DNA of 64,000 nt from an uncultured Candidatus Actinomarina sp. (lineage in GTDB: Bacteria > Actinomycetota > Acidimicrobiia > Actinomarinales > Actinomarinaceae). This document shows, one piece after another, positions 1 to 64,000 of the stretch; positions within the stretch are counted from its first letter, which is position 1; each line of letters starts with the position of its first letter. The position numbers were made by a program, and so were the translations under genes. Under the pieces are notes generated by a model. It did not search any database. It saw only the letters and a list, made by a program, of their open reading frames with translations, and was not told the origin of the DNA. The stretch is taken from NCBI GenBank assembly GCA_902565645.1, contig CACFFJ010000002.1, positions 39,105 to 103,104 on the forward strand. The letters are read 5' to 3'.

Positions 1-345
1 GCCAGCAAATAAAACTATTAATCCAACAGTGGTCGATAAAACTCTCTGATTTAAATAGTTCAAACAGAGCAGCCCTAGAGGCCCTCCAACTATTCTTCCA
101 AGCAATAAATTTTTCATTGGATACCATCTAATCTCTGATTGTTCCCTTCTGAATATTTTTATTGTTAAAGGAAGAGCTAAGAGACTAAGTAAAACTGGTA
201 CAAGTGCTGGATCTATTTGAACAAGGATTGGTGAAGATAGTACCGCAAAGCCATATCCTAAAATCCCCTGTATGGATGATGCAATAAAGAAGAGGGCTCC
301 AATTAAGAGTATTTCAAATATTGTTAGGTCAAATGGTAAATTCAA
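1..345 (-). CDS. TauE/SafE (TSUP) family membrane transporter, N-terminal part; the gene continues past the window start
   Basis: The minus-strand frame is open from 345 to position 1. Translation from TTG 345-343 reads LNLPFDLTIFEILLIGALFFIASSIQGILGYGFAVLSSPILVQIDPALVPVLLSLLALPL..., which is the glycine-rich N-terminal repeat typical of TauE/SafE permeases. The TTG start overlaps the stop of the upstream SelW-like gene (sequence TTGA). Confidence 0.5.
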   Translation of the reverse strand, partial: MNLPFDLTIFEILLIGALFFIASSIQGILGYGFAVLSSPILVQIDPALVPVLLSLLALPLTIKIFRREQSEIRWYPMKNLLLGRIVGGPLGLLCLNYLNQRVLSTTVGLIVLFAG

Positions 346-578
346 CTAAGAGCTTTTTCTATTAAGCCTAGTATCTCTCCATCTTCTGTATGTCTATCCT
401 TTTCTATTTTTGAAAATATCAAATCACCGTTTAAGTAAAATTCAAATTTTCCACCTGAAGTAGGTATTAAGTCTATAGACTTCACTTCTTGACCGTACTT
501 TTCTAAAATGTCTTCAACCGTACTAACTGCACGGGGTGTGTAGTTTCAAACTACACAAAATTCTAGTTTGATATCCAT
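342..578 (-). CDS. SelW/Rdx-family thiol-oxidoreductase-like protein with in-frame TGA (candidate selenocysteine) in the CxxU motif
   Basis: Manual minus-strand translation from ATG 578-576 gives MDIKLEFCVV[TGA]NYTPRAVSTVEDILEKYGQEVKSIDLIPTSGGKFEFYLNGDLIFSKIEKDRHTEDGEILGLIEKALS* (stop 344-342). The TGA at 546-548 falls exactly on the second redox residue of the Rdx/SelW CxxU/CxxC motif (I-E-[YF]-C-x-x-[UC]). The rest matches the Rdx family (GGxFEV, LIFSK). It is absent from the ORF track because of the internal TGA. Confidence 0.6.
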
Positions 579-685
579 AATGAAATAGTATCACATCAGA
601 AATAATTAGAAAGTTTTCCAAATACTTGCATGCTGAAGATAATGTTGTTACTCTTGTGAATATATTCACAAAGTAGAGGAATGGA

Positions 686-880
686 ATGACTGACGGACTA
701 AAAGCTAGTCAAATAAAAGGTGGCATTAGGCCATCAAAAAGTTTTGAGCAGGGTAGGGTTTGCAATGATGAGTCTTGTGAAACCAAATTAAGTATTTACA
801 ACAAGAGAGATTTTTGTTTTAATCACGCTCCAGTAAAGTACCCAAGGGTAAGAGGGCGTATCCTTCAAGAAACTGCATAA
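686..880 (+). CDS. hypothetical small Cys-containing protein (C-x4-C ... C-x2-H, zinc-ribbon-like)
   Basis: 64-aa ORF with a CNDESC ... CFNH spacing; no recognisable family. It is divergent from the SelW-like gene. Confidence 0.3.
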   Translation: MTDGLKASQIKGGIRPSKSFEQGRVCNDESCETKLSIYNKRDFCFNHAPVKYPRVRGRILQETA

Positions 881-941
881 TAAAAAGCAGTAAGCAAATC
901 AGGGACTATCTATATAAGCCTTAGATTATTAATATTGTTTT

Positions 942-1145
942 ATGGATTTAAAATTTAACGTACCTGAAATAAGCTGTGATCATTGTAAAAATACAATTGA
1001 GGAACTATTAAACAGCCAAGAAAATATAGATAGCGCTGTAGTGGATGTACAGAAAAAAGAAGTTTTTGTTTCTTCAAGTAATCAAGTCTCGATTGATGAA
1101 CTAAAAACATTGCTTGATGATCATGGATACACAGTTGTCGAATGA
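942..1145 (+). CDS. copZ: copper chaperone CopZ (heavy-metal-associated domain)
   Basis: 67 aa with an HMA-fold metal-binding motif ISCDHCKNTIE (MxCxxC type), immediately upstream of the P-type ATPase. Confidence 0.75.
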   Translation: MDLKFNVPEISCDHCKNTIEELLNSQENIDSAVVDVQKKEVFVSSSNQVSIDELKTLLDDHGYTVVE

Positions 1146-3181
1146 CGGAAGTCCTCTAACCCTCTCTATTGAGGGAATGACTTGTGCTGCTTGTGCGGCA
1201 AGAATAGAGAGGGTACTTAAGAAAGATGATTCTTTAGAAAGCGTTGCGGTTAATTTCCCATTAAAGAAAGCAATTATAGAGTCTAAAAAATCCATTGATA
1301 TTAATGATGTAATTGAAAAAATTAAATCAATTGGATACTCTGCTGTAGTTTATGAAGAGGTTGAAAACAATGAAAATACACTTGTAAAATTTGTTAAACC
1401 TTTTGTTTCCTTGTTGTTGACAGTAATTTTAAAACCTCTGTTAATTAAAAATGGTTTTACTTATCAGGCAATAGGTATAGCTTTTCTAATAATTTTTGTC
1501 TTCGGATATAGGTTTCATGTATCTGCAGTAAAGAATTTATTAAGATTTAATTTTAATATGGATACCTTGATTTCCATTGGAAGCTTTTCATCATTTATTT
1601 TCGCAATGTTGTCTACAGAGCAGCCTTTGATGTTTCTTGAGACAGGAGCTTATATAGTTTCATTTATATTGATTGGAAAGACAATTGAAGAAATATCAAT
1701 TAAATCTTCTATAGAAATTTCAGATGCTCTTATAGATTTAATTCCTAAAGATGTAAGAGTTTCAAGTGGTAATTATGTAATGAAAAATATTAATGAAGTA
1801 AGTAAAAATGAAGAGATTGTTATATTTCCAGGAGAAGTAATACCTTTAGATGGTGTTGTTGCATCTGGAAGCTCTAGTGTTGATGAAAGTTTAATTACAG
1901 GTGAATCTATACCTGTAGAAAAAAATGAAGAAAGCTTTGTTGTTGCGGGAACAATAAATCTTACTGGTGAGCTTAAAGTAAGAGTTTCAAAAATAAGTGG
2001 AGAGACAACATTTAATTTAATTGAAAAAATGATATTTAATGCACAAACAACAAAACCTTCCGTTCAAAAAAACAATAGATAAAGTTACTCAAGTTTTTGT
2101 TCCTTTTGTTCTCATTATCAGTTTTACAACTTTTCTCTTAAGAATAACTATTTACAATCAAGAAATTTTTGAAGCAATTAAAGTAGCTATATCAGTTTTA
2201 GTAATAGCTTGTCCATGTGCCTTAGGGTTAGCTGTCCCAATTGTTTTATTTAGAACCGCATCTATATCAAATGAAAAAGGTTTTTTATTTAAAAATTTTG
2301 ATTATTTACAAAAATTAACAAAAGTTACTTCGATTGTTTTTGACAAAACTGGAACAATCACTACTGGCATTTTTAAAGTAAAAAGCATTACCTCTAAAAA
2401 TGGTCAAGAAAATGATTCAGTACTTCAATATGTTGCAAGCTTGGAGCAACAATCAAATCATCCTATTGCTAAAAGTATCTTGCTTGAAGCAGAGAGTAAA
2501 GATATACCATTACTCCCTACTTCAGATTTTATAGAAAAAGTTGGTGTGGGCGTTGAAGGAAATGTAGATGGAAAAAGTGTTTCTGTTAGTAAAGCTTTGG
2601 GTGGTGAAAATACTGTAACAACTTTAAATGTAGAAATTGAGAAAAAACAATTTACCATTGAACTGGAAGAGGAATCTCAAATTGATTCAGATTTTATAAA
2701 CAACTTAACAGAAGATTATGAAGTTTCTATCTTGTCAGGTGATAGTTATAAAAAAGTTCAGAAATTTGGAGAGTTGTTAGGAGTCAAAGATTCTCTTGGC
2801 GATCAAACCCCTGAAGACAAAGTTTCATATATAAAAAAACTTCAAAGAGACAGGACAGTTGCATTCTTGGGGGATGGAATTAATGACTCACCAGCTTTAA
2901 AACAAGCCGATGTAGGTATTGCAAGTACTCACAGCACCCAAATAGCTCAAAGTGCGGGAGACATAATTATTCACAAAGGTGGGATAGGTAAAATAATTGA
3001 GATAATTAGTGTTGCTATAAAGTCACAAAATAGAATAAAGCAGAATCTATTTCTAGCTTTTGTCTATAACACAGCAATGATTCCAATAGCCATATCAGGT
3101 AATATTTCACCAAATATGGCTGCCTTGGCTATGGCTGCTTCTAGTGTTTCTGTTGTTTTCAACTCTGCAAGAAAACTATAA
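1114..3181 (+). CDS. copA: copper-translocating P1B-type ATPase CopA, interrupted by a frameshift in an A7 run at 2066-2072
   Basis: ORF 1114-2082 carries an HMA motif GMTCAACAARIE and the actuator TGES (ITGESIPVEK). ORF 2039-3181 carries CPC (IACPCALGLA), the DKTGTIT phosphorylation site and GDGINDSPAL. The two frames join across caaaaaaac (2066-2072): frame 1 reads AQTTKPSVQK, frame 2 reads IDKVTQVFVPF, and together they reconstitute the conserved CopA segment if one A is removed. Confidence 0.8.
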
Positions 3182-3217
3182 AAAAATTTTCTAGTTAAAT
3201 CCTTACAGGGTTAACCT

Positions 3218-4075
3218 TTGGATATGGAAGACGTAATTTGGCACAGAAAACCCTTATTGTCTGAACCTGTTGCTGTATTAGCATTCGAAGGATGGAGTGA
3301 TGCTGGAAATACTGCGAGTGGTTGTATAGAAAACTTATCTGGTACATTTGATATCGAACCATTTGCAGAGTTAAATTCTGAAGGTTTTTATAACTACCAA
3401 ATGCGAAGACCTATTGTCGAAGTAAAAGATATTGGAGAAAGAAACTTTCACTGGCCTCAAACGTCGTTCTATTCTATTGAAGACTACAAGTTAAAAAATG
3501 ATTTAATTTTAGTTTTCGGAGAAGAGCCTGCAATGAAATGGAAAAATTATTCTTATAACATCTCTAATGTTCTTTTAGATTTAGGAGTTAAAAAAGCTGT
3601 TACACTTGGTGCATTTTTTGGTCAGGTTGCCCATACTCTTCCTGTACCAATTTTTGGGGTCAGTGATGATCCAACTTTTCATGCAAGATATAATGTTTTG
3701 CCAACAAACTATTCCGGTCCTACAGGGATAACAAGTGTTGTAGGTCATGATTTAAGAGGTAACGGTATTGAAACTGCTGGTTTGTGGGCTGCTGTTCCTC
3801 ACTATCTCAGTGCAGGTGGGTATCCAAAAGGAATTAGTGCTTTGTTAAATAAAACAGCTGAAATATTGGATATAGAAGTTGATGATACTGGAATACAAAC
3901 AGAAGGTCAGCAGTTCGATATGAAGATAAACAAAGCAATGGAGAACTCTAGAGACCTTGCTGATTATGTTTCTAAATTAGAAGAAGCCGAAGTTAATATT
4001 GAAGATAACTTCTCAGAAGATAACCTAGTTGAACAAATTGAGGATTTCCTAAATAATGAAGGCAGGGAAACTTAA
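3218..4075 (+). CDS. PAC2 (proteasome assembly chaperone 2)-family protein
   Basis: 285 aa; the N-terminal LAFEGWSDAGNTAS motif resembles the actinobacterial PAC2 family signature (AFEGWNDAG). Confidence 0.5.
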   Translation: MDMEDVIWHRKPLLSEPVAVLAFEGWSDAGNTASGCIENLSGTFDIEPFAELNSEGFYNYQMRRPIVEVKDIGERNFHWPQTSFYSIEDYKLKNDLILVFGEEPAMKWKNYSYNISNVLLDLGVKKAVTLGAFFGQVAHTLPVPIFGVSDDPTFHARYNVLPTNYSGPTGITSVVGHDLRGNGIETAGLWAAVPHYLSAGGYPKGISALLNKTAEILDIEVDDTGIQTEGQQFDMKINKAMENSRDLADYVSKLEEAEVNIEDNFSEDNLVEQIEDFLNNEGRET

Positions 4076-4167
4076 ACGCTCTTCTTCTTGTGTCTATTTG
4101 ACTTACGACGTTTTCTGTATTTATGTTTAGACATTTTTTTACGTCGTTTTTTTATCAAAGATCCCAT
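4072..4167 (-). CDS. 30S ribosomal protein bS22 (actinobacterial very small basic r-protein)
   Basis: Manual translation of the minus strand gives MGSLIKKRRKKMSKHKYRKRRKSNRHKKKSV* (31 aa). This closely resembles mycobacterial bS22 (MGSVIKKRRKRM.KKKHRK...). It is not in the ORF track because it is shorter than 60 aa. Confidence 0.65.
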   Translation of the reverse strand: MGSLIKKRRKKMSKHKYRKRRKSNRHKKKSV

Positions 4168-4218
4168 AAATCGTTTTCTATTCCCTTTTTTCTCGGACTG
4201 AAGCAGTGTAGTCGAATT

Positions 4219-5109
4219 CTAGAACTTTAGTGAAAGATGTTTTTCAAAATTTTTTGAATTAACAGTCTCTAAAACAAGCTTAATTTTCTTTTTTCCTTGA
4301 TTTAAGTACTCTTTATCAGCCTCTTCGTCCAATTCTCCTTTTTTTGTTGCCCACAAACCCCAAGTAAGACATGTTAAATATCTATATAAATTCCATAAAA
4401 CTTGCTGCTCAGTATTTTTTTCAAGCTTTAATTTGTAGAAAATCTCCTTTCTTTGTTCTTCTTCAATGTTTTGTTGACAACAAAGATCACCGTAATCAAA
4501 GAAGCGACTTGCCATTCCTGAATATTCCCAGTCAATTAAATACATTTCTTCTTCTAACAAAATAAAGTTTGGACCAAAAATATCCTTATGACAAGGGACT
4601 AATTTCTCTTCAATTTTGTTTATTTTTTCTATTAAAAACTCTCCTGTTTCACCAATTTCTTTATATTTTTCTTCATAATTAGTCTGTTGAAAAAAAACAT
4701 TATGGTCGAAACATTTATAAAATTTTATTCCACTTTTGTGTAATTTGTCTAACGTATCAAGAGCTTTGTCTAGGTACTCTTTACTTTTAAGCTCTTCTGG
4801 TTCTAAAGCTTTTAGATTTTCCTTAAACTCAGATATTTTTACTCCACTATCTACATCAAAATAAAGAAATGGTAATGTTAGTCCTGCTTCGACAGCAACT
4901 AATTGATTATTCTTTTCTGCTTCTCGATTAAGAGAAGTATCTGGGTTTTTCCCAGGAAGTCGTAAAACAAACTTCTGGCTTCCAATTTCAACTTTAAAGT
5001 TAACGTTAGTTATCCCACCTAGTCTTGAAACTTTATAACTATCAAAATTAGAGATAGTTGTTATCTCGGACTTTAAAAAAATATCTACTATTTCTTTTGT
5101 ATCTACCAT
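4219..5109 (-). CDS. phosphotransferase-family kinase (APH/choline-ethanolamine kinase-like)
   Basis: 296 aa with a catalytic-loop-like CHKDIFGPNFIL and the IDWEYSG motif typical of choline/ethanolamine/aminoglycoside kinase-like folds. Confidence 0.55.
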   Translation of the reverse strand: MVDTKEIVDIFLKSEITTISNFDSYKVSRLGGITNVNFKVEIGSQKFVLRLPGKNPDTSLNREAEKNNQLVAVEAGLTLPFLYFDVDSGVKISEFKENLKALEPEELKSKEYLDKALDTLDKLHKSGIKFYKCFDHNVFFQQTNYEEKYKEIGETGEFLIEKINKIEEKLVPCHKDIFGPNFILLEEEMYLIDWEYSGMASRFFDYGDLCCQQNIEEEQRKEIFYKLKLEKNTEQQVLWNLYRYLTCLTWGLWATKKGELDEEADKEYLNQGKKKIKLVLETVNSKNFEKHLSLKF

Positions 5110-5132
5110 CTTATTAACATAACAATAATGCT

Positions 5133-5330
5133 ATGAATGATCCATTTGCACTAAATTTAACAATAAATTTACTCCTATTAGGAGTTGGAGGTGCAATGTT
5201 TGCTGGAAATTTGTTTGCATATATTAATAAAAGAAAAGAAGATAAAGAACTATATCTATCTAGAACTATATTTCTAGGAGTGGTGGGGTTCTTGATAACT
5301 TTTTGGTCACTTGCATCAATTCTAAATTAA
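5133..5330 (+). CDS. hypothetical small membrane protein (2 predicted TM helices)
   Basis: 65-aa hydrophobic ORF; no family recognised. Confidence 0.25.
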   Translation: MNDPFALNLTINLLLLGVGGAMFAGNLFAYINKRKEDKELYLSRTIFLGVVGFLITFWSLASILN

Positions 5331-5378
5331 TAAAAAAATGATAAAGTGGGTTATTATATTCAAAGGACAAAAGGAATT

Positions 5379-5942
5379 ATGCTTTCAGACATAGATATAA
5401 AAAAAGCCTTAGAAGAGAAATGGATTGAAGTTTCTCCTCTGGATAAAGGCTTTATACAGCCATCAAGCATAGATTTAAAAGTGGGATATGAATTTAGGGT
5501 GTTCGAAAATCATAAATATAGTCACATTGATCCTAAAGCTGAGCAAGAAGATTTAACTACTTTAGTTACAGCAACGGTTGAGGAACCTTTTGTATTACAT
5601 CCAGGTGAGTTTGTACTTGGTACTACATTTGAGAAAGTTACATTATCTAATAAGGTAGTCGCTAGATTAGAGGGAAAGTCATCCTTAGGAAGAATTGGTT
5701 TATTAATTCATTCAACTGCTGGGTTTGTTGATCCTGGCTTTTCAGGTTATTTAACCTTAGAGCTTTCCAATGTAGCAAATTTACCAATAATGATTTATCC
5801 AGAAATGAAGATAGGGCAAATTTCTTTCTATTATTTAAACTCCCCGTCTGAGTCCGAGTACGGTTCTGAGAACTACGGTAGTAAATATCAAGGACAAGAA
5901 GGGCCAACTCCTAGTAGAAGCCATTCAGATTTTAATAAGTAA
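5379..5942 (+). CDS. dcd: dCTP deaminase (probably the bifunctional dCTP deaminase/dUTPase type with C-terminal extension)
   Basis: MLSDIDIKKALEEKWIEVSPLD...PSSIDLKVG matches the dCTP deaminase family. The ORF track starts at GTG 5346, but the ATG at 5379 has an upstream AAGGA. The Ser/Tyr-rich C-terminal tail is as seen in actinobacterial Dcd. Confidence 0.8.
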   Translation: MLSDIDIKKALEEKWIEVSPLDKGFIQPSSIDLKVGYEFRVFENHKYSHIDPKAEQEDLTTLVTATVEEPFVLHPGEFVLGTTFEKVTLSNKVVARLEGKSSLGRIGLLIHSTAGFVDPGFSGYLTLELSNVANLPIMIYPEMKIGQISFYYLNSPSESEYGSENYGSKYQGQEGPTPSRSHSDFNK

Positions 5943-6658
5943 TGATTCCAGGAATTGGAACAATTGTTAATGGGCTAGGTGTTATTTTTGTTGGTGTCTT
6001 ATCCAGGATAATTTTTAAAAAAGAATTAAAAAATTTTGAACAAAATTTACTTCCCCTGGGTTTATTAGTCTTAGCTTTAGGTTTAAGAGAATCATTAAAA
6101 AGTCCTGATTTCGTTAGTTTATTAAATTTTGAAGTCTCCGGTTTTATATTTACTCTTTTCGCAGTAATACTCGGAGCAGTAATTGGCAACCTGTTAAAAA
6201 TTGAAGAAAAAATCAAAGCATTTGGAGATTACCTATATGAGAGATTCGAAAAATCTGACCCTGATCAAACAAAATTTATCGAAAGTTATCTGACTACAAC
6301 TCTAATTGTAATAACTGGGCCACTAGCAATTATTGGACCTTTTTTTGATGTAGTTGAATCAAATTTAGAGTTGTTATTAATTAAAACCGCATTAGATTGC
6401 TTCCTTGTTATATTTATTACCTCAAGCGGTGGTAAGGGAGCCGTTTATTCAGGTGTTTCGATTTTAATTTATCAAGGATTCTTTACTCTTTGTGCATTAT
6501 TAATAAACACAAACATTGAGGCAGTTGTTTCGGACTCAATTGCTGGAATTGGAGGAATTTTACTAATTGGTGTTGGAATAAACCTTTTAGGAATTAAAAA
6601 AATACCTGTTGGAAACTATATTTTGAGTCTTTTTGTTCCTTTTATTCTGACATTGTAA
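5942..6658 (+). CDS. DUF554 (YqgA-like) membrane protein
   Basis: 238 aa polytopic membrane protein. An N-terminal MIPGIGTIVNGLGVIFVGVLS pattern and an internal repeat are typical of DUF554. Confidence 0.45.
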   Translation: MIPGIGTIVNGLGVIFVGVLSRIIFKKELKNFEQNLLPLGLLVLALGLRESLKSPDFVSLLNFEVSGFIFTLFAVILGAVIGNLLKIEEKIKAFGDYLYERFEKSDPDQTKFIESYLTTTLIVITGPLAIIGPFFDVVESNLELLLIKTALDCFLVIFITSSGGKGAVYSGVSILIYQGFFTLCALLINTNIEAVVSDSIAGIGGILLIGVGINLLGIKKIPVGNYILSLFVPFILTL

Positions 6659-7328
6659 AAACTCTAGTTGCGCCTTCTACTCCTTCGAAAATAGATATTA
6701 TTTTTTTGGATTCTTCTTCAAAGCTTGAAGTAACGTTTTCGGGAGATCTAATATTAAAGGCTCTGTTCTTAAAATCAATTTCTACAGGAACGTACGGTAT
6801 GTTTAGTTCCTTGGCTAAATAATAAAACCCACTTCTAAATTTAGGAACGAGTTCAGTTCCAGCTTCAGGTGCTATCAATAAAAGATAATTGTCCATTGTA
6901 GAAAATTTCTCAATTGCTGCTTTTATGGTTCCTCTTGAATTGACCCTGTACACAGGAACTCCGCCAAGTCTAATTAATATTATTTTTTGTAGCCAACCTA
7001 AGGGCCATGGAATTCCCAGTTTGTCTAAATTTTTAGAGAAAGTTATAAGGCTAGGTAGTCTTGTAAATATCCAGCTTGCTCCATAAAAGGTTACCTTAAG
7101 ATCAAGTGCGAGAACTGCCAATAATCCGTACCATGCATCCCTCATTGCTGAATGGGGAGCTCCAATAAGAACCATTTTGCTTAAATTAGGTATTTCTCCT
7201 GTAATATCCCATTTAAATATTTTTAATAGGAATCTACTTAGGGGTCCTAAAATTATTCTTTTCTTTTGTGGAATTTTTTCTGGTACTTTAATCATTTTGT
7301 ACAATATAACTAGCAATCTGAACAGCAT
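6642..7328 (-). CDS. lysophospholipid acyltransferase (PlsC-like) family protein
   Basis: H-x4-D motif (HSAMRD) followed downstream by APEAGTE (the AP-EGT-R block of glycerolipid acyltransferases). Confidence 0.5.
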   Translation of the reverse strand: MLFRLLVILYKMIKVPEKIPQKKRIILGPLSRFLLKIFKWDITGEIPNLSKMVLIGAPHSAMRDAWYGLLAVLALDLKVTFYGASWIFTRLPSLITFSKNLDKLGIPWPLGWLQKIILIRLGGVPVYRVNSRGTIKAAIEKFSTMDNYLLLIAPEAGTELVPKFRSGFYYLAKELNIPYVPVEIDFKNRAFNIRSPENVTSSFEEESKKIISIFEGVEGATRVFTMSE

Positions 7329-8277
7329 TTAAAGCTGCTCCTTTTAAAAGATTGTCAGAGACTGACCAAAAATTTAATATCTTGTTACTAGAAAGCCCTT
7401 TTCTCATTCTTCCAACTAAAACATCATTGCTTCCTTCTGCGTCCAATGGAGTTGGCAATGTTTCTTCCCAGTATTGGACTCCATTAAAACTATTTAAAAC
7501 ATCTATTGCTTCCTTAACATCAACTTCTTTTTGAAAAGTTGCAGAGCAAAAAACTCCGTGTCCAGTTTCAACTCCAACGCGAGCGTTTGAAGGTTCAACT
7601 ATTAAACTTTTAATATCCAATATTTTTCTTGATTCATTCACAAATTTCATTTCTTCATCTGAGTATCCATTTTCTGTTAAGTTCCCAGCTAAAGGGATTA
7701 CATTTCTTGAAATAGGTCTGGTGTAGAATCCATCTCTATAGTTTGGTTTTAACTCTTCACCTAATTTTTCTTCATTTTTTAAAGACTCAACAGCTGCTCT
7801 GCCTGAACCTGAAACAGCTTGATAAGCAGTAGGAACAATTTTCTCTAATTTATATTTTTCATGTAATGGTTTTAAGACCATTACTAAACCCATTGTTGTA
7901 CAGTTAGGATTAGAAATTAATTTTGTTTCTTTAGAAATTTTATCTTCATTTATTCCGTATACAACTAGTGGGACTTCTTCTTCCATCCTAAAAGCTGAAG
8001 AATTATCAACAACATAAGACCCTTTATTAAGAAAGCTCTTAGCAAATTTTTTTGATCTTTCCCCGCCTGCTGAAAATAAAGAAATGTCATAAGTTTCTAT
8101 GTTTTCTTCTTTAAGTTCCTTCACTTCACAGACTTTTTCATTAACTTTTAATTTTGTTCCGGCTGAATTGCTTGAAGCAAATAATGTATAGGTTGCTTCG
8201 TGGGGTAAGAGTTCTTCACAGATTCTTATTATCTCTCTTCCAACTAATCCTGTAGCGCCTACGATTGCTATTTTCAT
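7288..8277 (-). CDS. asd: aspartate-semialdehyde dehydrogenase
   Basis: MKIAIVGATGLVGREI NAD-binding N-terminus; ~330 aa; immediately downstream of aspartate kinase (actinobacterial ask-asd operon). Confidence 0.9.
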   Translation of the reverse strand: MKIAIVGATGLVGREIIRICEELLPHEATYTLFASSNSAGTKLKVNEKVCEVKELKEENIETYDISLFSAGGERSKKFAKSFLNKGSYVVDNSSAFRMEEEVPLVVYGINEDKISKETKLISNPNCTTMGLVMVLKPLHEKYKLEKIVPTAYQAVSGSGRAAVESLKNEEKLGEELKPNYRDGFYTRPISRNVIPLAGNLTENGYSDEEMKFVNESRKILDIKSLIVEPSNARVGVETGHGVFCSATFQKEVDVKEAIDVLNSFNGVQYWEETLPTPLDAEGSNDVLVGRMRKGLSSNKILNFWSVSDNLLKGAALNAVQIASYIVQND

Positions 8278-9495
8278 TTACTTAGATATAAATTCTTGAT
8301 GCAAAGCTTCTATAGCTTTAGTCATGTCGTCCTTTGGTATAACACATGAAATCCTTATTGGAGAAGTTGATATCATTCCAATATTTATTTTGTTTTTTCC
8401 TAATATTGAAAACATCTTTGAAGCAACTCCTGACTCTGCTTTCATGCCAGCACCAATGATTGAAACCCTACCAATTTCTATGTCTGAATCTGCTCCTTCT
8501 GCATCAAGCTCCTTAGAGAGTTCAGTAAGGATTTTCATTACTTCTTCTTTTTGATCTGATGGAGCAGTGAAGCTAATATCTGTTTTTGAGTCTTTAGAAA
8601 CATTTTGAACAATCATATCAACAATTATTCCACCTTCTGAAAGCGGACTAAATACTTTCCCAGCTATACCTGGTTGGTCGGGAACACCGAAGAGAGTGAA
8701 CTTAGTTTCTTTATCATTGTGTGTAACTCCTCTTACAATTGCTTCTTCCATTGTTTTTTCCTTTACTATTGTTCCTTTATTATTAGTAAATGTTGATTTA
8801 ACAATTATTGGTACATTATACCTTCTACCAAATTCTACCGACCTAGACATTAAGACTCTAGCGCCTGAAGATGCCATCTCTAACATTTCATCATATGTTA
8901 TTTCATCAATAAGCTTTGCTTCCTTAATTATTCTTGGATCTGCAGAATATACGCCATCAACATCAGTGTAAATTTCACATCTATCAGCCTTTAGTGAAGC
9001 AGCTAAAGCAACGGCAGTTGCGTCGGAACCTCCTCTTCCTAGAGTTGTTATTTCCCGAGTTTCTTTATTAACTCCTTGAAATCCAGCAACTATTACAATT
9101 TTACCTTTTTCAATTCCTTCTTTTACTCTCTCGCCTGTTATCTCTTCAATTTCTGCCATCCCGTGTCTAGAAGATGTAATTATCCCAGCTTGTGATCCTG
9201 TTAAGGAAAAACACTCATAGCCTAGGTTGTTCAAATGTATTGCCAAGAGAGACATAGTGATCCTTTCTCCAGCTGACAAGAGCATATCCATTTCTCTAGG
9301 AGATGGTTCATTTGAAAGTTCACTAGCTAATTCAATTAACTCATCTGTGCTAGAACCCATAGCCGAAACCACAACTACTACTTCATTCCCTGCATCCTTG
9401 CATTCTGTGATTCTTTTCGCGACAGTTTTAAGCGAATCAGAATTAGATACGCTTGTTCCTCCAAATTTTTGGATTATTAAACTCATCTGAAACAT
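8278..9495 (-). CDS. lysC: aspartate kinase
   Basis: IQKFGGTSVSNSDSLKTVAKRI N-terminus, 405 aa, C-terminal ACT domains; operonic with asd. Confidence 0.9.
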   Translation of the reverse strand: MFQMSLIIQKFGGTSVSNSDSLKTVAKRITECKDAGNEVVVVVSAMGSSTDELIELASELSNEPSPREMDMLLSAGERITMSLLAIHLNNLGYECFSLTGSQAGIITSSRHGMAEIEEITGERVKEGIEKGKIVIVAGFQGVNKETREITTLGRGGSDATAVALAASLKADRCEIYTDVDGVYSADPRIIKEAKLIDEITYDEMLEMASSGARVLMSRSVEFGRRYNVPIIVKSTFTNNKGTIVKEKTMEEAIVRGVTHNDKETKFTLFGVPDQPGIAGKVFSPLSEGGIIVDMIVQNVSKDSKTDISFTAPSDQKEEVMKILTELSKELDAEGADSDIEIGRVSIIGAGMKAESGVASKMFSILGKNKINIGMISTSPIRISCVIPKDDMTKAIEALHQEFISK

Positions 9496-9543
9496 TCTAA
9501 TGAACTTATTAAAGATTTAACAGACCTAGTACTCTAGTTTGTA

Positions 9544-10423
9544 ATGTCTATAGATTTACATATACATTCAATAAATTCGGATGGTACGGATAAGGTTGAA
9601 AAATTAGTTGAAAAAGCTATAGAAATGGAACTAGAAGCTATTTCAATTACAGATCATGAATACCTAACCATACCTGAAAAAAATAATTTAATTGAAATAA
9701 TTAAAGGAATTGAAGTTAGTGCAAGTTGGGAAGATGTTGAAAAAGATAATAAATATGCAGGGATCCATTTATTAATTTATTTCTTAGAAGAAGAGAGCTC
9801 TTTGAATAAACATTTGGAAAATATTAGGAGTTTAAAGGTTGAGAGAAACAAGGAAATTATAAGTAAATTAAATAAAGAGGGTATAGAGATTAATTATTCA
9901 GACCTCGAGGAATATCCAACAAAAGTACCTGGGAGGCCCCATATAGCCAAAATTATTTATGAAAAAGGATATGTTAATTCTATAAACGAAGCTTTTATAA
10001 AATATTTAGGAAATGGAAAAATAGGTGACTCAAGAAGTCATCAAGAATCGATAGGAAAATTGATTAATCTATCTAAAGAATCTAAGTGTTTAGTGTTTTT
10101 AGCACATCCGCATACTTTGATGAGTAATAAAGAATACTCAAATAATAAAAACTGGATAAATAATGAATTTGTTAAATATCTAGAAAAGCTGAGAACTTTA
10201 GGAATTGACGGGATAGAAACAAATTACTCTAGTTATGGATCAACTATTTCTTCAAACTTAAGTGATCTTGCAAAAAAAATTAAATCTATTAGAGTCTGGG
10301 GGAACAGATTACCATGGTGATCATAAACCAAATATAAATATTGGCTTTGGGTATGAAGATAAGCCTTTAAAAATTCCTTATGAATTTTTACACAAAATGA
10401 AGGAAAAACATGAACAGCTCTAA
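9544..10423 (+). CDS. PHP-domain (polymerase/histidinol-phosphatase-like) metal-dependent phosphoesterase; apparent frameshift in a G5 run near 10298-10302
   Basis: The N-terminus MSIDLHIHSINSDGT...AISITDHE is a PHP signature. The tracked ORF ends at 10320 (..VWGNRLPW*), but the +1 frame continues GTDYHGDHKPNINIGFGYEDKPLKIPYEFLHKMKEKHEQL* to 10423, restoring the conserved C-terminal D-x-H-G of PHP domains. Confidence 0.65.
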
Positions 10424-11906
10424 AAACTTAATTGGGCCAATTTCAATAATTTCTATTGCATACCTAAGTAGTAGATTGCTTGGTTTTTTTCGAGAGATTT
10501 TACTTGCTAAATGGACCGGAGTTTCTTCAGCAGCAGACACTTTAGATTTAGCATTTATAGTGCCTGATTTTTTATTTTATTTGTCAGCAGGTGGATATTT
10601 AGCCATTACTTTAATTCCAATTCTTTCTGATCGAAGCAAAAGAAATAAAGATAGTTTGAATGATTATTTCCTTTCTCTCTTTTATGGATTATCACTTATA
10701 TTTATTTCTATATCGTTAATTTTCTTTCTATTAAGAAGCAATTTGGGAAATTTACTTGAAGTTAAAGATTTAGATCTTTTTCTAAGACTTTTTGGCCCAA
10801 TTGTTTTTAGCCAAGCTTTCTTTTTTATTGGTGCGATTCTTATGTCTTATCAGTACTTCAATAATGATTTTAAATACCCAGCTTTGGCGCCGGTTATTTA
10901 TAATTTTTCAATTATTTTATTTGGATGGTTAAACTCTTCAACACCAGAATCAACTGTCTATGGATTTGCTGTTGGAGGGTTTGTTGGCTCTCTTGTTGGA
11001 CACTTCTTCATTCAGGTAATAGGTGTTCAGAAAAGTGGCTTAAAAATTAAATTTCTTTCACCAAAATTTAATTATATTAAAGAATATTTGACTATTTCAC
11101 TCCCCTTAATTGTTGGACAATCAATAGCAGTAATGGATGAACAGTTGTTTCGAGTTTTTGGTTCCTATTTGGGAGCTGGTACTGTTGCTTCGTTTAGATA
11201 CGCAAGGAGGGTTGTCCTACTCCCAGTAGGTATAGTTGCTCAAGCTGTAGGGGTGGCAAGCTATCCAACTTTATCTAAATTATTTGTAGATGAAAAGTAT
11301 ATCGAATTAAAATTGCTCATTAGAAAACACTTGTCTTCATTGTTTTTGTTTAACGCCTTAATGGCTGTGATTCTAATTGTTAACTCGGAAGAAATAATAA
11401 GCCTTGTTTATGAGAGAGGAAGGTTCACAAGTAGCGATGTTAAAAGAGTATCTTCAATCATGAATATTGTGGCTTTAGGTGTGATTCCTTGGTCGGTTAA
11501 TCAAATAATTACAAGAGCTTATTACGTACAAAAACGTTTTTGGTTCCCCGTAATGGTTGGTACAACAACGACTATTGTTACTGCTATTAGTCTGGTTCTC
11601 AAAAATAATCCAACTGAAATAAGTTATTCAATAATAATTATTTCCTTTTTGTGGGCCTACACAGCTTTTATGTTGTTTTCATTAAAAATTAAGAATGACT
11701 CCTTGCTTGATAATAAATTAATTTATGACATTTTCTGCTCTGTCGTAATTTCTTTGCTTGTATATTCATTTCTCAATTATTTAAGTCTTGATTTTGGAAG
11801 CAATATTTTAAATTTATTTATTTTAAGTATTATTGCTGTATTCTCATTTATAGTGTCTATCAAGGTCTTTAGAATGAAATATGTTAATTTTGAGAGGAGA
11901 AAATAG
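10410..11906 (+). CDS. murJ: lipid II flippase MurJ (MviN)
   Basis: 498 aa polytopic protein. The N-terminus ...SRLLGFFREILLAKWTGVSSAADTLDLAFIVPDFLFYL matches MurJ/MviN. Confidence 0.85.
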   Translation: MNSSKNLIGPISIISIAYLSSRLLGFFREILLAKWTGVSSAADTLDLAFIVPDFLFYLSAGGYLAITLIPILSDRSKRNKDSLNDYFLSLFYGLSLIFISISLIFFLLRSNLGNLLEVKDLDLFLRLFGPIVFSQAFFFIGAILMSYQYFNNDFKYPALAPVIYNFSIILFGWLNSSTPESTVYGFAVGGFVGSLVGHFFIQVIGVQKSGLKIKFLSPKFNYIKEYLTISLPLIVGQSIAVMDEQLFRVFGSYLGAGTVASFRYARRVVLLPVGIVAQAVGVASYPTLSKLFVDEKYIELKLLIRKHLSSLFLFNALMAVILIVNSEEIISLVYERGRFTSSDVKRVSSIMNIVALGVIPWSVNQIITRAYYVQKRFWFPVMVGTTTTIVTAISLVLKNNPTEISYSIIIISFLWAYTAFMLFSLKIKNDSLLDNKLIYDIFCSVVISLLVYSFLNYLSLDFGSNILNLFILSIIAVFSFIVSIKVFRMKYVNFERRK

Positions 11907-12247
11907 TGCAGAAATTTCCACTTAAGAGAGGTCTTTCTGATGCTAAGAGCCTTCATAAAGAAATAGATGAATATATAGATGTTCTAATGGGTCATATAAA
12001 CCCACCCATTTCTGATGGTGTTGATACTTTATTCGAGGTAAGCAGCACCTATCTAGCAAGAGCAAAAGAAATAGAGATTAAATTGCTAGAAAGAGAAAGA
12101 AATGGAACTATACCTACTGGTGATGAGTTAAAAAAATTTAGAACAGGAGAATTAAGAAGTTTTATAGAGCTATGCAAAAGTGCACAAAATCAAGGATCAA
12201 GAAGAATAACTATGGCTTTAAGTGAGTTGAATTTAAAAGAAAATTAA
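11906..12247 (+). CDS. hypothetical protein
   Basis: 113-aa ORF, hydrophilic, no recognised motif; start overlaps the murJ stop. Confidence 0.3.
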   Translation: MQKFPLKRGLSDAKSLHKEIDEYIDVLMGHINPPISDGVDTLFEVSSTYLARAKEIEIKLLERERNGTIPTGDELKKFRTGELRSFIELCKSAQNQGSRRITMALSELNLKEN

Positions 12248-13758
12248 TTTATATCTTCTACGTCAAAAACCTCTTGAGCTGCGTCTACTCCTTTTGATTC
12301 GTTTATCTTTGAATCTTCACTTAGTAAAATTTTAAATTTTACCTCTAATCCCATTTGCTTGGCAACTTCAGAAATTACTAAATCAATTATCTCTTCTGAT
12401 TTTTCTAATTGCTTTAGTAAAAATTCATTATCTTTATCAACAAATAGAGTGATTACTTCCTCATCGCTAACTTCTGGTATTACAGCTGTTAGGTAGGAAA
12501 ATTTTCTTGGGGAGAGCTTATCTCTAAGTTCTTCAAGTATCTTTGGCCAATATACATCAAAGTTTTCTATTGACGCCTTTTTAATATTCTTTTTATTTTT
12601 CTTTGGTTTAGGGTTCTCAACTTTTTCTTCTTTTACAGTTTCTATTTCTTGATTGTCATCTATAGGCGAGTTTGTAAATTTTCCCTCAAGCAAATCAACC
12701 CTGTATCCAATAGATTTAACGTCTGAACCAAGCTCTGGTTTTATAATTTTCATCATAAAAAGCTCAAGTTTTAAATGCATAGATGAAGTTGTTAATATCA
12801 CAGTGCTTATTTCATCAATCAAGTCAAGTATTCGTACCAGCTGTTTTGCTGATATTTTCTTGTCTGCCTGTTCTAGTAATTTTCTCAGCTCTGGAGTAAG
12901 GGAACTTAATTTATTGTCATCTGGTAAATATTTCAGATAGAAAAGATTCCTAAAGAACTCTGAAACTGAGTCGACAATGTCTGTTGGTTGTAGTCCTTTT
13001 GAGTAGGCGTCTCTAATAACACTTAAAACAGAAGCTGTATCCTGAGTCTCTACAGAGTTTATTATTATTTCGAATTCCTTAGAGCTCAATTTACCTAATA
13101 AGCTAAAAAGATCATCTACAGAAGCTTTTGATCCAAAAGTATTTTCTGTTTGTTCGTATAAGTTTATTGAATCTCTAAGTGAGCCATCCGAAAAATTAGC
13201 AATCATTTTTACTACTTCACTGTCTAGATTAATTCCCTCTTTTTTTCCTATCTTTTTTAAAGTTTTAATTATTTCATCTTCACTTATCTTTTTAAAAGCT
13301 ATTTGTGTTGTGCGGCTTTTGATTGTTTCAAGTACTCTTTCTGGTTCAGTTGTAGCGAGTATAAATATAATGTGTTCTGGTGGCTCTTCTAATGTTTTTA
13401 AAAAAGCATTAGATGCTGCATTCGATAACATATGAACCTCGTCTAGTATGAATAATCTTTTTTTACCTGGACTACTTGCAATGAAGTTAACGCTCTCGTT
13501 CATTTCTCGTATATCTTCAACTTTATTGTGGGATGCTGCGTCTATTTCTGAAACATCAAAAATTGGATCACAGCCTAGCTGGGTGGCTATGATTCTTGCT
13601 AAAGATGTCTTACCAACACCTCTAGGTCCAGAAAAAAGGTAGGCATGGCCAAGATTATCTTTTTCAATTTGATTCTTAATTAAAGAAACTGCTTCTTCCT
13701 GTCCCACTAGTTCTGACAATTTTGTAGGTCTGTATTTTCTATATAATGCTTTTTTCAT
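12244..13758 (-). CDS. dnaX: DNA polymerase III subunit gamma/tau
   Basis: YRKYRPTKLSELVGQE...GPRGVGKTSLARIIA (AAA+ clamp-loader Walker A); 504 aa. Confidence 0.9.
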   Translation of the reverse strand: MKKALYRKYRPTKLSELVGQEEAVSLIKNQIEKDNLGHAYLFSGPRGVGKTSLARIIATQLGCDPIFDVSEIDAASHNKVEDIREMNESVNFIASSPGKKRLFILDEVHMLSNAASNAFLKTLEEPPEHIIFILATTEPERVLETIKSRTTQIAFKKISEDEIIKTLKKIGKKEGINLDSEVVKMIANFSDGSLRDSINLYEQTENTFGSKASVDDLFSLLGKLSSKEFEIIINSVETQDTASVLSVIRDAYSKGLQPTDIVDSVSEFFRNLFYLKYLPDDNKLSSLTPELRKLLEQADKKISAKQLVRILDLIDEISTVILTTSSMHLKLELFMMKIIKPELGSDVKSIGYRVDLLEGKFTNSPIDDNQEIETVKEEKVENPKPKKNKKNIKKASIENFDVYWPKILEELRDKLSPRKFSYLTAVIPEVSDEEVITLFVDKDNEFLLKQLEKSEEIIDLVISEVAKQMGLEVKFKILLSEDSKINESKGVDAAQEVFDVEDIN

Positions 13759-13817
13759 ATTATCAAATGGTAATAGTTTCCTTCTCTATAGTGCACCTAA
13801 GAATTAAACTTAGTCAA

Positions 13818-14363
13818 ATGAGAATAGGAGTAGATTTAGATGGAGTTGTGGCAAACTTCACTAAAGGCTGGACAAAATATTACGAAGAAGAGTTTGGTAA
13901 AAAAATCTTAGAAGAAGACATAACAAGCTGGGGGCTTTCAGAACCTTTAACACATTTTAAAGAAGAGATAGATTTTTGGAAATGGGCTAAAAATATAAAC
14001 GGTGCTTCTATTTTTCGAAATTTAGAGGTTTATGAAAATGCTGTTGAGACTTTAAACGAACTATCTAAATCAGGGAACGACATAATTATTTTATCTTCTA
14101 AACCTTGGTGGTCAATTCATGATACTTTAATCTGGCTTGGTGAAAATAAAATACCAACAAAAGAAATTCATTTTATAGAAGAAAAATGGACTGTCGAATG
14201 TGATGTCTATATAGATGACGCACCATACCAATTAGAGAGTTTTATTAAACATGTTCCTGAAAAAAAAGTAATCAGATTTGTTAGGAGTTACAATACTCCA
14301 ATAAATGGCGTAATTGATATCAAAGAATGGAGAGAATTAATCCCTTTATTAAATAGCTTTTAG
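13818..14363 (+). CDS. 5'(3')-deoxyribonucleotidase-like HAD-family nucleotidase
   Basis: MRIGVDLDGVVANF is the HAD motif I of the NT5C-type deoxyribonucleotidase family. The ORF track starts upstream at 13746; the ATG at 13818 is more plausible because it is divergent from the dnaX start. Confidence 0.55.
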   Translation: MRIGVDLDGVVANFTKGWTKYYEEEFGKKILEEDITSWGLSEPLTHFKEEIDFWKWAKNINGASIFRNLEVYENAVETLNELSKSGNDIIILSSKPWWSIHDTLIWLGENKIPTKEIHFIEEKWTVECDVYIDDAPYQLESFIKHVPEKKVIRFVRSYNTPINGVIDIKEWRELIPLLNSF

Positions 14364-14379
14364 TGTTTAAGGTAAAAAT

Positions 14380-15357
14380 GTGAATGATTCATTTATATTG
14401 AGAGACCGTAGCTGGAGAGAAGCTAATGAAAGAGTTACTTTGTCTTCTAACGCTACATTTTCAAGCAACTCTAAAGGTAGAGAGGTAGACGAAGAGCCTG
14501 ATTTATTTAGAACAGCCTTTGAGAGAGATAGGGATAGGATTATTCACTCAAAAGCCTTTCGAAGGCTAAAGCATAAAACGCAAGTATTTATTAACCCTGA
14601 TGGAGATCATTTCATCACAAGAATGACTCATACACTACAAGTTACTCAAGTTGGTAGGTCAATAGCAAAGACACTAGGGTTAAATCCTGACCTAACTGAA
14701 GCAATATGTCTTGGTCATGATGTTGGTCATTCCCCTTTTGGGCATACAGGTGAGGATGTTCTGAATGAAATGCTAGAAGGTGGGTGGAGTCATTCGGAAA
14801 ATTCAGTAAAAATATTTAAGCAAATAGAACCCCTAAATCTTACCCTTGAAACTCTTAATGGTATAAATTTTCATCCATGGAAGTACGAAGAGCCTCCGGA
14901 AACACCAGAAGGAATGGTTTGTCGTTTTTCTGATAGGATTGCATATTTAACACATGATGTAGAAGATGCAATTAGAGCAAGTGTATTAAAGGTTGATGAT
15001 ATCCCAAAAAAAATAACTAACACATTAGGATCTCCTGGAAAACAATGGATAAACAATTTAATATCTGGTGTATTCAAAGCTTCCTCAAATGAAAAAATAG
15101 ATATGGATACTGAAATTTTAGAATGCATGAATGAATTAAGAGCTTTTATGTTTGATAAAGTCTATCTGAGAGAAGAAACTAACGAAGAGAGGATAAAAGC
15201 AAAAGAAGTAGTTCAAAAACTTGTATCACATTTTGAAAAAAATCCAGACATACTTCCTGAGCAGTATATAAATAGTCAAACAAATTTAGAAAATGCTGTC
15301 GATTATGTAGCTGGCATGACTGATAGATATGCTTTAAAAGTATTTAAAGAATTATAA
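14380..15357 (+). CDS. dgt: dGTPase-like HD-domain deoxynucleoside triphosphate triphosphohydrolase
   Basis: RDRDRIIHSKAFRRLKHKTQVF ... RMTHTLQVTQVGRSIA ... GHDVGHSPFGH are diagnostic dGTPase/HD motifs. Confidence 0.8.
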   Translation: MNDSFILRDRSWREANERVTLSSNATFSSNSKGREVDEEPDLFRTAFERDRDRIIHSKAFRRLKHKTQVFINPDGDHFITRMTHTLQVTQVGRSIAKTLGLNPDLTEAICLGHDVGHSPFGHTGEDVLNEMLEGGWSHSENSVKIFKQIEPLNLTLETLNGINFHPWKYEEPPETPEGMVCRFSDRIAYLTHDVEDAIRASVLKVDDIPKKITNTLGSPGKQWINNLISGVFKASSNEKIDMDTEILECMNELRAFMFDKVYLREETNEERIKAKEVVQKLVSHFEKNPDILPEQYINSQTNLENAVDYVAGMTDRYALKVFKEL

Positions 15358-16173
15358 TTATTTACCTTTAAACTTAGGCTCTCTTTTTTCCATTAAGGCA
15401 AAGATACCTTCTTTTAAATCCTCAGATGTTAAAAAAGAAGTACTCCACATTCTTACTAGGTCTAATGACTGATCTGCGGTTAGTTCTTCGCCTTTATCAA
15501 GCATCATTTTTACTCCTTTTACTACTAATGGTGAGTTAGAAGCTATCTCTTTAGCGAGATCCATTGCCCCATTCATCAACTCTTCATGTGTGTCAAAAAT
15601 ATGATTTACAAAACCAATCTCTTTTGCATACTCCGCATCAAAGGTCTTACCCGTGTAAGCAAGCTCTCTAAGTACTCCTTTAGAGATAATTTTTGGCATT
15701 CTTTGCAGGGCTCCTACGTCGGCAACTAAGCCAAGCTTTGATTCTCCAATTGAAAATTTGGCATCTTTTGTTGAGAGTCTAATGTCACAAGATGCAACCA
15801 GATTAGTTGCACCACCTATGCTAAACCCTTGAATAGCAGCAATTGTTGGTTTTTTAGTTTTTGCAACAGAAGTGAATGCATCTTGAAATTTCTTTGTTAT
15901 TTCCATTATTTCTAGTCTTTCTTCTGCATTGGTTCTTAGGTCTTCATTCAAATCAAAGGCTTCTACAAGTAAATTTATGTCTATACCTGCAGAAAAGGTG
16001 TCACCTTTTGCTGCCAAAATAATTACCATAACATCGTCGTTTTGATCTAATTCTTTAACTAGTTCTGGTAAGCCAAACCATAACTCATCATTTAAAGCGT
16101 TTTTTTTCTCAGGACGATTAAGCCATATTGTTCCTATGTTGTCTTTTATTTCTGAAAAAATTTTTTTATCCAT
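15358..16173 (-). CDS. enoyl-CoA hydratase/isomerase (crotonase) family protein
   Basis: 271 aa with a crotonase-fold oxyanion region (AAIQGFSIGGATNLVASCDIRL ... GESKLGLVADVG). Confidence 0.75.
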   Translation of the reverse strand: MDKKIFSEIKDNIGTIWLNRPEKKNALNDELWFGLPELVKELDQNDDVMVIILAAKGDTFSAGIDINLLVEAFDLNEDLRTNAEERLEIMEITKKFQDAFTSVAKTKKPTIAAIQGFSIGGATNLVASCDIRLSTKDAKFSIGESKLGLVADVGALQRMPKIISKGVLRELAYTGKTFDAEYAKEIGFVNHIFDTHEELMNGAMDLAKEIASNSPLVVKGVKMMLDKGEELTADQSLDLVRMWSTSFLTSEDLKEGIFALMEKREPKFKGK

Positions 16174-16207
16174 ACTTACCTAAATTCTATCTTACTAAAA
16201 TAACAAA

Positions 16208-16867
16208 ATGGATGTATTTGAAGCTCTTTACACAACAAGAGCTATGCGAAGAGTTAAAGAAGACCCTATACCTGAAGAAATAATTAAAACTATGGTTGAT
16301 GCTGCAATAAGAGCGCCCAGTGGGTCTAATCGTCAAGGTTGGAAATTCCTCGTTGTAACAGACCCAAATATTAGAAAACAATTAGGAGACGTCTACAGGG
16401 AAACATGGGATTATTACATGAAAGAATTCTACGGAGGAAAACCGGATCTAGGTGCATCAGAAGTTGGAGACGATGAAAAAGCAAATCAAGTTATACGAAT
16501 AAGTAAGTCTGCAGGTTGGTTGGCAGAGAATTTTCATAAAGTTCCTGTACATTTTGTTATTTTATCTAGAAATGATCCAACAGGTTCATCAATATTTCCT
16601 GCTACATGGAGTCTAATGTTGGCTGGAAGAGCGCATGGTGTAGGAACCTGTTTAACAACTGTTATGTCTTTTAAGCAAAAAGAAGCTTTTGAAATACTTG
16701 GTGTTCCTGATGATAAAGGTTGGACTCTTAATGCAGTTGTAACTGCAGGTTATCCATTAGGAAAATGGGGTGTTGCTGAGAGGAATCCTGTTGATGAAGT
16801 TACATATTTAGATAAATGGGGAAATTCACCAAATTGGAGTCTAGATGAACCTCTCTGGAACTATTAA
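16208..16867 (+). CDS. nitroreductase-family protein
   Basis: TRAMRRVKEDPIPEEIIKTMVDAAIRAPSGSNRQGWKFLVV is the classic nitroreductase N-terminal signature. Confidence 0.7.
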   Translation: MDVFEALYTTRAMRRVKEDPIPEEIIKTMVDAAIRAPSGSNRQGWKFLVVTDPNIRKQLGDVYRETWDYYMKEFYGGKPDLGASEVGDDEKANQVIRISKSAGWLAENFHKVPVHFVILSRNDPTGSSIFPATWSLMLAGRAHGVGTCLTTVMSFKQKEAFEILGVPDDKGWTLNAVVTAGYPLGKWGVAERNPVDEVTYLDKWGNSPNWSLDEPLWNY

Positions 16868-16907
16868 GGGAATACAGCAGAACGTATTTTACTTAATATA
16901 ATTATTC

Positions 16908-18497
16908 ATGATATTTAATAGTCCAAAAATTGGCACTTCTTATTTATTAGTTGGAATTTTTCTTATCTTTACAACTTTAATTTACAATATCCAAACCCCT
17001 GATCCTGCTCCAGTCGTTGCAGATCCTGACCCTGCTCCAGTCGTTGCAGATCCTGACCCTGCTCCAGTTACTCCGACTCCTGACCCAACTCCCGATCCAA
17101 CACCTGAGCCAGATGAAGACGATGATGACGACACTGGTAGTACAGTTACACCGCCTGTGGACCCAGCAGAGAGGCTATTCTCCTGGGACAATCCAGCAGG
17201 CATCTCACAAGCATTACTACATACTCTTATACCTGACACTACGTCGGAGTTCATCTCCACAGGCCTGTACGTCCATAATGACATTGAATGGGGTATGCCA
17301 CATGAAAACGATAATAGGGTTGGTTCGAACTATAAACTCACATACGAGTACACAAGCGTAGAAAGTGTTCCTTGGTCAGAGTCAGATATTCACAGTGAAG
17401 ACTGCTCAAGATATGCAGATAGTTGGGAAATCGAAGCATGGTGCGACGTAGTACTAAAAGATAGATCATATTGGGGAGTAACCCTTGAAGCGTTCACTGA
17501 AGGAAATGACACAATCGTACGACCAAGAAGCATCCGACAGCGGGGACTACCTAGCCTTAACTACGCAACTGGTTGGTACGACAGCTGGTGCTCCTCAAAC
17601 TATGAATCTCTCATAGTTACACATAACAGCCCAACAGTTACTAACAAAAACGCAGTACACCCAACGACAGGGTTGGAAGCACGCTTAGGATCATGCTCCC
17701 TTTCATACCAAGCAGACGTTGAAGCTAACTACATCGACCCTCTCATGGATGCGATTGTAAACATCATGCCTACAGATATTAAAAACTTCATTGATTGGTT
17801 CAATGTGGACATCAGTACTTCATGCCGACTTAGGGACTTACAAAAAGATCCACTGTCAGTAGAGTTCCTTCGAGAAGAAGAGTTCGGAACATACACGATG
17901 TGTGCTGGGCCTGTTTCTTACTTCGCTTGGGAACCTCACCAATGGATAAGTACTAACTCTGTTACATCTAACGGGGCAGCTGCATGGTACTTGAGCGGCG
18001 ATGATAGGTACTACGAACAAACCGCTATCAATGTTGGTGGTCACCTCGATACACGCCACTGGGACGGCCACACAGATACACCTAACATGAATGCTTTGAC
18101 AACCGCAGTAATGCACGAAGTTGCGCACGCTATTGACTCAGCTGTTGCTCAGAATCGCCTTCCTGCCTACTCAAACTCTTGTGGTGACTCACTAGGTTGG
18201 GGTGGTGGAGATTACAACTCTGCAAGAAGAGCACGCCTCACAGGATTCTCAAACAACAACAACATGAATCCGCTTAACCCTCTCGAAGTGGCTGCAGAAG
18301 TTCTCCGCAACTATGCAATGAACGAATCATGGGGAATTCCATTCGAAACTGGAAGATTCATACAACAAACTGGTACCTCTTACTACGCAGTAGGTGAAGA
18401 CATATACGATCAGCCTTACGCTAAAGACTGGGCTGCTTGGGTACTAAATGAAGGACTCTCTTGTGTCCAATCTCGACTGGATACGTTTGGCGGTTAA
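16908..18497 (+). CDS. secreted Cys-rich protein with N-terminal signal/anchor, PDPAPVVADP tandem repeats, a poly-Asp tract and a HExxH motif (putative zinc metallopeptidase of unassigned family)
   Basis: 529 aa. The hydrophobic N-terminus is followed by a Pro/Asp-rich repeat linker. HEVAH lies at ~aa 400 with a Glu ~45 aa downstream. It has >=10 Cys. The nucleotide composition is visibly GC-richer than its neighbours. Confidence 0.45.
   Translation: MIFNSPKIGTSYLLVGIFLIFTTLIYNIQTPDPAPVVADPDPAPVVADPDPAPVTPTPDPTPDPTPEPDEDDDDDTGSTVTPPVDPAERLFSWDNPAGISQALLHTLIPDTTSEFISTGLYVHNDIEWGMPHENDNRVGSNYKLTYEYTSVESVPWSESDIHSEDCSRYADSWEIEAWCDVVLKDRSYWGVTLEAFTEGNDTIVRPRSIRQRGLPSLNYATGWYDSWCSSNYESLIVTHNSPTVTNKNAVHPTTGLEARLGSCSLSYQADVEANYIDPLMDAIVNIMPTDIKNFIDWFNVDISTSCRLRDLQKDPLSVEFLREEEFGTYTMCAGPVSYFAWEPHQWISTNSVTSNGAAAWYLSGDDRYYEQTAINVGGHLDTRHWDGHTDTPNMNALTTAVMHEVAHAIDSAVAQNRLPAYSNSCGDSLGWGGGDYNSARRARLTGFSNNNNMNPLNPLEVAAEVLRNYAMNESWGIPFETGRFIQQTGTSYYAVGEDIYDQPYAKDWAAWVLNEGLSCVQSRLDTFGG
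17001..17075 (+). repeat. 30-nt coding tandem repeat (PDPAPVVADP) x ~2.5 within the 16908-18497 gene
   Basis: gatcctgaccctgctccagtcgttgca repeats directly in the sequence. Confidence 0.8.
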
Positions 18498-18540
18498 GAA
18501 GCATGATAAATTTGATGCTTACTTTTAATTATTTAGAAAG

Positions 18541-18614
18541 CGCGCCCGGAGGGAGTCGAACCCCCAACCTTCTGATCCGTAGTCAGATGCTCTATCCAGT
18601 TAAGCTACAGGCGC
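18541..18614 (-). tRNA. tRNA-Arg (anticodon ACG)
   Basis: The reverse complement folds as a cloverleaf: acceptor gcgcctg/cgggcgc, anticodon loop cuACGga, T-arm GGTTCGACTCC. No encoded CCA. Confidence 0.8.
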
Positions 18615-18615
18615 T

Positions 18616-18707
<92 letters not shown>

Positions 18708-18714
18708 AAGTTTG

Positions 18715-18800
18715 CGGAGGGAGTGGGATTCGAACCCACGGTATGGAATACATACAATAGTTTTCAAGACTATCGCCTTCGTCCGCTCGGCCATCCCTCC
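18715..18800 (-). tRNA. tRNA-Ser (anticodon TGA)
   Basis: The reverse complement starts GGAGGGATGGCCGAGCGG. The anticodon loop is cuUGAaa (reads UCA, so not tRNA-Sec) with a long variable arm. Confidence 0.75.
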
Positions 18801-18820
18801 TAAAAGGTTTTATTCTTTTG

Positions 18821-18909
18821 CGGAGGGAGAGGGATTCGAACCCTCGAAGGGGATAAACCCTTACACGCTTTCCAAGCGTGCGCACTAGGCCAGACTATGC
18901 GATCCCTCC
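18821..18909 (-). tRNA. tRNA-Ser (anticodon GGA)
   Basis: The reverse complement starts GGAGGGATCGCATAGTCTGG. The anticodon loop is uuGGAaa with a long variable arm and T-arm GGTTCGAATCC. Confidence 0.75.
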
Positions 18910-18937
18910 GAAAAAAAATTTCAGTATGTTATTTTAG

Positions 18938-19396
18938 TTACCTCTTGTTTTCAAAGAAAGAAGTTAATAATTCTTCTGACTCCTCTCGTAATACTCCATC
19001 AGTAATATCAGTGTAATGATTTAATCTTTTATCTTGCGGAATGTTATATAAAGTAAATGCAGAACCAGATTTTTCGTTAGGAGTACTGTATATCAGCCTT
19101 TTTACCCTTGCATTAACTATGGCTCCAGCACACATTGGGTCTGGTTCTAGAGTGACTGCAATTGTTGTACCTTCTAATCTCCATGTTTTATATTCTTTTG
19201 ATGCAGCTTTAAGTACAAGCAGTTCTGCATGTGCTGTTGGGTCTTGGTCTATTTCCCTTCTGTTGTGGTTAGCAGCAATAAGCTCATCTTTTTCATTAAA
19301 TAATGCAGCTCCAACAGGAATTTCATCTTTATCGTATGCGAGTTTTGCCTGTTCTAAAGCTACTTTCATCTTGTCAGTGTCAGATACATACTTCAT
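18938..19396 (-). CDS. tadA: tRNA-specific adenosine deaminase
   Basis: HAELLVLKAAS (HAE zinc ligand) and EPDPMCAGAI (PCxxC). 152 aa, adjacent to the tRNA-Arg(ACG) substrate gene, which is the conserved actinobacterial arrangement. Confidence 0.85.
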   Translation of the reverse strand: MKYVSDTDKMKVALEQAKLAYDKDEIPVGAALFNEKDELIAANHNRREIDQDPTAHAELLVLKAASKEYKTWRLEGTTIAVTLEPDPMCAGAIVNARVKRLIYSTPNEKSGSAFTLYNIPQDKRLNHYTDITDGVLREESEELLTSFFENKR

Positions 19397-19448
19397 TTGT
19401 TTCCTCAGTAAATTACTCTTGGTTTGTAAGGCATATTAAACTTGCAGA

Positions 19449-20000
19449 ATGTTTGAATTCTTTGTTTTCGCATTCGTTACCGCAATAACCCCTGGTCCTA
19501 ATAATTCAATGTTAATGGCATCCGGAATAAAATTTGGCAGAAAAGCATCGTTACCTCACTTTTTAGGTATTTGGCTTGGGTTTTCTTTTTTGTTTCTTGT
19601 TGGTGGAGTTGTATTATCCTTTGTTCCAGAATTTATTCTTGGATACTTACAGTATTTTGGTTATGCGGTTATTACATATATAGCATACAAAATAGCAACT
19701 ACAAAAACATCGGAAAATAAGGAAGCAGGAATTAAAAAACCTCTTACCTTTATTCAAGGATGTTTATTCCAGTGGATAAACCCAAAAGGCCTAGTTATGG
19801 CAATTTCAGGATTAACAGCATTTAACATATCTAGTCTGCAGGGAGCAGCTATTTACTTCTCGGTTCTTCCTTTTTGTGTAGGAATATGGCTTGTTCTTGG
19901 AGAGAGCTTGCAAACAACATTAAGAAAAAATTCAACCCTTGAAAGAGCTGTTTATGTAGCTCTGGGTTTGAGCATGATTGCTAGTCTGCTCTTAGCTTAA
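19449..20000 (+). CDS. LysE/RhtB-family amino-acid exporter
   Basis: An N-terminal FAFVTAITPGPNN motif characteristic of LysE/RhtB translocators. Confidence 0.7.
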   Translation: MFEFFVFAFVTAITPGPNNSMLMASGIKFGRKASLPHFLGIWLGFSFLFLVGGVVLSFVPEFILGYLQYFGYAVITYIAYKIATTKTSENKEAGIKKPLTFIQGCLFQWINPKGLVMAISGLTAFNISSLQGAAIYFSVLPFCVGIWLVLGESLQTTLRKNSTLERAVYVALGLSMIASLLLA

Positions 20001-21242
20001 TCTCTGAACTTTCGTTATTTTTGATAATTCATCTGAAAAAGATACAGATCCGTCTTCTTGTTGGTTGTTTTCAATTAGTGCTATTAGTATTCTGCCAACA
20101 GCTAAAGCTGTGCCGTTTAATGTGTGGATTAAAGAGGTGTCTTTTTCTTTTTTAGTTCTTATATTTAATCTTCTTGATTGATAGTCTGTAGTGTTTGAAC
20201 AGGAAGTAACTTCTCTATAAGTCTCTTCACTAGGTATCCAGGCTTCTATGTCATACTTCTTTGCAGCTGATGCACCCAAATCTCCTGAACATACATCAAC
20301 AACCCTGTATGGAATCTCTAAATCTCGAAGAATCTCTTCTTCAATGGACAATAAATATTCATGTTCATCTTTTGACTTTTCGGGATCACAGAAAGAAAAC
20401 ATTTCTACTTTATCAAATTGATGAACTCTAAATATTCCTGTTGTGTCCTTCCCGTAAGTGCCTGCTTCTCTCCTAAAGCATGTTGAAAATCCCGCGTATC
20501 TTAGTGGGAGTGACTTATGTTCCAATATCTCATCACCATGTAATGCTGCTAAAGATACTTCAGATGTACCAACTAAAAAAAGATCGTCATTTGGAATTTC
20601 ATATACTTGCTCTGCGTCGTCTGGAAAAAATCCTGTTCCATAGAGTGCGTTTTCTCTTACCAAAACTGGAGGAACTGTCGGAGTAAAACCTTTTTCTGAT
20701 AATTTATTAAGAACATATGAAACCAAGTTAAACTCAATTTTTACTAAATCTCCAAATATATATGAAAATCTTGATCCAGAAACTTCTGATGCCTTCTCGA
20801 CGTTAATAAGGCCTAACGATTCTCCAATCTCTAGGTGGTTTTTTGGATTTTTGTATTCTTTAACTTCTCCAATCTTCTTTATTTCCTTATTATCTTCTTC
20901 AGAGGAGCCAACCGGACTGGTTACATCAACAATATTTGGTATCTTTACCCAATGCTCAAAAAATAGTTTTTCTTCTTTTTCAGCAATAACAGAGAGTTTT
21001 TTAAATTTATCACTCAATTCTGTTGCTTTAGGCAATAATTCATCTTTGGTTTTTTTATCAGATTTAGCTATTTCCTTGCTTAGTTTATTTTGTTCTGCTC
21101 TTACTTGTTCAGCCTCAAACTTTGCTTTTCTTCTTTTATCATCTAATTCAATTAAAACATCAAGGTCTAGCTCTATTTCTCTTTTCTGAAGATTTTCTTT
21201 AAATTCTTCAAGATTTTTATTGAGTATTTGTGGATCTAGCAT
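19992..21242 (-). CDS. serS: seryl-tRNA synthetase
   Basis: MLDPQILNKNLEEFKENLQKREI coiled-coil N-terminus, class II aaRS core (FRREAGTYGKDTTGIFRVHQF), 416 aa. Confidence 0.9.
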   Translation of the reverse strand: MLDPQILNKNLEEFKENLQKREIELDLDVLIELDDKRRKAKFEAEQVRAEQNKLSKEIAKSDKKTKDELLPKATELSDKFKKLSVIAEKEEKLFFEHWVKIPNIVDVTSPVGSSEEDNKEIKKIGEVKEYKNPKNHLEIGESLGLINVEKASEVSGSRFSYIFGDLVKIEFNLVSYVLNKLSEKGFTPTVPPVLVRENALYGTGFFPDDAEQVYEIPNDDLFLVGTSEVSLAALHGDEILEHKSLPLRYAGFSTCFRREAGTYGKDTTGIFRVHQFDKVEMFSFCDPEKSKDEHEYLLSIEEEILRDLEIPYRVVDVCSGDLGASAAKKYDIEAWIPSEETYREVTSCSNTTDYQSRRLNIRTKKEKDTSLIHTLNGTALAVGRILIALIENNQQEDGSVSFSDELSKITKVQRLS

Positions 21243-21245
21243 TCT

Positions 21246-22235
21246 CTAACCTTCAGGAGGGATAAAGCCTGTTGTAATATATAAATTATCATCTAGTTCT
21301 TCTTCGTTCTCTACTTCTTCAATCTTAATAAACCATTCATGTAAAACACCTGGTTCAATCTGTATAGCATCTGTAAAGTAGCTTTTACTCTCCAATGGCT
21401 TAATTGAGTTAATTTTAGCTCTTTTCTCGTAAATTGACTCTCCATACTCATCAGAAACAAGAATTAAAATAATAACTTCAAATTCTTCAATGTTTCCTTC
21501 ATTGGCTATAACAACCTGCAAGGCTGTTGGTTCATCAAGCAACACGCTGTATCCATCTTCGGTAATTGTTATTGGTTTTGGAGTAAAGTCTATCCCAGTT
21601 ATTGCTAAGTCTCTTCTGAGAAAAAGACCTTCTGAGCTTTCCCTTGCTCGGCTAACAATAATGTCTGCAAATCTATAGGCACTTGATTCAAGTTCTGTAT
21701 ATTGTATTAAATAAAAGTCTGGTAGAAATATATTTTCAGAATCTGCTTTTGTATTTATCAAATTTATAAAATCTTCATAAGCTTTATCGCCTATAGACAA
21801 ATCCACTATGCTTTGTGCTATAGATTCTTCTATGTTTTGTGAGTATTCATTATCAATTAAAGTTATTATTGAGACTTGAAAAGTTTCTAATCCTTTAAGC
21901 CATGAAGTGGTAGATATTTCAAGTAAGTCTTTCTCCTTGCTGGTAAAACTATCATCTGAGTTAGAAATTAAATTATAGGCTTCTTGAGCATTGCTAACTA
22001 TTCCATTAAGAATTTTTTCAAATTGTTCTCTGTTGATCTCATCAAAATTTAAAAGTAAAGAAAAGTCTTGAGATGATTTTTTATGAAGACTTGAAGCTAC
22101 TGATGCGTCTTCCAGAAATGAGTTAAGTTTTGCTGAGTTCGAATAATTTTCGTAGTATCTGAAACCTAATAAAGCCAGGGCAATACTAACCACAATAGGT
22201 AGTAATTTTCTTAATATTCTAAATAAAATACTCAT
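21246..22235 (-). CDS. hypothetical membrane-anchored protein (single N-terminal TM, large extracytoplasmic domain)
   Basis: 329 aa; N-terminal hydrophobic anchor (LLPIVVSIALALLGF), acidic C-terminus; no family recognised. Confidence 0.35.
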   Translation of the reverse strand: MSILFRILRKLLPIVVSIALALLGFRYYENYSNSAKLNSFLEDASVASSLHKKSSQDFSLLLNFDEINREQFEKILNGIVSNAQEAYNLISNSDDSFTSKEKDLLEISTTSWLKGLETFQVSIITLIDNEYSQNIEESIAQSIVDLSIGDKAYEDFINLINTKADSENIFLPDFYLIQYTELESSAYRFADIIVSRARESSEGLFLRRDLAITGIDFTPKPITITEDGYSVLLDEPTALQVVIANEGNIEEFEVIILILVSDEYGESIYEKRAKINSIKPLESKSYFTDAIQIEPGVLHEWFIKIEEVENEEELDDNLYITTGFIPPEG

Positions 22236-22321
22236 AATTTTATAACTAACTTTTACTTTATTTTTTCTACTTTATATAGTCTAAGAAAACAAATGTATTT
22301 CACAACTAAGATTATTAATGA

Positions 22322-22981
22322 ATGGATAAAATAAAAATTACTTGGTCCGTAAGGTCTGAATGTGGCCCTGAGAGGAAAAAAAATGAGGATAGTGTATTTC
22401 CCGTTTCTTCAGGGAATAAATATCTTCCTTTTAAAGCAGCTATATGTGATGGGCTTGGGGGTCATGCTAAGGGAGAAGTTGCAAGTAAAATTGCAGCAGA
22501 ATCAATGGATACTGATGAAAATGATCTCGTAACAATTATTGAAAAAGCTAATAAAAAAATCGTTGAGGAGCAAAATAACAACTCCGGGTCTGGGGGGATG
22601 GGAACTACAATGACCGCTCTTATAATAGATGAAGATGGTTTAATGCAAGTTGGTCATGTTGGTGATAGTCGTTGTTATGTCCTCTCGGATAGAAATATTG
22701 TAAAGATTACAGATGACCAAAATGTTCCTGGTTATAAAAATGTTTTAAAACAAGCACTCGGGACAAAAGATAAGCTAGACATACAAAAAGTAGATTTCCA
22801 ACTAAACAACGGAGATGTTATTCTTTTGTGTACTGACGGTCTATACAATGAATTTGGTGAGGAATATATAAAAAAACGACTCCAGGAAGGTGTTACAGCT
22901 GATACTTTAGTCGGTGAGGCTTTACTCCAAAATCCTAGCGATAATGTCTCAGCAATAATTATGAATGTTTTTAAGAAATGA
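22322..22981 (+). CDS. pstP: PP2C-family Ser/Thr protein phosphatase
   Basis: AAICDGLGGHAKGEVAS and later DGLYNEF are PPM metal-binding motifs. It lies directly upstream of, and overlaps, the PASTA kinase. Confidence 0.75.
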   Translation: MDKIKITWSVRSECGPERKKNEDSVFPVSSGNKYLPFKAAICDGLGGHAKGEVASKIAAESMDTDENDLVTIIEKANKKIVEEQNNNSGSGGMGTTMTALIIDEDGLMQVGHVGDSRCYVLSDRNIVKITDDQNVPGYKNVLKQALGTKDKLDIQKVDFQLNNGDVILLCTDGLYNEFGEEYIKKRLQEGVTADTLVGEALLQNPSDNVSAIIMNVFKK

Positions 22982-24747
22982 ATATTGGACAAATAATTAA
23001 AGATAGATATAAAGTAGTTGAGCTGCTTGGGGAAGGTGGCATGGCTTTTGTTTATAAAGCAAGAGATATGCAACTTGAAAGAGATGTTGCAATTAAAACA
23101 TTAAAACCAAACTACGTAGATCAAATTACATTCGTTGAGAGATTTAAGAGAGAAGCTCAAACTGCTGCAAATTTAAACCATCCAAATATTGTTCAAATTT
23201 TTGATTGGGGTATTGAAGAGGAACCTTACTTTGTTATGGAATATATTGAAGGAAATACTTTAACATCAATTATTGCAAGTAAAAGGTCTGTTAGCCTAAG
23301 CGATGCTCTTTTTATTGGAGCACAGGTTGCAAATGGTTTACAGGCTGCACACTCACAAGGCCTTGTTCATAGAGATATTAAGCCTGGAAATATAATGATA
23401 ACGCCAGATGGAAAAGTTAAGGTAACTGACTTTGGTATAGTCTCAATTCAAGATGAAGAAAGTGATATTACAAAAACAGGATCAATATTAGGTACAGCTA
23501 GTTATATTTCTCCTGAGCAAGCTCAGGGTAAGTCTGTTTCAACTCAGTCAGATCTATATTCCTTAGGAACGGTTTTATATGAACTTATTACTGGAAACCC
23601 TCCTTTTGAGGCTGAATCGCCAATAGCAACAGCAACAAAACATTTGACAGAAAAGCCTGAGAAACCATCTAAATATAGAAAAGATCTTCCTAGGGGGATA
23701 GAAACAGCGATACTTAAACTGCTTCATAAAAATGCAAATGATAGATATAAAAGCGCCGAAGATTTAAGAGCTTCTCTCCTGCAGCAAAGAAATCAACTCC
23801 AAATGCTTCAAACACAGGAGAATTTAGTAGATTTAACTAACCCAAATATTAAATATAAATTCACTCTTCCAGCTTTAATTGTCTCTATTGCTTTAGTAGT
23901 GGGGACATTTTGGACACTATCAAGAATTTTTGAAGGTCTTCCTGCAGACGGAGGTGCTCCAACATTAATTGAAATACCTGATTTAACTGGAAGCGATCAA
24001 GCAGAAGCCCTAAGTCAACTCCAAAGTCTCGGTTTTAAAGTGGGAATTGAAAATTCTGCTGATCCGAATGTCCCTTCTGGTTCGGTTATAAAGACACAGC
24101 CTGCTGCAAATATTGTTACTAGCCCTGATTCTTTGGTAACTATTATTGTCTCAGTTGGCCCAGAAGCTTTCCCTATACCCTACATAGTTGATCTTGAAAC
24201 AGCTAGAGGTACATACATAATAGAGCAAAGTGGTTTTACAATTGGACAGAAAATTGAAGTTAACGATGATACTGTCCCTAGAGGTTTCATAATATCTCAA
24301 AACCCAGTTGCAGGAACCAAAATGAGTCCAGGATCTACGGTAGACCTTGTTATCTCAACAGGCCCTAGTCTTATTGAAATTAGCGACCTTTCTAGAAAGT
24401 CTTTGGTTGATGCAATACAGATTCTTGAAACTTTAGGCCTTGAATATGAGTTTGTTGAGGAGTATTCTCCGGATGTTTCGGTAGGGCTTGTTTCACACAC
24501 TACACCAGAAGCAGGAGAAATAGTCACACCTGATCAAATAGTTACAGTTATTGTATCTTTAGGGATAAAGATAGAAGTTCCTGAAGTTGACGGTTTAAAT
24601 TATCAAGAAGCATTAGATATATTAGAAGAAGCTGGTCTTTTAGCAACTGTTGTGGGTGATTCTAGCGGAAGAATTGTAAAACAAATTCCTAGAAAAGGAG
24701 AGTTTGTCGATCCAAATACACCAGTAGAGTTAACTTTTGAAGACTGA
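22978..24747 (+). CDS. pknB: Ser/Thr protein kinase with C-terminal PASTA repeats (PknB-like)
   Basis: GxGGMAFVYKA glycine loop, VAIK, HRDIKPGNIMI, DFGI and APE motifs. A TM segment (ALIVSIALVVGTFW) is followed by repeated PASTA-like modules. Confidence 0.85.
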   Translation: MNIGQIIKDRYKVVELLGEGGMAFVYKARDMQLERDVAIKTLKPNYVDQITFVERFKREAQTAANLNHPNIVQIFDWGIEEEPYFVMEYIEGNTLTSIIASKRSVSLSDALFIGAQVANGLQAAHSQGLVHRDIKPGNIMITPDGKVKVTDFGIVSIQDEESDITKTGSILGTASYISPEQAQGKSVSTQSDLYSLGTVLYELITGNPPFEAESPIATATKHLTEKPEKPSKYRKDLPRGIETAILKLLHKNANDRYKSAEDLRASLLQQRNQLQMLQTQENLVDLTNPNIKYKFTLPALIVSIALVVGTFWTLSRIFEGLPADGGAPTLIEIPDLTGSDQAEALSQLQSLGFKVGIENSADPNVPSGSVIKTQPAANIVTSPDSLVTIIVSVGPEAFPIPYIVDLETARGTYIIEQSGFTIGQKIEVNDDTVPRGFIISQNPVAGTKMSPGSTVDLVISTGPSLIEISDLSRKSLVDAIQILETLGLEYEFVEEYSPDVSVGLVSHTTPEAGEIVTPDQIVTVIVSLGIKIEVPEVDGLNYQEALDILEEAGLLATVVGDSSGRIVKQIPRKGEFVDPNTPVELTFED

Positions 24748-25570
24748 TTTAATTTATTTTAAGCAGAACTTAAGAAAGTGGCATAAAGATAATAATAGAA
24801 AATATTCCTGGAGAGACAGTTCAGATCCCTGGAAAATATTTCTTATAGAGGTCCTCTCTCAGCAAACCCAATTAGAAAGAGCTAATAAATATTACAACAA
24901 ATTTATATCAGAGTTCCCAAAGCCAGTAAATATGGCAAAGGCTTCAAAAAGAAAAGTTTTAAAGCTATGGTCCGGGTTGGGTTACAACAATAGAGCAATA
25001 AGACTTCATGATTCATCTAAGGTTTTAAGTAAAAAAGGGTTTGACGGTGTGTATCCTAATTTTAAAGAGCTGCCCGGTGTTGGTGAATATACAAATTCTG
25101 CATTGCTTTCTTTTGCTTATAATGAAAAAGTTATAACTTTGGATACAAATGTAAAAAGAATTATTGGAAGATACTTTAAAGTTGATGATATTGATAATTT
25201 TATTAAAGATAATAAAAATGATTTATTAAATAGATTTAACTCAAGAGACTTTAATCAATCACTTATGGACTTGGGGTCTTTAATTTGTACTAGTCGTAAC
25301 CCGAAGTGTTCAGTATGCCCTTTGGAGAAAAATTGTATGAAATATATTAAAGAAGTTAGCAAGAAAAATACGCCTTTTAAAAATTCAAATAGGGAAAAAA
25401 GAGGCAAAATTGTAAAAATTTTAATAAATAGTAAAAAGGTTACCTCAAAAGATCTTGCAAAAAGATTAGAAATTGATGAGGATAAAATAACTCAATTAAT
25501 AGAAGCACTCAAAAAAGATGGGGTTGTTAAGGCTTCTAAAAATAAATACATTGAAATTAATAGCAATTAA
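24737..25570 (+). CDS. HhH-GPD adenine DNA glycosylase (MutY-like, short form without NUDIX-like domain) with 4Fe-4S cluster loop
   Basis: WHKDNNRKYSWR...DPWKIFLIEVLSQQTQ resembles the MutY N-terminus. The cluster loop is C-x6-C-x2-C-x5-C (CTSRNPKCSVCPLEKNC). 277 aa. Confidence 0.6.
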   Translation: MKTDLIYFKQNLRKWHKDNNRKYSWRDSSDPWKIFLIEVLSQQTQLERANKYYNKFISEFPKPVNMAKASKRKVLKLWSGLGYNNRAIRLHDSSKVLSKKGFDGVYPNFKELPGVGEYTNSALLSFAYNEKVITLDTNVKRIIGRYFKVDDIDNFIKDNKNDLLNRFNSRDFNQSLMDLGSLICTSRNPKCSVCPLEKNCMKYIKEVSKKNTPFKNSNREKRGKIVKILINSKKVTSKDLAKRLEIDEDKITQLIEALKKDGVVKASKNKYIEINSN

Positions 25571-25584
25571 GATAAAATCCTTTT

Positions 25585-25839
25585 ATGCCAGTTTCAAAAA
25601 AGAGAGTTCGAAAAGCTGAACCGACTAAATCAAAGAAAATTTCTTCTCAAACTTTTGGAGATAAAGGTCCTTCTCCTAGATGGTATATAATCACAATGTC
25701 TGTATTGATGATTATCGGTGTGTTGATTATAGTTCTCAACTACCTAACAGTACTTCCTGGTTCAGTTTCAAACTGGTATTTATGGAGTGGTCTTGGCCTA
25801 ATTGGTATAGGTTTTGTTATGACAACAGAATATCGCTAA
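25585..25839 (+). CDS. crgA: cell-division membrane protein CrgA
   Basis: 84 aa with a basic N-terminus (MPVSKKRVRK), two TM helices and a C-terminal MTTEYR (compare actinobacterial CrgA ...TTRWR). Confidence 0.65.
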   Translation: MPVSKKRVRKAEPTKSKKISSQTFGDKGPSPRWYIITMSVLMIIGVLIIVLNYLTVLPGSVSNWYLWSGLGLIGIGFVMTTEYR

Positions 25840-25911
25840 CTATTAATTTCTGTTAATCCCTCTGCTCTTAACTCGTTTGTTTGATTTTCTCTAGAAAAAC
25901 TCAATTGATAC

Positions 25912-26145
25912 TCAATCGTCTAATGGCGTCATCTCTTCCTTGCAGTGCTTAGGAGGATCATTCGCAACTACTGATTGAAAATTTACTGTTAATTCAGTTC
26001 CACAAGCTTCACATAAAAAAGATTGTGCTGTCTCTAATACGTCTGTTGGGTCTATCTCTGGAGGAGTATTTGCTAAAGACCCAATGGAGTTTTTTAAAAA
26101 TCGAAAAACAATAAACCCAATAAAGAGGGCAATTAAAATTTCCAT
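25912..26145 (-). CDS. hypothetical small protein (N-terminal TM, C-terminal CxxC...HC)
   Basis: 77-aa ORF; no family assigned. Confidence 0.3.
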   Translation of the reverse strand: MEILIALFIGFIVFRFLKNSIGSLANTPPEIDPTDVLETAQSFLCEACGTELTVNFQSVVANDPPKHCKEEMTPLDD

Positions 26146-26340
26146 TTATAAAGAAAGATATCTATAGACAGATATAAGTATTGCAATAATTATCCATGCA
26201 GTGGCAACACCTTTTGTCCCCATTTTTTTACTTGCAGCTTGTTTACGTTTTCTGGCTCTGTCTTGTATGGTGCCTTCAATTGATTCTTTTAATTCAGAAA
26301 GCTGCTCATCGTTTAAATCTTGAAAATCTTTTTTATCCAT
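26146..26340 (-). CDS. hypothetical small tail-anchored protein
   Basis: Start set at ATG 26340 (MDKKDFQDLNDEQLSELK...). The longer tracked ORF reaches 26418 and runs into the tRNA-Ala gene. Confidence 0.3.
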   Translation of the reverse strand: MDKKDFQDLNDEQLSELKESIEGTIQDRARKRKQAASKKMGTKGVATAWIIIAILISVYRYLSL

Positions 26341-26360
26341 ACAAATAGAATACCTTATCG

Positions 26361-26433
26361 TGGAGATGATGGGACTTGAACCCACGACCCCCTGCTTGCA
26401 AAGCAGGTGCTCTTCCAACTGAGCTACATCCCC
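26361..26433 (-). tRNA. tRNA-Ala (anticodon TGC)
   Basis: The reverse complement is GGGGATGTAGCTCAGTTGG...anticodon loop uuUGCaa...GGTTCAAGTCCCATCATCTCCA. Confidence 0.8.
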
Positions 26434-26522
26434 TCGCTTTTTATATTATGCCCTGTTTCTTAGTGTAAATGAAAAAATTTTAGAAATATTTCAATTTCTT
26501 TACTAATGTATATATGACGAAA

Positions 26523-26597
26523 GGGCCTATAGCTCAGCCTGGTTAGAGCGCATCCCTGATAAGGATGAGGTCGTTAGTTCAAATCTAACTAGGCCCA
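26523..26597 (+). tRNA. tRNA-Ile (anticodon GAT)
   Basis: GGGCCTATAGCTCAGCCTGGTTAGAGC...anticodon loop cuGAUaa...GGTTCAAATCTAACTAGGCCCA, followed by a T-run. Confidence 0.8.
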
Positions 26598-26602
26598 CTT
26601 TT

Positions 26603-28486
26603 TTAAGAATCAATCACATTTCTCTTAGCATGGTCTAACCAAAGTTCTCTTATTTCATCAGGCATTTCGTTTTCATCCAAACTAAAAATAAACCACTGCC
26701 CTTTTGAAGAGTCCTCTGAAGTAGGCGAATATCCCTCATCGTCTTTAGTCCAACTTCTTGGTGGTTGAGGTATGTTAAGGAAATATGGCTTAATTGGTAG
26801 AGCTTCAATTTTAGCTATTACCATCTTATGCATTTCAACTTCTTTAGTTTCAAATTCATCTAAACAACCACTTATGTGTTCTGGCCCAAAAGCTCTTTTA
26901 CCTATTCCTGGAAAACTACTCCAGGTAACTTTATCTCTTTGTACTATTTCCATAATTGCTTGAAATTGGATATCAAAAAATCTCTCTGTGTGCCTATAGT
27001 CACAAAAACCATCAAGTGTGAAGCTTACATGGTCAGCCTCAGAAAAGGAAAGATTCTTCCAGTGTTGACCGTAAGCTGGGTTCGTGTTGCTAGCTGGATA
27101 GTCTGGATCTCCGTCGTCGTAACTTATATAAGAAGCTACCCAAATAAAACCTTTAAAATATTTTTTTACTTCAGAAATAATTGCATCTAAATACCATTGA
27201 GCTAGGTCAACCTGTTCTGATGGCGATAAGTTGTACAAAAAAGAATATTGTGTAAATGGTACTTCAATTTCTGTATGTAATATACTATTCAGCTGAATCA
27301 TCTCTGCTTTTACTCTTTCAGCGGCCTTAGCCTTCATGGTGTAAGCAGGTATAGTCACATTAGCAACAAACTCCTTAAACTCTTCAACGTTGTTTAGTTT
27401 AATTTTGTAATCTTCAAGATCGCCTTGTACTACATATACATTGGAGCACATATCAAGATCAGCATAAATTCTTCGCCCTTTTTTCTTCTCAACTATGTAA
27501 GCAACTGTAGCCCCTCTTATTTCTTCATCCATCCAATAATTATCAAGTTGATACTTTCCATCAGAATCTAAAATTGCCTGAGGGCATCTCATACTGTCAT
27601 ATTCTTCATCATATTTTGGAGGCATTGACATATTCCCTAAAGATGGAGAAAAATTAAATTTTACTTCTGCAAAATATGGATCTGTCATAATTCTGTCCCA
27701 GAGTGGAGGAAATAGAACACTTTCACTGTTTCTAATGCCAAATGGGTTAGCATACATTGCATACCTTACTTGATTTGGCATTTCATATCTTTCCAAACCC
27801 TTTAAATGACATTCAAGTTGTTCCCAAGAAGGTCGATAATGATCTGCAAATTCTACAAATACATCAAGCGGAATACAGTGTCCTTCCCAAACTTCAGCTA
27901 AAGGGTGGGTTAGGGATTCCGGAGAAGCTCTAAAACATGGTTCCAATAATTTATATTCTTGCTCAGTAATCGTATGTGTTCCAGCTTTAATTGCCCTCAT
28001 AGTTTTTTTGCCTACTGCTTCAGCACCACATTTCCATTCATCAGGAGTGGGAATATAACCAAGAACAAACTGGTCCATCTTTGGGTCATCGGTTCTAATC
28101 CATCCACCTTGTATGGTACGAATATCTGCAATCCTCTCTTCAACGGTCATGTCGTCTACATCTTCATCTTTATCTTTTGGGCCTTCTTCATCTTTATCTT
28201 TTGGGCCTTCTTCATCTTTATCTTTTGGGCCTTCTACAAGGTCACATGTTTGAATCTTGTTTCTTTCATCTTGTGTAGGCTCTCTACTACCTGTTTGAAA
28301 TTCTCTTACAACTGAAACACCTAGCCTCTCATCCATGCACTCAAGGGAATATGGTAATTCATACAACTCTCTCCAGTTGCTCTCTTGATTAACAGAAGGT
28401 TTAGTTTCTTGCTGCTCTTCCTGGATGCTTGCTCCTGAGCCACCACACATAGTAAGAATGAGAAAAACTATTAAATATTTCTTCAT
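26603..28486 (-). CDS. large secreted Cys-rich protein (possibly a lipoprotein) with EGPKDKDE tandem repeats; function unknown
   Basis: 627 aa. Signal peptide MKKYLIVFLILTMCGGSGAS. The N-terminal two-Cys module (ECMDERLGVSVV...QTC) is related to the small proteins at 40.3-45.4 kb. Three 10-aa repeats follow. Confidence 0.5.
   Translation of the reverse strand: MKKYLIVFLILTMCGGSGASIQEEQQETKPSVNQESNWRELYELPYSLECMDERLGVSVVREFQTGSREPTQDERNKIQTCDLVEGPKDKDEEGPKDKDEEGPKDKDEDVDDMTVEERIADIRTIQGGWIRTDDPKMDQFVLGYIPTPDEWKCGAEAVGKKTMRAIKAGTHTITEQEYKLLEPCFRASPESLTHPLAEVWEGHCIPLDVFVEFADHYRPSWEQLECHLKGLERYEMPNQVRYAMYANPFGIRNSESVLFPPLWDRIMTDPYFAEVKFNFSPSLGNMSMPPKYDEEYDSMRCPQAILDSDGKYQLDNYWMDEEIRGATVAYIVEKKKGRRIYADLDMCSNVYVVQGDLEDYKIKLNNVEEFKEFVANVTIPAYTMKAKAAERVKAEMIQLNSILHTEIEVPFTQYSFLYNLSPSEQVDLAQWYLDAIISEVKKYFKGFIWVASYISYDDGDPDYPASNTNPAYGQHWKNLSFSEADHVSFTLDGFCDYRHTERFFDIQFQAIMEIVQRDKVTWSSFPGIGKRAFGPEHISGCLDEFETKEVEMHKMVIAKIEALPIKPYFLNIPQPPRSWTKDDEGYSPTSEDSSKGQWFIFSLDENEMPDEIRELWLDHAKRNVIDS
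28140..28250 (-). repeat. 30-nt coding tandem repeat x3 (EGPKDKDEEG) inside the 26603-28486 gene
   Basis: catctttatcttttgggccttcttcatctttatcttttgggccttcttcatctttatcttttgggcc is seen directly. Confidence 0.85.
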
Positions 28487-28563
28487 ACTTTAATCCTACA
28501 AAACCTTTTCAAAACTGGAGGTAAAGGGTACAAAAAAAAAGACTTTTTATGGTTTAATAAAGC

Positions 28564-29025
28564 ATGAGTAGTTTAAGAGATAAAATAAAAATGTCTGAAG
28601 AGGAATTGTCTTCATTCCTACAAAAACAAATATCTTTACAAATAGGAACTATAAACAAGGATGGAAGTCCCCACCTTACAACCATGTGGTATTTCTATGA
28701 TGGTGAAAACTTTATTTTTCATACTTATACAAAATCTCAAAAAATTATTAACTTAAAAAGAGATTCTAGAATTACTCTTTTAACAGAAGCTGGTAGTCAA
28801 TACTCCGACCTTCAGGGAATAATTGTTTATGGAAATGCAGAAATTATAAATGGAAAAGATAGCCTAGAAGAGGTAATCAGATACATGGAAATGGTTGGAG
28901 AGAAGTATGTTAAAGATGAAGATGGTTCTCAATATATAGAGGGTATGAAACTTCAAGCTCCTAAAAGATCTGTTGTTATTGTCAAGCCATCTAAATTTAT
29001 TTCCTGGGATCATACTAAAATTTAA
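28564..29025 (+). CDS. pyridoxamine 5'-phosphate oxidase-like FMN/F420-binding split-barrel protein
   Basis: 153 aa; ...GTINKDGSPHLTTMWYFYDGENFIFHT is the PNPOx-like (PPOX class) N-terminal pattern. Confidence 0.6.
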   Translation: MSSLRDKIKMSEEELSSFLQKQISLQIGTINKDGSPHLTTMWYFYDGENFIFHTYTKSQKIINLKRDSRITLLTEAGSQYSDLQGIIVYGNAEIINGKDSLEEVIRYMEMVGEKYVKDEDGSQYIEGMKLQAPKRSVVIVKPSKFISWDHTKI

Positions 29026-29029
29026 GATT

Positions 29030-30448
29030 ATGAAGAGATTACTGGCATTTGTTTTAATTTTTATTGTTTGTGGGGGTGAAAGTGAGTCTTTAAATTCTCC
29101 TGTGACTACAGAGAAAGAAATCACGACCACAACTGAAGTGGAGAAAGAAAAACTTCAAGAAACTGAACCTGATAGTGAAATAATCTCGGCTTTAAAAAAT
29201 GCTTCTGAAGAGGCAAAAAAATGTATAAATGATAGATGGCCAAATGGTGTCGAATCTGTTTTAGGAGGTTATATTCCTGGAGAAAATGAAACTGAGCTAA
29301 TTTATAACTGTCTTGACAGCTCAGGAGATGAGACTTTTGAATTAGAAAAAAAAGGTAGAGACGAACAATGGAGAGCTAGATGGGAAGGAAAATGCGAAGG
29401 AACTGGTCCTGTTATGTTTGCTAATTCGCCTATGAAAATTGAAGAGATAAATGTCCTTTTACCGTATGGACAAATAGTTGGAGGTCATATAACCCCAATT
29501 GACCATATGTACTTTTATTCCTTACCTGTCGGAAGATATACTTATGAAGTACGGGCAATCCAAGATGCTTTTATTTTTAATATAGAAATAAGGGAAGTCT
29601 CTGTTGAGTCTAATCAGACACAAGAGCCTGATTTCAGATTAGATATGGTTCACACATGCACTTTTGGGAGTTATTTTGACTTATTAACAAAATTAAGCCC
29701 TGAACTAGAAAAGAAGTGGGAAGAAAATAGAAATGAAAATGGCGATTTTTTAGGAGCCTATGTTAAAGCAGGAGAATTAATAGGCTATGTTGGTAATCAA
29801 AGTCTTGATTTCGGCGTTTACAACTATGATGAACCTTTATATTTTATAAATCCAGAAGCTTATGAAAGTGTCGAACCGTGGAAAATATATACTCATGATC
29901 CATTTCCTTATTTCCCAGAAAATATAAGAAATCAATTACTCAATAAAATGGTAAGAAAATCTGAACCTCGAGCTGGTCGGATTGATTATGATGTAGATGG
30001 AACTCTATCAGGAAATTGGTTTGAAGTTGGAACAAATTTTTATGAAGGAGTTAATAAAAACAAGTATTTTGAGGGACACTTCTCTTTATCATTGAACGAT
30101 ATCGACCCTAATTATTGGCAAATAGGAATAGGTTTTCTTGATGTATATGAAAACGTTTTTGTAATCCAAGGTAATCCACTGATCCCAACTGAAATCTCAG
30201 TAGATTCTGGGAAACAGATTTATGAATTATATTCTTTTGAAATCTATGTAGAAAATAATCCAAGTAAAAATTGGTTTAGAGAAGCTCATGATGAAAATGA
30301 TATTTTTGGTGTTCGATTGGCAGGCAAGAAAGGTTTTGTAATGCTTGAACTTATAGAGGAACAATTACTGCAACTAGAAGTTTTCTTAAATGTCGAAAAA
30401 GATTCAATAAATGAATTTACAGATAATTCGAGAGTTTATGAAAGATAG
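29030..30448 (+). CDS. secreted protein (possibly a lipoprotein), function unknown; possible degenerate LytM/M23-like region
   Basis: Start taken at MKRLLAFVLIFIVCGGESES (signal peptide); the tracked ORF begins 57 nt upstream. The N-terminal two-Cys module is KKCINDRWPNGVE...YNCLD. The mid-region KAGELIGYVGNQSLDFGV weakly resembles the M23 G-x-IG-x-G-x-TG block but lacks HxH. Confidence 0.45.
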   Translation: MKRLLAFVLIFIVCGGESESLNSPVTTEKEITTTTEVEKEKLQETEPDSEIISALKNASEEAKKCINDRWPNGVESVLGGYIPGENETELIYNCLDSSGDETFELEKKGRDEQWRARWEGKCEGTGPVMFANSPMKIEEINVLLPYGQIVGGHITPIDHMYFYSLPVGRYTYEVRAIQDAFIFNIEIREVSVESNQTQEPDFRLDMVHTCTFGSYFDLLTKLSPELEKKWEENRNENGDFLGAYVKAGELIGYVGNQSLDFGVYNYDEPLYFINPEAYESVEPWKIYTHDPFPYFPENIRNQLLNKMVRKSEPRAGRIDYDVDGTLSGNWFEVGTNFYEGVNKNKYFEGHFSLSLNDIDPNYWQIGIGFLDVYENVFVIQGNPLIPTEISVDSGKQIYELYSFEIYVENNPSKNWFREAHDENDIFGVRLAGKKGFVMLELIEEQLLQLEVFLNVEKDSINEFTDNSRVYER

Positions 30449-30459
30449 TTATTTTATAT

Positions 30460-30870
30460 TTAATTTTTTGAATCTAAATAATCTTTTAAGCCATCTAGAT
30501 CGTCTACAATATTTTTTCCATATTCAAATAACCCCCATACAAAATTATTTATTGGCTTAATAGTGTTGGCTGCAATGCCTACTAGCTCTTTGCCTGCCCC
30601 GTAAGCATACCCTATTTCCGCTGCAGTTCCTGAGTCAACATCTCTTCCTGTTAATAAAGCAACAACTAAGTCTGCTGGAGCCAAATATTCCATATCAATA
30701 TCAAAAACTTTTGATTTTTTTTCAAAGGTGAATTCACCAGTTACAAGTCCTGCATCTCTGTGTGGTAGAAATGTCTCATATGAGTAGCTTTCTAAGATTA
30801 CTGCTATCTCTTCTAAATAGCTTCTTTCATGGTCATCAAACAAAGGACCTGCGATATAAACTTTTTTCAT
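30460..30870 (-). CDS. nucleoside 2-deoxyribosyltransferase-family protein
   Basis: MKKVYIAGPLFDDHERSYLEEIAVILESYSYETFLPHRD matches the NDT-family N-terminus; 136 aa. Confidence 0.7.
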   Translation of the reverse strand: MKKVYIAGPLFDDHERSYLEEIAVILESYSYETFLPHRDAGLVTGEFTFEKKSKVFDIDMEYLAPADLVVALLTGRDVDSGTAAEIGYAYGAGKELVGIAANTIKPINNFVWGLFEYGKNIVDDLDGLKDYLDSKN

Positions 30871-31541
30871 GCTTCCATTCTATTTAGTAATTCTTTAATT
30901 TGTGTAAGTCCTTTGTAATTTAAAACATTTTCAGTCATTGAGTTTATACTTTCTAGGATTCTTTTATCCCAGACTTCAGATAGGGGAAGTACATCAAGCT
31001 TGATGAAAAATAAACTTGTATGTTCGTCAATTGGAGCAGTTGTTTGAGTCTCAACTCTAAAATATAATTTATCAAAATTTGTAATATCCGGCTTTCTATA
31101 TTCAGGAAACTCACTTAATTTACCACTTGTTGTAATTGTCCAGACCCATCTTTGTATACTCTGTTTAACCATATAGTCGGAAAGCTTGTCGCTTGCATTT
31201 ATCAGCTTTTCACTATCAGCAATTGGTTTATGAATGTCCTTAAGATACTTTCCTAATTTTCCCTTAGGTCTCCATCCGCTAGGAAAGCATACAGACACAA
31301 GCTCCATTTTGCCTTTATACATTACAGCAAAATCCTCTTCCAAACTTACACTTGCTTCATGAAGAGAAATGTTTTCATCTAGGTCACAAAAATTTAATAA
31401 CTTAATTAATAAATTTTTATCCTTAGACATTTCTGTTTCTCCGAATAAGCTTTCTCCGTATGTATCTATTTCTTTTTGCTTTTCAATTAAATAGCTACTG
31501 TCAGGTTTTTTATTGAAAACAGGGCCGTCGTATCTATTCAT
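30867..31541 (-). CDS. conserved hypothetical protein (possibly DUF3445-like)
   Basis: Start chosen at the internal ATG 31541 (MNRYDGPVFN...) to avoid overlapping the divergent hydrolase. The CFPSGWRPKGKLGKY block loosely recalls DUF3445, which is uncertain. Confidence 0.35.
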   Translation of the reverse strand: MNRYDGPVFNKKPDSSYLIEKQKEIDTYGESLFGETEMSKDKNLLIKLLNFCDLDENISLHEASVSLEEDFAVMYKGKMELVSVCFPSGWRPKGKLGKYLKDIHKPIADSEKLINASDKLSDYMVKQSIQRWVWTITTSGKLSEFPEYRKPDITNFDKLYFRVETQTTAPIDEHTSLFFIKLDVLPLSEVWDKRILESINSMTENVLNYKGLTQIKELLNRMEA

Positions 31542-31617
31542 TGTTGGATTATTCGTAAATGGAGTTTTAACAAAATCTATATTCATTAATATTAATTTAA
31601 TAGAGAAAAGGGGAACA

Positions 31618-32358
31618 TTGGTAAATAGTAGCATTTTATTATTACACGGACTCTTTGAACACAAAGGAAGACAAGCTATAAATGCAGAATGGTTTGAAAA
31701 ATTAAACATCACTCCATTCTTAATTGATCTACCTGGTCATGGTAAATACGTTGAAAACAAGGGAGATCTCGAATCGTGGGAGCAAAATGATGATGCTGTA
31801 ATCGAAGCATTTAAACAACTTGAAGAGGCAGATCAAAAAATATTATTTGGTCATTCATATGGAGGTCTTTTAGCTACATATGTTGTCTTAAAACAATTGA
31901 TAAAACCAGATTATTTAATTCTTTCAGCACCTCTCTTTGAGGATAATTATCCAAAATTAATTAGAAGTCTTTCAAAACCCATGGCTAAGATTGCACCAAA
32001 ATTTCGAGCTCCTTCACCCGTAACAAAAAGAAACATCTCAACAGATAAAAGTGTCGCTCAAGATTACTTTAAAGATCCTCTGGTGTTTAGAAGTCTTACT
32101 TTTAGATTTGGATATGCAATAACTCAGGCTCAAACTTTTGTAGATGAGAATATAGATAAACTTACTATACCTACAATTGTTTTGCATGGAAAAGGGGATT
32201 CAATAGTTCCAATTTCTGGTTGTAAAAATATTTCTAAGTTAGAAAATGTAACTTTTATTGAAGTTGAAAATTCAAAACATGAAATATTAAATCAAGATAC
32301 TCGACCATTTGTCTTAAGTGAAATACATCAATGGTTAAGAAAGAATAAGCTTGTCTAA
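31618..32358 (+). CDS. alpha/beta-hydrolase (lysophospholipase/monoacylglycerol-lipase-like)
   Basis: LLLHGLFEHKGR (oxyanion HG), GHSYGG nucleophile elbow and catalytic His near the C-terminus (NSKHE). TTG 31618 is preceded by AAAGGGGA; the tracked ORF begins at 31513. Confidence 0.65.
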   Translation: MVNSSILLLHGLFEHKGRQAINAEWFEKLNITPFLIDLPGHGKYVENKGDLESWEQNDDAVIEAFKQLEEADQKILFGHSYGGLLATYVVLKQLIKPDYLILSAPLFEDNYPKLIRSLSKPMAKIAPKFRAPSPVTKRNISTDKSVAQDYFKDPLVFRSLTFRFGYAITQAQTFVDENIDKLTIPTIVLHGKGDSIVPISGCKNISKLENVTFIEVENSKHEILNQDTRPFVLSEIHQWLRKNKLV

Positions 32359-32360
32359 GT

Positions 32361-32394
32361 AAAATTACTTATTGCAATTTGTTTGCAATAAGTA
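32361..32394 (+). terminator. intrinsic terminator-like hairpin (13-bp perfect inverted repeat, 4-nt loop) after the hydrolase gene
   Basis: ttacttattgcaa-tttg-ttgcaataagtaa followed by a T/A-rich tract. Confidence 0.5.
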
Positions 32395-32417
32395 ATAGTT
32401 ATTTTATAATCTCTTTT

Positions 32418-33338
32418 ATGCATGTCCCAGACGGTTTTATTAATGTTCAAGTTTCTGCAGCTACTGGTTTAATCAGTTTTGCAACATTATGGCAATATAT
32501 AAGAAACGCTAAGGACTTAGTTGCTGATAGGTTGATTGCTTTAACAGGTATGATGTCTGCCTTAATATTTGTTTTACAAATGATTAATTTCCCTGTTGCT
32601 GCTGGTACAAGTGGACATTTGCTTGGAGGTGCTTTAGCTGTAGTTGTTTTAGGGCCAAGTCTTGGAATAATCTGCATATCAATAGTAGTAATTATTCAGT
32701 CCCTATTGTTTGCCGATGGAGGCCTCAGTGCTCTAGGAATAAATGTATTAAACATGGCAATTGTTACTTCAACAGTTGGTTGGTTTACAATTTCTACTTG
32801 GAAAAGAATATTTGGAGATGAGAAATTTTCAATTATATCTGGTTCAGTTGTTGCTGGTATTTTATCGGTTATCTTTTCTTCAATAGCTTTCGTACTTGAA
32901 TACGCATTGGGTGGAACTGTTTCTGTTCCGCTTGGAAGTGTTTTGTTAGCAATGATCTCTACACATCTATTAATAGGTATAGGAGAGGGAGTTATAACTG
33001 CATTGATTGTTTCTTTGCTGCTTAGGGTTAGAAGCGATTTAGTTTATATAAAAACCAACGAGCATAAAAATAACAAAGGTTCTTCTGTTTATGGTATATT
33101 TTTATTATTAATTTTAGGATTCACTCTCTTAACTCCATACGCTTCTTCTTCTCCTGATGGGTTAGAGTCAGTTGCAGATAATTTTGGATTTTTAGAATCT
33201 GATGGTTTTGTTTTATTATTAAGCGATTATGGAATATCGAATATAAACAATAATTTTTTATCAACAGTAATTAGTGCTGTTTTTGGAATTGTAGCTGTAA
33301 TTGCTGTTTCTAATTTTGTTTTAAAACTTAAAAAATAG
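32418..33338 (+). CDS. CbiM/NikM-like ECF-type metal transporter substrate-specific component fused to a C-terminal PDGLE domain
   Basis: MHVPDGFINVQ resembles the CbiM/NikM N-terminus (MHIPDG). It has multiple TM helices, and the C-terminal ...SSSPDGLESVADNFGF is a PDGLE-domain signature. No cbiQ/cbiO lies adjacent. Confidence 0.55.
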   Translation: MHVPDGFINVQVSAATGLISFATLWQYIRNAKDLVADRLIALTGMMSALIFVLQMINFPVAAGTSGHLLGGALAVVVLGPSLGIICISIVVIIQSLLFADGGLSALGINVLNMAIVTSTVGWFTISTWKRIFGDEKFSIISGSVVAGILSVIFSSIAFVLEYALGGTVSVPLGSVLLAMISTHLLIGIGEGVITALIVSLLLRVRSDLVYIKTNEHKNNKGSSVYGIFLLLILGFTLLTPYASSSPDGLESVADNFGFLESDGFVLLLSDYGISNINNNFLSTVISAVFGIVAVIAVSNFVLKLKK

Positions 33339-33549
33339 GCTCGACAAGTGGGAAAAAAAAATTAATTTGATTTTGATTTAACTAATAATTCAATATATCT
33401 TAAGAGTAACTTTTTGTGAAGAAAATCTTTTTAGATGATCATTACAAGAAGGGTTAGAGATAACCCTTGAAGCAAGTTAATTCAGGAAACTGAATAAGCG
33501 GAGTATTCAAGGGTTTTCTCATTTTATGCAGTATTAAACTTAGCTATAT

Positions 33550-34128
33550 ATGAAAAGCTACTCTTCACTAAAAAAATTAAATAAAGCATGTATTAAATGC
33601 ACGTCTTGTGACCTTTCAAAGACTAGAAAGAATGTAGTGGTTGGAAAAGGTAATGAAGAGGCTCATATAGTAATAATTGGTGAAGGGCCTGGAGAACAAG
33701 AAGACATTATGGGACTACCTTTTGTTGGAAGGGCTGGCAAAATGCTTGATACTGCGCTTGCCTCTGTTGACATAGATCCTCTTAAAGATTGTTATATAAC
33801 AAATATTGTAAAATGCAGGCCTCCTGATAACAGAAAACCAAATCCTCTTGAAGTTGAAGCCTGTATGCCCTGGTTAAGTGAACAAATTAACTTATTGCGT
33901 CCTAAAATTATTGTTCTTGCTGGATCAACAGCAGTCCAGTCTTTTCTGGGAATAAAAGAACCTATCTCTAAAATAAGAGGTCAATGGATTGAAAAAAATA
34001 ACATAAAGTATATGCCGATATTTCACCCTTCTTATCTTCTTAGAAACCCTTCAAAAGAAAAAGGGAAACCGAAATGGTTAACTTGGCAGGATTTGAAAAA
34101 AGTAAAAAAGGAATTAAGTTCTATCTAA
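33550..34128 (+). CDS. uracil-DNA glycosylase, family 4
   Basis: CTSCDLSKTRKNVVVGKGNEEAHIVIIGEGPGEQED ... GLPFVGRAGKMLD ... HPSYLLRNP are family-4 UDG motifs (4Fe-4S Cys, GEGPG). Confidence 0.8.
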   Translation: MKSYSSLKKLNKACIKCTSCDLSKTRKNVVVGKGNEEAHIVIIGEGPGEQEDIMGLPFVGRAGKMLDTALASVDIDPLKDCYITNIVKCRPPDNRKPNPLEVEACMPWLSEQINLLRPKIIVLAGSTAVQSFLGIKEPISKIRGQWIEKNNIKYMPIFHPSYLLRNPSKEKGKPKWLTWQDLKKVKKELSSI

Positions 34129-35039
34129 TTTGCAAATTCTTCTCTTGTGCTTATTACTAATGATATGAATATAAATATTCCAGAAATAATAATATTTTGA
34201 TTGAACACTTCGTTAAGAAACACTACTCCAGCTGTAACTCCCACTACTGGAACTAAGTAGTCTACTGTTGCCACTAATAATGCGCTTACTCTTTGTATTA
34301 GCCAAGTAAAGGACATAAAAGCTCCTAGGTTGAATACAACCAAAACAGAGAGCCTAAGCTGTTGGCTCGGGTCAAGACTCTCTATCCCAACACCTGAGAT
34401 TAAAAATGCAGCCCAAGATAGTGTTAGGACTAAAGGGTATTGATATGTTAACCAACTGCTCACTTTATATTTTGGAGCATATTTTCTATTTAGCACAGTT
34501 GCAAAAGCAATGCCCTGAACTCCTATGAAGGCTAAAGAGCCTCCGACAAATATGTTGCCCTCCTCTAGTAATCCCGTTTCTCTAGAAATAAATAGATAGG
34601 CAATCCCAGAAAAACCAACTGCTATTGCAATGTACTTAGAGACTGAAATCTTTTCTTCCTTAAGTAATATTTTTAACCACATAACAGTAAAAACAGGGGC
34701 TGAGCTAATCATTAAAGTTACTAAACCTGAAGAAATATATTGGAGAGCGAAAATGAAAGACCAGCTAACAAGAAAAATTGATGAAAAACTTGTTAATGAA
34801 GCTTCTTTAAGTAACTTTTTATCAAATTTTTCTCTATTAAAAAACAATGAGTAAGAAAATAGTAAGGATCCTATTATAGAAACCCTTGCTGTTACAAGAA
34901 AAATTTCATTTACTCCTTCAATTAGTAAGCTCCTTGCAATGACGTTGCTAGAACCCCACATAAATGCAGCGGTAAACAAGCATATAATTGTTTTAACTAT
35001 TGATGGTTTTTCTAATGGTGGGGTAAAAGACTTGCTCAT
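34125..35039 (-). CDS. EamA/DMT-family transporter
   Basis: 304 aa, 10 predicted TM segments, duplicated EamA-like halves. Confidence 0.7.
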   Translation of the reverse strand: MSKSFTPPLEKPSIVKTIICLFTAAFMWGSSNVIARSLLIEGVNEIFLVTARVSIIGSLLFSYSLFFNREKFDKKLLKEASLTSFSSIFLVSWSFIFALQYISSGLVTLMISSAPVFTVMWLKILLKEEKISVSKYIAIAVGFSGIAYLFISRETGLLEEGNIFVGGSLAFIGVQGIAFATVLNRKYAPKYKVSSWLTYQYPLVLTLSWAAFLISGVGIESLDPSQQLRLSVLVVFNLGAFMSFTWLIQRVSALLVATVDYLVPVVGVTAGVVFLNEVFNQNIIISGIFIFISLVISTREEFAN

Positions 35040-35094
35040 TTGGATAGAATAACATTCATATAAAGTAATAAAAATAGATAAGACTTACTAATAT

Positions 35095-35190
35095 ATTGTT
35101 AGCGGGAGCAAAAGCTGAGAGGGTTTCAAACCGACCGTAAGAACCTGTTGGGTAATTCCAACGAAGGGAAATCAGTTCTTGTCCCAAAAA
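35095..35190 (+). promoter_or_regulatory. TPP (THI-box) riboswitch
   Basis: agcgggagcaaaagCUGAGAggguuucaaACCgaccguaaGAACCUGuugGGUAAUuCCaaCGaAGGGAA matches the THI-element consensus (CUGAGA ... ACCUGAUCUGGUUAAUACCAGCGUAGGGAA). It lies 5' of the symporter ATG at 35215. Confidence 0.75.
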
Positions 35191-35214
35191 TATAAGAAGG
35201 GAGAAGCAAGATAA

Positions 35215-36579
35215 ATGAATTCACTTGTGGCTTATTTAGTAATTTTATTAATTCTTTTTTTAATTTATATAAGAACTACCAAAATAGAATCTACTCACAA
35301 AGAATACTTTGTATTAAATAAGTCTGAAAACGTTTTAGGTGTCTCTCTAAGTTTCTATGCGAGCGGAATGGGTTTGTGGGTTCTTACTTCTCCAGCTGAA
35401 GTTGCGTGGTGGGGTTTAGGTTATGATGTGGTTGGGTATGCAATCTCCGCCGCAACGCCTTTTTTATTGCTGTTTTTTCTTGGTCCTAAAATTGCAAACT
35501 TAACTCCTGATGGAGCTACCCTTCCTCAATTTATTCAAACTAGATACGGGAGGAGCGCTCAAATAATCGTCTCTCTAGTAGCAATAATTTATATGAGTGC
35601 TTTCTTGGTTGCTGAATTTGCTTCTATAAATTTTTTGTTCCCTGTAGTCTCAGAAACATCTGGTTTAACTGTAGCAATTTTGATTGGAGTCTTTACTTTT
35701 GGATATATAAGTAAATCTGGTTTCAAAGCATCTTATATAACTGATAAATTTCAAGGTATATCCATAATAGTTTTGCTAGCTATATTGTTTGGATTGTGGT
35801 TTAGTAAAAATTCTTATTCAGAGATTATAGGGTATGCAAAGTTGGGTGGAATAAATACTTTTGAAACCTTTAGTTTAAAGTCTGCTCTTGCGGTTATATT
35901 GGCGGTAACAGCAGCAGAAATATTTTCACAGGGTTATTGGCAAAGAACTTTTTCTGCAAAAAATAGTAAAACCATAAGAAAAGCATCTTTAATTGCTGGA
36001 TTTGGTGCGTTTGCAACAATTCTACTTCTAGGAATTGCAGGAGATGTTGGAGCAGGAAAAGGAATAGAAAATCCGACACTAAGCTTTATACAGCAATTCG
36101 AATTAAATTCTTTTTATTCAGTCTTGCTAATAGGTCTCTGCACTCTTTTAGTTGCTTCAAGCGTCGACACTTTAGAAAATGCGATTTCATCAACAATTTC
36201 TTTAGATCTTATTAAAAAAGGTGCAAGAGAAGCAAAATACATAACTCTTGGAATAGTGGTTTTAGCAATATATGCTTCAACGAAAGTTCTAAACATTTTT
36301 TCTGTTTTTCTTTTAGCGGATTTATTAGCTACATGTTTAGTTTTTCCAGCGTTTTATAAAATAAGGCATAAATCAAAAGACAGTTTTTTGATTATACCCT
36401 TTATGTTTTCTTTAGTTTCTGTCTTTGTTTACAGGTATCTGTTTGTCGACCTTGTTTCTAACCCTGGCGGAATTTTTATACCAACTGACCTATATGGATT
36501 AGCTGATTTAAATACTTTCATTGTTGGCCTATTTAGTTCTATATTTATTACATTTGCATACAACTATTTTGCAAAATAG
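35215..36579 (+). CDS. sodium:solute symporter (SSS)-family transporter under TPP-riboswitch control (ThiV-like candidate thiamine-precursor transporter)
   Basis: 454 aa, ~13 TM; SSS-like N-terminal region (GVSLSFYASGMGLWVLTSPAEVAWWG). The genomic context of the riboswitch suggests a thiamine/HMP substrate. Confidence 0.65.
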   Translation: MNSLVAYLVILLILFLIYIRTTKIESTHKEYFVLNKSENVLGVSLSFYASGMGLWVLTSPAEVAWWGLGYDVVGYAISAATPFLLLFFLGPKIANLTPDGATLPQFIQTRYGRSAQIIVSLVAIIYMSAFLVAEFASINFLFPVVSETSGLTVAILIGVFTFGYISKSGFKASYITDKFQGISIIVLLAILFGLWFSKNSYSEIIGYAKLGGINTFETFSLKSALAVILAVTAAEIFSQGYWQRTFSAKNSKTIRKASLIAGFGAFATILLLGIAGDVGAGKGIENPTLSFIQQFELNSFYSVLLIGLCTLLVASSVDTLENAISSTISLDLIKKGAREAKYITLGIVVLAIYASTKVLNIFSVFLLADLLATCLVFPAFYKIRHKSKDSFLIIPFMFSLVSVFVYRYLFVDLVSNPGGIFIPTDLYGLADLNTFIVGLFSSIFITFAYNYFAK

Positions 36580-36608
36580 AATTATTTTTAATAGAACTAG
36601 GATAAACT

Positions 36609-38471
36609 TTGAAACCTGAAAATTTAGAAGACTTTAGAAAACTTTCAAATATTGTAGAAAATGATACTGATTTGCTTGTTCAGAGCAGCAAGATGAACTT
36701 TGAAAAGAATGAATATAAAAATGAGATATGGAAATATTCAAAAAATGTCTGGAAAAAATATAAATGGTCTAAAACAAAAAATTTTTCCTCGCCTAAATAC
36801 TCTCACAATAAAAAGATGGTTTCATATATTAAATCAGAAAAAATAAATAAGAAGGATTCTTTGAATACTCTTTGTATCCAAAGTGGAAATTCTATAAAGA
36901 ACGTTTTTGAAACAAAAGACTCTATCCAGAGCTATATTTGGAGTTCTAATGATAAGTATCTCTATGTTGTGACTAAAGAGTGGGATAGCTATTTCAAGAA
37001 AGTTGAGAACAAGGAAATGGAGCCACTGTATTTAGAGAACCTTCCCTTTAGGTTTGATACAAGAGGAATAATTTATAATAGAAGAAATCACTTATATAAA
37101 GTAAGTATTGGTTCGTCAAGTAGTTCAAAGATTGTTAACGGAGATAAAGAAAATTTTATTTCTATTGGTTCCCTTGTTGAGAAAGGGTCCTCTCTTTACT
37201 TTACTGCTAGTTCTTACAATGAGTCGGGAACGATGCTTGATGAAAAGATAGTTAAAAAAACAGGGAACTCATTAAAAACAATCCGATCAGAAGGAAGTTG
37301 GGGAAAACTATTTATTTTTAATAATGATCTTTATGGAATCGGTTTAGAGAAGAGATTTGACTGGCCTACAAATATAAGCATTTTCAAGATAAGTGATGCG
37401 GGGAAAACTACTATGCTTTACCAAAATCTTGACAGAACAATAACAAACGTTAAATGCAAAGATTCTTCAATGTATGTTTTATATGAAGATTCTGGCAAGC
37501 AACTTTTAGCTAAAGGGGATGGCGTTAATTTTGAAAACTTAGTAAATGAAGAAGTAACAATATCTGACTTTGCAATAGGTGAATCTACAGTTTCTGTGGT
37601 TGCAGATACTTTTTCGAAGCAAGATGAAGTATATAAAATTGAAGATAAGAAATTAAAACAAATTTCAAAAACAAACAAAAGCTTTCACAAAAAAACTAAA
37701 TCTTTTGATTGTGTTTATAAAAGGATAGATACAGGAAAATCAAAAATAGATACTTGGGGTATTTCTGTTGGAAAAAATAATCCAACATTACTTAGCATTC
37801 ATGGAGGTCCTGCTGCTCAGTATGGTTTTACCTATTTTGATGAGTTTCAAACATATGCAGAAGCTGGATTTAATGTCATAGCTTGCAATCCAAGAGGTTC
37901 TTCTGGAAGAGGCCATAAGTTTTTAAGAGATGTTTGTGGAAATAAATGGGGGGTAAATGACACGCACGATGTGATATCTGCATTCAAGGGCATGGTGAAA
38001 GAGCTCAAAATTACAAATAAAAATTATGGAATTATGGGTGGCTCTTATGGCGGTTTTATGACTGGATGGATTATTAGCCATTATCCAAAAATGTTTAAAT
38101 CTTCAATTGTTGAAAGAGCTTTATTGAATTGGGAAACAATGGTTGGAACTTCAGATATAGGAATACACTTTCCAGAAATGTACTTATTAAAAGAATTTGA
38201 TAAGAATGTAGATTTGTATAGAAAGAAAAGTCCAATAACTTATGCAAATGAAATAATAACTCCAACATTAATAATTCATTCAGAAAACGACTTTCGCTGC
38301 CCTGTTGAGCAAGGAGAACAGCTTTTTTCTAACCTTAAGCGTAGAAATATAGACTCAGCAATGATGCGATTCCCAGCAGAAAGCCACGAGCTATCAAGAT
38401 CCGGGCAACCAGTTCATAGAAGACAGAGATTTGAAGCAATAATTAATTGGCATAAAAAACACTTATTGTAA
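36609..38471 (+). CDS. S9-family serine peptidase (prolyl oligopeptidase/acylaminoacyl-peptidase type) with N-terminal beta-propeller region
   Basis: C-terminal GGSYGGFMTGW nucleophile elbow, then D and H (ENDFRCP ... ESHEL). 620 aa, TTG start. Confidence 0.75.
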   Translation: MKPENLEDFRKLSNIVENDTDLLVQSSKMNFEKNEYKNEIWKYSKNVWKKYKWSKTKNFSSPKYSHNKKMVSYIKSEKINKKDSLNTLCIQSGNSIKNVFETKDSIQSYIWSSNDKYLYVVTKEWDSYFKKVENKEMEPLYLENLPFRFDTRGIIYNRRNHLYKVSIGSSSSSKIVNGDKENFISIGSLVEKGSSLYFTASSYNESGTMLDEKIVKKTGNSLKTIRSEGSWGKLFIFNNDLYGIGLEKRFDWPTNISIFKISDAGKTTMLYQNLDRTITNVKCKDSSMYVLYEDSGKQLLAKGDGVNFENLVNEEVTISDFAIGESTVSVVADTFSKQDEVYKIEDKKLKQISKTNKSFHKKTKSFDCVYKRIDTGKSKIDTWGISVGKNNPTLLSIHGGPAAQYGFTYFDEFQTYAEAGFNVIACNPRGSSGRGHKFLRDVCGNKWGVNDTHDVISAFKGMVKELKITNKNYGIMGGSYGGFMTGWIISHYPKMFKSSIVERALLNWETMVGTSDIGIHFPEMYLLKEFDKNVDLYRKKSPITYANEIITPTLIIHSENDFRCPVEQGEQLFSNLKRRNIDSAMMRFPAESHELSRSGQPVHRRQRFEAIINWHKKHLL

Positions 38472-39713
38472 TTAGTCAATATCTCTATATATTAATCTGG
38501 TACCTCTCTTGTTCAGGAAGTAAGCAAAGACCCACTCAATAGCTACAACAATTTTGGATCGATACCCAATTAAATAAATTAAATGAATTAGGCTCCAAAA
38601 CAACCAAGCAATAACTCCTGACATTTCATACCTTCCAACAATTCCAATGGCTTTGAATCCCCCTATAGTTGCCATCATTCCTCTGTCTTTGTACTTAAAG
38701 GTTTTCCTTTCGTTGTAAGCAGTTTTATTTTTTATATTCTTTCCAACATACCTTCCTTGTTGTATTGCAACGGGAGCTATTCCTGGCAAAGAAGTTCCTT
38801 CCTCATTTTTGAAGTTTGCAGCATCACCAATAACAAAAATGTTTTGGTCATCTTTAATAGAGCAATCTTTATTAACTATTGCTCTTCCTTCTAAATCTAC
38901 TTCTGTCCCTAATTTTTCTATTAAAGGGCTGGCTTTATTTCCAGCTGCCCATATTATGTTGTCTGTTTGTATTGTGTCTTTATCTGTAGTTACAACCATC
39001 TCTTTAATGTCTTCAACTCTTTCTTCTGTTCTTATTGTTACGCCAAGGCTTTTGAGATATTTAGATGCCTTGTTTGAAAGTTTATTACTATATGTTGGGA
39101 GTATCTTTGATCCTGCTTCAATTAAGTAAATGTTTGATTCTCTACTACTAAAATTTCTAAACTCTTTGTGTATGTTTTTATAAGCAATCTCCGCAATAGA
39201 CCCGGCTAACTCAACACCTGTGGGCCCCCCTCCGACAACAACAAAGTTTAGATACTTCTTCCTTAGTCTTTCATCCTCTTCATTTTCTGCTTTCTCGAAT
39301 GCTTTAAGTATTTTTTCTCTAATGTCAAGAGCATCGTTAATGTCTTTTAGTCCTTTTGAATATTTTGACCACTCATCGTTCCCAAAATAGGAGTAACTAG
39401 ATCCAGTACTGATAACTAGTTGGTCGTATTTAATTTTTTCATTACTGTTTAAAATAATCTCTTTTCTTTCTTTATTTATATCAACGACTTCACCTAGAGT
39501 TATCTGCACGTTCTTATCTTTTTTAAATAATTTTCTTATTGGAACAGTTATGTCTGCTGGAGAAAGAACTGCTGTTGCTACTTGGTAAAGAAGTGGTTGA
39601 AAAAGATGGTGATTAGTTTTATCTATTAATAGAAATTGATGTTCACTTTTTCGTGCTTCTTGTAAAAGGCTTAATCCTCCAAAACCGCCTCCAACAATTA
39701 CAACTTTTGACAT
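38472..39713 (-). CDS. ndh: type II NADH dehydrogenase (NDH-2)
   Basis: MSKVVIVGGGFGGL first dinucleotide-binding motif, second GGGPTGVELAG motif, C-terminal membrane-anchoring amphipathic region; 413 aa. Confidence 0.85.
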   Translation of the reverse strand: MSKVVIVGGGFGGLSLLQEARKSEHQFLLIDKTNHHLFQPLLYQVATAVLSPADITVPIRKLFKKDKNVQITLGEVVDINKERKEIILNSNEKIKYDQLVISTGSSYSYFGNDEWSKYSKGLKDINDALDIREKILKAFEKAENEEDERLRKKYLNFVVVGGGPTGVELAGSIAEIAYKNIHKEFRNFSSRESNIYLIEAGSKILPTYSNKLSNKASKYLKSLGVTIRTEERVEDIKEMVVTTDKDTIQTDNIIWAAGNKASPLIEKLGTEVDLEGRAIVNKDCSIKDDQNIFVIGDAANFKNEEGTSLPGIAPVAIQQGRYVGKNIKNKTAYNERKTFKYKDRGMMATIGGFKAIGIVGRYEMSGVIAWLFWSLIHLIYLIGYRSKIVVAIEWVFAYFLNKRGTRLIYRDID

Positions 39714-39744
39714 TTAATCAAAGTATATCTTGAAAATAAAGAAT

Positions 39745-40245
39745 TTAATGCTCTCTAGATCTGGATGATTTTGTTAATGTTTTTTCTAATTTCCCATTCT
39801 GGAATATAAATGATTCAATTCCTTGAACTAAATGTTTCCCTTGTTGAGACTTTTGTGAAATAACCTGTAAAAGCATGCCTTCAAAGGGTGATATGAGGGT
39901 TATTGAATGTTGCTTAAAGTGCTTTGATGATTGATCTCTTCTAATAACGTCACTTATCATATGTTGAGATTCCCATGACCAGTCTTCGTCTACAACTACA
40001 AACTTGCAAACATGTTTAGTCTGCGATTTATCTATTCTTGCTCCCGGACAAACAACCAAAGACCCTTCAACCCAGGGGTTTAGACCAACTCCATCAAGCT
40101 TTGGGAAGCCAATATTAAATGCAGAATCTATAACTTCGTCAGTATCTCCTTTTTCTAGATTTCTTTTTTTTATTATTTCAGATATAGAGTTTTGAATATC
40201 AAATAACTCTTCGTCTTTCAAGTCTTCTAGTTCTGTTTTGTCCAT
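39745..40245 (-). CDS. hypothetical protein
   Basis: 166-aa ORF, acidic N-terminus, no recognised motif. Confidence 0.3.
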   Translation of the reverse strand: MDKTELEDLKDEELFDIQNSISEIIKKRNLEKGDTDEVIDSAFNIGFPKLDGVGLNPWVEGSLVVCPGARIDKSQTKHVCKFVVVDEDWSWESQHMISDVIRRDQSSKHFKQHSITLISPFEGMLLQVISQKSQQGKHLVQGIESFIFQNGKLEKTLTKSSRSREH

Positions 40246-40284
40246 ACTTTAAATTAAAACAGGTATGTAAGACATTTTCTCAAG

Positions 40285-40653
40285 TTAATCATCTAAGTTA
40301 TCTAAGGGGTTTTCTGGTTGACATACATCAAATGCAGATTGAACTTCATCTGATGTCCAGTCAACATCAGCATCCCTGAAAGCAAAGAAACCAAACTCTC
40401 CTGGAGTAGGGTCTGGAAAGTCAACCCCCTGTTCTCTCATGCATTGTGAAAATTCTAATGATGCATCAATTAAAGCTGCTTCAACTTCTGGGTCTAAGTC
40501 AAACTGTTCTGGCAAAGCTCTCCTTAGGATGTCCTCACAATTTGTGAAGGCTTCTTCAAAAACTTCTTCATCTTCAATATTAAGATTATTAAATTCGGGG
40601 TTCCCTTCAGAATCGAAAGTTGGGTCAGGAAAATTAATACCCTCTTCCCTCAT
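40285..40653 (-). CDS. small secreted two-Cys-module protein, paralog 1; the N-terminus probably extends upstream to ~40790 with a signal peptide but no canonical start codon
   Basis: Two copies of the module [AS]QCMRE[EQ]G[IV][DN]FPDPT ... C. The upstream in-frame sequence encodes KKIKRITLLLFISFCTIGGEETQGVATIETTTE, a lipoprotein-like signal plus the GVAT motif shared with the paralogs. Confidence 0.45.
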   Translation of the reverse strand: MREEGINFPDPTFDSEGNPEFNNLNIEDEEVFEEAFTNCEDILRRALPEQFDLDPEVEAALIDASLEFSQCMREQGVDFPDPTPGEFGFFAFRDADVDWTSDEVQSAFDVCQPENPLDNLDD

Positions 40654-40802
40654 ACATTGTGCAAATTCAAGTATTCCTTCTTCAAAAGTTAGTTCTTCTT
40701 CTGAAACTGTTATCTCGGTTGTTGTCTCAATAGTTGCGACGCCCTGTGTTTCTTCGCCACCTATTGTGCAAAAACTAATAAACAGTAGTAAAGTAATCCT
40801 TT

Positions 40803-41984
40803 TTATTTTCTTACTGCCTCCGCTGGTTGAATCTTTGATGCTTTTATTGCTGGATACACTCCTGAAAGAGCGCCTATTAGAAGTGCTAATAAAATTGCGC
40901 TTAAAACTTCTAAAGCTGGTATTGAGAAAACAATATTTGTATAGTTTGTATATCCAAGGGTGACTCCAACCCCAAGAAGCACCCCTATAAGACCCCCAGC
41001 CCCTGATAAAAGAATGCTTTCAAGTAAAAACTGGTACCTTATTTCTTTTCTTGTTGCCCCAATGGATCTCCTAACACCAATCTCCATTCTTCTTTCTAGT
41101 ACTGACATAACCATTACGTTCGCTATAGCTACACCTCCAACCAATAAGGCAACGGAGCCGAGTCCTAAAAGTAGATTTGTAAAAGCTACTTCTGCGGCTT
41201 CTTGAGCCTCAAGGGCATCAGAAGGTCTAGAAACACTTACCTGATCAGGATTTTCTGGATTCATTGATGGTGCTAAAACTTCAACAACATCTTCTACATA
41301 TGTTGGGTTGGCTCTTACATAAATTGTGGTTGGTTCTCTATCTACATTAAATAAAGTTTCTGCAACACCATAACCAATAAATACTGATCGATCTAGGTCT
41401 GGGTGAATCTTTAGTTCATCTAAAATTCCAACTACCCCAAACCACTCGTTTTCAATTAATATTTTTGTTGGTTTAGCAAGAGATGTTATTCCAAGTCTAG
41501 AAGCGGTAACGTTTCCTAAAACAGTTACTGGTATGTTGCTTAATCCTTTATCAATGAATCGACCTTCAGTAAGATTTCCTCCAACAACATCTAGTAACTC
41601 TGAGCTTGTTACGACGGTAGATATCCCTCCTCCTTCGAATTCAGATATGAAATCTGTCCGTCTCACCAACAAGTCTGTTTGAGTTGTCGATGTAACTTCT
41701 TCTACTGGACCTATTCTTTCAACCATTCCCAAAACTCCATCTGGCAACTTCTCTTGTGTTCCAAAAAATCCAGCCTGAGGAGATGCCTTAATCAGGTTTG
41801 TCCCAAGTGATTCTAAAGTTGCTAAAAGGTCTGCTCTTCCAGATGCAGAAATTCCTGTCACGGCAACTATTGCAGCTATACCTATTCCAATTCCTATGGA
41901 AGTTAAAGCCGCCCTTCCTCTTCGAGATTTTACTCCATACAGAGCAACAAAAAATAGGTCTTTTTTCTTTAGCTTCTGTTTCAT
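40803..41984 (-). CDS. MacB/FtsX-family ABC transporter permease with large extracytoplasmic domain
   Basis: 393 aa with an N-terminal TM, a ~220-aa periplasmic-type domain and a C-terminal FtsX 3-TM bundle. It is translationally coupled to the upstream ATPase. Confidence 0.8.
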   Translation of the reverse strand: MKQKLKKKDLFFVALYGVKSRRGRAALTSIGIGIGIAAIVAVTGISASGRADLLATLESLGTNLIKASPQAGFFGTQEKLPDGVLGMVERIGPVEEVTSTTQTDLLVRRTDFISEFEGGGISTVVTSSELLDVVGGNLTEGRFIDKGLSNIPVTVLGNVTASRLGITSLAKPTKILIENEWFGVVGILDELKIHPDLDRSVFIGYGVAETLFNVDREPTTIYVRANPTYVEDVVEVLAPSMNPENPDQVSVSRPSDALEAQEAAEVAFTNLLLGLGSVALLVGGVAIANVMVMSVLERRMEIGVRRSIGATRKEIRYQFLLESILLSGAGGLIGVLLGVGVTLGYTNYTNIVFSIPALEVLSAILLALLIGALSGVYPAIKASKIQPAEAVRK

Positions 41985-42665
41985 TTACGCTACAACTCTT
42001 CCATCTACTAATTTCACTACTTTTTTAAATTTTTTTGCGTGGTCTAGATTGTGTGTAATCATAATGATTGTTTTACCTTGCTTATTAAGCTCTTTAAGAA
42101 TGCTTAGAATATTATCTCCTGATTGTTTATCTAGGTTTCCTGTTGGCTCATCTGCTAAAACAAAGGCTGGGTTTTGAACAAGAGCTCTTGCTACAGCTAC
42201 CCTTTGCTGTTCTCCTCCAGATAATTCTTTAGGTAAATGTTCTAGTCTGTCTCCTAGCCCAACATCCTGCAATACCTTTTTTGCCCTCTTTAATCTCTCT
42301 TCTCTTTTGATTCCTTGGTACAACAAACCCTCTGCGACATTTTCCTGAGCTGTTAAACCAGGCAAAAGAAAAAAGCTTTGAAATATAAACCCAATCTTCT
42401 CTCCTCTGAATTTTGAAAGTTCGTTGTCTGACATGACAGAAACGTCCTGTCCTTCAATCTCTATAGCTCCTTCTGTAAGAGAATCCAGTAAGCCAATCAT
42501 ATTTAAAAGCGTTGATTTGCCACTTCCCGACTGTCCAACTATTGAAACTAAATCTCCTTCTTTTATGTCTAGAGAAATGTTATCAACCGCTTTTACCGGT
42601 GGAGGTCCTTCATAAACTTTCGAAATGTTTTTTAAAGATATTACAGTTTTCGCTTTTGTTTTCAT
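41985..42665 (-). CDS. ABC transporter ATP-binding protein (MacB/LolD type)
   Basis: GQSGSGKSTLLN Walker A, LSGGEQQRVAVARAL signature and Walker B DEPTGNLD; 226 aa. Confidence 0.85.
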   Translation of the reverse strand: MKTKAKTVISLKNISKVYEGPPPVKAVDNISLDIKEGDLVSIVGQSGSGKSTLLNMIGLLDSLTEGAIEIEGQDVSVMSDNELSKFRGEKIGFIFQSFFLLPGLTAQENVAEGLLYQGIKREERLKRAKKVLQDVGLGDRLEHLPKELSGGEQQRVAVARALVQNPAFVLADEPTGNLDKQSGDNILSILKELNKQGKTIIMITHNLDHAKKFKKVVKLVDGRVVA

Positions 42666-44236
42666 CTTGGTACAACTACTAGCTGTCCTTCTTTTATGTT
42701 TCCAACTATTTCAACAAACCCGTCTGTAAATACACCTATCTCTACTCCTACGTATGTTGTCTCTATCCCTGATTCGCCCTTAAATATTTGGTCTTCTGGG
42801 TCTCCATTGTAAATTTCTACTGCGTAACCACCCTCAGCAAGAGCAAGCAAGGCATTCACGGGTACATAAAGCACATCTTCTGATACCTCTGTTACAACAA
42901 AGACTTTAACCGGTGCTTGGTCGTATACGTCTATTTCCGCTGAGTTAAGAACATCTAGCTTTACTTGAATAAAGTTTCCAGCTTGTGTCTCCGTTACTAC
43001 TTGATCAATAAATTTAATTACAGTATTAACCCTCTCGTCTGTTGGTAGCTCAACCTCAACTTCTTCACCTAAAGTAACGGTGTCTTGATCCGCTGCTGGA
43101 AGCCAAAATAAAACTTCGACTCCTGTCGACGAAGTGTTGTAAATCTGACCATTTATAGTTATAGCTCCTCCAACTTTATTTATATATGTTCCGACAATCA
43201 ATTCTGTATCGGACGCATAAGCATTTGTAGGACTAAAGGTTTCGGACTTTGCTGCTAGTTCTAAATCTTGTAGCTCTTCTTTAGCTTTTTCTAATTCAGC
43301 CTTTTCATCTACCCCTTCGTTGTATGCCTCAAGTGCATCATCGTATGCTTTTTGGGCTGTTTCTATTGCTAAGGCTTCGGTAGCGTCAATTCCCGATTCC
43401 TTCCCTTCCTCTAGTGCTTTAATTCTCTTCTGTTTTTCAATTGATTGTTCTAGGTCTTCTATCTCAGCGTCTAAAGTTCCAGCCGCTTTTTTTTCTTTTG
43501 TTTCAGGATTAGTTTCGTCTCTTAATAGTGATAATGACTGCTCGGAAGCTTCAATTGATGCATCTGCCGCTTTCCAGGCTGAATTTTCTTCTGTTGCTGC
43601 TTCATTTGCTTCGTCTAATTTTTTCTTTTTATCATTAACCTGAGCCAACGTTACTCCACCTGAAGCAATTGTCTCTTCAATAGCCTCTATCTCTTCCTTC
43701 TTTGCGTTAATAGCTACTTGTTCTGTAGGGGTTATCTCAGATTTTGTTTCAATACCGTAGTCTATGTATAAATTATTTAGCATTTGAGATGTTGTTTCGT
43801 CAAAGTTTTCATCCGGAGTAAACCCATCGTCTGAATATCCAAGGTTGACCAATGCTTCTTCAATTTGTTTAATATCGGGACCATCGTCTGAGTTTAAATC
43901 AAGCGTCCTGTAGAAAGGAATCGAACCTTGTAAGAGGATAACTGGTTTATTGTCAACAGCGTATAATACTTGTCCGAAGTTGATAATTGTTCCTTCTTCT
44001 GGAAGATAAGTTATAACTCCAGTAATTGAAGAATTTAATATCGATTTGTCAACTTGACTAAGTGTTCCACTGTATTCTTCTTTTTTTGATAAATCTCCTT
44101 TTGAAATCTTGACTGTTGTAAGCTCAAGGGTTTTTTCAGAACCCTGAGATGTTGTTTTTTGAGATCCGAAATAGTAGAAAGATGCTCCTGTAAATATAAG
44201 AATAAGTAAAGCAATTAAATTTTTTCTTGATAACAT
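42662..44236 (-). CDS. HlyD-like membrane-fusion/periplasmic adaptor protein with long coiled-coil and putative peptidoglycan-binding-like segment
   Basis: N-terminal TM (LIALLILIFTGASFYYF), a ~150-aa Glu/Ala/Lys-rich coiled coil and a C-terminal beta-rich domain. The segment IKQIEEALVNLGYSDDGFTPDE resembles a PG-binding motif. Confidence 0.6.
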   Translation of the reverse strand: MLSRKNLIALLILIFTGASFYYFGSQKTTSQGSEKTLELTTVKISKGDLSKKEEYSGTLSQVDKSILNSSITGVITYLPEEGTIINFGQVLYAVDNKPVILLQGSIPFYRTLDLNSDDGPDIKQIEEALVNLGYSDDGFTPDENFDETTSQMLNNLYIDYGIETKSEITPTEQVAINAKKEEIEAIEETIASGGVTLAQVNDKKKKLDEANEAATEENSAWKAADASIEASEQSLSLLRDETNPETKEKKAAGTLDAEIEDLEQSIEKQKRIKALEEGKESGIDATEALAIETAQKAYDDALEAYNEGVDEKAELEKAKEELQDLELAAKSETFSPTNAYASDTELIVGTYINKVGGAITINGQIYNTSSTGVEVLFWLPAADQDTVTLGEEVEVELPTDERVNTVIKFIDQVVTETQAGNFIQVKLDVLNSAEIDVYDQAPVKVFVVTEVSEDVLYVPVNALLALAEGGYAVEIYNGDPEDQIFKGESGIETTYVGVEIGVFTDGFVEIVGNIKEGQLVVVPR

Positions 44237-44269
44237 ATTTTTTAATTTTAACCTCTGTTGTTCGGAATG

Positions 44270-44842
44270 CTAAGGGGCTTTTTCAAAAGTATCATTTTCT
44301 TCTTGGCATTCTTGTATATATTCTTTTATATCTTCTCTTTTCCCTCCAACTTCACTTAGGTTTAGTTTTGCGTTGTCTTGTGTTGGGTCGGCGATGTCGA
44401 TTCCCTTTTCTCGTAAGCATTGAGCTAGTTTTAAATTTGAGTCAAAACGTCTTGCCATTTCTTCTGGGTTTTCTGACTGCCTATCTGGCCATAGTTCATT
44501 ATCTTGTATGCACTCTTCTACATCTTTCATTATGGATGACCTCTCTTCTTTCCCTTTGTTTCTTGAAGTCATCTGATCTATTGTTGATTTTAAATCTTCA
44601 ATATCAAACGGTGTTTGTAGATCGTACCCTTTCTCGTTTAAGCAGCTGGTTAAAACAATTGGATAATCTTCTTCTGTAAGAACTTCCTTTTCATTGTCTG
44701 CTGCGCTGTTTTCACTAATTGTTGCTACTCCGATTCCATTATTAGATGAACAAGCTATATAAAGAAAAGAGGTAGTTAATATACAAATCTTTAATTTTTT
44801 CTTATGGATCATTTTCTTCTCTAAGGTCCTCTGGGACTTCAT
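44270..44842 (-). CDS. small secreted two-Cys-module protein (possibly a lipoprotein), paralog 2
   Basis: Signal peptide MIHKKKLKICILTTSFLYIACSS, GIGVATISEN, then two modules (SCLNEKGYDLQTP...EECIQDN; AQCLREKGIDIADPT...QECQEEN). Confidence 0.5.
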   Translation of the reverse strand: MKSQRTLEKKMIHKKKLKICILTTSFLYIACSSNNGIGVATISENSAADNEKEVLTEEDYPIVLTSCLNEKGYDLQTPFDIEDLKSTIDQMTSRNKGKEERSSIMKDVEECIQDNELWPDRQSENPEEMARRFDSNLKLAQCLREKGIDIADPTQDNAKLNLSEVGGKREDIKEYIQECQEENDTFEKAP

Positions 44843-45392
44843 ATCCGTTTTCCGTTATACATTCTCGAACCAGTGCTCTTAGGTCTTTTGCAGAAATTAC
44901 CCCTGTTACAACAAGTGGTGGGAGAGTATCTCTGAGACCAGTTTCACTTGTTGGGTCTGATACGTCTAATCCTTTTTCTCGTAAACATTGTGCTACCTCT
45001 AGCTCTGCGTCTAATATTGCTGCTTGTTGTTCTGGTGTTGCGTTTTCTCTTGCATCAAGCGGTATGTTGTTTTCTTCTGCACATTTTTCAATTATTGAAT
45101 AAAGCTCTTGTTGTTCAGCCTGTGTCATTTGAATAAAAATTGGGGTTAATATTCTTCTCAAGTCTCCTGGTTTTTTTGGGTCTTCAAGCTCATAATTATT
45201 ATCTCTTATACATTGTGCAAGCAATAACTCGGCGTCAACCCAGGAGAGCTCATTTGTATTTACCGTGGTAGTTGTTGATTCCATGTTTTCGAGGGTTGCT
45301 ACCCCAACACCTTCTTCTTTATCGTTATTAAAAAACGAACAAGAAGAAACTAAAAGAAAAACAAAAAAAAGTAAAAGTTTTTTCTTTCTCAT
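44802..45392 (-). CDS. small secreted two-Cys-module protein (possibly a lipoprotein), paralog 3
   Basis: Signal peptide MRKKKLLLFFVFLLVSSCS, GVGVATLEN, then modules AQCIRDNNYELEDP...EKCAEEN and AQCLREKGLDVSDPT...RECITEN. Its 3' end overlaps paralog 2 by 41 nt. Confidence 0.5.
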   Translation of the reverse strand: MRKKKLLLFFVFLLVSSCSFFNNDKEEGVGVATLENMESTTTTVNTNELSWVDAELLLAQCIRDNNYELEDPKKPGDLRRILTPIFIQMTQAEQQELYSIIEKCAEENNIPLDARENATPEQQAAILDAELEVAQCLREKGLDVSDPTSETGLRDTLPPLVVTGVISAKDLRALVRECITENGYEVPEDLREENDP

Positions 45393-45395
45393 TTT

Positions 45396-45830
45396 TTATT
45401 TTACGCCTAATTTTGCCTTTAGGTCATCGGTTATTTTTGTTGGCTTTTTTGTTTCTATGTCTGTATAGACATGAATAATTTCAGAAGCACTTGCAAGTTC
45501 TCCTGTTCCTTTTAAGAACATGCCCATTACCCAAGTCATGCTTGAGTTTCCAATCTCTTTTATTTTTAATCCAACCTCTATTTCGTCATCAAAGTATAAA
45601 GGCTTGTTGTACTGGACCGTTACCTGAACAGTGTGCCAGTCCTTATTTGTCTCCTCTATTTCTTTCTCGTAATCAAAGTCATACTCTCTATAATATTCAA
45701 CAACTGCCTGATCATAAAAAGCAAGATAATTTGCATTATGCATTATTCCCTGGGGATCAAGCTCGTAATACCTGATTCTTGTTTCCCAAAATACTTTAAA
45801 ATCGGATCTTTTTAGTTCTATTTTTGACAT
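45396..45830 (-). CDS. acyl-CoA thioesterase, hotdog fold (YbgC/4HBT family)
   Basis: 144 aa; FKVFWETRIRYYELDPQGIMHNANYLAFYDQA matches the 4HBT thioesterase N-terminal pattern. Confidence 0.7.
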   Translation of the reverse strand: MSKIELKRSDFKVFWETRIRYYELDPQGIMHNANYLAFYDQAVVEYYREYDFDYEKEIEETNKDWHTVQVTVQYNKPLYFDDEIEVGLKIKEIGNSSMTWVMGMFLKGTGELASASEIIHVYTDIETKKPTKITDDLKAKLGVK

Positions 45831-45832
45831 AA

Positions 45833-47035
45833 CTATACGAAAATTTGGGTCTTTGGTTCTATACCTCCAGTTAAAGGCATGGCATATTCAAAAAAATCAT
45901 TTGTTACATATGGTTTCTTATCATCTAAAAACTCTTTTGGCATGTTTTTTGTATTTTTTGCAACTTTATTAAGTTCGACAGTATCAACCTCGCAATAATA
46001 TTCTTCAGAGAGCTGTCTTTTTAGAATCACCGATCCAGAATCCTTTTCTTTTGAAGCTATAACAGCATGTTGACCAACTCTTTCAGCCTCCTCTGCATCC
46101 ACTTCGGAAACATCAGCCAAAAAGGATCTCTGTAAGTACCCGAAGGTATCGGCTCTTACTCTTGCGCCCTCTATGTTTTCTGAGATAATGTTTACAAGAG
46201 TGTCTCCCAAAGCTCCTGAACCAGAAAGTTGAATATTTCCATGACTGTCTTTCTTTCCCGCTAAGCCTGATCCAGTTTCGTTTGCATAGGTTTGAAGAAA
46301 GTATTCTCCATTTTCATTATGAACCCCTTCGGAAACAGCTACAAGACACCTTCCCAAAGAGTCGTAAACTTCTTTAACTTCCTTTTTAAAGGATTCTATA
46401 TCAAATATCTTCTCTGGAACATATACAAGGTGTGGTCCGTCTTCTTCCGTTGCCTTGCCTAGTGTGCTTGCTGCTGTAAGCCAGCCAGCATGTCTTCCCA
46501 TTAAGACGTTTATCTTTATACCTTTTAAGCTTCTGGTGTCTGCATCGTCACCTTGAAATGCGTGTGCAACAAACCTTGCTGCTGACCCATACCCTGGAGA
46601 GTGGTCTGTTTCTAAAAGGTCATTATCTATAGTTTTTGGAATGTGAAACGCCTTCATCTCGTAACCCGAACTTCGTGCTCCTTCTGCAACCAAGTAGGCT
46701 GTTTCTGCAGAATCATTTCCTCCAATATAATAAAAATTTCTTATATTCTCTTTCTCAAATATAGAGACCAGCTTTTCAATGTCTTTTTCGCTTGGTTTTT
46801 TTCTAACCGATCCAAGAGCTGCAGCTGGGGTTCTTCCAATTCCATATAGCTGTGATTCGTTAAGCTTAGAAAGGTCAACAAAGTCCTCGTTTAACATGCC
46901 TTGAAGTCCGTGTTTTGCTCCTAATATTTCTTTAAAGTCTGCTTTGAGAGCTTCTTTTATAAAGCCAACTAGCGACTTGTTTATAACTGCAGTGGGGCCT
47001 CCAGATTGTCCTATTACAGCTTTTCCTGCTGGCAC
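45833..47035 (-). CDS. pfk: 6-phosphofructokinase (PFK-A family; GGNDS variant, possibly PPi-dependent)
   Basis: IGQSGGPTAVINKSLVG and IGGNDS correspond to the PFK GGDGS block; MGR(H) substrate motif (LMGRHAGWL); 400 aa. Confidence 0.8.
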   Translation of the reverse strand: MPAGKAVIGQSGGPTAVINKSLVGFIKEALKADFKEILGAKHGLQGMLNEDFVDLSKLNESQLYGIGRTPAAALGSVRKKPSEKDIEKLVSIFEKENIRNFYYIGGNDSAETAYLVAEGARSSGYEMKAFHIPKTIDNDLLETDHSPGYGSAARFVAHAFQGDDADTRSLKGIKINVLMGRHAGWLTAASTLGKATEEDGPHLVYVPEKIFDIESFKKEVKEVYDSLGRCLVAVSEGVHNENGEYFLQTYANETGSGLAGKKDSHGNIQLSGSGALGDTLVNIISENIEGARVRADTFGYLQRSFLADVSEVDAEEAERVGQHAVIASKEKDSGSVILKRQLSEEYYCEVDTVELNKVAKNTKNMPKEFLDDKKPYVTNDFFEYAMPLTGGIEPKTQIFV

Positions 47036-47038
47036 TTT

Positions 47039-47947
47039 CTAACTCCCGCTTTGGTAAACAGATATAAAGCCTAAATAGGAGTTTGCAATTTCTTCTACGG
47101 CTTCTTCTCTCGACTTGCTGCCTTCATGCCAACCTTTTAGTGACTCCCAAAATATAGACCTGCCTATTGCAAAACCCTTATATCCATCTACAGAAGAACC
47201 TGCTCTAAGCCACTCATTAACTTTCTCATCGTTTGCACCTCGTCCAAGGACAACCGCGATAACGTCTTCTCTTCCTCCGTTTTTTATTGATTCTGCAATC
47301 TTTTCACAGTCTTCTTTCGTATCAAGACCCTCTATTTTCCATATGTCAGGGTCGGCTCCTCTTTCCCTCATTTCTTCAACAACCTTAACAGCTAGGTTTG
47401 GTCTAATTTCAGCATCATATCTTGCTTGATCTCCATCAACAGTCTCTAACTGTTCCTCGGTTGCGGGAACTAAAAATTCTAATAGAAACTTCTTTTCATT
47501 ATCAATTATCCAGTCAGAAAGAGTTTTTATTCTGCTACCTTGTATTTCTCTAGCTTCTTCTTCATCGTCGGGATTCCACCTAACCAATATTTTGATAAAG
47601 TCTGCACCAACTTCATTTATCTTTTCACCAAAGTCTTCTCCGTATTCAAAATCAAATATACTTTGGCCAGATTTTTCTACTGGTGCAGCAAATTTTATTC
47701 CATTTTCAATTGCTTTTTTTTGAACGTCTATTCCAAATTGCTCATCTACAAGTATTGCTGGGTCACCACCACTAATCCCTTTTTCTTTGGCTGAGAGGAA
47801 TCCTTCAAAAATTATATTTTTCATTTCTGAAACTCTTAAGACCTCTTCTTTTTCTGGTGGTCTTGCTTCTACGCCAAGTAGGCCTTTGGTTAGTGTTCCT
47901 CTGTGGTCAAAGGCTAAAATATATAAATCGTTTGGATAACCCTTCAT
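47039..47947 (-). CDS. class I aldolase of the LacD/DUF2090 (tagatose-1,6-bisphosphate aldolase-like) family
   Basis: ILAFDHRGTL (compare LacD ALAFDQRGAL), FIKILVRW and AIGRSIFWE blocks parallel LacD. It is operonic with pfk, suggesting it acts as a fructose/tagatose-bisphosphate aldolase. Confidence 0.5.
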   Translation of the reverse strand: MKGYPNDLYILAFDHRGTLTKGLLGVEARPPEKEEVLRVSEMKNIIFEGFLSAKEKGISGGDPAILVDEQFGIDVQKKAIENGIKFAAPVEKSGQSIFDFEYGEDFGEKINEVGADFIKILVRWNPDDEEEAREIQGSRIKTLSDWIIDNEKKFLLEFLVPATEEQLETVDGDQARYDAEIRPNLAVKVVEEMRERGADPDIWKIEGLDTKEDCEKIAESIKNGGREDVIAVVLGRGANDEKVNEWLRAGSSVDGYKGFAIGRSIFWESLKGWHEGSKSREEAVEEIANSYLGFISVYQSGS

Positions 47948-48933
47948 AGTTTAATCTTAAGCTTTTTCTTTTCTCTTTGTGTGTAAAATCTTGATACAAC
48001 AAAGACAAGCAACACTAAAAGCACAATAACTTGAGCTAAAAGCGGAATAACTTGATCACTTTGTGTTTTTTGTTCTTGTTCAAAATATTTATCTGAATAA
48101 ATAATTCCTGGATCCTGTTTTGAGTCAATAATTTCGTTTAAAACATTTAACAAATCAACTGTGTTTATACCCCAGTTGTTAGCTAGATTTTCGTCTAAAA
48201 AATATATATTATTACTTTTTACAGCAATTAGGTTTTTCCAAGATGTTCTTGTAGAAAGGTCTTTATTTAAATAGTCAGAATGACCCACAACTATTAAATC
48301 GGGGTTTGATTCTATTATTTTTTCCTCAGAAATTTCTGGATATCCGCTGCTGTATGGATCTTCTAATTCGTTAGCAATGTTTTTAACACCTAATAGGTTG
48401 TATATTTCTCCAATAAATGAGTTTTTATTTACTGTATATATTCCATAGGTGTAACCAATTTCATGAAAAATTTTAATATCTTTAAATTTTGTGTTTTGAA
48501 GAATCGTGCTTACGTCCTCTCTCATGGAAGAGATTAGGTTCTTTGCCTCGTTCTCTTTATGAATTAAATTTCCGATTATTTCAATTTGTGAATATACGTC
48601 TTCAAAGTTCCTTGCAGGAGGAAGTAGTGCATATTTCATTTCCTTCCTTTCTAAATCGGTGACTATTTCATTAATATCAAAAGCTATTAATACTACATCT
48701 GGATTTAGTTCTAAAATTTCATCTGTGGTTGCTGTAAATGCATCTATTTTCTTAACTGTTTCTGGGGTTTGTGAAAAAGAATCAGCACCCACCAGCAGCT
48801 CACCTCCTCCAAGAGCTTGTACAATCTCTGTGTGTGTTGTGGATAGACTAACTATCTTTAACTTATCTACTTTCTCTGAGTTAAGTGAACATGCTGAAAG
48901 AACCAAAGTGAGAAATAATAGCTTCTTTTTCAT
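47944..48933 (-). CDS. BtuF/FepB-type (TroA-fold) ABC substrate-binding lipoprotein, with an additional C-terminal TM anchor
   Basis: Lipoprotein signal MKKKLLFLTLVLSACS (start ATG 48933 with AGGAAA upstream; the track starts at GTG 48951). KIVSLSTTHTEIVQALG ... LVGADSFS is the BtuF-like N-lobe. A cobalamin riboswitch lies upstream. Confidence 0.65.
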   Translation of the reverse strand: MKKKLLFLTLVLSACSLNSEKVDKLKIVSLSTTHTEIVQALGGGELLVGADSFSQTPETVKKIDAFTATTDEILELNPDVVLIAFDINEIVTDLERKEMKYALLPPARNFEDVYSQIEIIGNLIHKENEAKNLISSMREDVSTILQNTKFKDIKIFHEIGYTYGIYTVNKNSFIGEIYNLLGVKNIANELEDPYSSGYPEISEEKIIESNPDLIVVGHSDYLNKDLSTRTSWKNLIAVKSNNIYFLDENLANNWGINTVDLLNVLNEIIDSKQDPGIIYSDKYFEQEQKTQSDQVIPLLAQVIVLLVLLVFVVSRFYTQREKKKLKIKL

Positions 48934-48974
48934 AATTTCCTTTCTCACCACAAGAAGAAAGCTGGGAACCCCAA

Positions 48975-49090
48975 CCCTTCTCTCGAGGTTTGTTGTTTCA
49001 AAAACAAAAAAGTCGACCTGACTTATCTTTCGAATTACAGTTGCGGGACAGTCTCAGATTTTCACTGACTTCGCTTCTTTGCTTTATTCG
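48975..49090 (-). promoter_or_regulatory. cobalamin (B12) riboswitch
   Basis: The minus-strand sequence ...AGUGAAAAUCUGAGACUGUCCCGCAACUGUAAuucgaaagauAAGUCAGGucgac contains the conserved GGUG.AA.UCC...CCCGC..CUGUAA core and the AGUCAGG B12 box, followed by a U-rich terminator-like expression platform. Confidence 0.65.
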
Positions 49091-49109
49091 TTAGAAAAAG
49101 TGTAGCAAA

Positions 49110-49709
49110 TTATTTATACTCTTCTTCATCCTTTTGAATATTTTTTACGGTCTCTGAAATAGTTTGCTCTTCTATGTCCCTCGGAACATCTGGTCTTGGC
49201 ATTTCTGGATAGGTAATGCTTTCATCTGTTTTCTTATCTTCTCTTAGTCTTTTTATGGTTTTTGTAATAGTCATGAGGACTGTTTCTTTATTCTTGTTTT
49301 TTTCTTTTGGTTCTTTTTTTCTTCTTTTTGTCTGGTCCTCGCCAAAGGTCTCTTCTAAAACAACGACCTCTATGCCTCCCACAAGGTCCGAAACAAGATT
49401 ATAAAAAAACGATGCAATTGTTGCTAGGGCTGTCTGTGTCAGCAGATAAACAGCTGCAAAAAATACAACCGAGGAAAAAAGGGCGTCTATGTTTCCAACT
49501 AGTGATGAATTTTCGTCTAGAAGTGCTAGCCTTTTGGCTATCTCCTCTAAACCTTGGGGAACGCCTGCGTTTACTAATAAAACCCAGAGGATTGTAAACC
49601 CCAAAACAATTGTTAAAGCGACTATAAAATTTAACACAAATGTTACTTTAAGAACGGTCCATGGGTCGATCTTTCTTATAATTCTTCTAACTCTATTTAC
49701 TTGTACCAT
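49110..49709 (-). CDS. DUF3566-like transmembrane protein (conserved actinobacterial gene immediately downstream of gyrA)
   Basis: 199 aa; two TM helices then an acidic/lysine-rich tail; position after gyrA as in other Actinobacteria. Confidence 0.5.
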   Translation of the reverse strand: MVQVNRVRRIIRKIDPWTVLKVTFVLNFIVALTIVLGFTILWVLLVNAGVPQGLEEIAKRLALLDENSSLVGNIDALFSSVVFFAAVYLLTQTALATIASFFYNLVSDLVGGIEVVVLEETFGEDQTKRRKKEPKEKNKNKETVLMTITKTIKRLREDKKTDESITYPEMPRPDVPRDIEEQTISETVKNIQKDEEEYK

Positions 49710-49712
49710 TAA

Positions 49713-52175
49713 TTACTCACTTTTTATAGGGATGAAGGCTGAAATCTCTTCTTCTTTAGAGAGCTTCATTATCCTAACTCCTTGTGCTACTCTGCTCATT
49801 TGTTTTATTTGCTTTACTGCACATCTTATAGCAGTTCCTCCTGTACTAACAAGCATAACTTCAGTATCTTCATCAACTGATCTTGCTCCAACTAAATCTC
49901 CCTTTGTTTCGGTAACCTTTAGGGCCTTTACGCCCATTCCACCTCTTCCTGCTTTTCGAAATTCTTCAAGCTTTGTTCTTTTTCCGTAGCCTTTAGCGGT
50001 GATAAACAAAAGTGTTTCTTCTCTTGATGTTGAGGCGCCCACAACTTTGTCCCCTTCTCTAAGCTTTATCCCCCTGACACCCATTGCTGTTCTACCTTGT
50101 GGTTTTAGATTCTTTTCATCAAATCTTATTGCTTGGCCTTTTTTTGAAACAAGAATTACGTCTTCTTTTCCTGATGTGGTTTTTACAGAAACTACTCTGT
50201 CGTCTTCTTTAAGTTTTATTGCTTGTAATGATTTATAGTTTGAATCAAAATCCTTAAAAGCTGATTTTTTAACTGTTCCTTTTTCTGTCATTATTAATAA
50301 AAACTTTTCGGTTTCATAGTCTCTGGTGTCAATTATTGCCTGTATTTTTTCCTCTTGTCCCATAGACAATACGTTGTGTATCAAAGAACCTTTTGCTGTC
50401 CTTGTTGTTTTTGGTAGCTCGTGTGCTTTGGCTCTGTAAACCTTTCCTTGGTCTGTGAAAAACAGCAAGTAAGAATGGACTGATGTTGATAGAAGGTGCT
50501 CTATTACATCCTCATCAGAAGATGCGGCTTTTACTCCCTTGCCTCCTCTTCCTTGTTTTTTGTAAGACGTTGATGGGACAGACTTGACATAACCATTGGA
50601 AGAAACTGAAACAATTATTTCTTCGTCCTCAATAAGATCTTCTATTTTGACCTCTCCAACATCAGGAACAAGCCTAGATCTTCTGTCGTCTCCGAATTTT
50701 TCTGTTATTGCTTCTAGTTCTTCAACTAATATTTTATTTTGTTTTGCTCTGCTTTTAAGTATTGCTGCAAGTTCTTTAATTGTTTCTTTAAGGTCTTTCT
50801 TCTCTTCTTCAAGCTTTTCTCTTTCTAGTGCCGTTAGTCTTCTAAGTGGCATGTCTAAAATATGTGATGCCTGTACCTTAGATAGTTTAAATTTTTTCAT
50901 TAAAGACTTTCTTGCTATGTCAACGTCTTTTGATGCTTTGATTGTCTTTATAATTTGATCAATTTTATTAAGAGCAAGTAAAAGTCCTTCGACAATATGT
51001 AGTCTGTCTTTTGCTTTTTGAAGTCTGTATTTTGTTCGTCTCTGAATAACGTCTATTTGGTGCTTGATGTAATAGCCAATAAGGTCTGGAACAGACAAAA
51101 CCTTGGGCACACCATTAACTAGGGCAACTGAATTCACTGAAAATGAGTCCTGGAGTTGTGTTTGTCTAAACAGCTGATTCAAAACAACTTGTGGTACTGC
51201 GTCTCTTTTTAACTCAATAACAAGTCTTGTACCGTTTCTGTCGCTACTTTCGTTTCTAAGATCAGAAACTCCGGCTAGTTTTTTGTCTTGTACAAGAGAT
51301 GCTATTTTTTCCATTATTCTGTCTATTGATGCTTGATATGGAAGTTCTTTTACAACTATAGCTGACCGTCCTTTTCCAAGTTCTTCAATGTCTGCTACCG
51401 CCCTTAGTTTTATTGACCCCCTACCTTTTAGTATTGCGTCTTTTATTGATGGGGTTTCAACAATCAAACCTCCTGTTGGAAAGTCGGGACCCTTAATTAT
51501 CTTTAAATAATCTCTTGGTTTTGGGTCTTTTGTTTTTAATGAAAATTTAACAGCTTCTGTAATTTCTTTAAGGTTGTATGGGGGCATGTTTGTGGCCATA
51601 GCAACGGCAATCCCTTCGGCTCCATTAATAAGAAGGTTTGGGAACCTGCCGGGAAGAACTTTTGGCTCTGTTGTTTCTCCCGAATAATTTGGTTCAAAAT
51701 CTACTGTTTCTTCGTCTATTCCATCAAGAAGTTGGGATGCTAATAATGACATTCTTGACTCTGTGTATCTCATTGCTGCTGGTGGGTCGTCTGGTGTGCC
51801 AAAGTTACCTTGCGGTTCTATAAGTGGGTATCTTGTGCTAAAGTTTTGACCCAACCTAACAAGGGTTCCATATATTGCATCGTTTCCATGGGGATGATAA
51901 TTACCCATAACGTCCCCAACTACTTTTGAACACTTTCTAAATGGTCCCGTTGGTCTAATTCCTGTCTCATACATTGAGTACAGGATTCTTCTTTGAACTG
52001 GTTTTAAACCGTCTTTAACGTCTGGAAGTGCTCTTGAAACAATTACTGACATTGCATAGTCTAGAAATGACTTTGATATTTCCTCTTCTACGGGAATTGC
52101 TCCGTTTGCTGCTGGTTTCTTTGCTGCTGGTTTCTTTGCTGCTGGTTTCTTTGCTGCTGGTTTCTTTGCTGGCAT
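49713..52175 (-). CDS. gyrA: DNA gyrase subunit A with N-terminal (AKKP)n repeat extension
   Basis: [31 protein letters not shown], the catalytic Tyr region and a C-terminal beta-pinwheel; 820 aa. The start ATG overlaps the gyrB stop (TAATG). Confidence 0.95.
52095..52170 (-). repeat. 18-nt coding tandem repeat x4 (AAKKPA) at the gyrA 5' end
   Basis: ctggtttctttgctgctg units repeat directly. Confidence 0.8.
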
Positions 52176-54097
52176 TATACGTCCAAAAACCTTACATCTT
52201 TAGCGTTTTGCTCAATAAATGTTTTTCTTTTTGAAACATCGTTGCCCATAAGAACTTCAAACATCGTTGCAGCCTTTGCTTCAGCTGCTTTACCGTCAGC
52301 AATGCTGACTTGTATAAGGGTCCTGGTTTCTGGGTTCATTGCTGTGTCCCACAATTCTCCAGCGTTCATCTCACCAAGGCCTTTGAACCTGCTTATATCA
52401 AATTTTTTATTTTTGTTTTCTTTCTTAAATTTTTCCAAAGCTTCATCGTCTTTTAGGTAGTTTATGGATCCAGATGATTTTGCTCTGTACAGGGGTGGTT
52501 CTGATATCCAGACCTTTCCCTCTTTTATTAGGCCTGGCATAAATTTGAAAAAGAACGTTAATAAAAGAGTTCTTATGTGGGCGCCATCAACATCAGCGTC
52601 TGTAAGAAGTATTATTTTGTCGTATCTAGATTCTTCCCCGTTGTATTGATTGTTGATACCTGTTCCAATAGCTTTTATTAATGAACTAATTTCTTCGTTT
52701 TGAAGGGCTCTGTTCTCTGTTACTTTTTGAACGTTGATAATTTTTCCACGTATTGGTAAAACTGCTTGTGTTCTAGATTCTCTCGCTTGCTTTGCTGGAC
52801 CAGCTGCTGAATCCCCTTCAACAATTAAAAGCTCGCTCTCGCTTGGGTCTGTCGAGGAACAGTCCGCTAGTTTCCCCGGAAGCCCTGATGTCTCAAGAAT
52901 ACTTTTCCTTTTTGTTAGTTCTCTTGCTTTTTTGGCGCTCATTCTTGCTTTTGCAGCAAGAGCACATCTTTCAACAATTGCTCTTCCTTCTTTTGTGTTT
53001 TTTGATAGCCATTTTGGTAGTTCTTTGTTAACCAAAACCTGAACTTTTGATTTCATTTCTGTGTTTCCTAGCTTTGTTTTGGTTTGACCTTCAAACTGTG
53101 GTTCTTTAACTCTAACTGAAATTACTCCTGTAATTCCCTCCCTTATGTCGTCTCCTGTTAGGGAAATGTCAGAATGTAGATTTCTTGCTTTTGCGAAATC
53201 ATTAATTGCTTTTGTAACTGCTGTTCTCAGGCCTTCTTCATGTGTTCCTCCTTCGAGTGTGTGTATGTTATTAGCAAAGCTTTTTATGTTTACGTCATCT
53301 TCGTTTTTCCATTGAAGTGCTACGTCTATTTCAGAATCTTTACTTTTGTCAGAGAAAGATATTGTTTTGTCGTGTAAAACCTCGAAGCCGTCGTTTAAAT
53401 AATCAACAAAATCAACAAGTCCTCCTTTATAAAGAAACTGGTCTTTTGTTGCTGGTTTCACTCTGTTGTCTGTCAATACAATTTTTAAGCCTTTGTTTAA
53501 AAACGCTGTTTGTCTAAGTCTCTCAGATACGATATTGTGTTCAAATGTTTGTGTTTCATCAAATATTTCAGGATCGGGTAAGAAATTGATTTTTGTTCCT
53601 GTTTTTTTTGTTGCTTTTCCTTTTTTTATTTTTGCTGTTGGTTTTCCGTGGTCAAATTCTTGTTTCCAGAAAAACCCGTCTCTCTGAACCTCTGCTTTTA
53701 CGAAAACTGACAAGGCGTTAACAACAGAGATTCCTACCCCATGTAAACCCCCGCTTACTGTGTAGGCTCCTGATTCGAACTTACCTCCAGCATGAAGTGT
53801 TGTTAGTACTGTTGTTAGGGCTGATTCTTTTGTTTTGGGTCTTGGTTTCACTGGAATGCCACTTCCGTTGTCTGTAACGGTTACGGATCCATTTTTTTCA
53901 AGACGAACCTCTATTGAAGTACACCTTCCAGCCATAGCTTCATCAACAGAGTTATCAACTACTTCCCAAATTAAATGGTGAAGACCGTTTGGCCCTGTAG
54001 ACCCTATGTACATTGCTGGTCTTTTTCGTACCGCCTCTAACCCCTCTAAGACTTTTATGTCTTTGGAGTCATAATTGTTTGAATCTTTTTTTGGCAC
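52175..54097 (-). CDS. gyrB: DNA gyrase subunit B
   Basis: GHKL ATPase motifs (GLHHLIWEVVDNSVDE, DNGSGIP), the TOPRIM region (EGDSAAG, DADVDGAHI); 640 aa. Confidence 0.95.
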   Translation of the reverse strand: MPKKDSNNYDSKDIKVLEGLEAVRKRPAMYIGSTGPNGLHHLIWEVVDNSVDEAMAGRCTSIEVRLEKNGSVTVTDNGSGIPVKPRPKTKESALTTVLTTLHAGGKFESGAYTVSGGLHGVGISVVNALSVFVKAEVQRDGFFWKQEFDHGKPTAKIKKGKATKKTGTKINFLPDPEIFDETQTFEHNIVSERLRQTAFLNKGLKIVLTDNRVKPATKDQFLYKGGLVDFVDYLNDGFEVLHDKTISFSDKSKDSEIDVALQWKNEDDVNIKSFANNIHTLEGGTHEEGLRTAVTKAINDFAKARNLHSDISLTGDDIREGITGVISVRVKEPQFEGQTKTKLGNTEMKSKVQVLVNKELPKWLSKNTKEGRAIVERCALAAKARMSAKKARELTKRKSILETSGLPGKLADCSSTDPSESELLIVEGDSAAGPAKQARESRTQAVLPIRGKIINVQKVTENRALQNEEISSLIKAIGTGINNQYNGEESRYDKIILLTDADVDGAHIRTLLLTFFFKFMPGLIKEGKVWISEPPLYRAKSSGSINYLKDDEALEKFKKENKNKKFDISRFKGLGEMNAGELWDTAMNPETRTLIQVSIADGKAAEAKAATMFEVLMGNDVSKRKTFIEQNAKDVRFLDV

Positions 54098-54173
54098 GGA
54101 TCTCCTAAGATACGTTTCTTTTTTTTGTTTTTTACAGCCCTTGCTGAACTCTCATTTTAGCTGAAATCCGTTG

Positions 54174-54461
54174 TTATTGTTGGTTATTTTCTATTTCAAC
54201 ACGTAGTGATTTAAGCTTTATTTTTGTTTTTTTTTCAATATCTATTAATATTTTTTGTTCTTCGAGCTCAATTATGTTTTTCAATCTTTTTGATTTGGTG
54301 TAAATTGTTGCAACTTTCTTAACAACTGGTCCAGAAACTATTTCTTTCGACCAAACGTCTTTATTTTTATCAAAATAACTTTTTATTTTTTTGGATTCTG
54401 AAAAATTTATTCCTAGAGTGTTCTTTTCTATGTTTATTTTTTCTGGTTCTTTTTTTTTCAA
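54174..54461 (-). CDS. small hypothetical protein at the DUF721/DciA position between dnaN and gyrB
   Basis: 95-aa lysine-rich ORF overlapping the dnaN stop. Positional analogy only; weak sequence resemblance to DUF721. Confidence 0.35.
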   Translation of the reverse strand: MKKKEPEKINIEKNTLGINFSESKKIKSYFDKNKDVWSKEIVSGPVVKKVATIYTKSKRLKNIIELEEQKILIDIEKKTKIKLKSLRVEIENNQQ

Positions 54462-55573
54462 GAATCTGTTCTCACTGGCATTAGGAGATATCTATATGTT
54501 TCTTCTTCGCCTTGTATAATTACTGGTTTCTCGTTTCCTGAAAATCTTATGTAAACTGTTTCTCCGTCTAAAACCTCAATTCCTTGTATTAAATAGTTTG
54601 GGTTGAAAGACATTTCAAACCCGGTAAGGTCGCCTGTTTCTAAACCAAGAACCTTTATTGAGACCTCTTCGTTTCCACCACCAATGTCTTTGTTTATTGT
54701 TGTAATCTTAAGTGTTTCGTTGTTTGTAAGTAACATGTTCACCGGAATAAAACCCTCTGCAACTACGGTTGCTCTGTCTAAAGATTCTAGTATTTCTGTT
54801 TTGTTGACCTCTATACTAAAAAGCGTTTCTTTTGGAAAAAGGTTTTTGTATTCGGGAAAGCTTCCCTCGAGTTTTCTTAGTGATGCTGAAAAATGTTTGT
54901 TGTGTAGGTGTAGTTCTTTCTCGTTGGAGTTGATTTTTATCGGTTCCTCGTTGTTTTCAAAAAGTTTTATTGTTTCATTTAAGGCTCTAAACGAAAGTGT
55001 CCCTATGTTGTTTATTGGTATTTCAGATATTGTGTTTGTGGCTAGTCTGTAGCTGTCTGTTGCAGCTAGTTCTGTTTTTTTGTTTTGGTTGTTGAAAAAA
55101 ACTCCTGTTAGTATTGGCCTTCCTCCTTCTGGTGAGGTTGCTATTCCTACTTTCTTTAGTGATTCAAAAAGATCGTCCGTTTCTATTTCTTTTGCGTCCC
55201 CTGTTTCTGTTTCGCTCAACAAAGCTTCTGGGTATGTTTTTTCATCTAGTTTTCTGAGGACAAAGTCGAGTTTTTTTATCTCTACTTTTATCTCACTACC
55301 AATGTCTGAGAAAACAACTTCTCCGTTTGGAAGTTTTCTTACAATCTCAGACAAAACCCTCGCGTTAACAAGGCTTTCTCCTTTCACCTCTACCTCAGCC
55401 ACCGTTCTTGCTTTTAAAACAACATCTAAATCTGATCCTATAACCTCTACTGTTTTTTCGTTTGCTTTTATATAAAGGCCTTGTAGTGCTGGAGTTGTGG
55501 GTCTCGGGTCAACAACCCTCGAAACAGAACCAACAACACTTTTAAGATCTTTTGTTTGTATTTTAAACTTCAA
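54458..55573 (-). CDS. dnaN: DNA polymerase III beta sliding clamp
   Basis: 371 aa, three-domain beta-clamp architecture, MKFKIQTKDLKSVVGSVSRVV N-terminus; immediately downstream of dnaA. Confidence 0.9.
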   Translation of the reverse strand: MKFKIQTKDLKSVVGSVSRVVDPRPTTPALQGLYIKANEKTVEVIGSDLDVVLKARTVAEVEVKGESLVNARVLSEIVRKLPNGEVVFSDIGSEIKVEIKKLDFVLRKLDEKTYPEALLSETETGDAKEIETDDLFESLKKVGIATSPEGGRPILTGVFFNNQNKKTELAATDSYRLATNTISEIPINNIGTLSFRALNETIKLFENNEEPIKINSNEKELHLHNKHFSASLRKLEGSFPEYKNLFPKETLFSIEVNKTEILESLDRATVVAEGFIPVNMLLTNNETLKITTINKDIGGGNEEVSIKVLGLETGDLTGFEMSFNPNYLIQGIEVLDGETVYIRFSGNEKPVIIQGEEETYRYLLMPVRTDS

Positions 55574-55689
55574 AATAATTCCTTATATATTTAATAATAA
55601 TAAAGCTGTTTAAAGTGTTGGAAATTAGAAAAAACCCTTTATTTAAAGAGCCCAGGGTGTTGGAAACTAGAAACATATCGAAACCCTAT

Positions 55690-57006
55690 TCAAGTAAAAC
55701 TAATTGTTTTTAACTTATTGTCGAAAGTGTTGATTTCATTTAAAAACAAAGAAGAAGCAGCGGTTTTCTTCAAACAAGACAAGACAGTAGAGTGAGAACG
55801 ACCACCAAGAAAGAGGCCTATTTGAGAAAGAGAAAGGTCGGTGTGTTTTCTCAACAAAGCAATACACAAATGTCTAGCTCCACTAACAGGAGCACTCCTG
55901 TTTTTAGAAACAACCAATTTTTTATCTACCTGATAAACACCCGAAGCATAATCTAAGATAAAATCAGGTGTTAGGTAGGCTGTTGTATTTTTCTTAGCCT
56001 CCGAAACAAGATTAACGATATACCCCGAGTTACCAACACCGGTTTGTTTGTTTATTACAAGATTGTTCACAATACCATTAATATCTCTAAAACTACTAAC
56101 CTCTACAAGAAGAAGGTCTGAAATTTCTTTTTTTGTTAACAAAACACCACCGTGCTCTTTGTTTTTTTGATTCAACATTGTTTCAAACATTTCTTGGTCT
56201 GGTTTACCTATGTCGGTAACTAAACCGTTTAAAACTCTAGATATTAACCTTTCTGGAAAACCAAGGAGGTTTTGAGGTTTTTGATCAGAGACCAAGACAA
56301 CAGCCTTGTTGTTGTTTAAAAAATAATTAATTGTATGAAACAACTCTTCCGAAACACCCTTCTTTCCGACAAAGAACTGTATGTCATCTATTAACAAAAC
56401 ATCAACAGAGCGAATTTTGTTCTTAAATAAATCAATGTCTTTATTTTTAATTCCGCTTATATAAGACTCTAGAAACGACTCTGAATCTATATAATATGAA
56501 GACCCGGAAGACTCTTCCATTGTTTTTAATAAATGTGTTTTACCGACACCGGGGTCACCATGGACAAAAAGAGGGTTAAACCTTTTTCCAGGTTCGATAA
56601 CAATGTTTTTAGCAGCAGTTACAGCTAAATTATTAGAGACACCAACTAAAAGGTTTTCAAAAACAGAAAGATCTGCGGACTTCTTTTTAGGAGAAAACAC
56701 CTCCTCCTTGTAAACAACTTCATCTTTAACTTCATCCACAAAAGACAAATTTTTATTTACAGATTTATTTTTTTTGTCTAAAACAAAAACACAATCATCA
56801 TAACCACTAACGTCTTTATAAACACTCTTAATTGTTTTAAAAAGCTTCTTTTCTATTGAGCTTTTAACAAAATCAGAATCTACATATAAACTAAGTTCTT
56901 TTCCGTTGTTTGTTCTAAAACTAACCTGGTCCAACCAATATTTATCAGTCTTAGAAAGCGGTTCTTCTAAAATTTTTTCTTTAAAATCTAAAAGCTTTTG
57001 ATTCAC
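55690..57006 (-). CDS. dnaA: chromosomal replication initiator DnaA
   Basis: AAA+ Walker A GDPGVGKTHLL, sensor motifs, C-terminal HTH DNA-binding domain (...RSHSTVLSCLKK); 438 aa. Confidence 0.95.
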   Translation of the reverse strand: MNQKLLDFKEKILEEPLSKTDKYWLDQVSFRTNNGKELSLYVDSDFVKSSIEKKLFKTIKSVYKDVSGYDDCVFVLDKKNKSVNKNLSFVDEVKDEVVYKEEVFSPKKKSADLSVFENLLVGVSNNLAVTAAKNIVIEPGKRFNPLFVHGDPGVGKTHLLKTMEESSGSSYYIDSESFLESYISGIKNKDIDLFKNKIRSVDVLLIDDIQFFVGKKGVSEELFHTINYFLNNNKAVVLVSDQKPQNLLGFPERLISRVLNGLVTDIGKPDQEMFETMLNQKNKEHGGVLLTKKEISDLLLVEVSSFRDINGIVNNLVINKQTGVGNSGYIVNLVSEAKKNTTAYLTPDFILDYASGVYQVDKKLVVSKNRSAPVSGARHLCIALLRKHTDLSLSQIGLFLGGRSHSTVLSCLKKTAASSLFLNEINTFDNKLKTISFT

Positions 57007-57277
57007 AATGTTAACAATTTAATTTGTTATTAAAAAAAACAACAGAGTGGTAAAAGTAAACTAATTTCTATACAAAACAATAAAAAATGAAAAAAACCCT
57101 TAAAAACATAAGGAATTTGTATAAATTTCTAGATAATCACAGGTAAGAATAGATGATTATTAAATACTAGTTAATTTAATTTTCGCGAGGCAAGGTTGTT
57201 TTTCACACACCAAAATAAAAAATTTATTTTGTTTGTTTATATAATTAATTCTTTTATTGTGATTAGACAGGAAAAAA
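57007..57277. other. putative oriC segment (AT-rich dnaA-rpmH intergenic region with inverted TAATCACA DnaA-box-like elements)
   Basis: ~270-bp spacer, >75% AT. Box-like 8-mers TAATCACA at 57134-57141 and, reverse-complemented, at 57258-57265 (2 mismatches to TTATCCACA). An A/T-run DUE-like tract lies at 57215-57255. Confidence 0.45.
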
Positions 57278-57412
57278 ATGAAAAGAACTTACCAACCTAG
57301 TAATAGAAAAAGAAGCAGAAAACACGGTTTTAGAACAAGAATGCGCACCAGAGCTGGAAGAGAGATCCTTAAAAGAAGAAGAAGCAAAGGTCGCAAAGTT
57401 CTTTCTGCATAA
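57278..57412 (+). CDS. rpmH: 50S ribosomal protein L34
   Basis: [44 protein letters not shown] (44 aa); canonical L34; not in the ORF track because it is shorter than 60 aa. Confidence 0.9.
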
Positions 57413-57417
57413 TTTAG

Positions 57418-57735
57418 TTGGTAAGCTTTACTACTTTTAAAAACAAAAAGCATTTTTTAGACCTGAGAAAAGAAGAAAATTGTTTAACTGAAAAAGGTTT
57501 AAGAGTTTACATAGACAAGAATAGCGGCAGCAAAACAAGGCTTGCAGTTAGTATTTCTAAAACAGAAGCAAACTCAGTTAAACGAAACAAATTTAGAAGA
57601 AAGATTAAAGAGGTTGTTCGGGGAATAGAAAAAGAAGGAGCATATGATATTTATATAGTTGGAATAAGAAAAGCAACAATTCTTAGCTTTTCCGAGCTTA
57701 ATGAAATCATAAGATCCCACCCAAAACTAAGTTAA
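57418..57735 (+). CDS. rnpA: ribonuclease P protein component
   Basis: Basic ~105-aa protein directly after rpmH, with the RNR-like basic motif KRNKFRRKIKE. Confidence 0.8.
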   Translation: MVSFTTFKNKKHFLDLRKEENCLTEKGLRVYIDKNSGSKTRLAVSISKTEANSVKRNKFRRKIKEVVRGIEKEGAYDIYIVGIRKATILSFSELNEIIRSHPKLS

Positions 57736-57739
57736 AAAA

Positions 57740-57952
57740 ATGAATTTAAAAAGTCTACTTTATTCAGCACTAAGATTGCTGGTTGGTTTTTTTGGTTTAG
57801 GCCAAGGAAACTGCATGTACTACCCAACATGCTCTTCAGTTATTTCGGAAGAAATTGACGAAAAAGGGATTATTGGATCAATATATTTAATTACTTACAG
57901 GGCCTATATTTGTAATCCTATATATAGAAAGTTTGGTAAAATTTGGCAATAA
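57740..57952 (+). CDS. yidD: membrane protein insertion efficiency factor YidD
   Basis: 70 aa with CMYYPTCSS (compare C-R-F-x-P-[ST]-C-S); between rnpA and yidC. Confidence 0.8.
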   Translation: MNLKSLLYSALRLLVGFFGLGQGNCMYYPTCSSVISEEIDEKGIIGSIYLITYRAYICNPIYRKFGKIWQ

Positions 57953-58764
57953 TCGAGCCCTTCGCACTAGCTATAGGATTTTTACTTTCCTACATTCACG
58001 ACTACGTTAACTCTTACGGAGTTTCTATAGTCATATTAACCGTAATAATTAACATAATCATTTTCCCCTTAACCCTAAGACAAACAAGATCAACAAAAAG
58101 AATGCAGGACGCCCAGCCCGAGCTTAAAAGACTTCAGAAGCAATACAGAGACAACAAAGAAGAGCTAAACAAAAAGGTTGCAGAATATTACAAAGAAAAT
58201 GGAATAAATCCACTTGGATGTGTTGTTCCTCTTTTAGTTCAAATGCCTGTTTGGTTTGCCTTATTCAGAGTACTAAGAGAGCCACTTTTATTTATTCCTA
58301 AAGAAGCAACTCTTTTCTCAAAACTTCAAGATCCATTAAGTGTTTTGTTCTACGGAATGGACCTACAGGTTCCCGCTTCTCAAATTAACACATGGACAGA
58401 AAGGGCACCCTACATACTTTTAATATTATTAGTTGTTGGCACAGCACTAATACAGCAAAATCAACTAACTAAAAAACAACCAAAATCAAACAACCCACAA
58501 CAACAACAAATGCAAATGATAGGAAAAGTAATGCCTTTGTTTTTTGGTTTTATTTCCTGGACGCTCCCATCTGGTTTGGTTGTTTATTTTCTAACAGGAA
58601 ACATATTTAGAATTGGGCAGCAAGCCCTAATAGTTAAGCTTGATGAAAACCAGGCAAACGAAGAAAAGAAAGAAAACGAGAAGAAAAAAACAGAAGAAGA
58701 AAACACAGAAGGACCAATAATCGATGATTCTCGTAAAAAAAGAAAAAAAAGAAGGAGAAAGTAA
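57943..58764 (+). CDS. yidC: membrane protein insertase YidC/Oxa1 (short Gram-positive type) with basic C-terminal tail
   Basis: GVSIVILTVIINIIIFPLTLRQTRSTKRMQDAQPELKRLQKQY... matches the YidC core TM2-TM3 region; lysine/arginine-rich C-terminus. Confidence 0.85.
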   Translation: MAIIEPFALAIGFLLSYIHDYVNSYGVSIVILTVIINIIIFPLTLRQTRSTKRMQDAQPELKRLQKQYRDNKEELNKKVAEYYKENGINPLGCVVPLLVQMPVWFALFRVLREPLLFIPKEATLFSKLQDPLSVLFYGMDLQVPASQINTWTERAPYILLILLVVGTALIQQNQLTKKQPKSNNPQQQQMQMIGKVMPLFFGFISWTLPSGLVVYFLTGNIFRIGQQALIVKLDENQANEEKKENEKKKTEEENTEGPIIDDSRKKRKKRRRK

Positions 58765-59519
58765 TGCCTAATAAATGGGTAGAAGTAGAAGCAAAAACAA
58801 TAGATGATGCAATAAAAGCAGGCCTAAACGAACTACAACTAGACGACGCAACTGAGGCAGACATAAACGTATTAAGACAGCCAGAAGGAGGGGTTTTTGG
58901 TGTAGGTGGAATAAAAGCTTTGGTGAGAATTTCTGTTAGAAACGGTTACAAAAACAAAGGAAAAAGATACCAAGGGAAAAACAGAAGATATGAGAAAAAA
59001 GAAAGACAAAGCAGGAAAAGTGAACCAAGGAAACCAAAAATAGAAGCAGACCCAAAGAAGCAATTAGATGTTTCAGTCAATTTCTTAGAGGGCATGATAA
59101 AGTCTTTTGGCCTGGAAGGTACGGTTAAAGGAACCACAGAAGAAGAAAACCTAGTTGTTAGTGTGTCTGGAGAGCAAACAGAAGCACTTGTTGGTGAAAA
59201 AGGAAGCATTATTAGAGCATTACACGAACTAACCAGAACAGTAATACAGAGAAAAACAGGAGCTGGAACAAGGCTTAGACTAGACGTTGCAGAATACGGG
59301 AAAAAAAGAAAAGAAGCTTTAACAATATACGCTGAAAGGTTAACAAATCAAATACTTGAAGACGGGCAAGAGGTTATGTTAGAGCCAATGAATTCTGTTG
59401 ATAGAAAAACACTACACGACGCTGTCACAAATATAGATGGGATTAGGTCTTATTCGGAAGGAAGAGAGCCGTATAGGTCTGTTGTTTTTGCTCCAAACAA
59501 CAAAACAGAAGAAGAATGA
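58764..59519 (+). CDS. jag: Jag/KhpB (EloR)-like RNA-binding protein (Jag-N, KH, R3H)
   Basis: Position after yidC, a basic linker, a KH-like GEKGSIIRAL segment and a C-terminal R3H-like block (MNSVDRKTLHDAV). Confidence 0.7.
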   Translation: MPNKWVEVEAKTIDDAIKAGLNELQLDDATEADINVLRQPEGGVFGVGGIKALVRISVRNGYKNKGKRYQGKNRRYEKKERQSRKSEPRKPKIEADPKKQLDVSVNFLEGMIKSFGLEGTVKGTTEEENLVVSVSGEQTEALVGEKGSIIRALHELTRTVIQRKTGAGTRLRLDVAEYGKKRKEALTIYAERLTNQILEDGQEVMLEPMNSVDRKTLHDAVTNIDGIRSYSEGREPYRSVVFAPNNKTEEE

Positions 59520-60121
59520 ACTATATCCCCCAGATACCAAAATGGGGCGAAGAATACATAGAAAAAAAACTATACGAGCTTACCCACTACCATGAATGGC
59601 TTACTTCAACAGGCATCAAAGCTGGATTAATTAGCTCAAAGGACGAACAGGCAATATGGGACGAATTTATTGTTCACTCGCTATATTTTGCAAAAATTAT
59701 TGAAAATCTTCAGGAAAAAAAAGAGCAAATTGTTGACTTAGGAACAGGAGCTGGAATACCCGGTATACCAATATCGATAGTTAGAAACGAAAAAGTAACA
59801 CTTGTTGACAATAAAAAAACAAGAATATTTGAACTTGAAAGACTAATAACAACAAACTCACTAAAAAATGTTGTTGCTAAACAAGAAAATGCGACAAAAC
59901 TAATGAAATCATATGAAAACTCTATATTTACACTAAGGTGCTATATTTCCTCTTCAAACCTTATTAAAAACCTCTCGAAACCAATAAAAAGCAATATATA
60001 CTTAGTTTCTTCAAGTGAGAAAAACAGTTTAACATCTAGCGAAATGTTTCACGTGAAACAAGAAAAATTTCTTATTAATAAAAACGAATATAGGTTTATT
60101 GATGTTATAACAGTTAGGTGA
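59516..60121 (+). CDS. rsmG: 16S rRNA (guanine527-N7)-methyltransferase RsmG (GidB)
   Basis: SAM-binding DLGTGAGIPGIPI motif; 201 aa; position between jag and parA. Confidence 0.8.
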   Translation: MNYIPQIPKWGEEYIEKKLYELTHYHEWLTSTGIKAGLISSKDEQAIWDEFIVHSLYFAKIIENLQEKKEQIVDLGTGAGIPGIPISIVRNEKVTLVDNKKTRIFELERLITTNSLKNVVAKQENATKLMKSYENSIFTLRCYISSSNLIKNLSKPIKSNIYLVSSSEKNSLTSSEMFHVKQEKFLINKNEYRFIDVITVR

Positions 60122-60888
60122 AACTAATTTCAATAGTTTGCCAAAAAGGCGGCGTAGGAAAAACAACAATTGTAGTTAATTTATCTTCTATGTTTTCGAA
60201 AAAAGGCTATAAAACCCTTCTCATAGATCTAGACCCACAAGGCAACGTATCGACATATTTAAATTTTGATAAAAACAGAGAAGATATAACAAATAGCACA
60301 AATCTTTTTGAAAACACAAAAAAGATAAACCCAGGGTACCTTGATGAAAATTATTATTTGATTCCATCAAACATTAAAATTTCTAAACACAACGAAGAAA
60401 AAATAGCTGCAGGTTCTAAATTAAAAAAACTTAAAGAAGAAGGAGTTTTTAATGATTATGACATTGTTTTTGTAGACACACCCCCAACAATGAGTTCTTT
60501 GGTTCAAGAAGCAATTGTTTTTTCAGATTTTTATCTAATACCAACAAAAGCAGAATTCCTAGCAATAGAAGGAGTGGGTCAAGCAATGGAATTCGCTAAC
60601 ACGACCTTAAAAACCACACCAAACACAAACCCTGTTTTTTTAGGTGTGGTTTTAAACCAAATATTTGAGGAAACAGATAGTCATAAAGATTTTGTAAATG
60701 AATTAAATGAAATATTAGGAGAAAAACTATTGAAAACAAAAATTCCACACAAAACAGAAATTGCTGAAAGCCCACTTTACGCAAAAACTGTGATAGATTT
60801 TAATGAGGACGAAGAAATCTTCTCTGTTTTTAGTGATTTAGCAGAAGAAATAAAAGAAAGAATAGGTTTAAATGAAAAGAGCACTTAG
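60118..60888 (+). CDS. parA: chromosome partitioning ATPase ParA (Soj)
   Basis: Deviant Walker A QKGGVGKTT; 256 aa; upstream of parB. Confidence 0.85.
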   Translation: MKLISIVCQKGGVGKTTIVVNLSSMFSKKGYKTLLIDLDPQGNVSTYLNFDKNREDITNSTNLFENTKKINPGYLDENYYLIPSNIKISKHNEEKIAAGSKLKKLKEEGVFNDYDIVFVDTPPTMSSLVQEAIVFSDFYLIPTKAEFLAIEGVGQAMEFANTTLKTTPNTNPVFLGVVLNQIFEETDSHKDFVNELNEILGEKLLKTKIPHKTEIAESPLYAKTVIDFNEDEEIFSVFSDLAEEIKERIGLNEKST

Positions 60889-61672
60889 TTCATTAATCCC
60901 AGAATCAGAAGACCTTGCATTTAAATTAATTGAAATTGACATTCAAAAGATACAGAAGGGTAAAAACCAGGCGCGAACAAAATTCGATAATGAAAAACTA
61001 TCGGAACTAAGTGATTCAATTTCTAGAAACGGTATCTTACAACCACTAATAGTTCAAAAGATTAACGAAAACACTTATGAATTAATTGCGGGAGAGAGAA
61101 GGTTAAGAGCTGCCAACCTAGCTGCCTTAAAAACCGTACCATGTCTAATTAAAGAAGTTAAACCAAAGGATGCAGCTGTTATTGGGTTGGTTGAAAATGT
61201 ACAAAGAAGCCAACTTAATTCTATTGATGAAGCAAACGCATACAGTAAGTTAATTGACGAACACAGCCTAACCCCAAAAGAGGTAGGCTTACTTGTAGGA
61301 AAAAGTAGATCATACGTTTCTAACCTTCTAAGACTTTCAAAGCTTAGTGAAAAAGTTAGACAGTCTATTAAAGATGAGGTTGTTACGATGGGGCAAATCA
61401 AACCACTTATAAATCTTGATCAGCAAACACAAGAAAAGATTCTTTTAGAGATAATAAACCTTAACCTATCTAGTAGAGATGTCGAGGAAAAGGTAAGACT
61501 AATAACAAGCAAAGAGAGAGAAGGATCAGAAGAGCTTTTACACTACAAAGATTTATTTGAAGACAAAACTGGCTCTAAGGCCGAAATAAAAAAGACTAAA
61601 AACAAATATAAAGTTGTTTTAAATTTTATGTCAGAAGATGCTCTAAAAAACTTTATTAAAAGAATTGATTAA
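60872..61672 (+). CDS. parB: chromosome partitioning protein ParB (Spo0J)
   Basis: ParB box GERRLRAA, HTH (TPKEVGLLVGKSRSYVSNLLRL); 266 aa. Confidence 0.85.
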   Translation: MKRALSSLIPESEDLAFKLIEIDIQKIQKGKNQARTKFDNEKLSELSDSISRNGILQPLIVQKINENTYELIAGERRLRAANLAALKTVPCLIKEVKPKDAAVIGLVENVQRSQLNSIDEANAYSKLIDEHSLTPKEVGLLVGKSRSYVSNLLRLSKLSEKVRQSIKDEVVTMGQIKPLINLDQQTQEKILLEIINLNLSSRDVEEKVRLITSKEREGSEELLHYKDLFEDKTGSKAEIKKTKNKYKVVLNFMSEDALKNFIKRID

Positions 61673-62544
61673 TTTTGGAAACGTTTATTCAAGAGCTTAA
61701 ATAAAAAATTTAACAACTCAGAAATTTTTTCAATTTGGTAAAAATTACCATTTATTGTAATTGAAACAGATTTAGTATTTTTTAACAAATCTGATGCTCT
61801 TCCAACAACTTTAACCCCAAGTTTCTTACCAAGTTCTTCGCTTAACTCTTTACCAACTTCACTTTCTGAAAAAGTGCCTTTAAAGTATTCAATTAAATTT
61901 TCTTCAGACCTTTTAAAACAAAGAAACAAAACAGGCTGCTTATTATTCACATAATTTATAATATTTTTTTCATCTAAATCTTCACCAACCTCCGATGCAA
62001 AAGAAGCTATGATATTTTTCTTAATACAAACTGATTTTATTTCTTCATATACTTTAAGTTGATCTTTATAGCTACCAGAATTCGGCACCACAAAAGAAAC
62101 AGAATACCCAAGGCTTCCCGTAAGAAAACTTGGAGAAATTGTTTTCAATGCTTCATTTAAGGACGTATTAAGCCCAGGTCTCAAGCTTCTTTTTATTTCT
62201 TTAATTGTATTTAAGCCAACCGTTCCATCTACATCTAACCCCCTATTTTCTTGAAACTTAATTACAGAAGAAACGACATCTTTTGAAAAAATTCCATTTA
62301 TAGGTTCAGAGTAAAACCCCAACCTAGAGAGAAGTTCCTGCAGTTCTTCTATGTCTGAACCCCAAAGTTCCGGGTTTGTTTTTGTAAGAATCCTGTCCCC
62401 AAGCTTGTACCCGTAGTTAACAAGCTCAACCCAAAGAGCTTCTTTAGTTGTGATGTTTTGGAGGTTTCTATCCTCTAGAAATAGCACCAATGAGGACTTT
62501 AATTCATCAAAATCTTCTGATGACGAATATCCAACATAAGCCAA
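61669..62544 (-). CDS. peptidoglycan-binding-domain protein (possible CwlM-like cell-wall protein)
   Basis: PG_binding_1-like motif LQELLSRLGFYSEPINGIFSKDVVSSVIKFQENRGLDVDGTVGLNTIKEI. The locus parB / PG-binding protein / trxB parallels the mycobacterial parB-cwlM-trxB arrangement. The C-terminal domain is unassigned. Confidence 0.4.
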   Translation of the reverse strand: MAYVGYSSSEDFDELKSSLVLFLEDRNLQNITTKEALWVELVNYGYKLGDRILTKTNPELWGSDIEELQELLSRLGFYSEPINGIFSKDVVSSVIKFQENRGLDVDGTVGLNTIKEIKRSLRPGLNTSLNEALKTISPSFLTGSLGYSVSFVVPNSGSYKDQLKVYEEIKSVCIKKNIIASFASEVGEDLDEKNIINYVNNKQPVLFLCFKRSEENLIEYFKGTFSESEVGKELSEELGKKLGVKVVGRASDLLKNTKSVSITINGNFYQIEKISELLNFLFKLLNKRFQN

Positions 62545-62608
62545 CCTTTCTTTAAGATCATTAATTTCAATCTTTGATAGGTTTTCTACAAAAGAAAGAG
62601 AGCTAAGA

Positions 62609-63523
62609 CTAATGATCTAGCCACCTTTCGGCATCGATAGCGGCTTGACACCCGGTACCAGCAGCAGTAACTGCTTGCCTATAAACAGAATCAGCAACAT
62701 CTCCAGCAGCAAAAATACCAGGGACAGAAGTGCTTGTGTCGGTTGAGTATCCGGTTTTAATATATCCTTTGTCATCAAGTTCAACAAGGCCATTTAAAAA
62801 ATCAACATTTGGAGTATGACCGATTGCCATGAAGACACCATCAATCTTTAAACTATCACCCGAGCCATCTAGTGTGTTCTTAAGCTTTACAGACTCAACC
62901 TTCCCACTACCATTGATTTCTGTAACTTCACTATTCCAAAGAATCTCAATTTTTTCATTTTTCATGACCCTGTCTTGCATAATTTTGCTTGCCCTAAAGG
63001 CATCTCTTCGGTGAACGATGTAAACTTTTTTAGCGAACTTTGTTAAAAACAAGGCTTCCTCCATTGCAGAATCTCCACCCCCCACAACAACAACATCCTT
63101 TTCCTTAAAAAAGAATCCATCACAAGTTGCACAAGCAGAGACACCGTGTCCTTGAAGCTCTTTTTCTCCACCAACCCCCAACCATTTAGCTGAAGCCCCT
63201 GATGAAATAATTACAGACTTAAATTCATACGTTTCTTTTGAGCTTGTTAGCTTAAAGCCTCCCTCTATTGCTTCTATTGATTTAATTGTTTCTGCCTTCA
63301 TTTGTGTTCCAAATTTTTCTGCTTGTTTTTTAAATATCTGCATTAAATCAGGCCCCATGACACCAGAGTCAAATCCCGGATAATTTTCCACATCAGTTGT
63401 CAACATTAATTGACCGCCCGATTCGAGGCCTTCAAAAAGTATAGGTTCTAAACTTGCCCTCGAAGCATAAATTCCCGCTGTATAACCAGCAGGACCAGAA
63501 CCAACAATTGCTAAGTTATGCAC
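62609..63523 (-). CDS. trxB: thioredoxin-disulfide reductase
   Basis: IVGSGPAGYTAGIYA FAD motif, redox-active CATC, GGGDSAMEEA NADPH motif; 304 aa. Confidence 0.9.
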   Translation of the reverse strand: MHNLAIVGSGPAGYTAGIYASRASLEPILFEGLESGGQLMLTTDVENYPGFDSGVMGPDLMQIFKKQAEKFGTQMKAETIKSIEAIEGGFKLTSSKETYEFKSVIISSGASAKWLGVGGEKELQGHGVSACATCDGFFFKEKDVVVVGGGDSAMEEALFLTKFAKKVYIVHRRDAFRASKIMQDRVMKNEKIEILWNSEVTEINGSGKVESVKLKNTLDGSGDSLKIDGVFMAIGHTPNVDFLNGLVELDDKGYIKTGYSTDTSTSVPGIFAAGDVADSVYRQAVTAAGTGCQAAIDAERWLDH

Positions 63524-63818
63524 TACCCCTCCGTATGTAGTTTTTTATAGACAAGAACAAGAATACAAGACCCAAAGCCCCCAAAGCAAAACCAGAAGGA
63601 TTTACACCAAGCATTACACCAAGCCCTTGCATAATTTTAATTATTCCAATAAACAAAAAAACTAAAGAAGTCAATAAAAGAACAACCAGCAACAAACCAA
63701 GACTTGCAAAACCCGTAAAGCGCTGAATAGGCTTTACAATTAGATCTTTTATTGTTTTGATCAGACCGTCTACCGACTCTATAAAACCATCTTCTTCCAT
63801 ATTGTTATGATAAGCCAT
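63516..63818 (-). CDS. hypothetical membrane protein (two TM helices)
   Basis: 100-aa ORF overlapping the trxB start by 8 nt; hydrophobic core; no family recognised. Confidence 0.3.
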   Translation of the reverse strand: MAYHNNMEEDGFIESVDGLIKTIKDLIVKPIQRFTGFASLGLLLVVLLLTSLVFLFIGIIKIMQGLGVMLGVNPSGFALGALGLVFLFLSIKNYIRRGSA

Positions 63819-64000
63819 GTAAGTTTATTGTTGTACCTCTTTACCCTTGCTTATCACCTACTGAGCCCATTATCACAAGCTTTTTTTCCAGAACTTCAAA
63901 TGTATTGTTTGTGTAGAGACTCAAAGCTGCTTGATTAGTGCTTTGTGTGTTTAGTTTCATTTTTTTAAAATTTTTTGCTTTAGCAAAAGACAAAATATAG

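Follow-up and report, generated by a model that had tools for sequence, protein, structure and literature searches.

The window, a stretch of 64,000 nucleotides from a 'Candidatus Actinomarina'-type genome (~33% G+C), carries six co-directional genes on its minus strand in the order par3, par2, adaptor, ATPase, permease and par1. All six reading frames were recovered, in agreement with the gene calls of the initial annotation. The gene par3 (44802..45392, 196 aa) encodes a lipoprotein-type protein with the lipobox VSSC (Cys18), a GVATLE motif and two copies of a two-cysteine module, and par2 (44270..44812, ~180 aa) encodes a second such protein with the lipobox YIAC, a GVATIS motif and two modules. 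They are followed by a membrane-anchored adaptor of the periplasmic-adaptor/MFP type (42662..44236, 524 aa), an ABC ATPase of the LolD/MacB/FtsE type (41985..42665, 226 aa), a MacB/FtsX-type (Type VII ABC) permease (40803..41984, 393 aa) and par1 (40285..40806, 173 codons), which specifies a third lipoprotein-type product (IKRITLLLFISFC) with a GVATIE motif and two modules. The adaptor and ATPase genes overlap at ATGA, the ATPase and permease genes meet at TAAATG, and the permease and par1 are joined at ATAA. The cluster is embedded in a longer, densely packed co-directional gene string, and no promoter or terminator signals above chance bound it; the single six-gene operon proposed earlier is a candidate arrangement. 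The host is an actinomycete and, owing to this lineage, can be regarded as monoderm.

Two of the start sites differ from the earlier assignment. The par2 frame, previously placed at 44842-44270, is correct and indeed open from 44842, but the second ATG at 44812 is the more likely start, because it gives MIHKKKLKICILTTSFLYIAC and because the par2 orthologue in another locus (L003) begins just past the par3 stop. For par1, a start at ~40790 was not borne out: inspection of the reading frame revealed no ATG, GTG or TTG before 40653, and the first codon of the signal peptide is ATA (40806-40804), which shares nucleotides with the TAA stop of the permease. As judged from its frame, par1 has no canonical start codon.

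The three small proteins contain six copies of the module, each of ~65 aa with one Cys pair: modules A and B of par3 (45057..45260 and 44835..45035), of par2 (44486..44692, with a degenerate motif, and 44282..44467) and of par1 (40513..40704 and 40297..40491), all on the minus strand. They are alignable over 67 columns, in which both Cys and one Pro are invariant. A profile of the six modules, run against the whole window, matches only these three ORFs, twice each, with domain E-values of 1e-25 to 1e-29 (3.8e-29 and 3.8e-28 for par3). The residue pattern first described for the module fits four of the six copies well, but is degenerate in the first modules of par3 (AQCIRDNNYELEDPKK) and par2 (TSCLNEKGYDLQTPFD); par1 is the paralogue nearest to the family consensus. 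The GVAT stretch said to be common to the three proteins is invariant in their alignment, at a membrane-proximal position (minus strand; 40732..40743 in par1, 45294-45305 in par3 and 44720-44731 in par2). Regarding the lipobox pattern [LVI][ASTVI][GAS]C, the VSSC of par3 fits and the YIAC of par2 nearly fits, and the ISFC of par1, the gene with no canonical start, departs from it by an unusual Phe at position -1.

AlphaFold2 prediction yielded models of par3 and par1 with pLDDT values of 82.9 and 83.4, respectively; in par3, residues 1-50 are disordered and residues 51-185 helical. The two Cys residues of a module are ~42 residues apart, one on each helix, with neither CxxC nor CxC, a spacing that would fit a structural disulfide better than a metal or redox site. 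We infer that the small proteins are disulfide-bonded and lipidated. Pfam and NCBIfam hold no family for the small proteins of the window or for 10 diverse high-G+C members, sequence-profile searches of the PDB returned signal-peptide matches only, and Foldseek comparison of the predicted structures against solved structures gave no significant match (E above 3). The view that the module is unlike any described domain therefore holds against Pfam, NCBIfam and the PDB, by sequence as well as by predicted fold.

The permease matches FtsX (PF02687, E=2.4e-20, 73.2 bits against a cut-off of 25.5) and MacB_PCD (PF12704, E=3.3e-16, 60.6 bits against a cut-off of 27), and hydropathy analysis predicts a first transmembrane helix at residues 23-49, an outside domain of ~210 aa (residues 50-262) and three C-terminal transmembrane helices. 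The ATPase, the gene of which abuts the permease gene as expected for a cognate ATPase of the LolD/MacB/FtsE group, matches ABC_tran (E=2.5e-35, Pfam); its best NCBIfam models are LolD (1.2e-69), DarD, MacB (3.6e-68) and FtsE, all below their equivalog cut-offs. By these profile matches, the permease and ATPase can be assigned to the MacB, or Type VII ABC, type. An assignment to the LolCDE lipoprotein-release system was rejected, as the lolCE models reach 41 bits (cut-off 362) and an adaptor is present; in addition, the loci showed no LolA-like gene, judged by gene content and, where at hand, by Pfam.

The adaptor has an N-terminal transmembrane helix at residues 6-25 and a half lipoyl-like segment, together with putative β-barrel and membrane-proximal domains. 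Its direct matches are faint: PG_binding_1 at E=0.006, no HlyD family in Pfam, and the CzcB-type model TIGR00999 at E=6.4e-6 with 25.5 bits against a cut-off of 319. It was identified through high-G+C homologues of 29-35% identity, with which it aligns and which pass the thresholds of both PG_binding_1 (E=1.5e-12) and HlyD_3 (E=7e-9, 36.8 bits against a cut-off of 22.2). The column-by-column alignment with these homologues locates the PG_binding_1-like domain at residues 119-174 (43715..43882, minus strand), where it seems to occupy the place of the MacA-type α-hairpin. It is followed by a Glu/Lys-rich coiled-coil insert of ~155 aa (residues 177-331; 43247..43708, minus strand), found only in Actinomarina-type adaptors, as columns ~240-395 of the alignment (A4) are gapped in the other lineages; on this pattern, the insert was gained by the Actinomarina adaptor. 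Neither an outer-membrane factor gene in any locus nor a channel-docking α-helical hairpin was found. The earlier description of the machine as tripartite-style is thus overstated, given the lack of an outer-membrane component and the PG-binding domain that the alignment places in the α-hairpin position.

Beyond the window, and together with their relatives in Actinomycetota, par1, par2 and par3 make up a large family of extracytoplasmic, membrane-anchored proteins that has had no name so far. The module profile retrieved 2,966 protein clusters at E<=1e-3 and 881 at E<=1e-10, counted as representatives at 50% identity, and par3 alone has 245 close homologues, of which one carries the name Ca. 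Actinomarinales. All 31 genome loci are from Actinomycetota, covering at least 10 actinomycete genera in addition to Solirubrobacterales and Acidimicrobiia. What had been taken for a lineage-specific expansion is so only in part: the three to four copies are specific to Actinomarina, but the family itself is widespread.

Nearly all members are 160-300 aa long and share one layout: they are anchored through a lipobox or, rarely, a transmembrane helix, and combine the short motif [G/E/K]-V-A-[S/T]-[L/I] with a flexible linker, acidic in most cases, and two helix-loop-helix modules with four Cys in total. A lipobox was detected in 121 of 150 representatives by a loose regular expression, and a V[AV][ST][LIV]-type motif lies ~10 residues past the lipobox Cys in 71 of 121 family representatives; the transmembrane-anchored member P0166 also keeps the conserved membrane-proximal motif. 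Exactly four Cys are present in 133 of the 137 two-module representatives, with a median spacing of 42-43 residues. Each module carries the core C-M-R-[DE]-x-G-[IV]-D-x-P-D-P, in which C, R, G, D and P show 96-98% conservation; the near invariance of this CMRxxGxDxPDP core may have purely structural reasons. Neutral or basic proteins make up ~10% of the family. In the members from Streptomyces, the GVA[ST]L motif is absent and the proteins are basic instead of acidic, so there is no single ligand-charge logic across the family.

Module and pump are linked almost obligatorily, whichever of the two is taken as the starting point. When searched via the small protein, the adaptor, ATPase and permease genes lie directly downstream on the same strand in 31/31 genome loci; when searched via the adaptor alone, a two-module gene lies directly upstream in 72 of the 73 metagenome loci with enough upstream DNA, the exception (L089) having no detectable small gene within 930 nt upstream. 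The module-transporter linkage, the absence of which had been named beforehand as refuting the initial annotation, therefore holds strongly. In Streptomyces venezuelae, a stop-start overlap of the small gene and the adaptor gene at 9504-9507 suggests translational coupling. Moreover, an OmpR-type response regulator and a histidine kinase are encoded divergently, directly upstream, in 46 of the 52 non-Actinomarina loci, the other six carrying the cassette without the pair. As the outside loop of this kinase is only ~60 aa long, Pro-rich and devoid of a folded sensor domain, signal perception by the kinase probably depends on a partner. Ancestrally, the unit comprises the four-gene cassette together with the divergent two-component regulator. 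The Actinomarina lineage lost the regulator pair locally: it is missing at the window locus, and no kinase is found anywhere in the 64-kb window. This lineage nevertheless keeps the small gene and multiplies it to three to four copies per single pump, which ties the role of the gene to the pump and not to the kinase.

Altogether, the small proteins probably serve the pump as a fourth part or are its cargo. The roles proposed initially, namely cargo, an immunity or chaperone function, and ligand binding, are all still candidates. The reading we tentatively favor, at somewhat short of even chances, is that a MacB-type machine under stress regulation has the small protein as its conserved fourth subunit, located outside the cytoplasm. 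Anchored on the outer side of the membrane, the small protein would bind the adaptor or the outside domain of the permease, and might capture or present what the pump must remove, or gate the adaptor; the ATP-driven movements of the permease would then expel the compound from the membrane surface via the cell-wall-fixed adaptor. Type VII ABC systems generally act together with a partner on the outside, for example EnvC, LolA or TesA (PMC12646458). The Actinomarina paralogues may differ in specificity.

The main rival is that the small proteins are cargo, which we consider possible though rather unlikely: the MacB-type permease would pull the anchored lipoproteins off the membrane, as LolCDE does with lipoproteins or the Aat system with the acylated protein dispersin/CexE, and pass them via the adaptor anchored in the wall into the peptidoglycan or past it, with the GVA[ST]L motif as a recognition or shedding site. 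Such a role would suit domains that are small, compact and pinned by Cys, and that sit on a long and flexible tether, and it would also suit the retention of the membrane-proximal motif in the transmembrane-anchored P0166; V-A-S|L conforms to the -3/-1 rule for type I signal peptidase. The several divergent paralogues per Actinomarina pump are a substrate-typical pattern and no less compatible with cargo than with a stoichiometric subunit. Precedents exist in the MacB-family substrates of up to ~10 kDa (dispersin) and in the extraction of lipoproteins by LolCDE (PMC5985334), as well as in an acylated lipoprotein trafficked by a composite secretion system (10.1101/2020.09.23.310854). However, folded domains of ~110-135 residues would count with the largest cargos of the MacB family, there is no linked chaperone or acceptor gene, and one gene per cassette in first position looks subunit-like; it would also be unusual for a pump that a two-component stress-type regulator controls, as in most lineages, to serve just one small endogenous protein. 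An elaborated version, which we regard as unlikely, takes the cassette as a lipoprotein-release machine of monoderm actinomycetes, in which the permease would extract the two-module lipoproteins, or free them after V-A-S|L-type cleavage, for delivery via the peptidoglycan-anchored adaptor to the wall or medium under envelope-sensing two-component control, Actinomarina being a constitutive multi-cargo exporter. In this version, a -1 slip at A-AAA-TAA might even yield par1 of Actinomarina as a fusion of permease and lipoprotein.

That the lipoprotein perceives a signal for the adjacent histidine kinase and is merely co-regulated with the pump is, in our estimate, quite improbable, even though the divergent regulator pair is frequent and the kinase has only a short, Pro-rich outside loop. 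Lipoprotein/kinase pairs are established in actinomycetes, for example LpqB with MtrB and CseA with CseC. Yet the small gene is contiguous and co-oriented with the pump genes and not with the kinase operon, six loci carry the cassette without the regulator pair, and Actinomarina retains and multiplies the gene with no kinase at hand. Farther still from our expectation is a metal or redox protein, the Cys pairs and acidic surface of which would bind metal or perform thiol-disulfide redox chemistry next to a pump that exports the metal or is unrelated. The four invariant Cys, the acidity of the window paralogues (pI ~4.1, net charge -19 to -40) and faint matches to COX17 and CHCH (E 0.05-0.1) point this way, but these matches are far below threshold, the wide Cys spacing favors a structural disulfide, the neutral or basic members do not share the acidic surface, and no metal-sensing type of regulator is linked. 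Precedents for the fourth-subunit reading are YknWXYZ and, as a further analogue, LanI with LanFEG, both compared below.

To our knowledge, the LanFEG exporters of lantibiotic self-immunity have neither a MacB/FtsX-type permease nor an adaptor. They resemble the present cassette in that a surface lipoprotein, LanI, is paired with an ABC exporter, the two rendering the producer strain immune (PMC4828448). By contrast, no biosynthetic cluster is linked here, and neither predicted structure significantly matches a solved structure. LolCDE and Aat share the Type VII ABC permease (PMC5985334), and both act on acylated proteins, which they remove from the outward-facing side of the cytoplasmic membrane (PMC5985334; 10.1101/2020.09.23.310854). 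They operate in diderms with LolA/LolB or an outer-membrane channel, whereas the present loci have no chaperone or channel gene but a PG-binding adaptor, and lipoprotein movement is only a candidate activity. The MacAB-like pumps Spr0693-0695/SpMacAB of Streptococcus pneumoniae and AS-48EFGH of Enterococcus combine a MacB-type permease, a separate ATPase and a membrane-anchored adaptor in cells devoid of an outer membrane, and are proposed to clear peptides or antibiotics off the membrane surface (PMC5985334). No lipoprotein partner is described for them in PMC5985334, compared to the two-module lipoprotein gene in nearly all loci here.

Among the systems compared, YknWXYZ of Bacillus has an accessory protein, YknW, of the Yip1 family. 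This four-component MacB-type system, which protects against the SDP toxin, likewise works in a monoderm host and has the same gene order of accessory, adaptor, ATPase and MacB-type permease (PMC5985334). Its adaptor YknX binds peptidoglycan, and YknW may influence the state of the adaptor, although its role is called enigmatic (PMC5985334). No accessory of the YknW kind was found as the first gene of the present cassettes: YknW is described as a co-transcribed membrane protein (PMC5985334), and this description sets it apart from the two-module, Cys-pinned lipoproteins, in which no Pfam or NCBIfam family was found. The present system differs further in that its adaptor carries a PG_binding_1 domain and that its unit includes a divergent two-component regulator.

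The three small genes par1, par2 and par3, each encoding a two-module lipoprotein-type protein, form a compact minus-strand cluster with genes for an adaptor, an ATPase and a permease, and all the genes called in the initial annotation are present. The cluster opens with par3 (45392-44802), followed by par2, whose frame is open from 44842, has a likelier start at 44812 and ends at 44270. Then come the adaptor (524 aa, 44236-42662), the ATPase of LolD/MacB/FtsE type (226 aa, 42665-41985), the permease (393 aa, 41984-40803) and finally par1, which ends at 40285. The junctions are tight, with ATGA between adaptor and ATPase, TAAATG between ATPase and permease, and ATAA between permease and par1. 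The permease carries MacB_PCD and FtsX domains in the classical topology of one transmembrane segment, an outside domain of ~210 aa and three further transmembrane segments. The pump itself is a typical representative of a known type, a MacB-type ABC transporter with its adaptor in a monoderm. The G+C content of the window is ~33%. Marine metagenomes supply close homologues of the small proteins, as do genomes labeled 'Candidatus Actinomarina', Actinomarinales or OCS155 cluster, and the order Actinomarinales belongs to the Actinomycetota in the NCBI taxonomy.

A scan of the cluster for promoters and terminators gave no signal above chance. In the stretch scanned for terminators, which runs from the PFK gene's end across the cluster, no terminator-like site occurs, so the transcription unit has no defined limits. 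The co-directional gene string that runs into par3 is headed by an AdoCbl (B12) riboswitch (48967-49099, minus strand; 53.3 bits, gathering score 50), directly downstream of which lies a Peripla_BP_2 binding-protein gene (47944-48951) with no adjoining BtuCD-type permease or ATPase. At the other end, a 166-aa ORF (39745-40245, minus strand) is conserved immediately after par1 in loci of Actinomarina type, with phmmer E-values down to 1e-103; it has no Pfam or NCBIfam match and no signal peptide. The genes dnaA (55690-57006), dnaN (54458-55573), gyrB and gyrA sit 7-16 kb upstream on the same strand (49713-57006, minus), and the most A+T-rich part of the window is 56-58 kb, which probably places the cluster near the replication origin. 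Elsewhere, four tRNA genes (Arg-ACG, Ser-GCT, Ser-TGA and Ser-GGA; 18540-18909) are clustered inside the sole G+C-richer stretch of the window (16-20 kb, ~41%), and divergent tRNA-Ala(TGC) and tRNA-Ile(GAT) genes (26360-26598) stand outside any rRNA operon.

The repeated module of the initial annotation proved to be real. Its six copies align over 67 columns with both cysteines and one proline invariant, and of all ORFs in the 64-kb window, a profile built from them matches par1, par2 and par3 alone, each at two places (domain E-values 1e-25 to 1e-29). The three proteins are mutually only 29-34% identical; the GVAT motif, the four cysteines and the QC.RE.G.D..DPT and C..EN elements are invariant. 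They are also strongly acidic, with a pI of ~4.1 and a net charge of -19 to -40. AlphaFold2 modeled par1 with a mean pLDDT of 83.4 (mostly >90 in the core), each module being predicted as a helix, a β-hairpin loop and a second helix; in the model of par3 (mean pLDDT 82.9) the loop between the helices is helical. In both models, the N-terminal 40-50 residues, with the GVAT motif among them, are predicted to be disordered. Since the cysteines are strictly paired across the family, we infer that the pair within each module forms a disulfide.

That the module corresponds to no described domain, as originally suggested, agrees with searches of Pfam, NCBIfam and PDB sequences using single proteins as well as module and family profiles. 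Neither the small proteins of the window nor ten diverse high-G+C members matched Pfam-A or NCBIfam, and the module and whole-family profiles retrieved nothing from PDB sequences beyond lipoprotein signal peptides. The family has no Pfam or NCBIfam model and no solved structure. Its annotation goes no further than 'hypothetical protein', 'lipoprotein' or 'secreted protein'; this holds for the Streptomyces members, for which no Pfam domain is precomputed either. A description of the family, or of the fixed six-gene unit with a peptidoglycan-binding adaptor, was found neither in databases nor in the limited collection of literature searched.

Scoring the module profile against 1.84 billion cluster representatives yielded 2,966 proteins at E<=1e-3, 881 of them also at E<=1e-10; almost all of the matches measure 160-300 aa and have two matched stretches. 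These matches, in addition to genome loci in many actinomycetes, show that the module is not confined to Actinomarina and overturn the earlier view of a lineage-specific expansion. Among the best 150 of the 2,966 matches, a lipobox-like signal is found in 121 and two C[LMIV][RKN] motifs in 135; exactly four cysteines occur in 133 of 137 two-motif proteins, with median within-module spacings of 43 and 42 residues. The core reads C-M-R-[DE]-x-G-[IV]-D-x-P-D-P, of which C, R, G, D and P are 96-98% conserved in this set. A second motif, [G/E/K]-V-A-[S/T]-[L/I], lies ~10 residues past the lipobox cysteine in 71 of the 121 proteins, and also occurs in P0166, a family protein with a transmembrane anchor in place of the lipobox; it is missing from the Streptomyces members. 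The median net charge of the family is -25, about a tenth of its members being neutral or basic. Two entries are unusual: the apparent small-protein/adaptor fusion P0177, whose junction looks out of frame, most likely reflects a frameshift in the gene call and was not used as a Rosetta-stone fusion, and the 359-aa P0274, which comes from a different lineage than the four-copy Actinomarina genomes described below, is two tandem paralogues, par2-like then par3-like, read as one ORF.

The association with the pump was examined from both sides. Starting from patterns of the small proteins only, a scan of one genome per species gave 31 loci, from Actinomarina, Nonomuraea, Streptosporangium, Streptomyces, Streptoverticillium, Micromonospora, Actinomadura, Kribbella, Actinoplanes, Dactylosporangium, Amycolatopsis, a Solirubrobacterales MAG and an Acidimicrobiia MAG. 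In all 31, homologues of the window adaptor, ATPase and permease come next after the module gene, in the same orientation, insofar as the contig extends that far. Conversely, metagenome contigs scanned with patterns from the adaptor alone (the high-G+C adaptor subset) gave 80 loci; where at least 700 nt of upstream DNA was present, a two-module gene lies directly upstream on the same strand in 72 of 73. The sole exception, locus L089 (adaptor at 931-1971), in which such a gene was undetected upstream, may be a true one or may carry a very divergent copy. These two independent tests reject a coincidental neighborhood in a compact genome and sustain the module-transporter linkage proposed in the initial annotation, which makes the small protein a core component of the cassette.

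The adaptor of the window matches PG_binding_1 (E=0.006) and a CzcB-type adaptor model (E=6e-6) weakly, and can be aligned along its length with high-G+C actinomycete adaptors scoring above the Pfam thresholds of PG_binding_1 and HlyD_3. Right after the peptidoglycan-binding domain, Actinomarina-type adaptors possess a Glu/Lys-rich coiled-coil insert of ~155 aa (43247-43708, minus strand, in the window; also in loci L006, L008 and L014; compare L023), which is not found in the high-G+C homologues. An unrelated charged insert sits at about this position in a Solirubrobacterales homologue, and an Acidimicrobiia homologue has two peptidoglycan-binding domains.

In Streptomyces venezuelae, a divergent OmpR-type response regulator and a HAMP-HisKA-HATPase kinase precede the cassette, and the stop codon of the small gene overlaps the adaptor start. 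With this pair as probes, and counting loci whose upstream sequence spans 3.2 kb or more, we found a divergent regulator pair in 46 of 52 non-Actinomarina loci and in none of four Actinomarina loci; the 64-kb window contains no homologue of either protein. The regulator pair is part of the ancestral unit.

The number of small genes also varies between lineages, with one copy in the high-G+C lineages and two in the Acidimicrobiia MAG. Actinomarina-type genomes have two or three upstream and one downstream of the permease, making four in some of them (L006, L007, L009, L012 and L021; the paralogues lie at ~5490-7220 and 10550-11240 in L006 coordinates). A rough neighbor-joining tree groups the downstream copy, par1, with the canonical family, and places par2, par3 and the third upstream type in an Actinomarina-only clade.

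The downstream copy has an unusual start, with no ATG, GTG or TTG before 40653. Its signal peptide opens at an ATA, 12 codons before the lipobox cysteine, that overlaps the permease TAA (ATAA, 40803-40806, minus strand). At the same site, 11 orthologous loci (L003, L005, L006, L008, L009, L010, L012, L013, L014, L021 and L027) have ATG (2), ATA (5) or GTA (4). They share a conserved, positively charged n-region after this site, and in most a GGAGG or AGAGG lies 10 nt upstream, within conserved permease codons. Readthrough of the permease stop was rejected, as the two frames differ by one base. The absent canonical start, together with the ATA over the permease stop, implies that par1 would be translated either by near-cognate re-initiation coupled to permease termination, or through a -1 slip on A-AAA-TAA that yields a permease-lipoprotein fusion. 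If fused, the par1 signal peptide would act as a fifth transmembrane segment and the modules would stay outside.

Altogether, the small protein is a two-module protein, predicted to be membrane-tethered and cysteine-pinned, in near-obligate association with a MacB-type pump whose adaptor carries a peptidoglycan-binding domain, usually under two-component control. Actinomarina loci, which lack the kinase, have kept and even expanded the small gene, and this speaks for a role linked to the pump and not to signaling alone. We tentatively propose, at somewhat less than an even chance, that it serves as a fourth, outside subunit, which would bind the adaptor or the outside domain of the permease and would capture or present the compound to be expelled, or gate the adaptor. 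One small gene per cassette, in first position with a stop/start overlap, points to such a subunit, as does analogy with known systems. The main rival, which we consider less likely, is that the pump moves the small lipoproteins as cargo, as the Lol and Aat systems do; the presence of several divergent copies for each pump would fit such cargo, as would the conserved membrane-proximal motif, a possible recognition or shedding site.

The unit thus defined, comprising a regulator pair, a lipoprotein, a wall-binding adaptor, an ATPase and a permease, is widespread in Actinomycetota, and its first structural gene represents a family of at least ~3,000 sequence clusters, for which a family model could re-annotate thousands of hypothetical proteins. 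As Streptomyces carries the full unit, it is a genetically tractable target. It bears on how actinomycetes sense and clear envelope-active compounds, on the job of a wall-anchored adaptor without an outer membrane, and possibly on lipoprotein release by monoderms. MacB-type (Type VII) ABC systems are described as generally dependent on outside partners (PMC12646458). Further analogues for a subunit role are yknW-yknX-yknY-yknZ (PMC5985334) and LanI with LanFEG (PMC4828448). With a kinase that has two transmembrane segments flanking a Pro-rich loop of ~60 aa and no recognizable sensor domain, the general design resembles, by analogy, the sense-and-remove modules of other monoderms.
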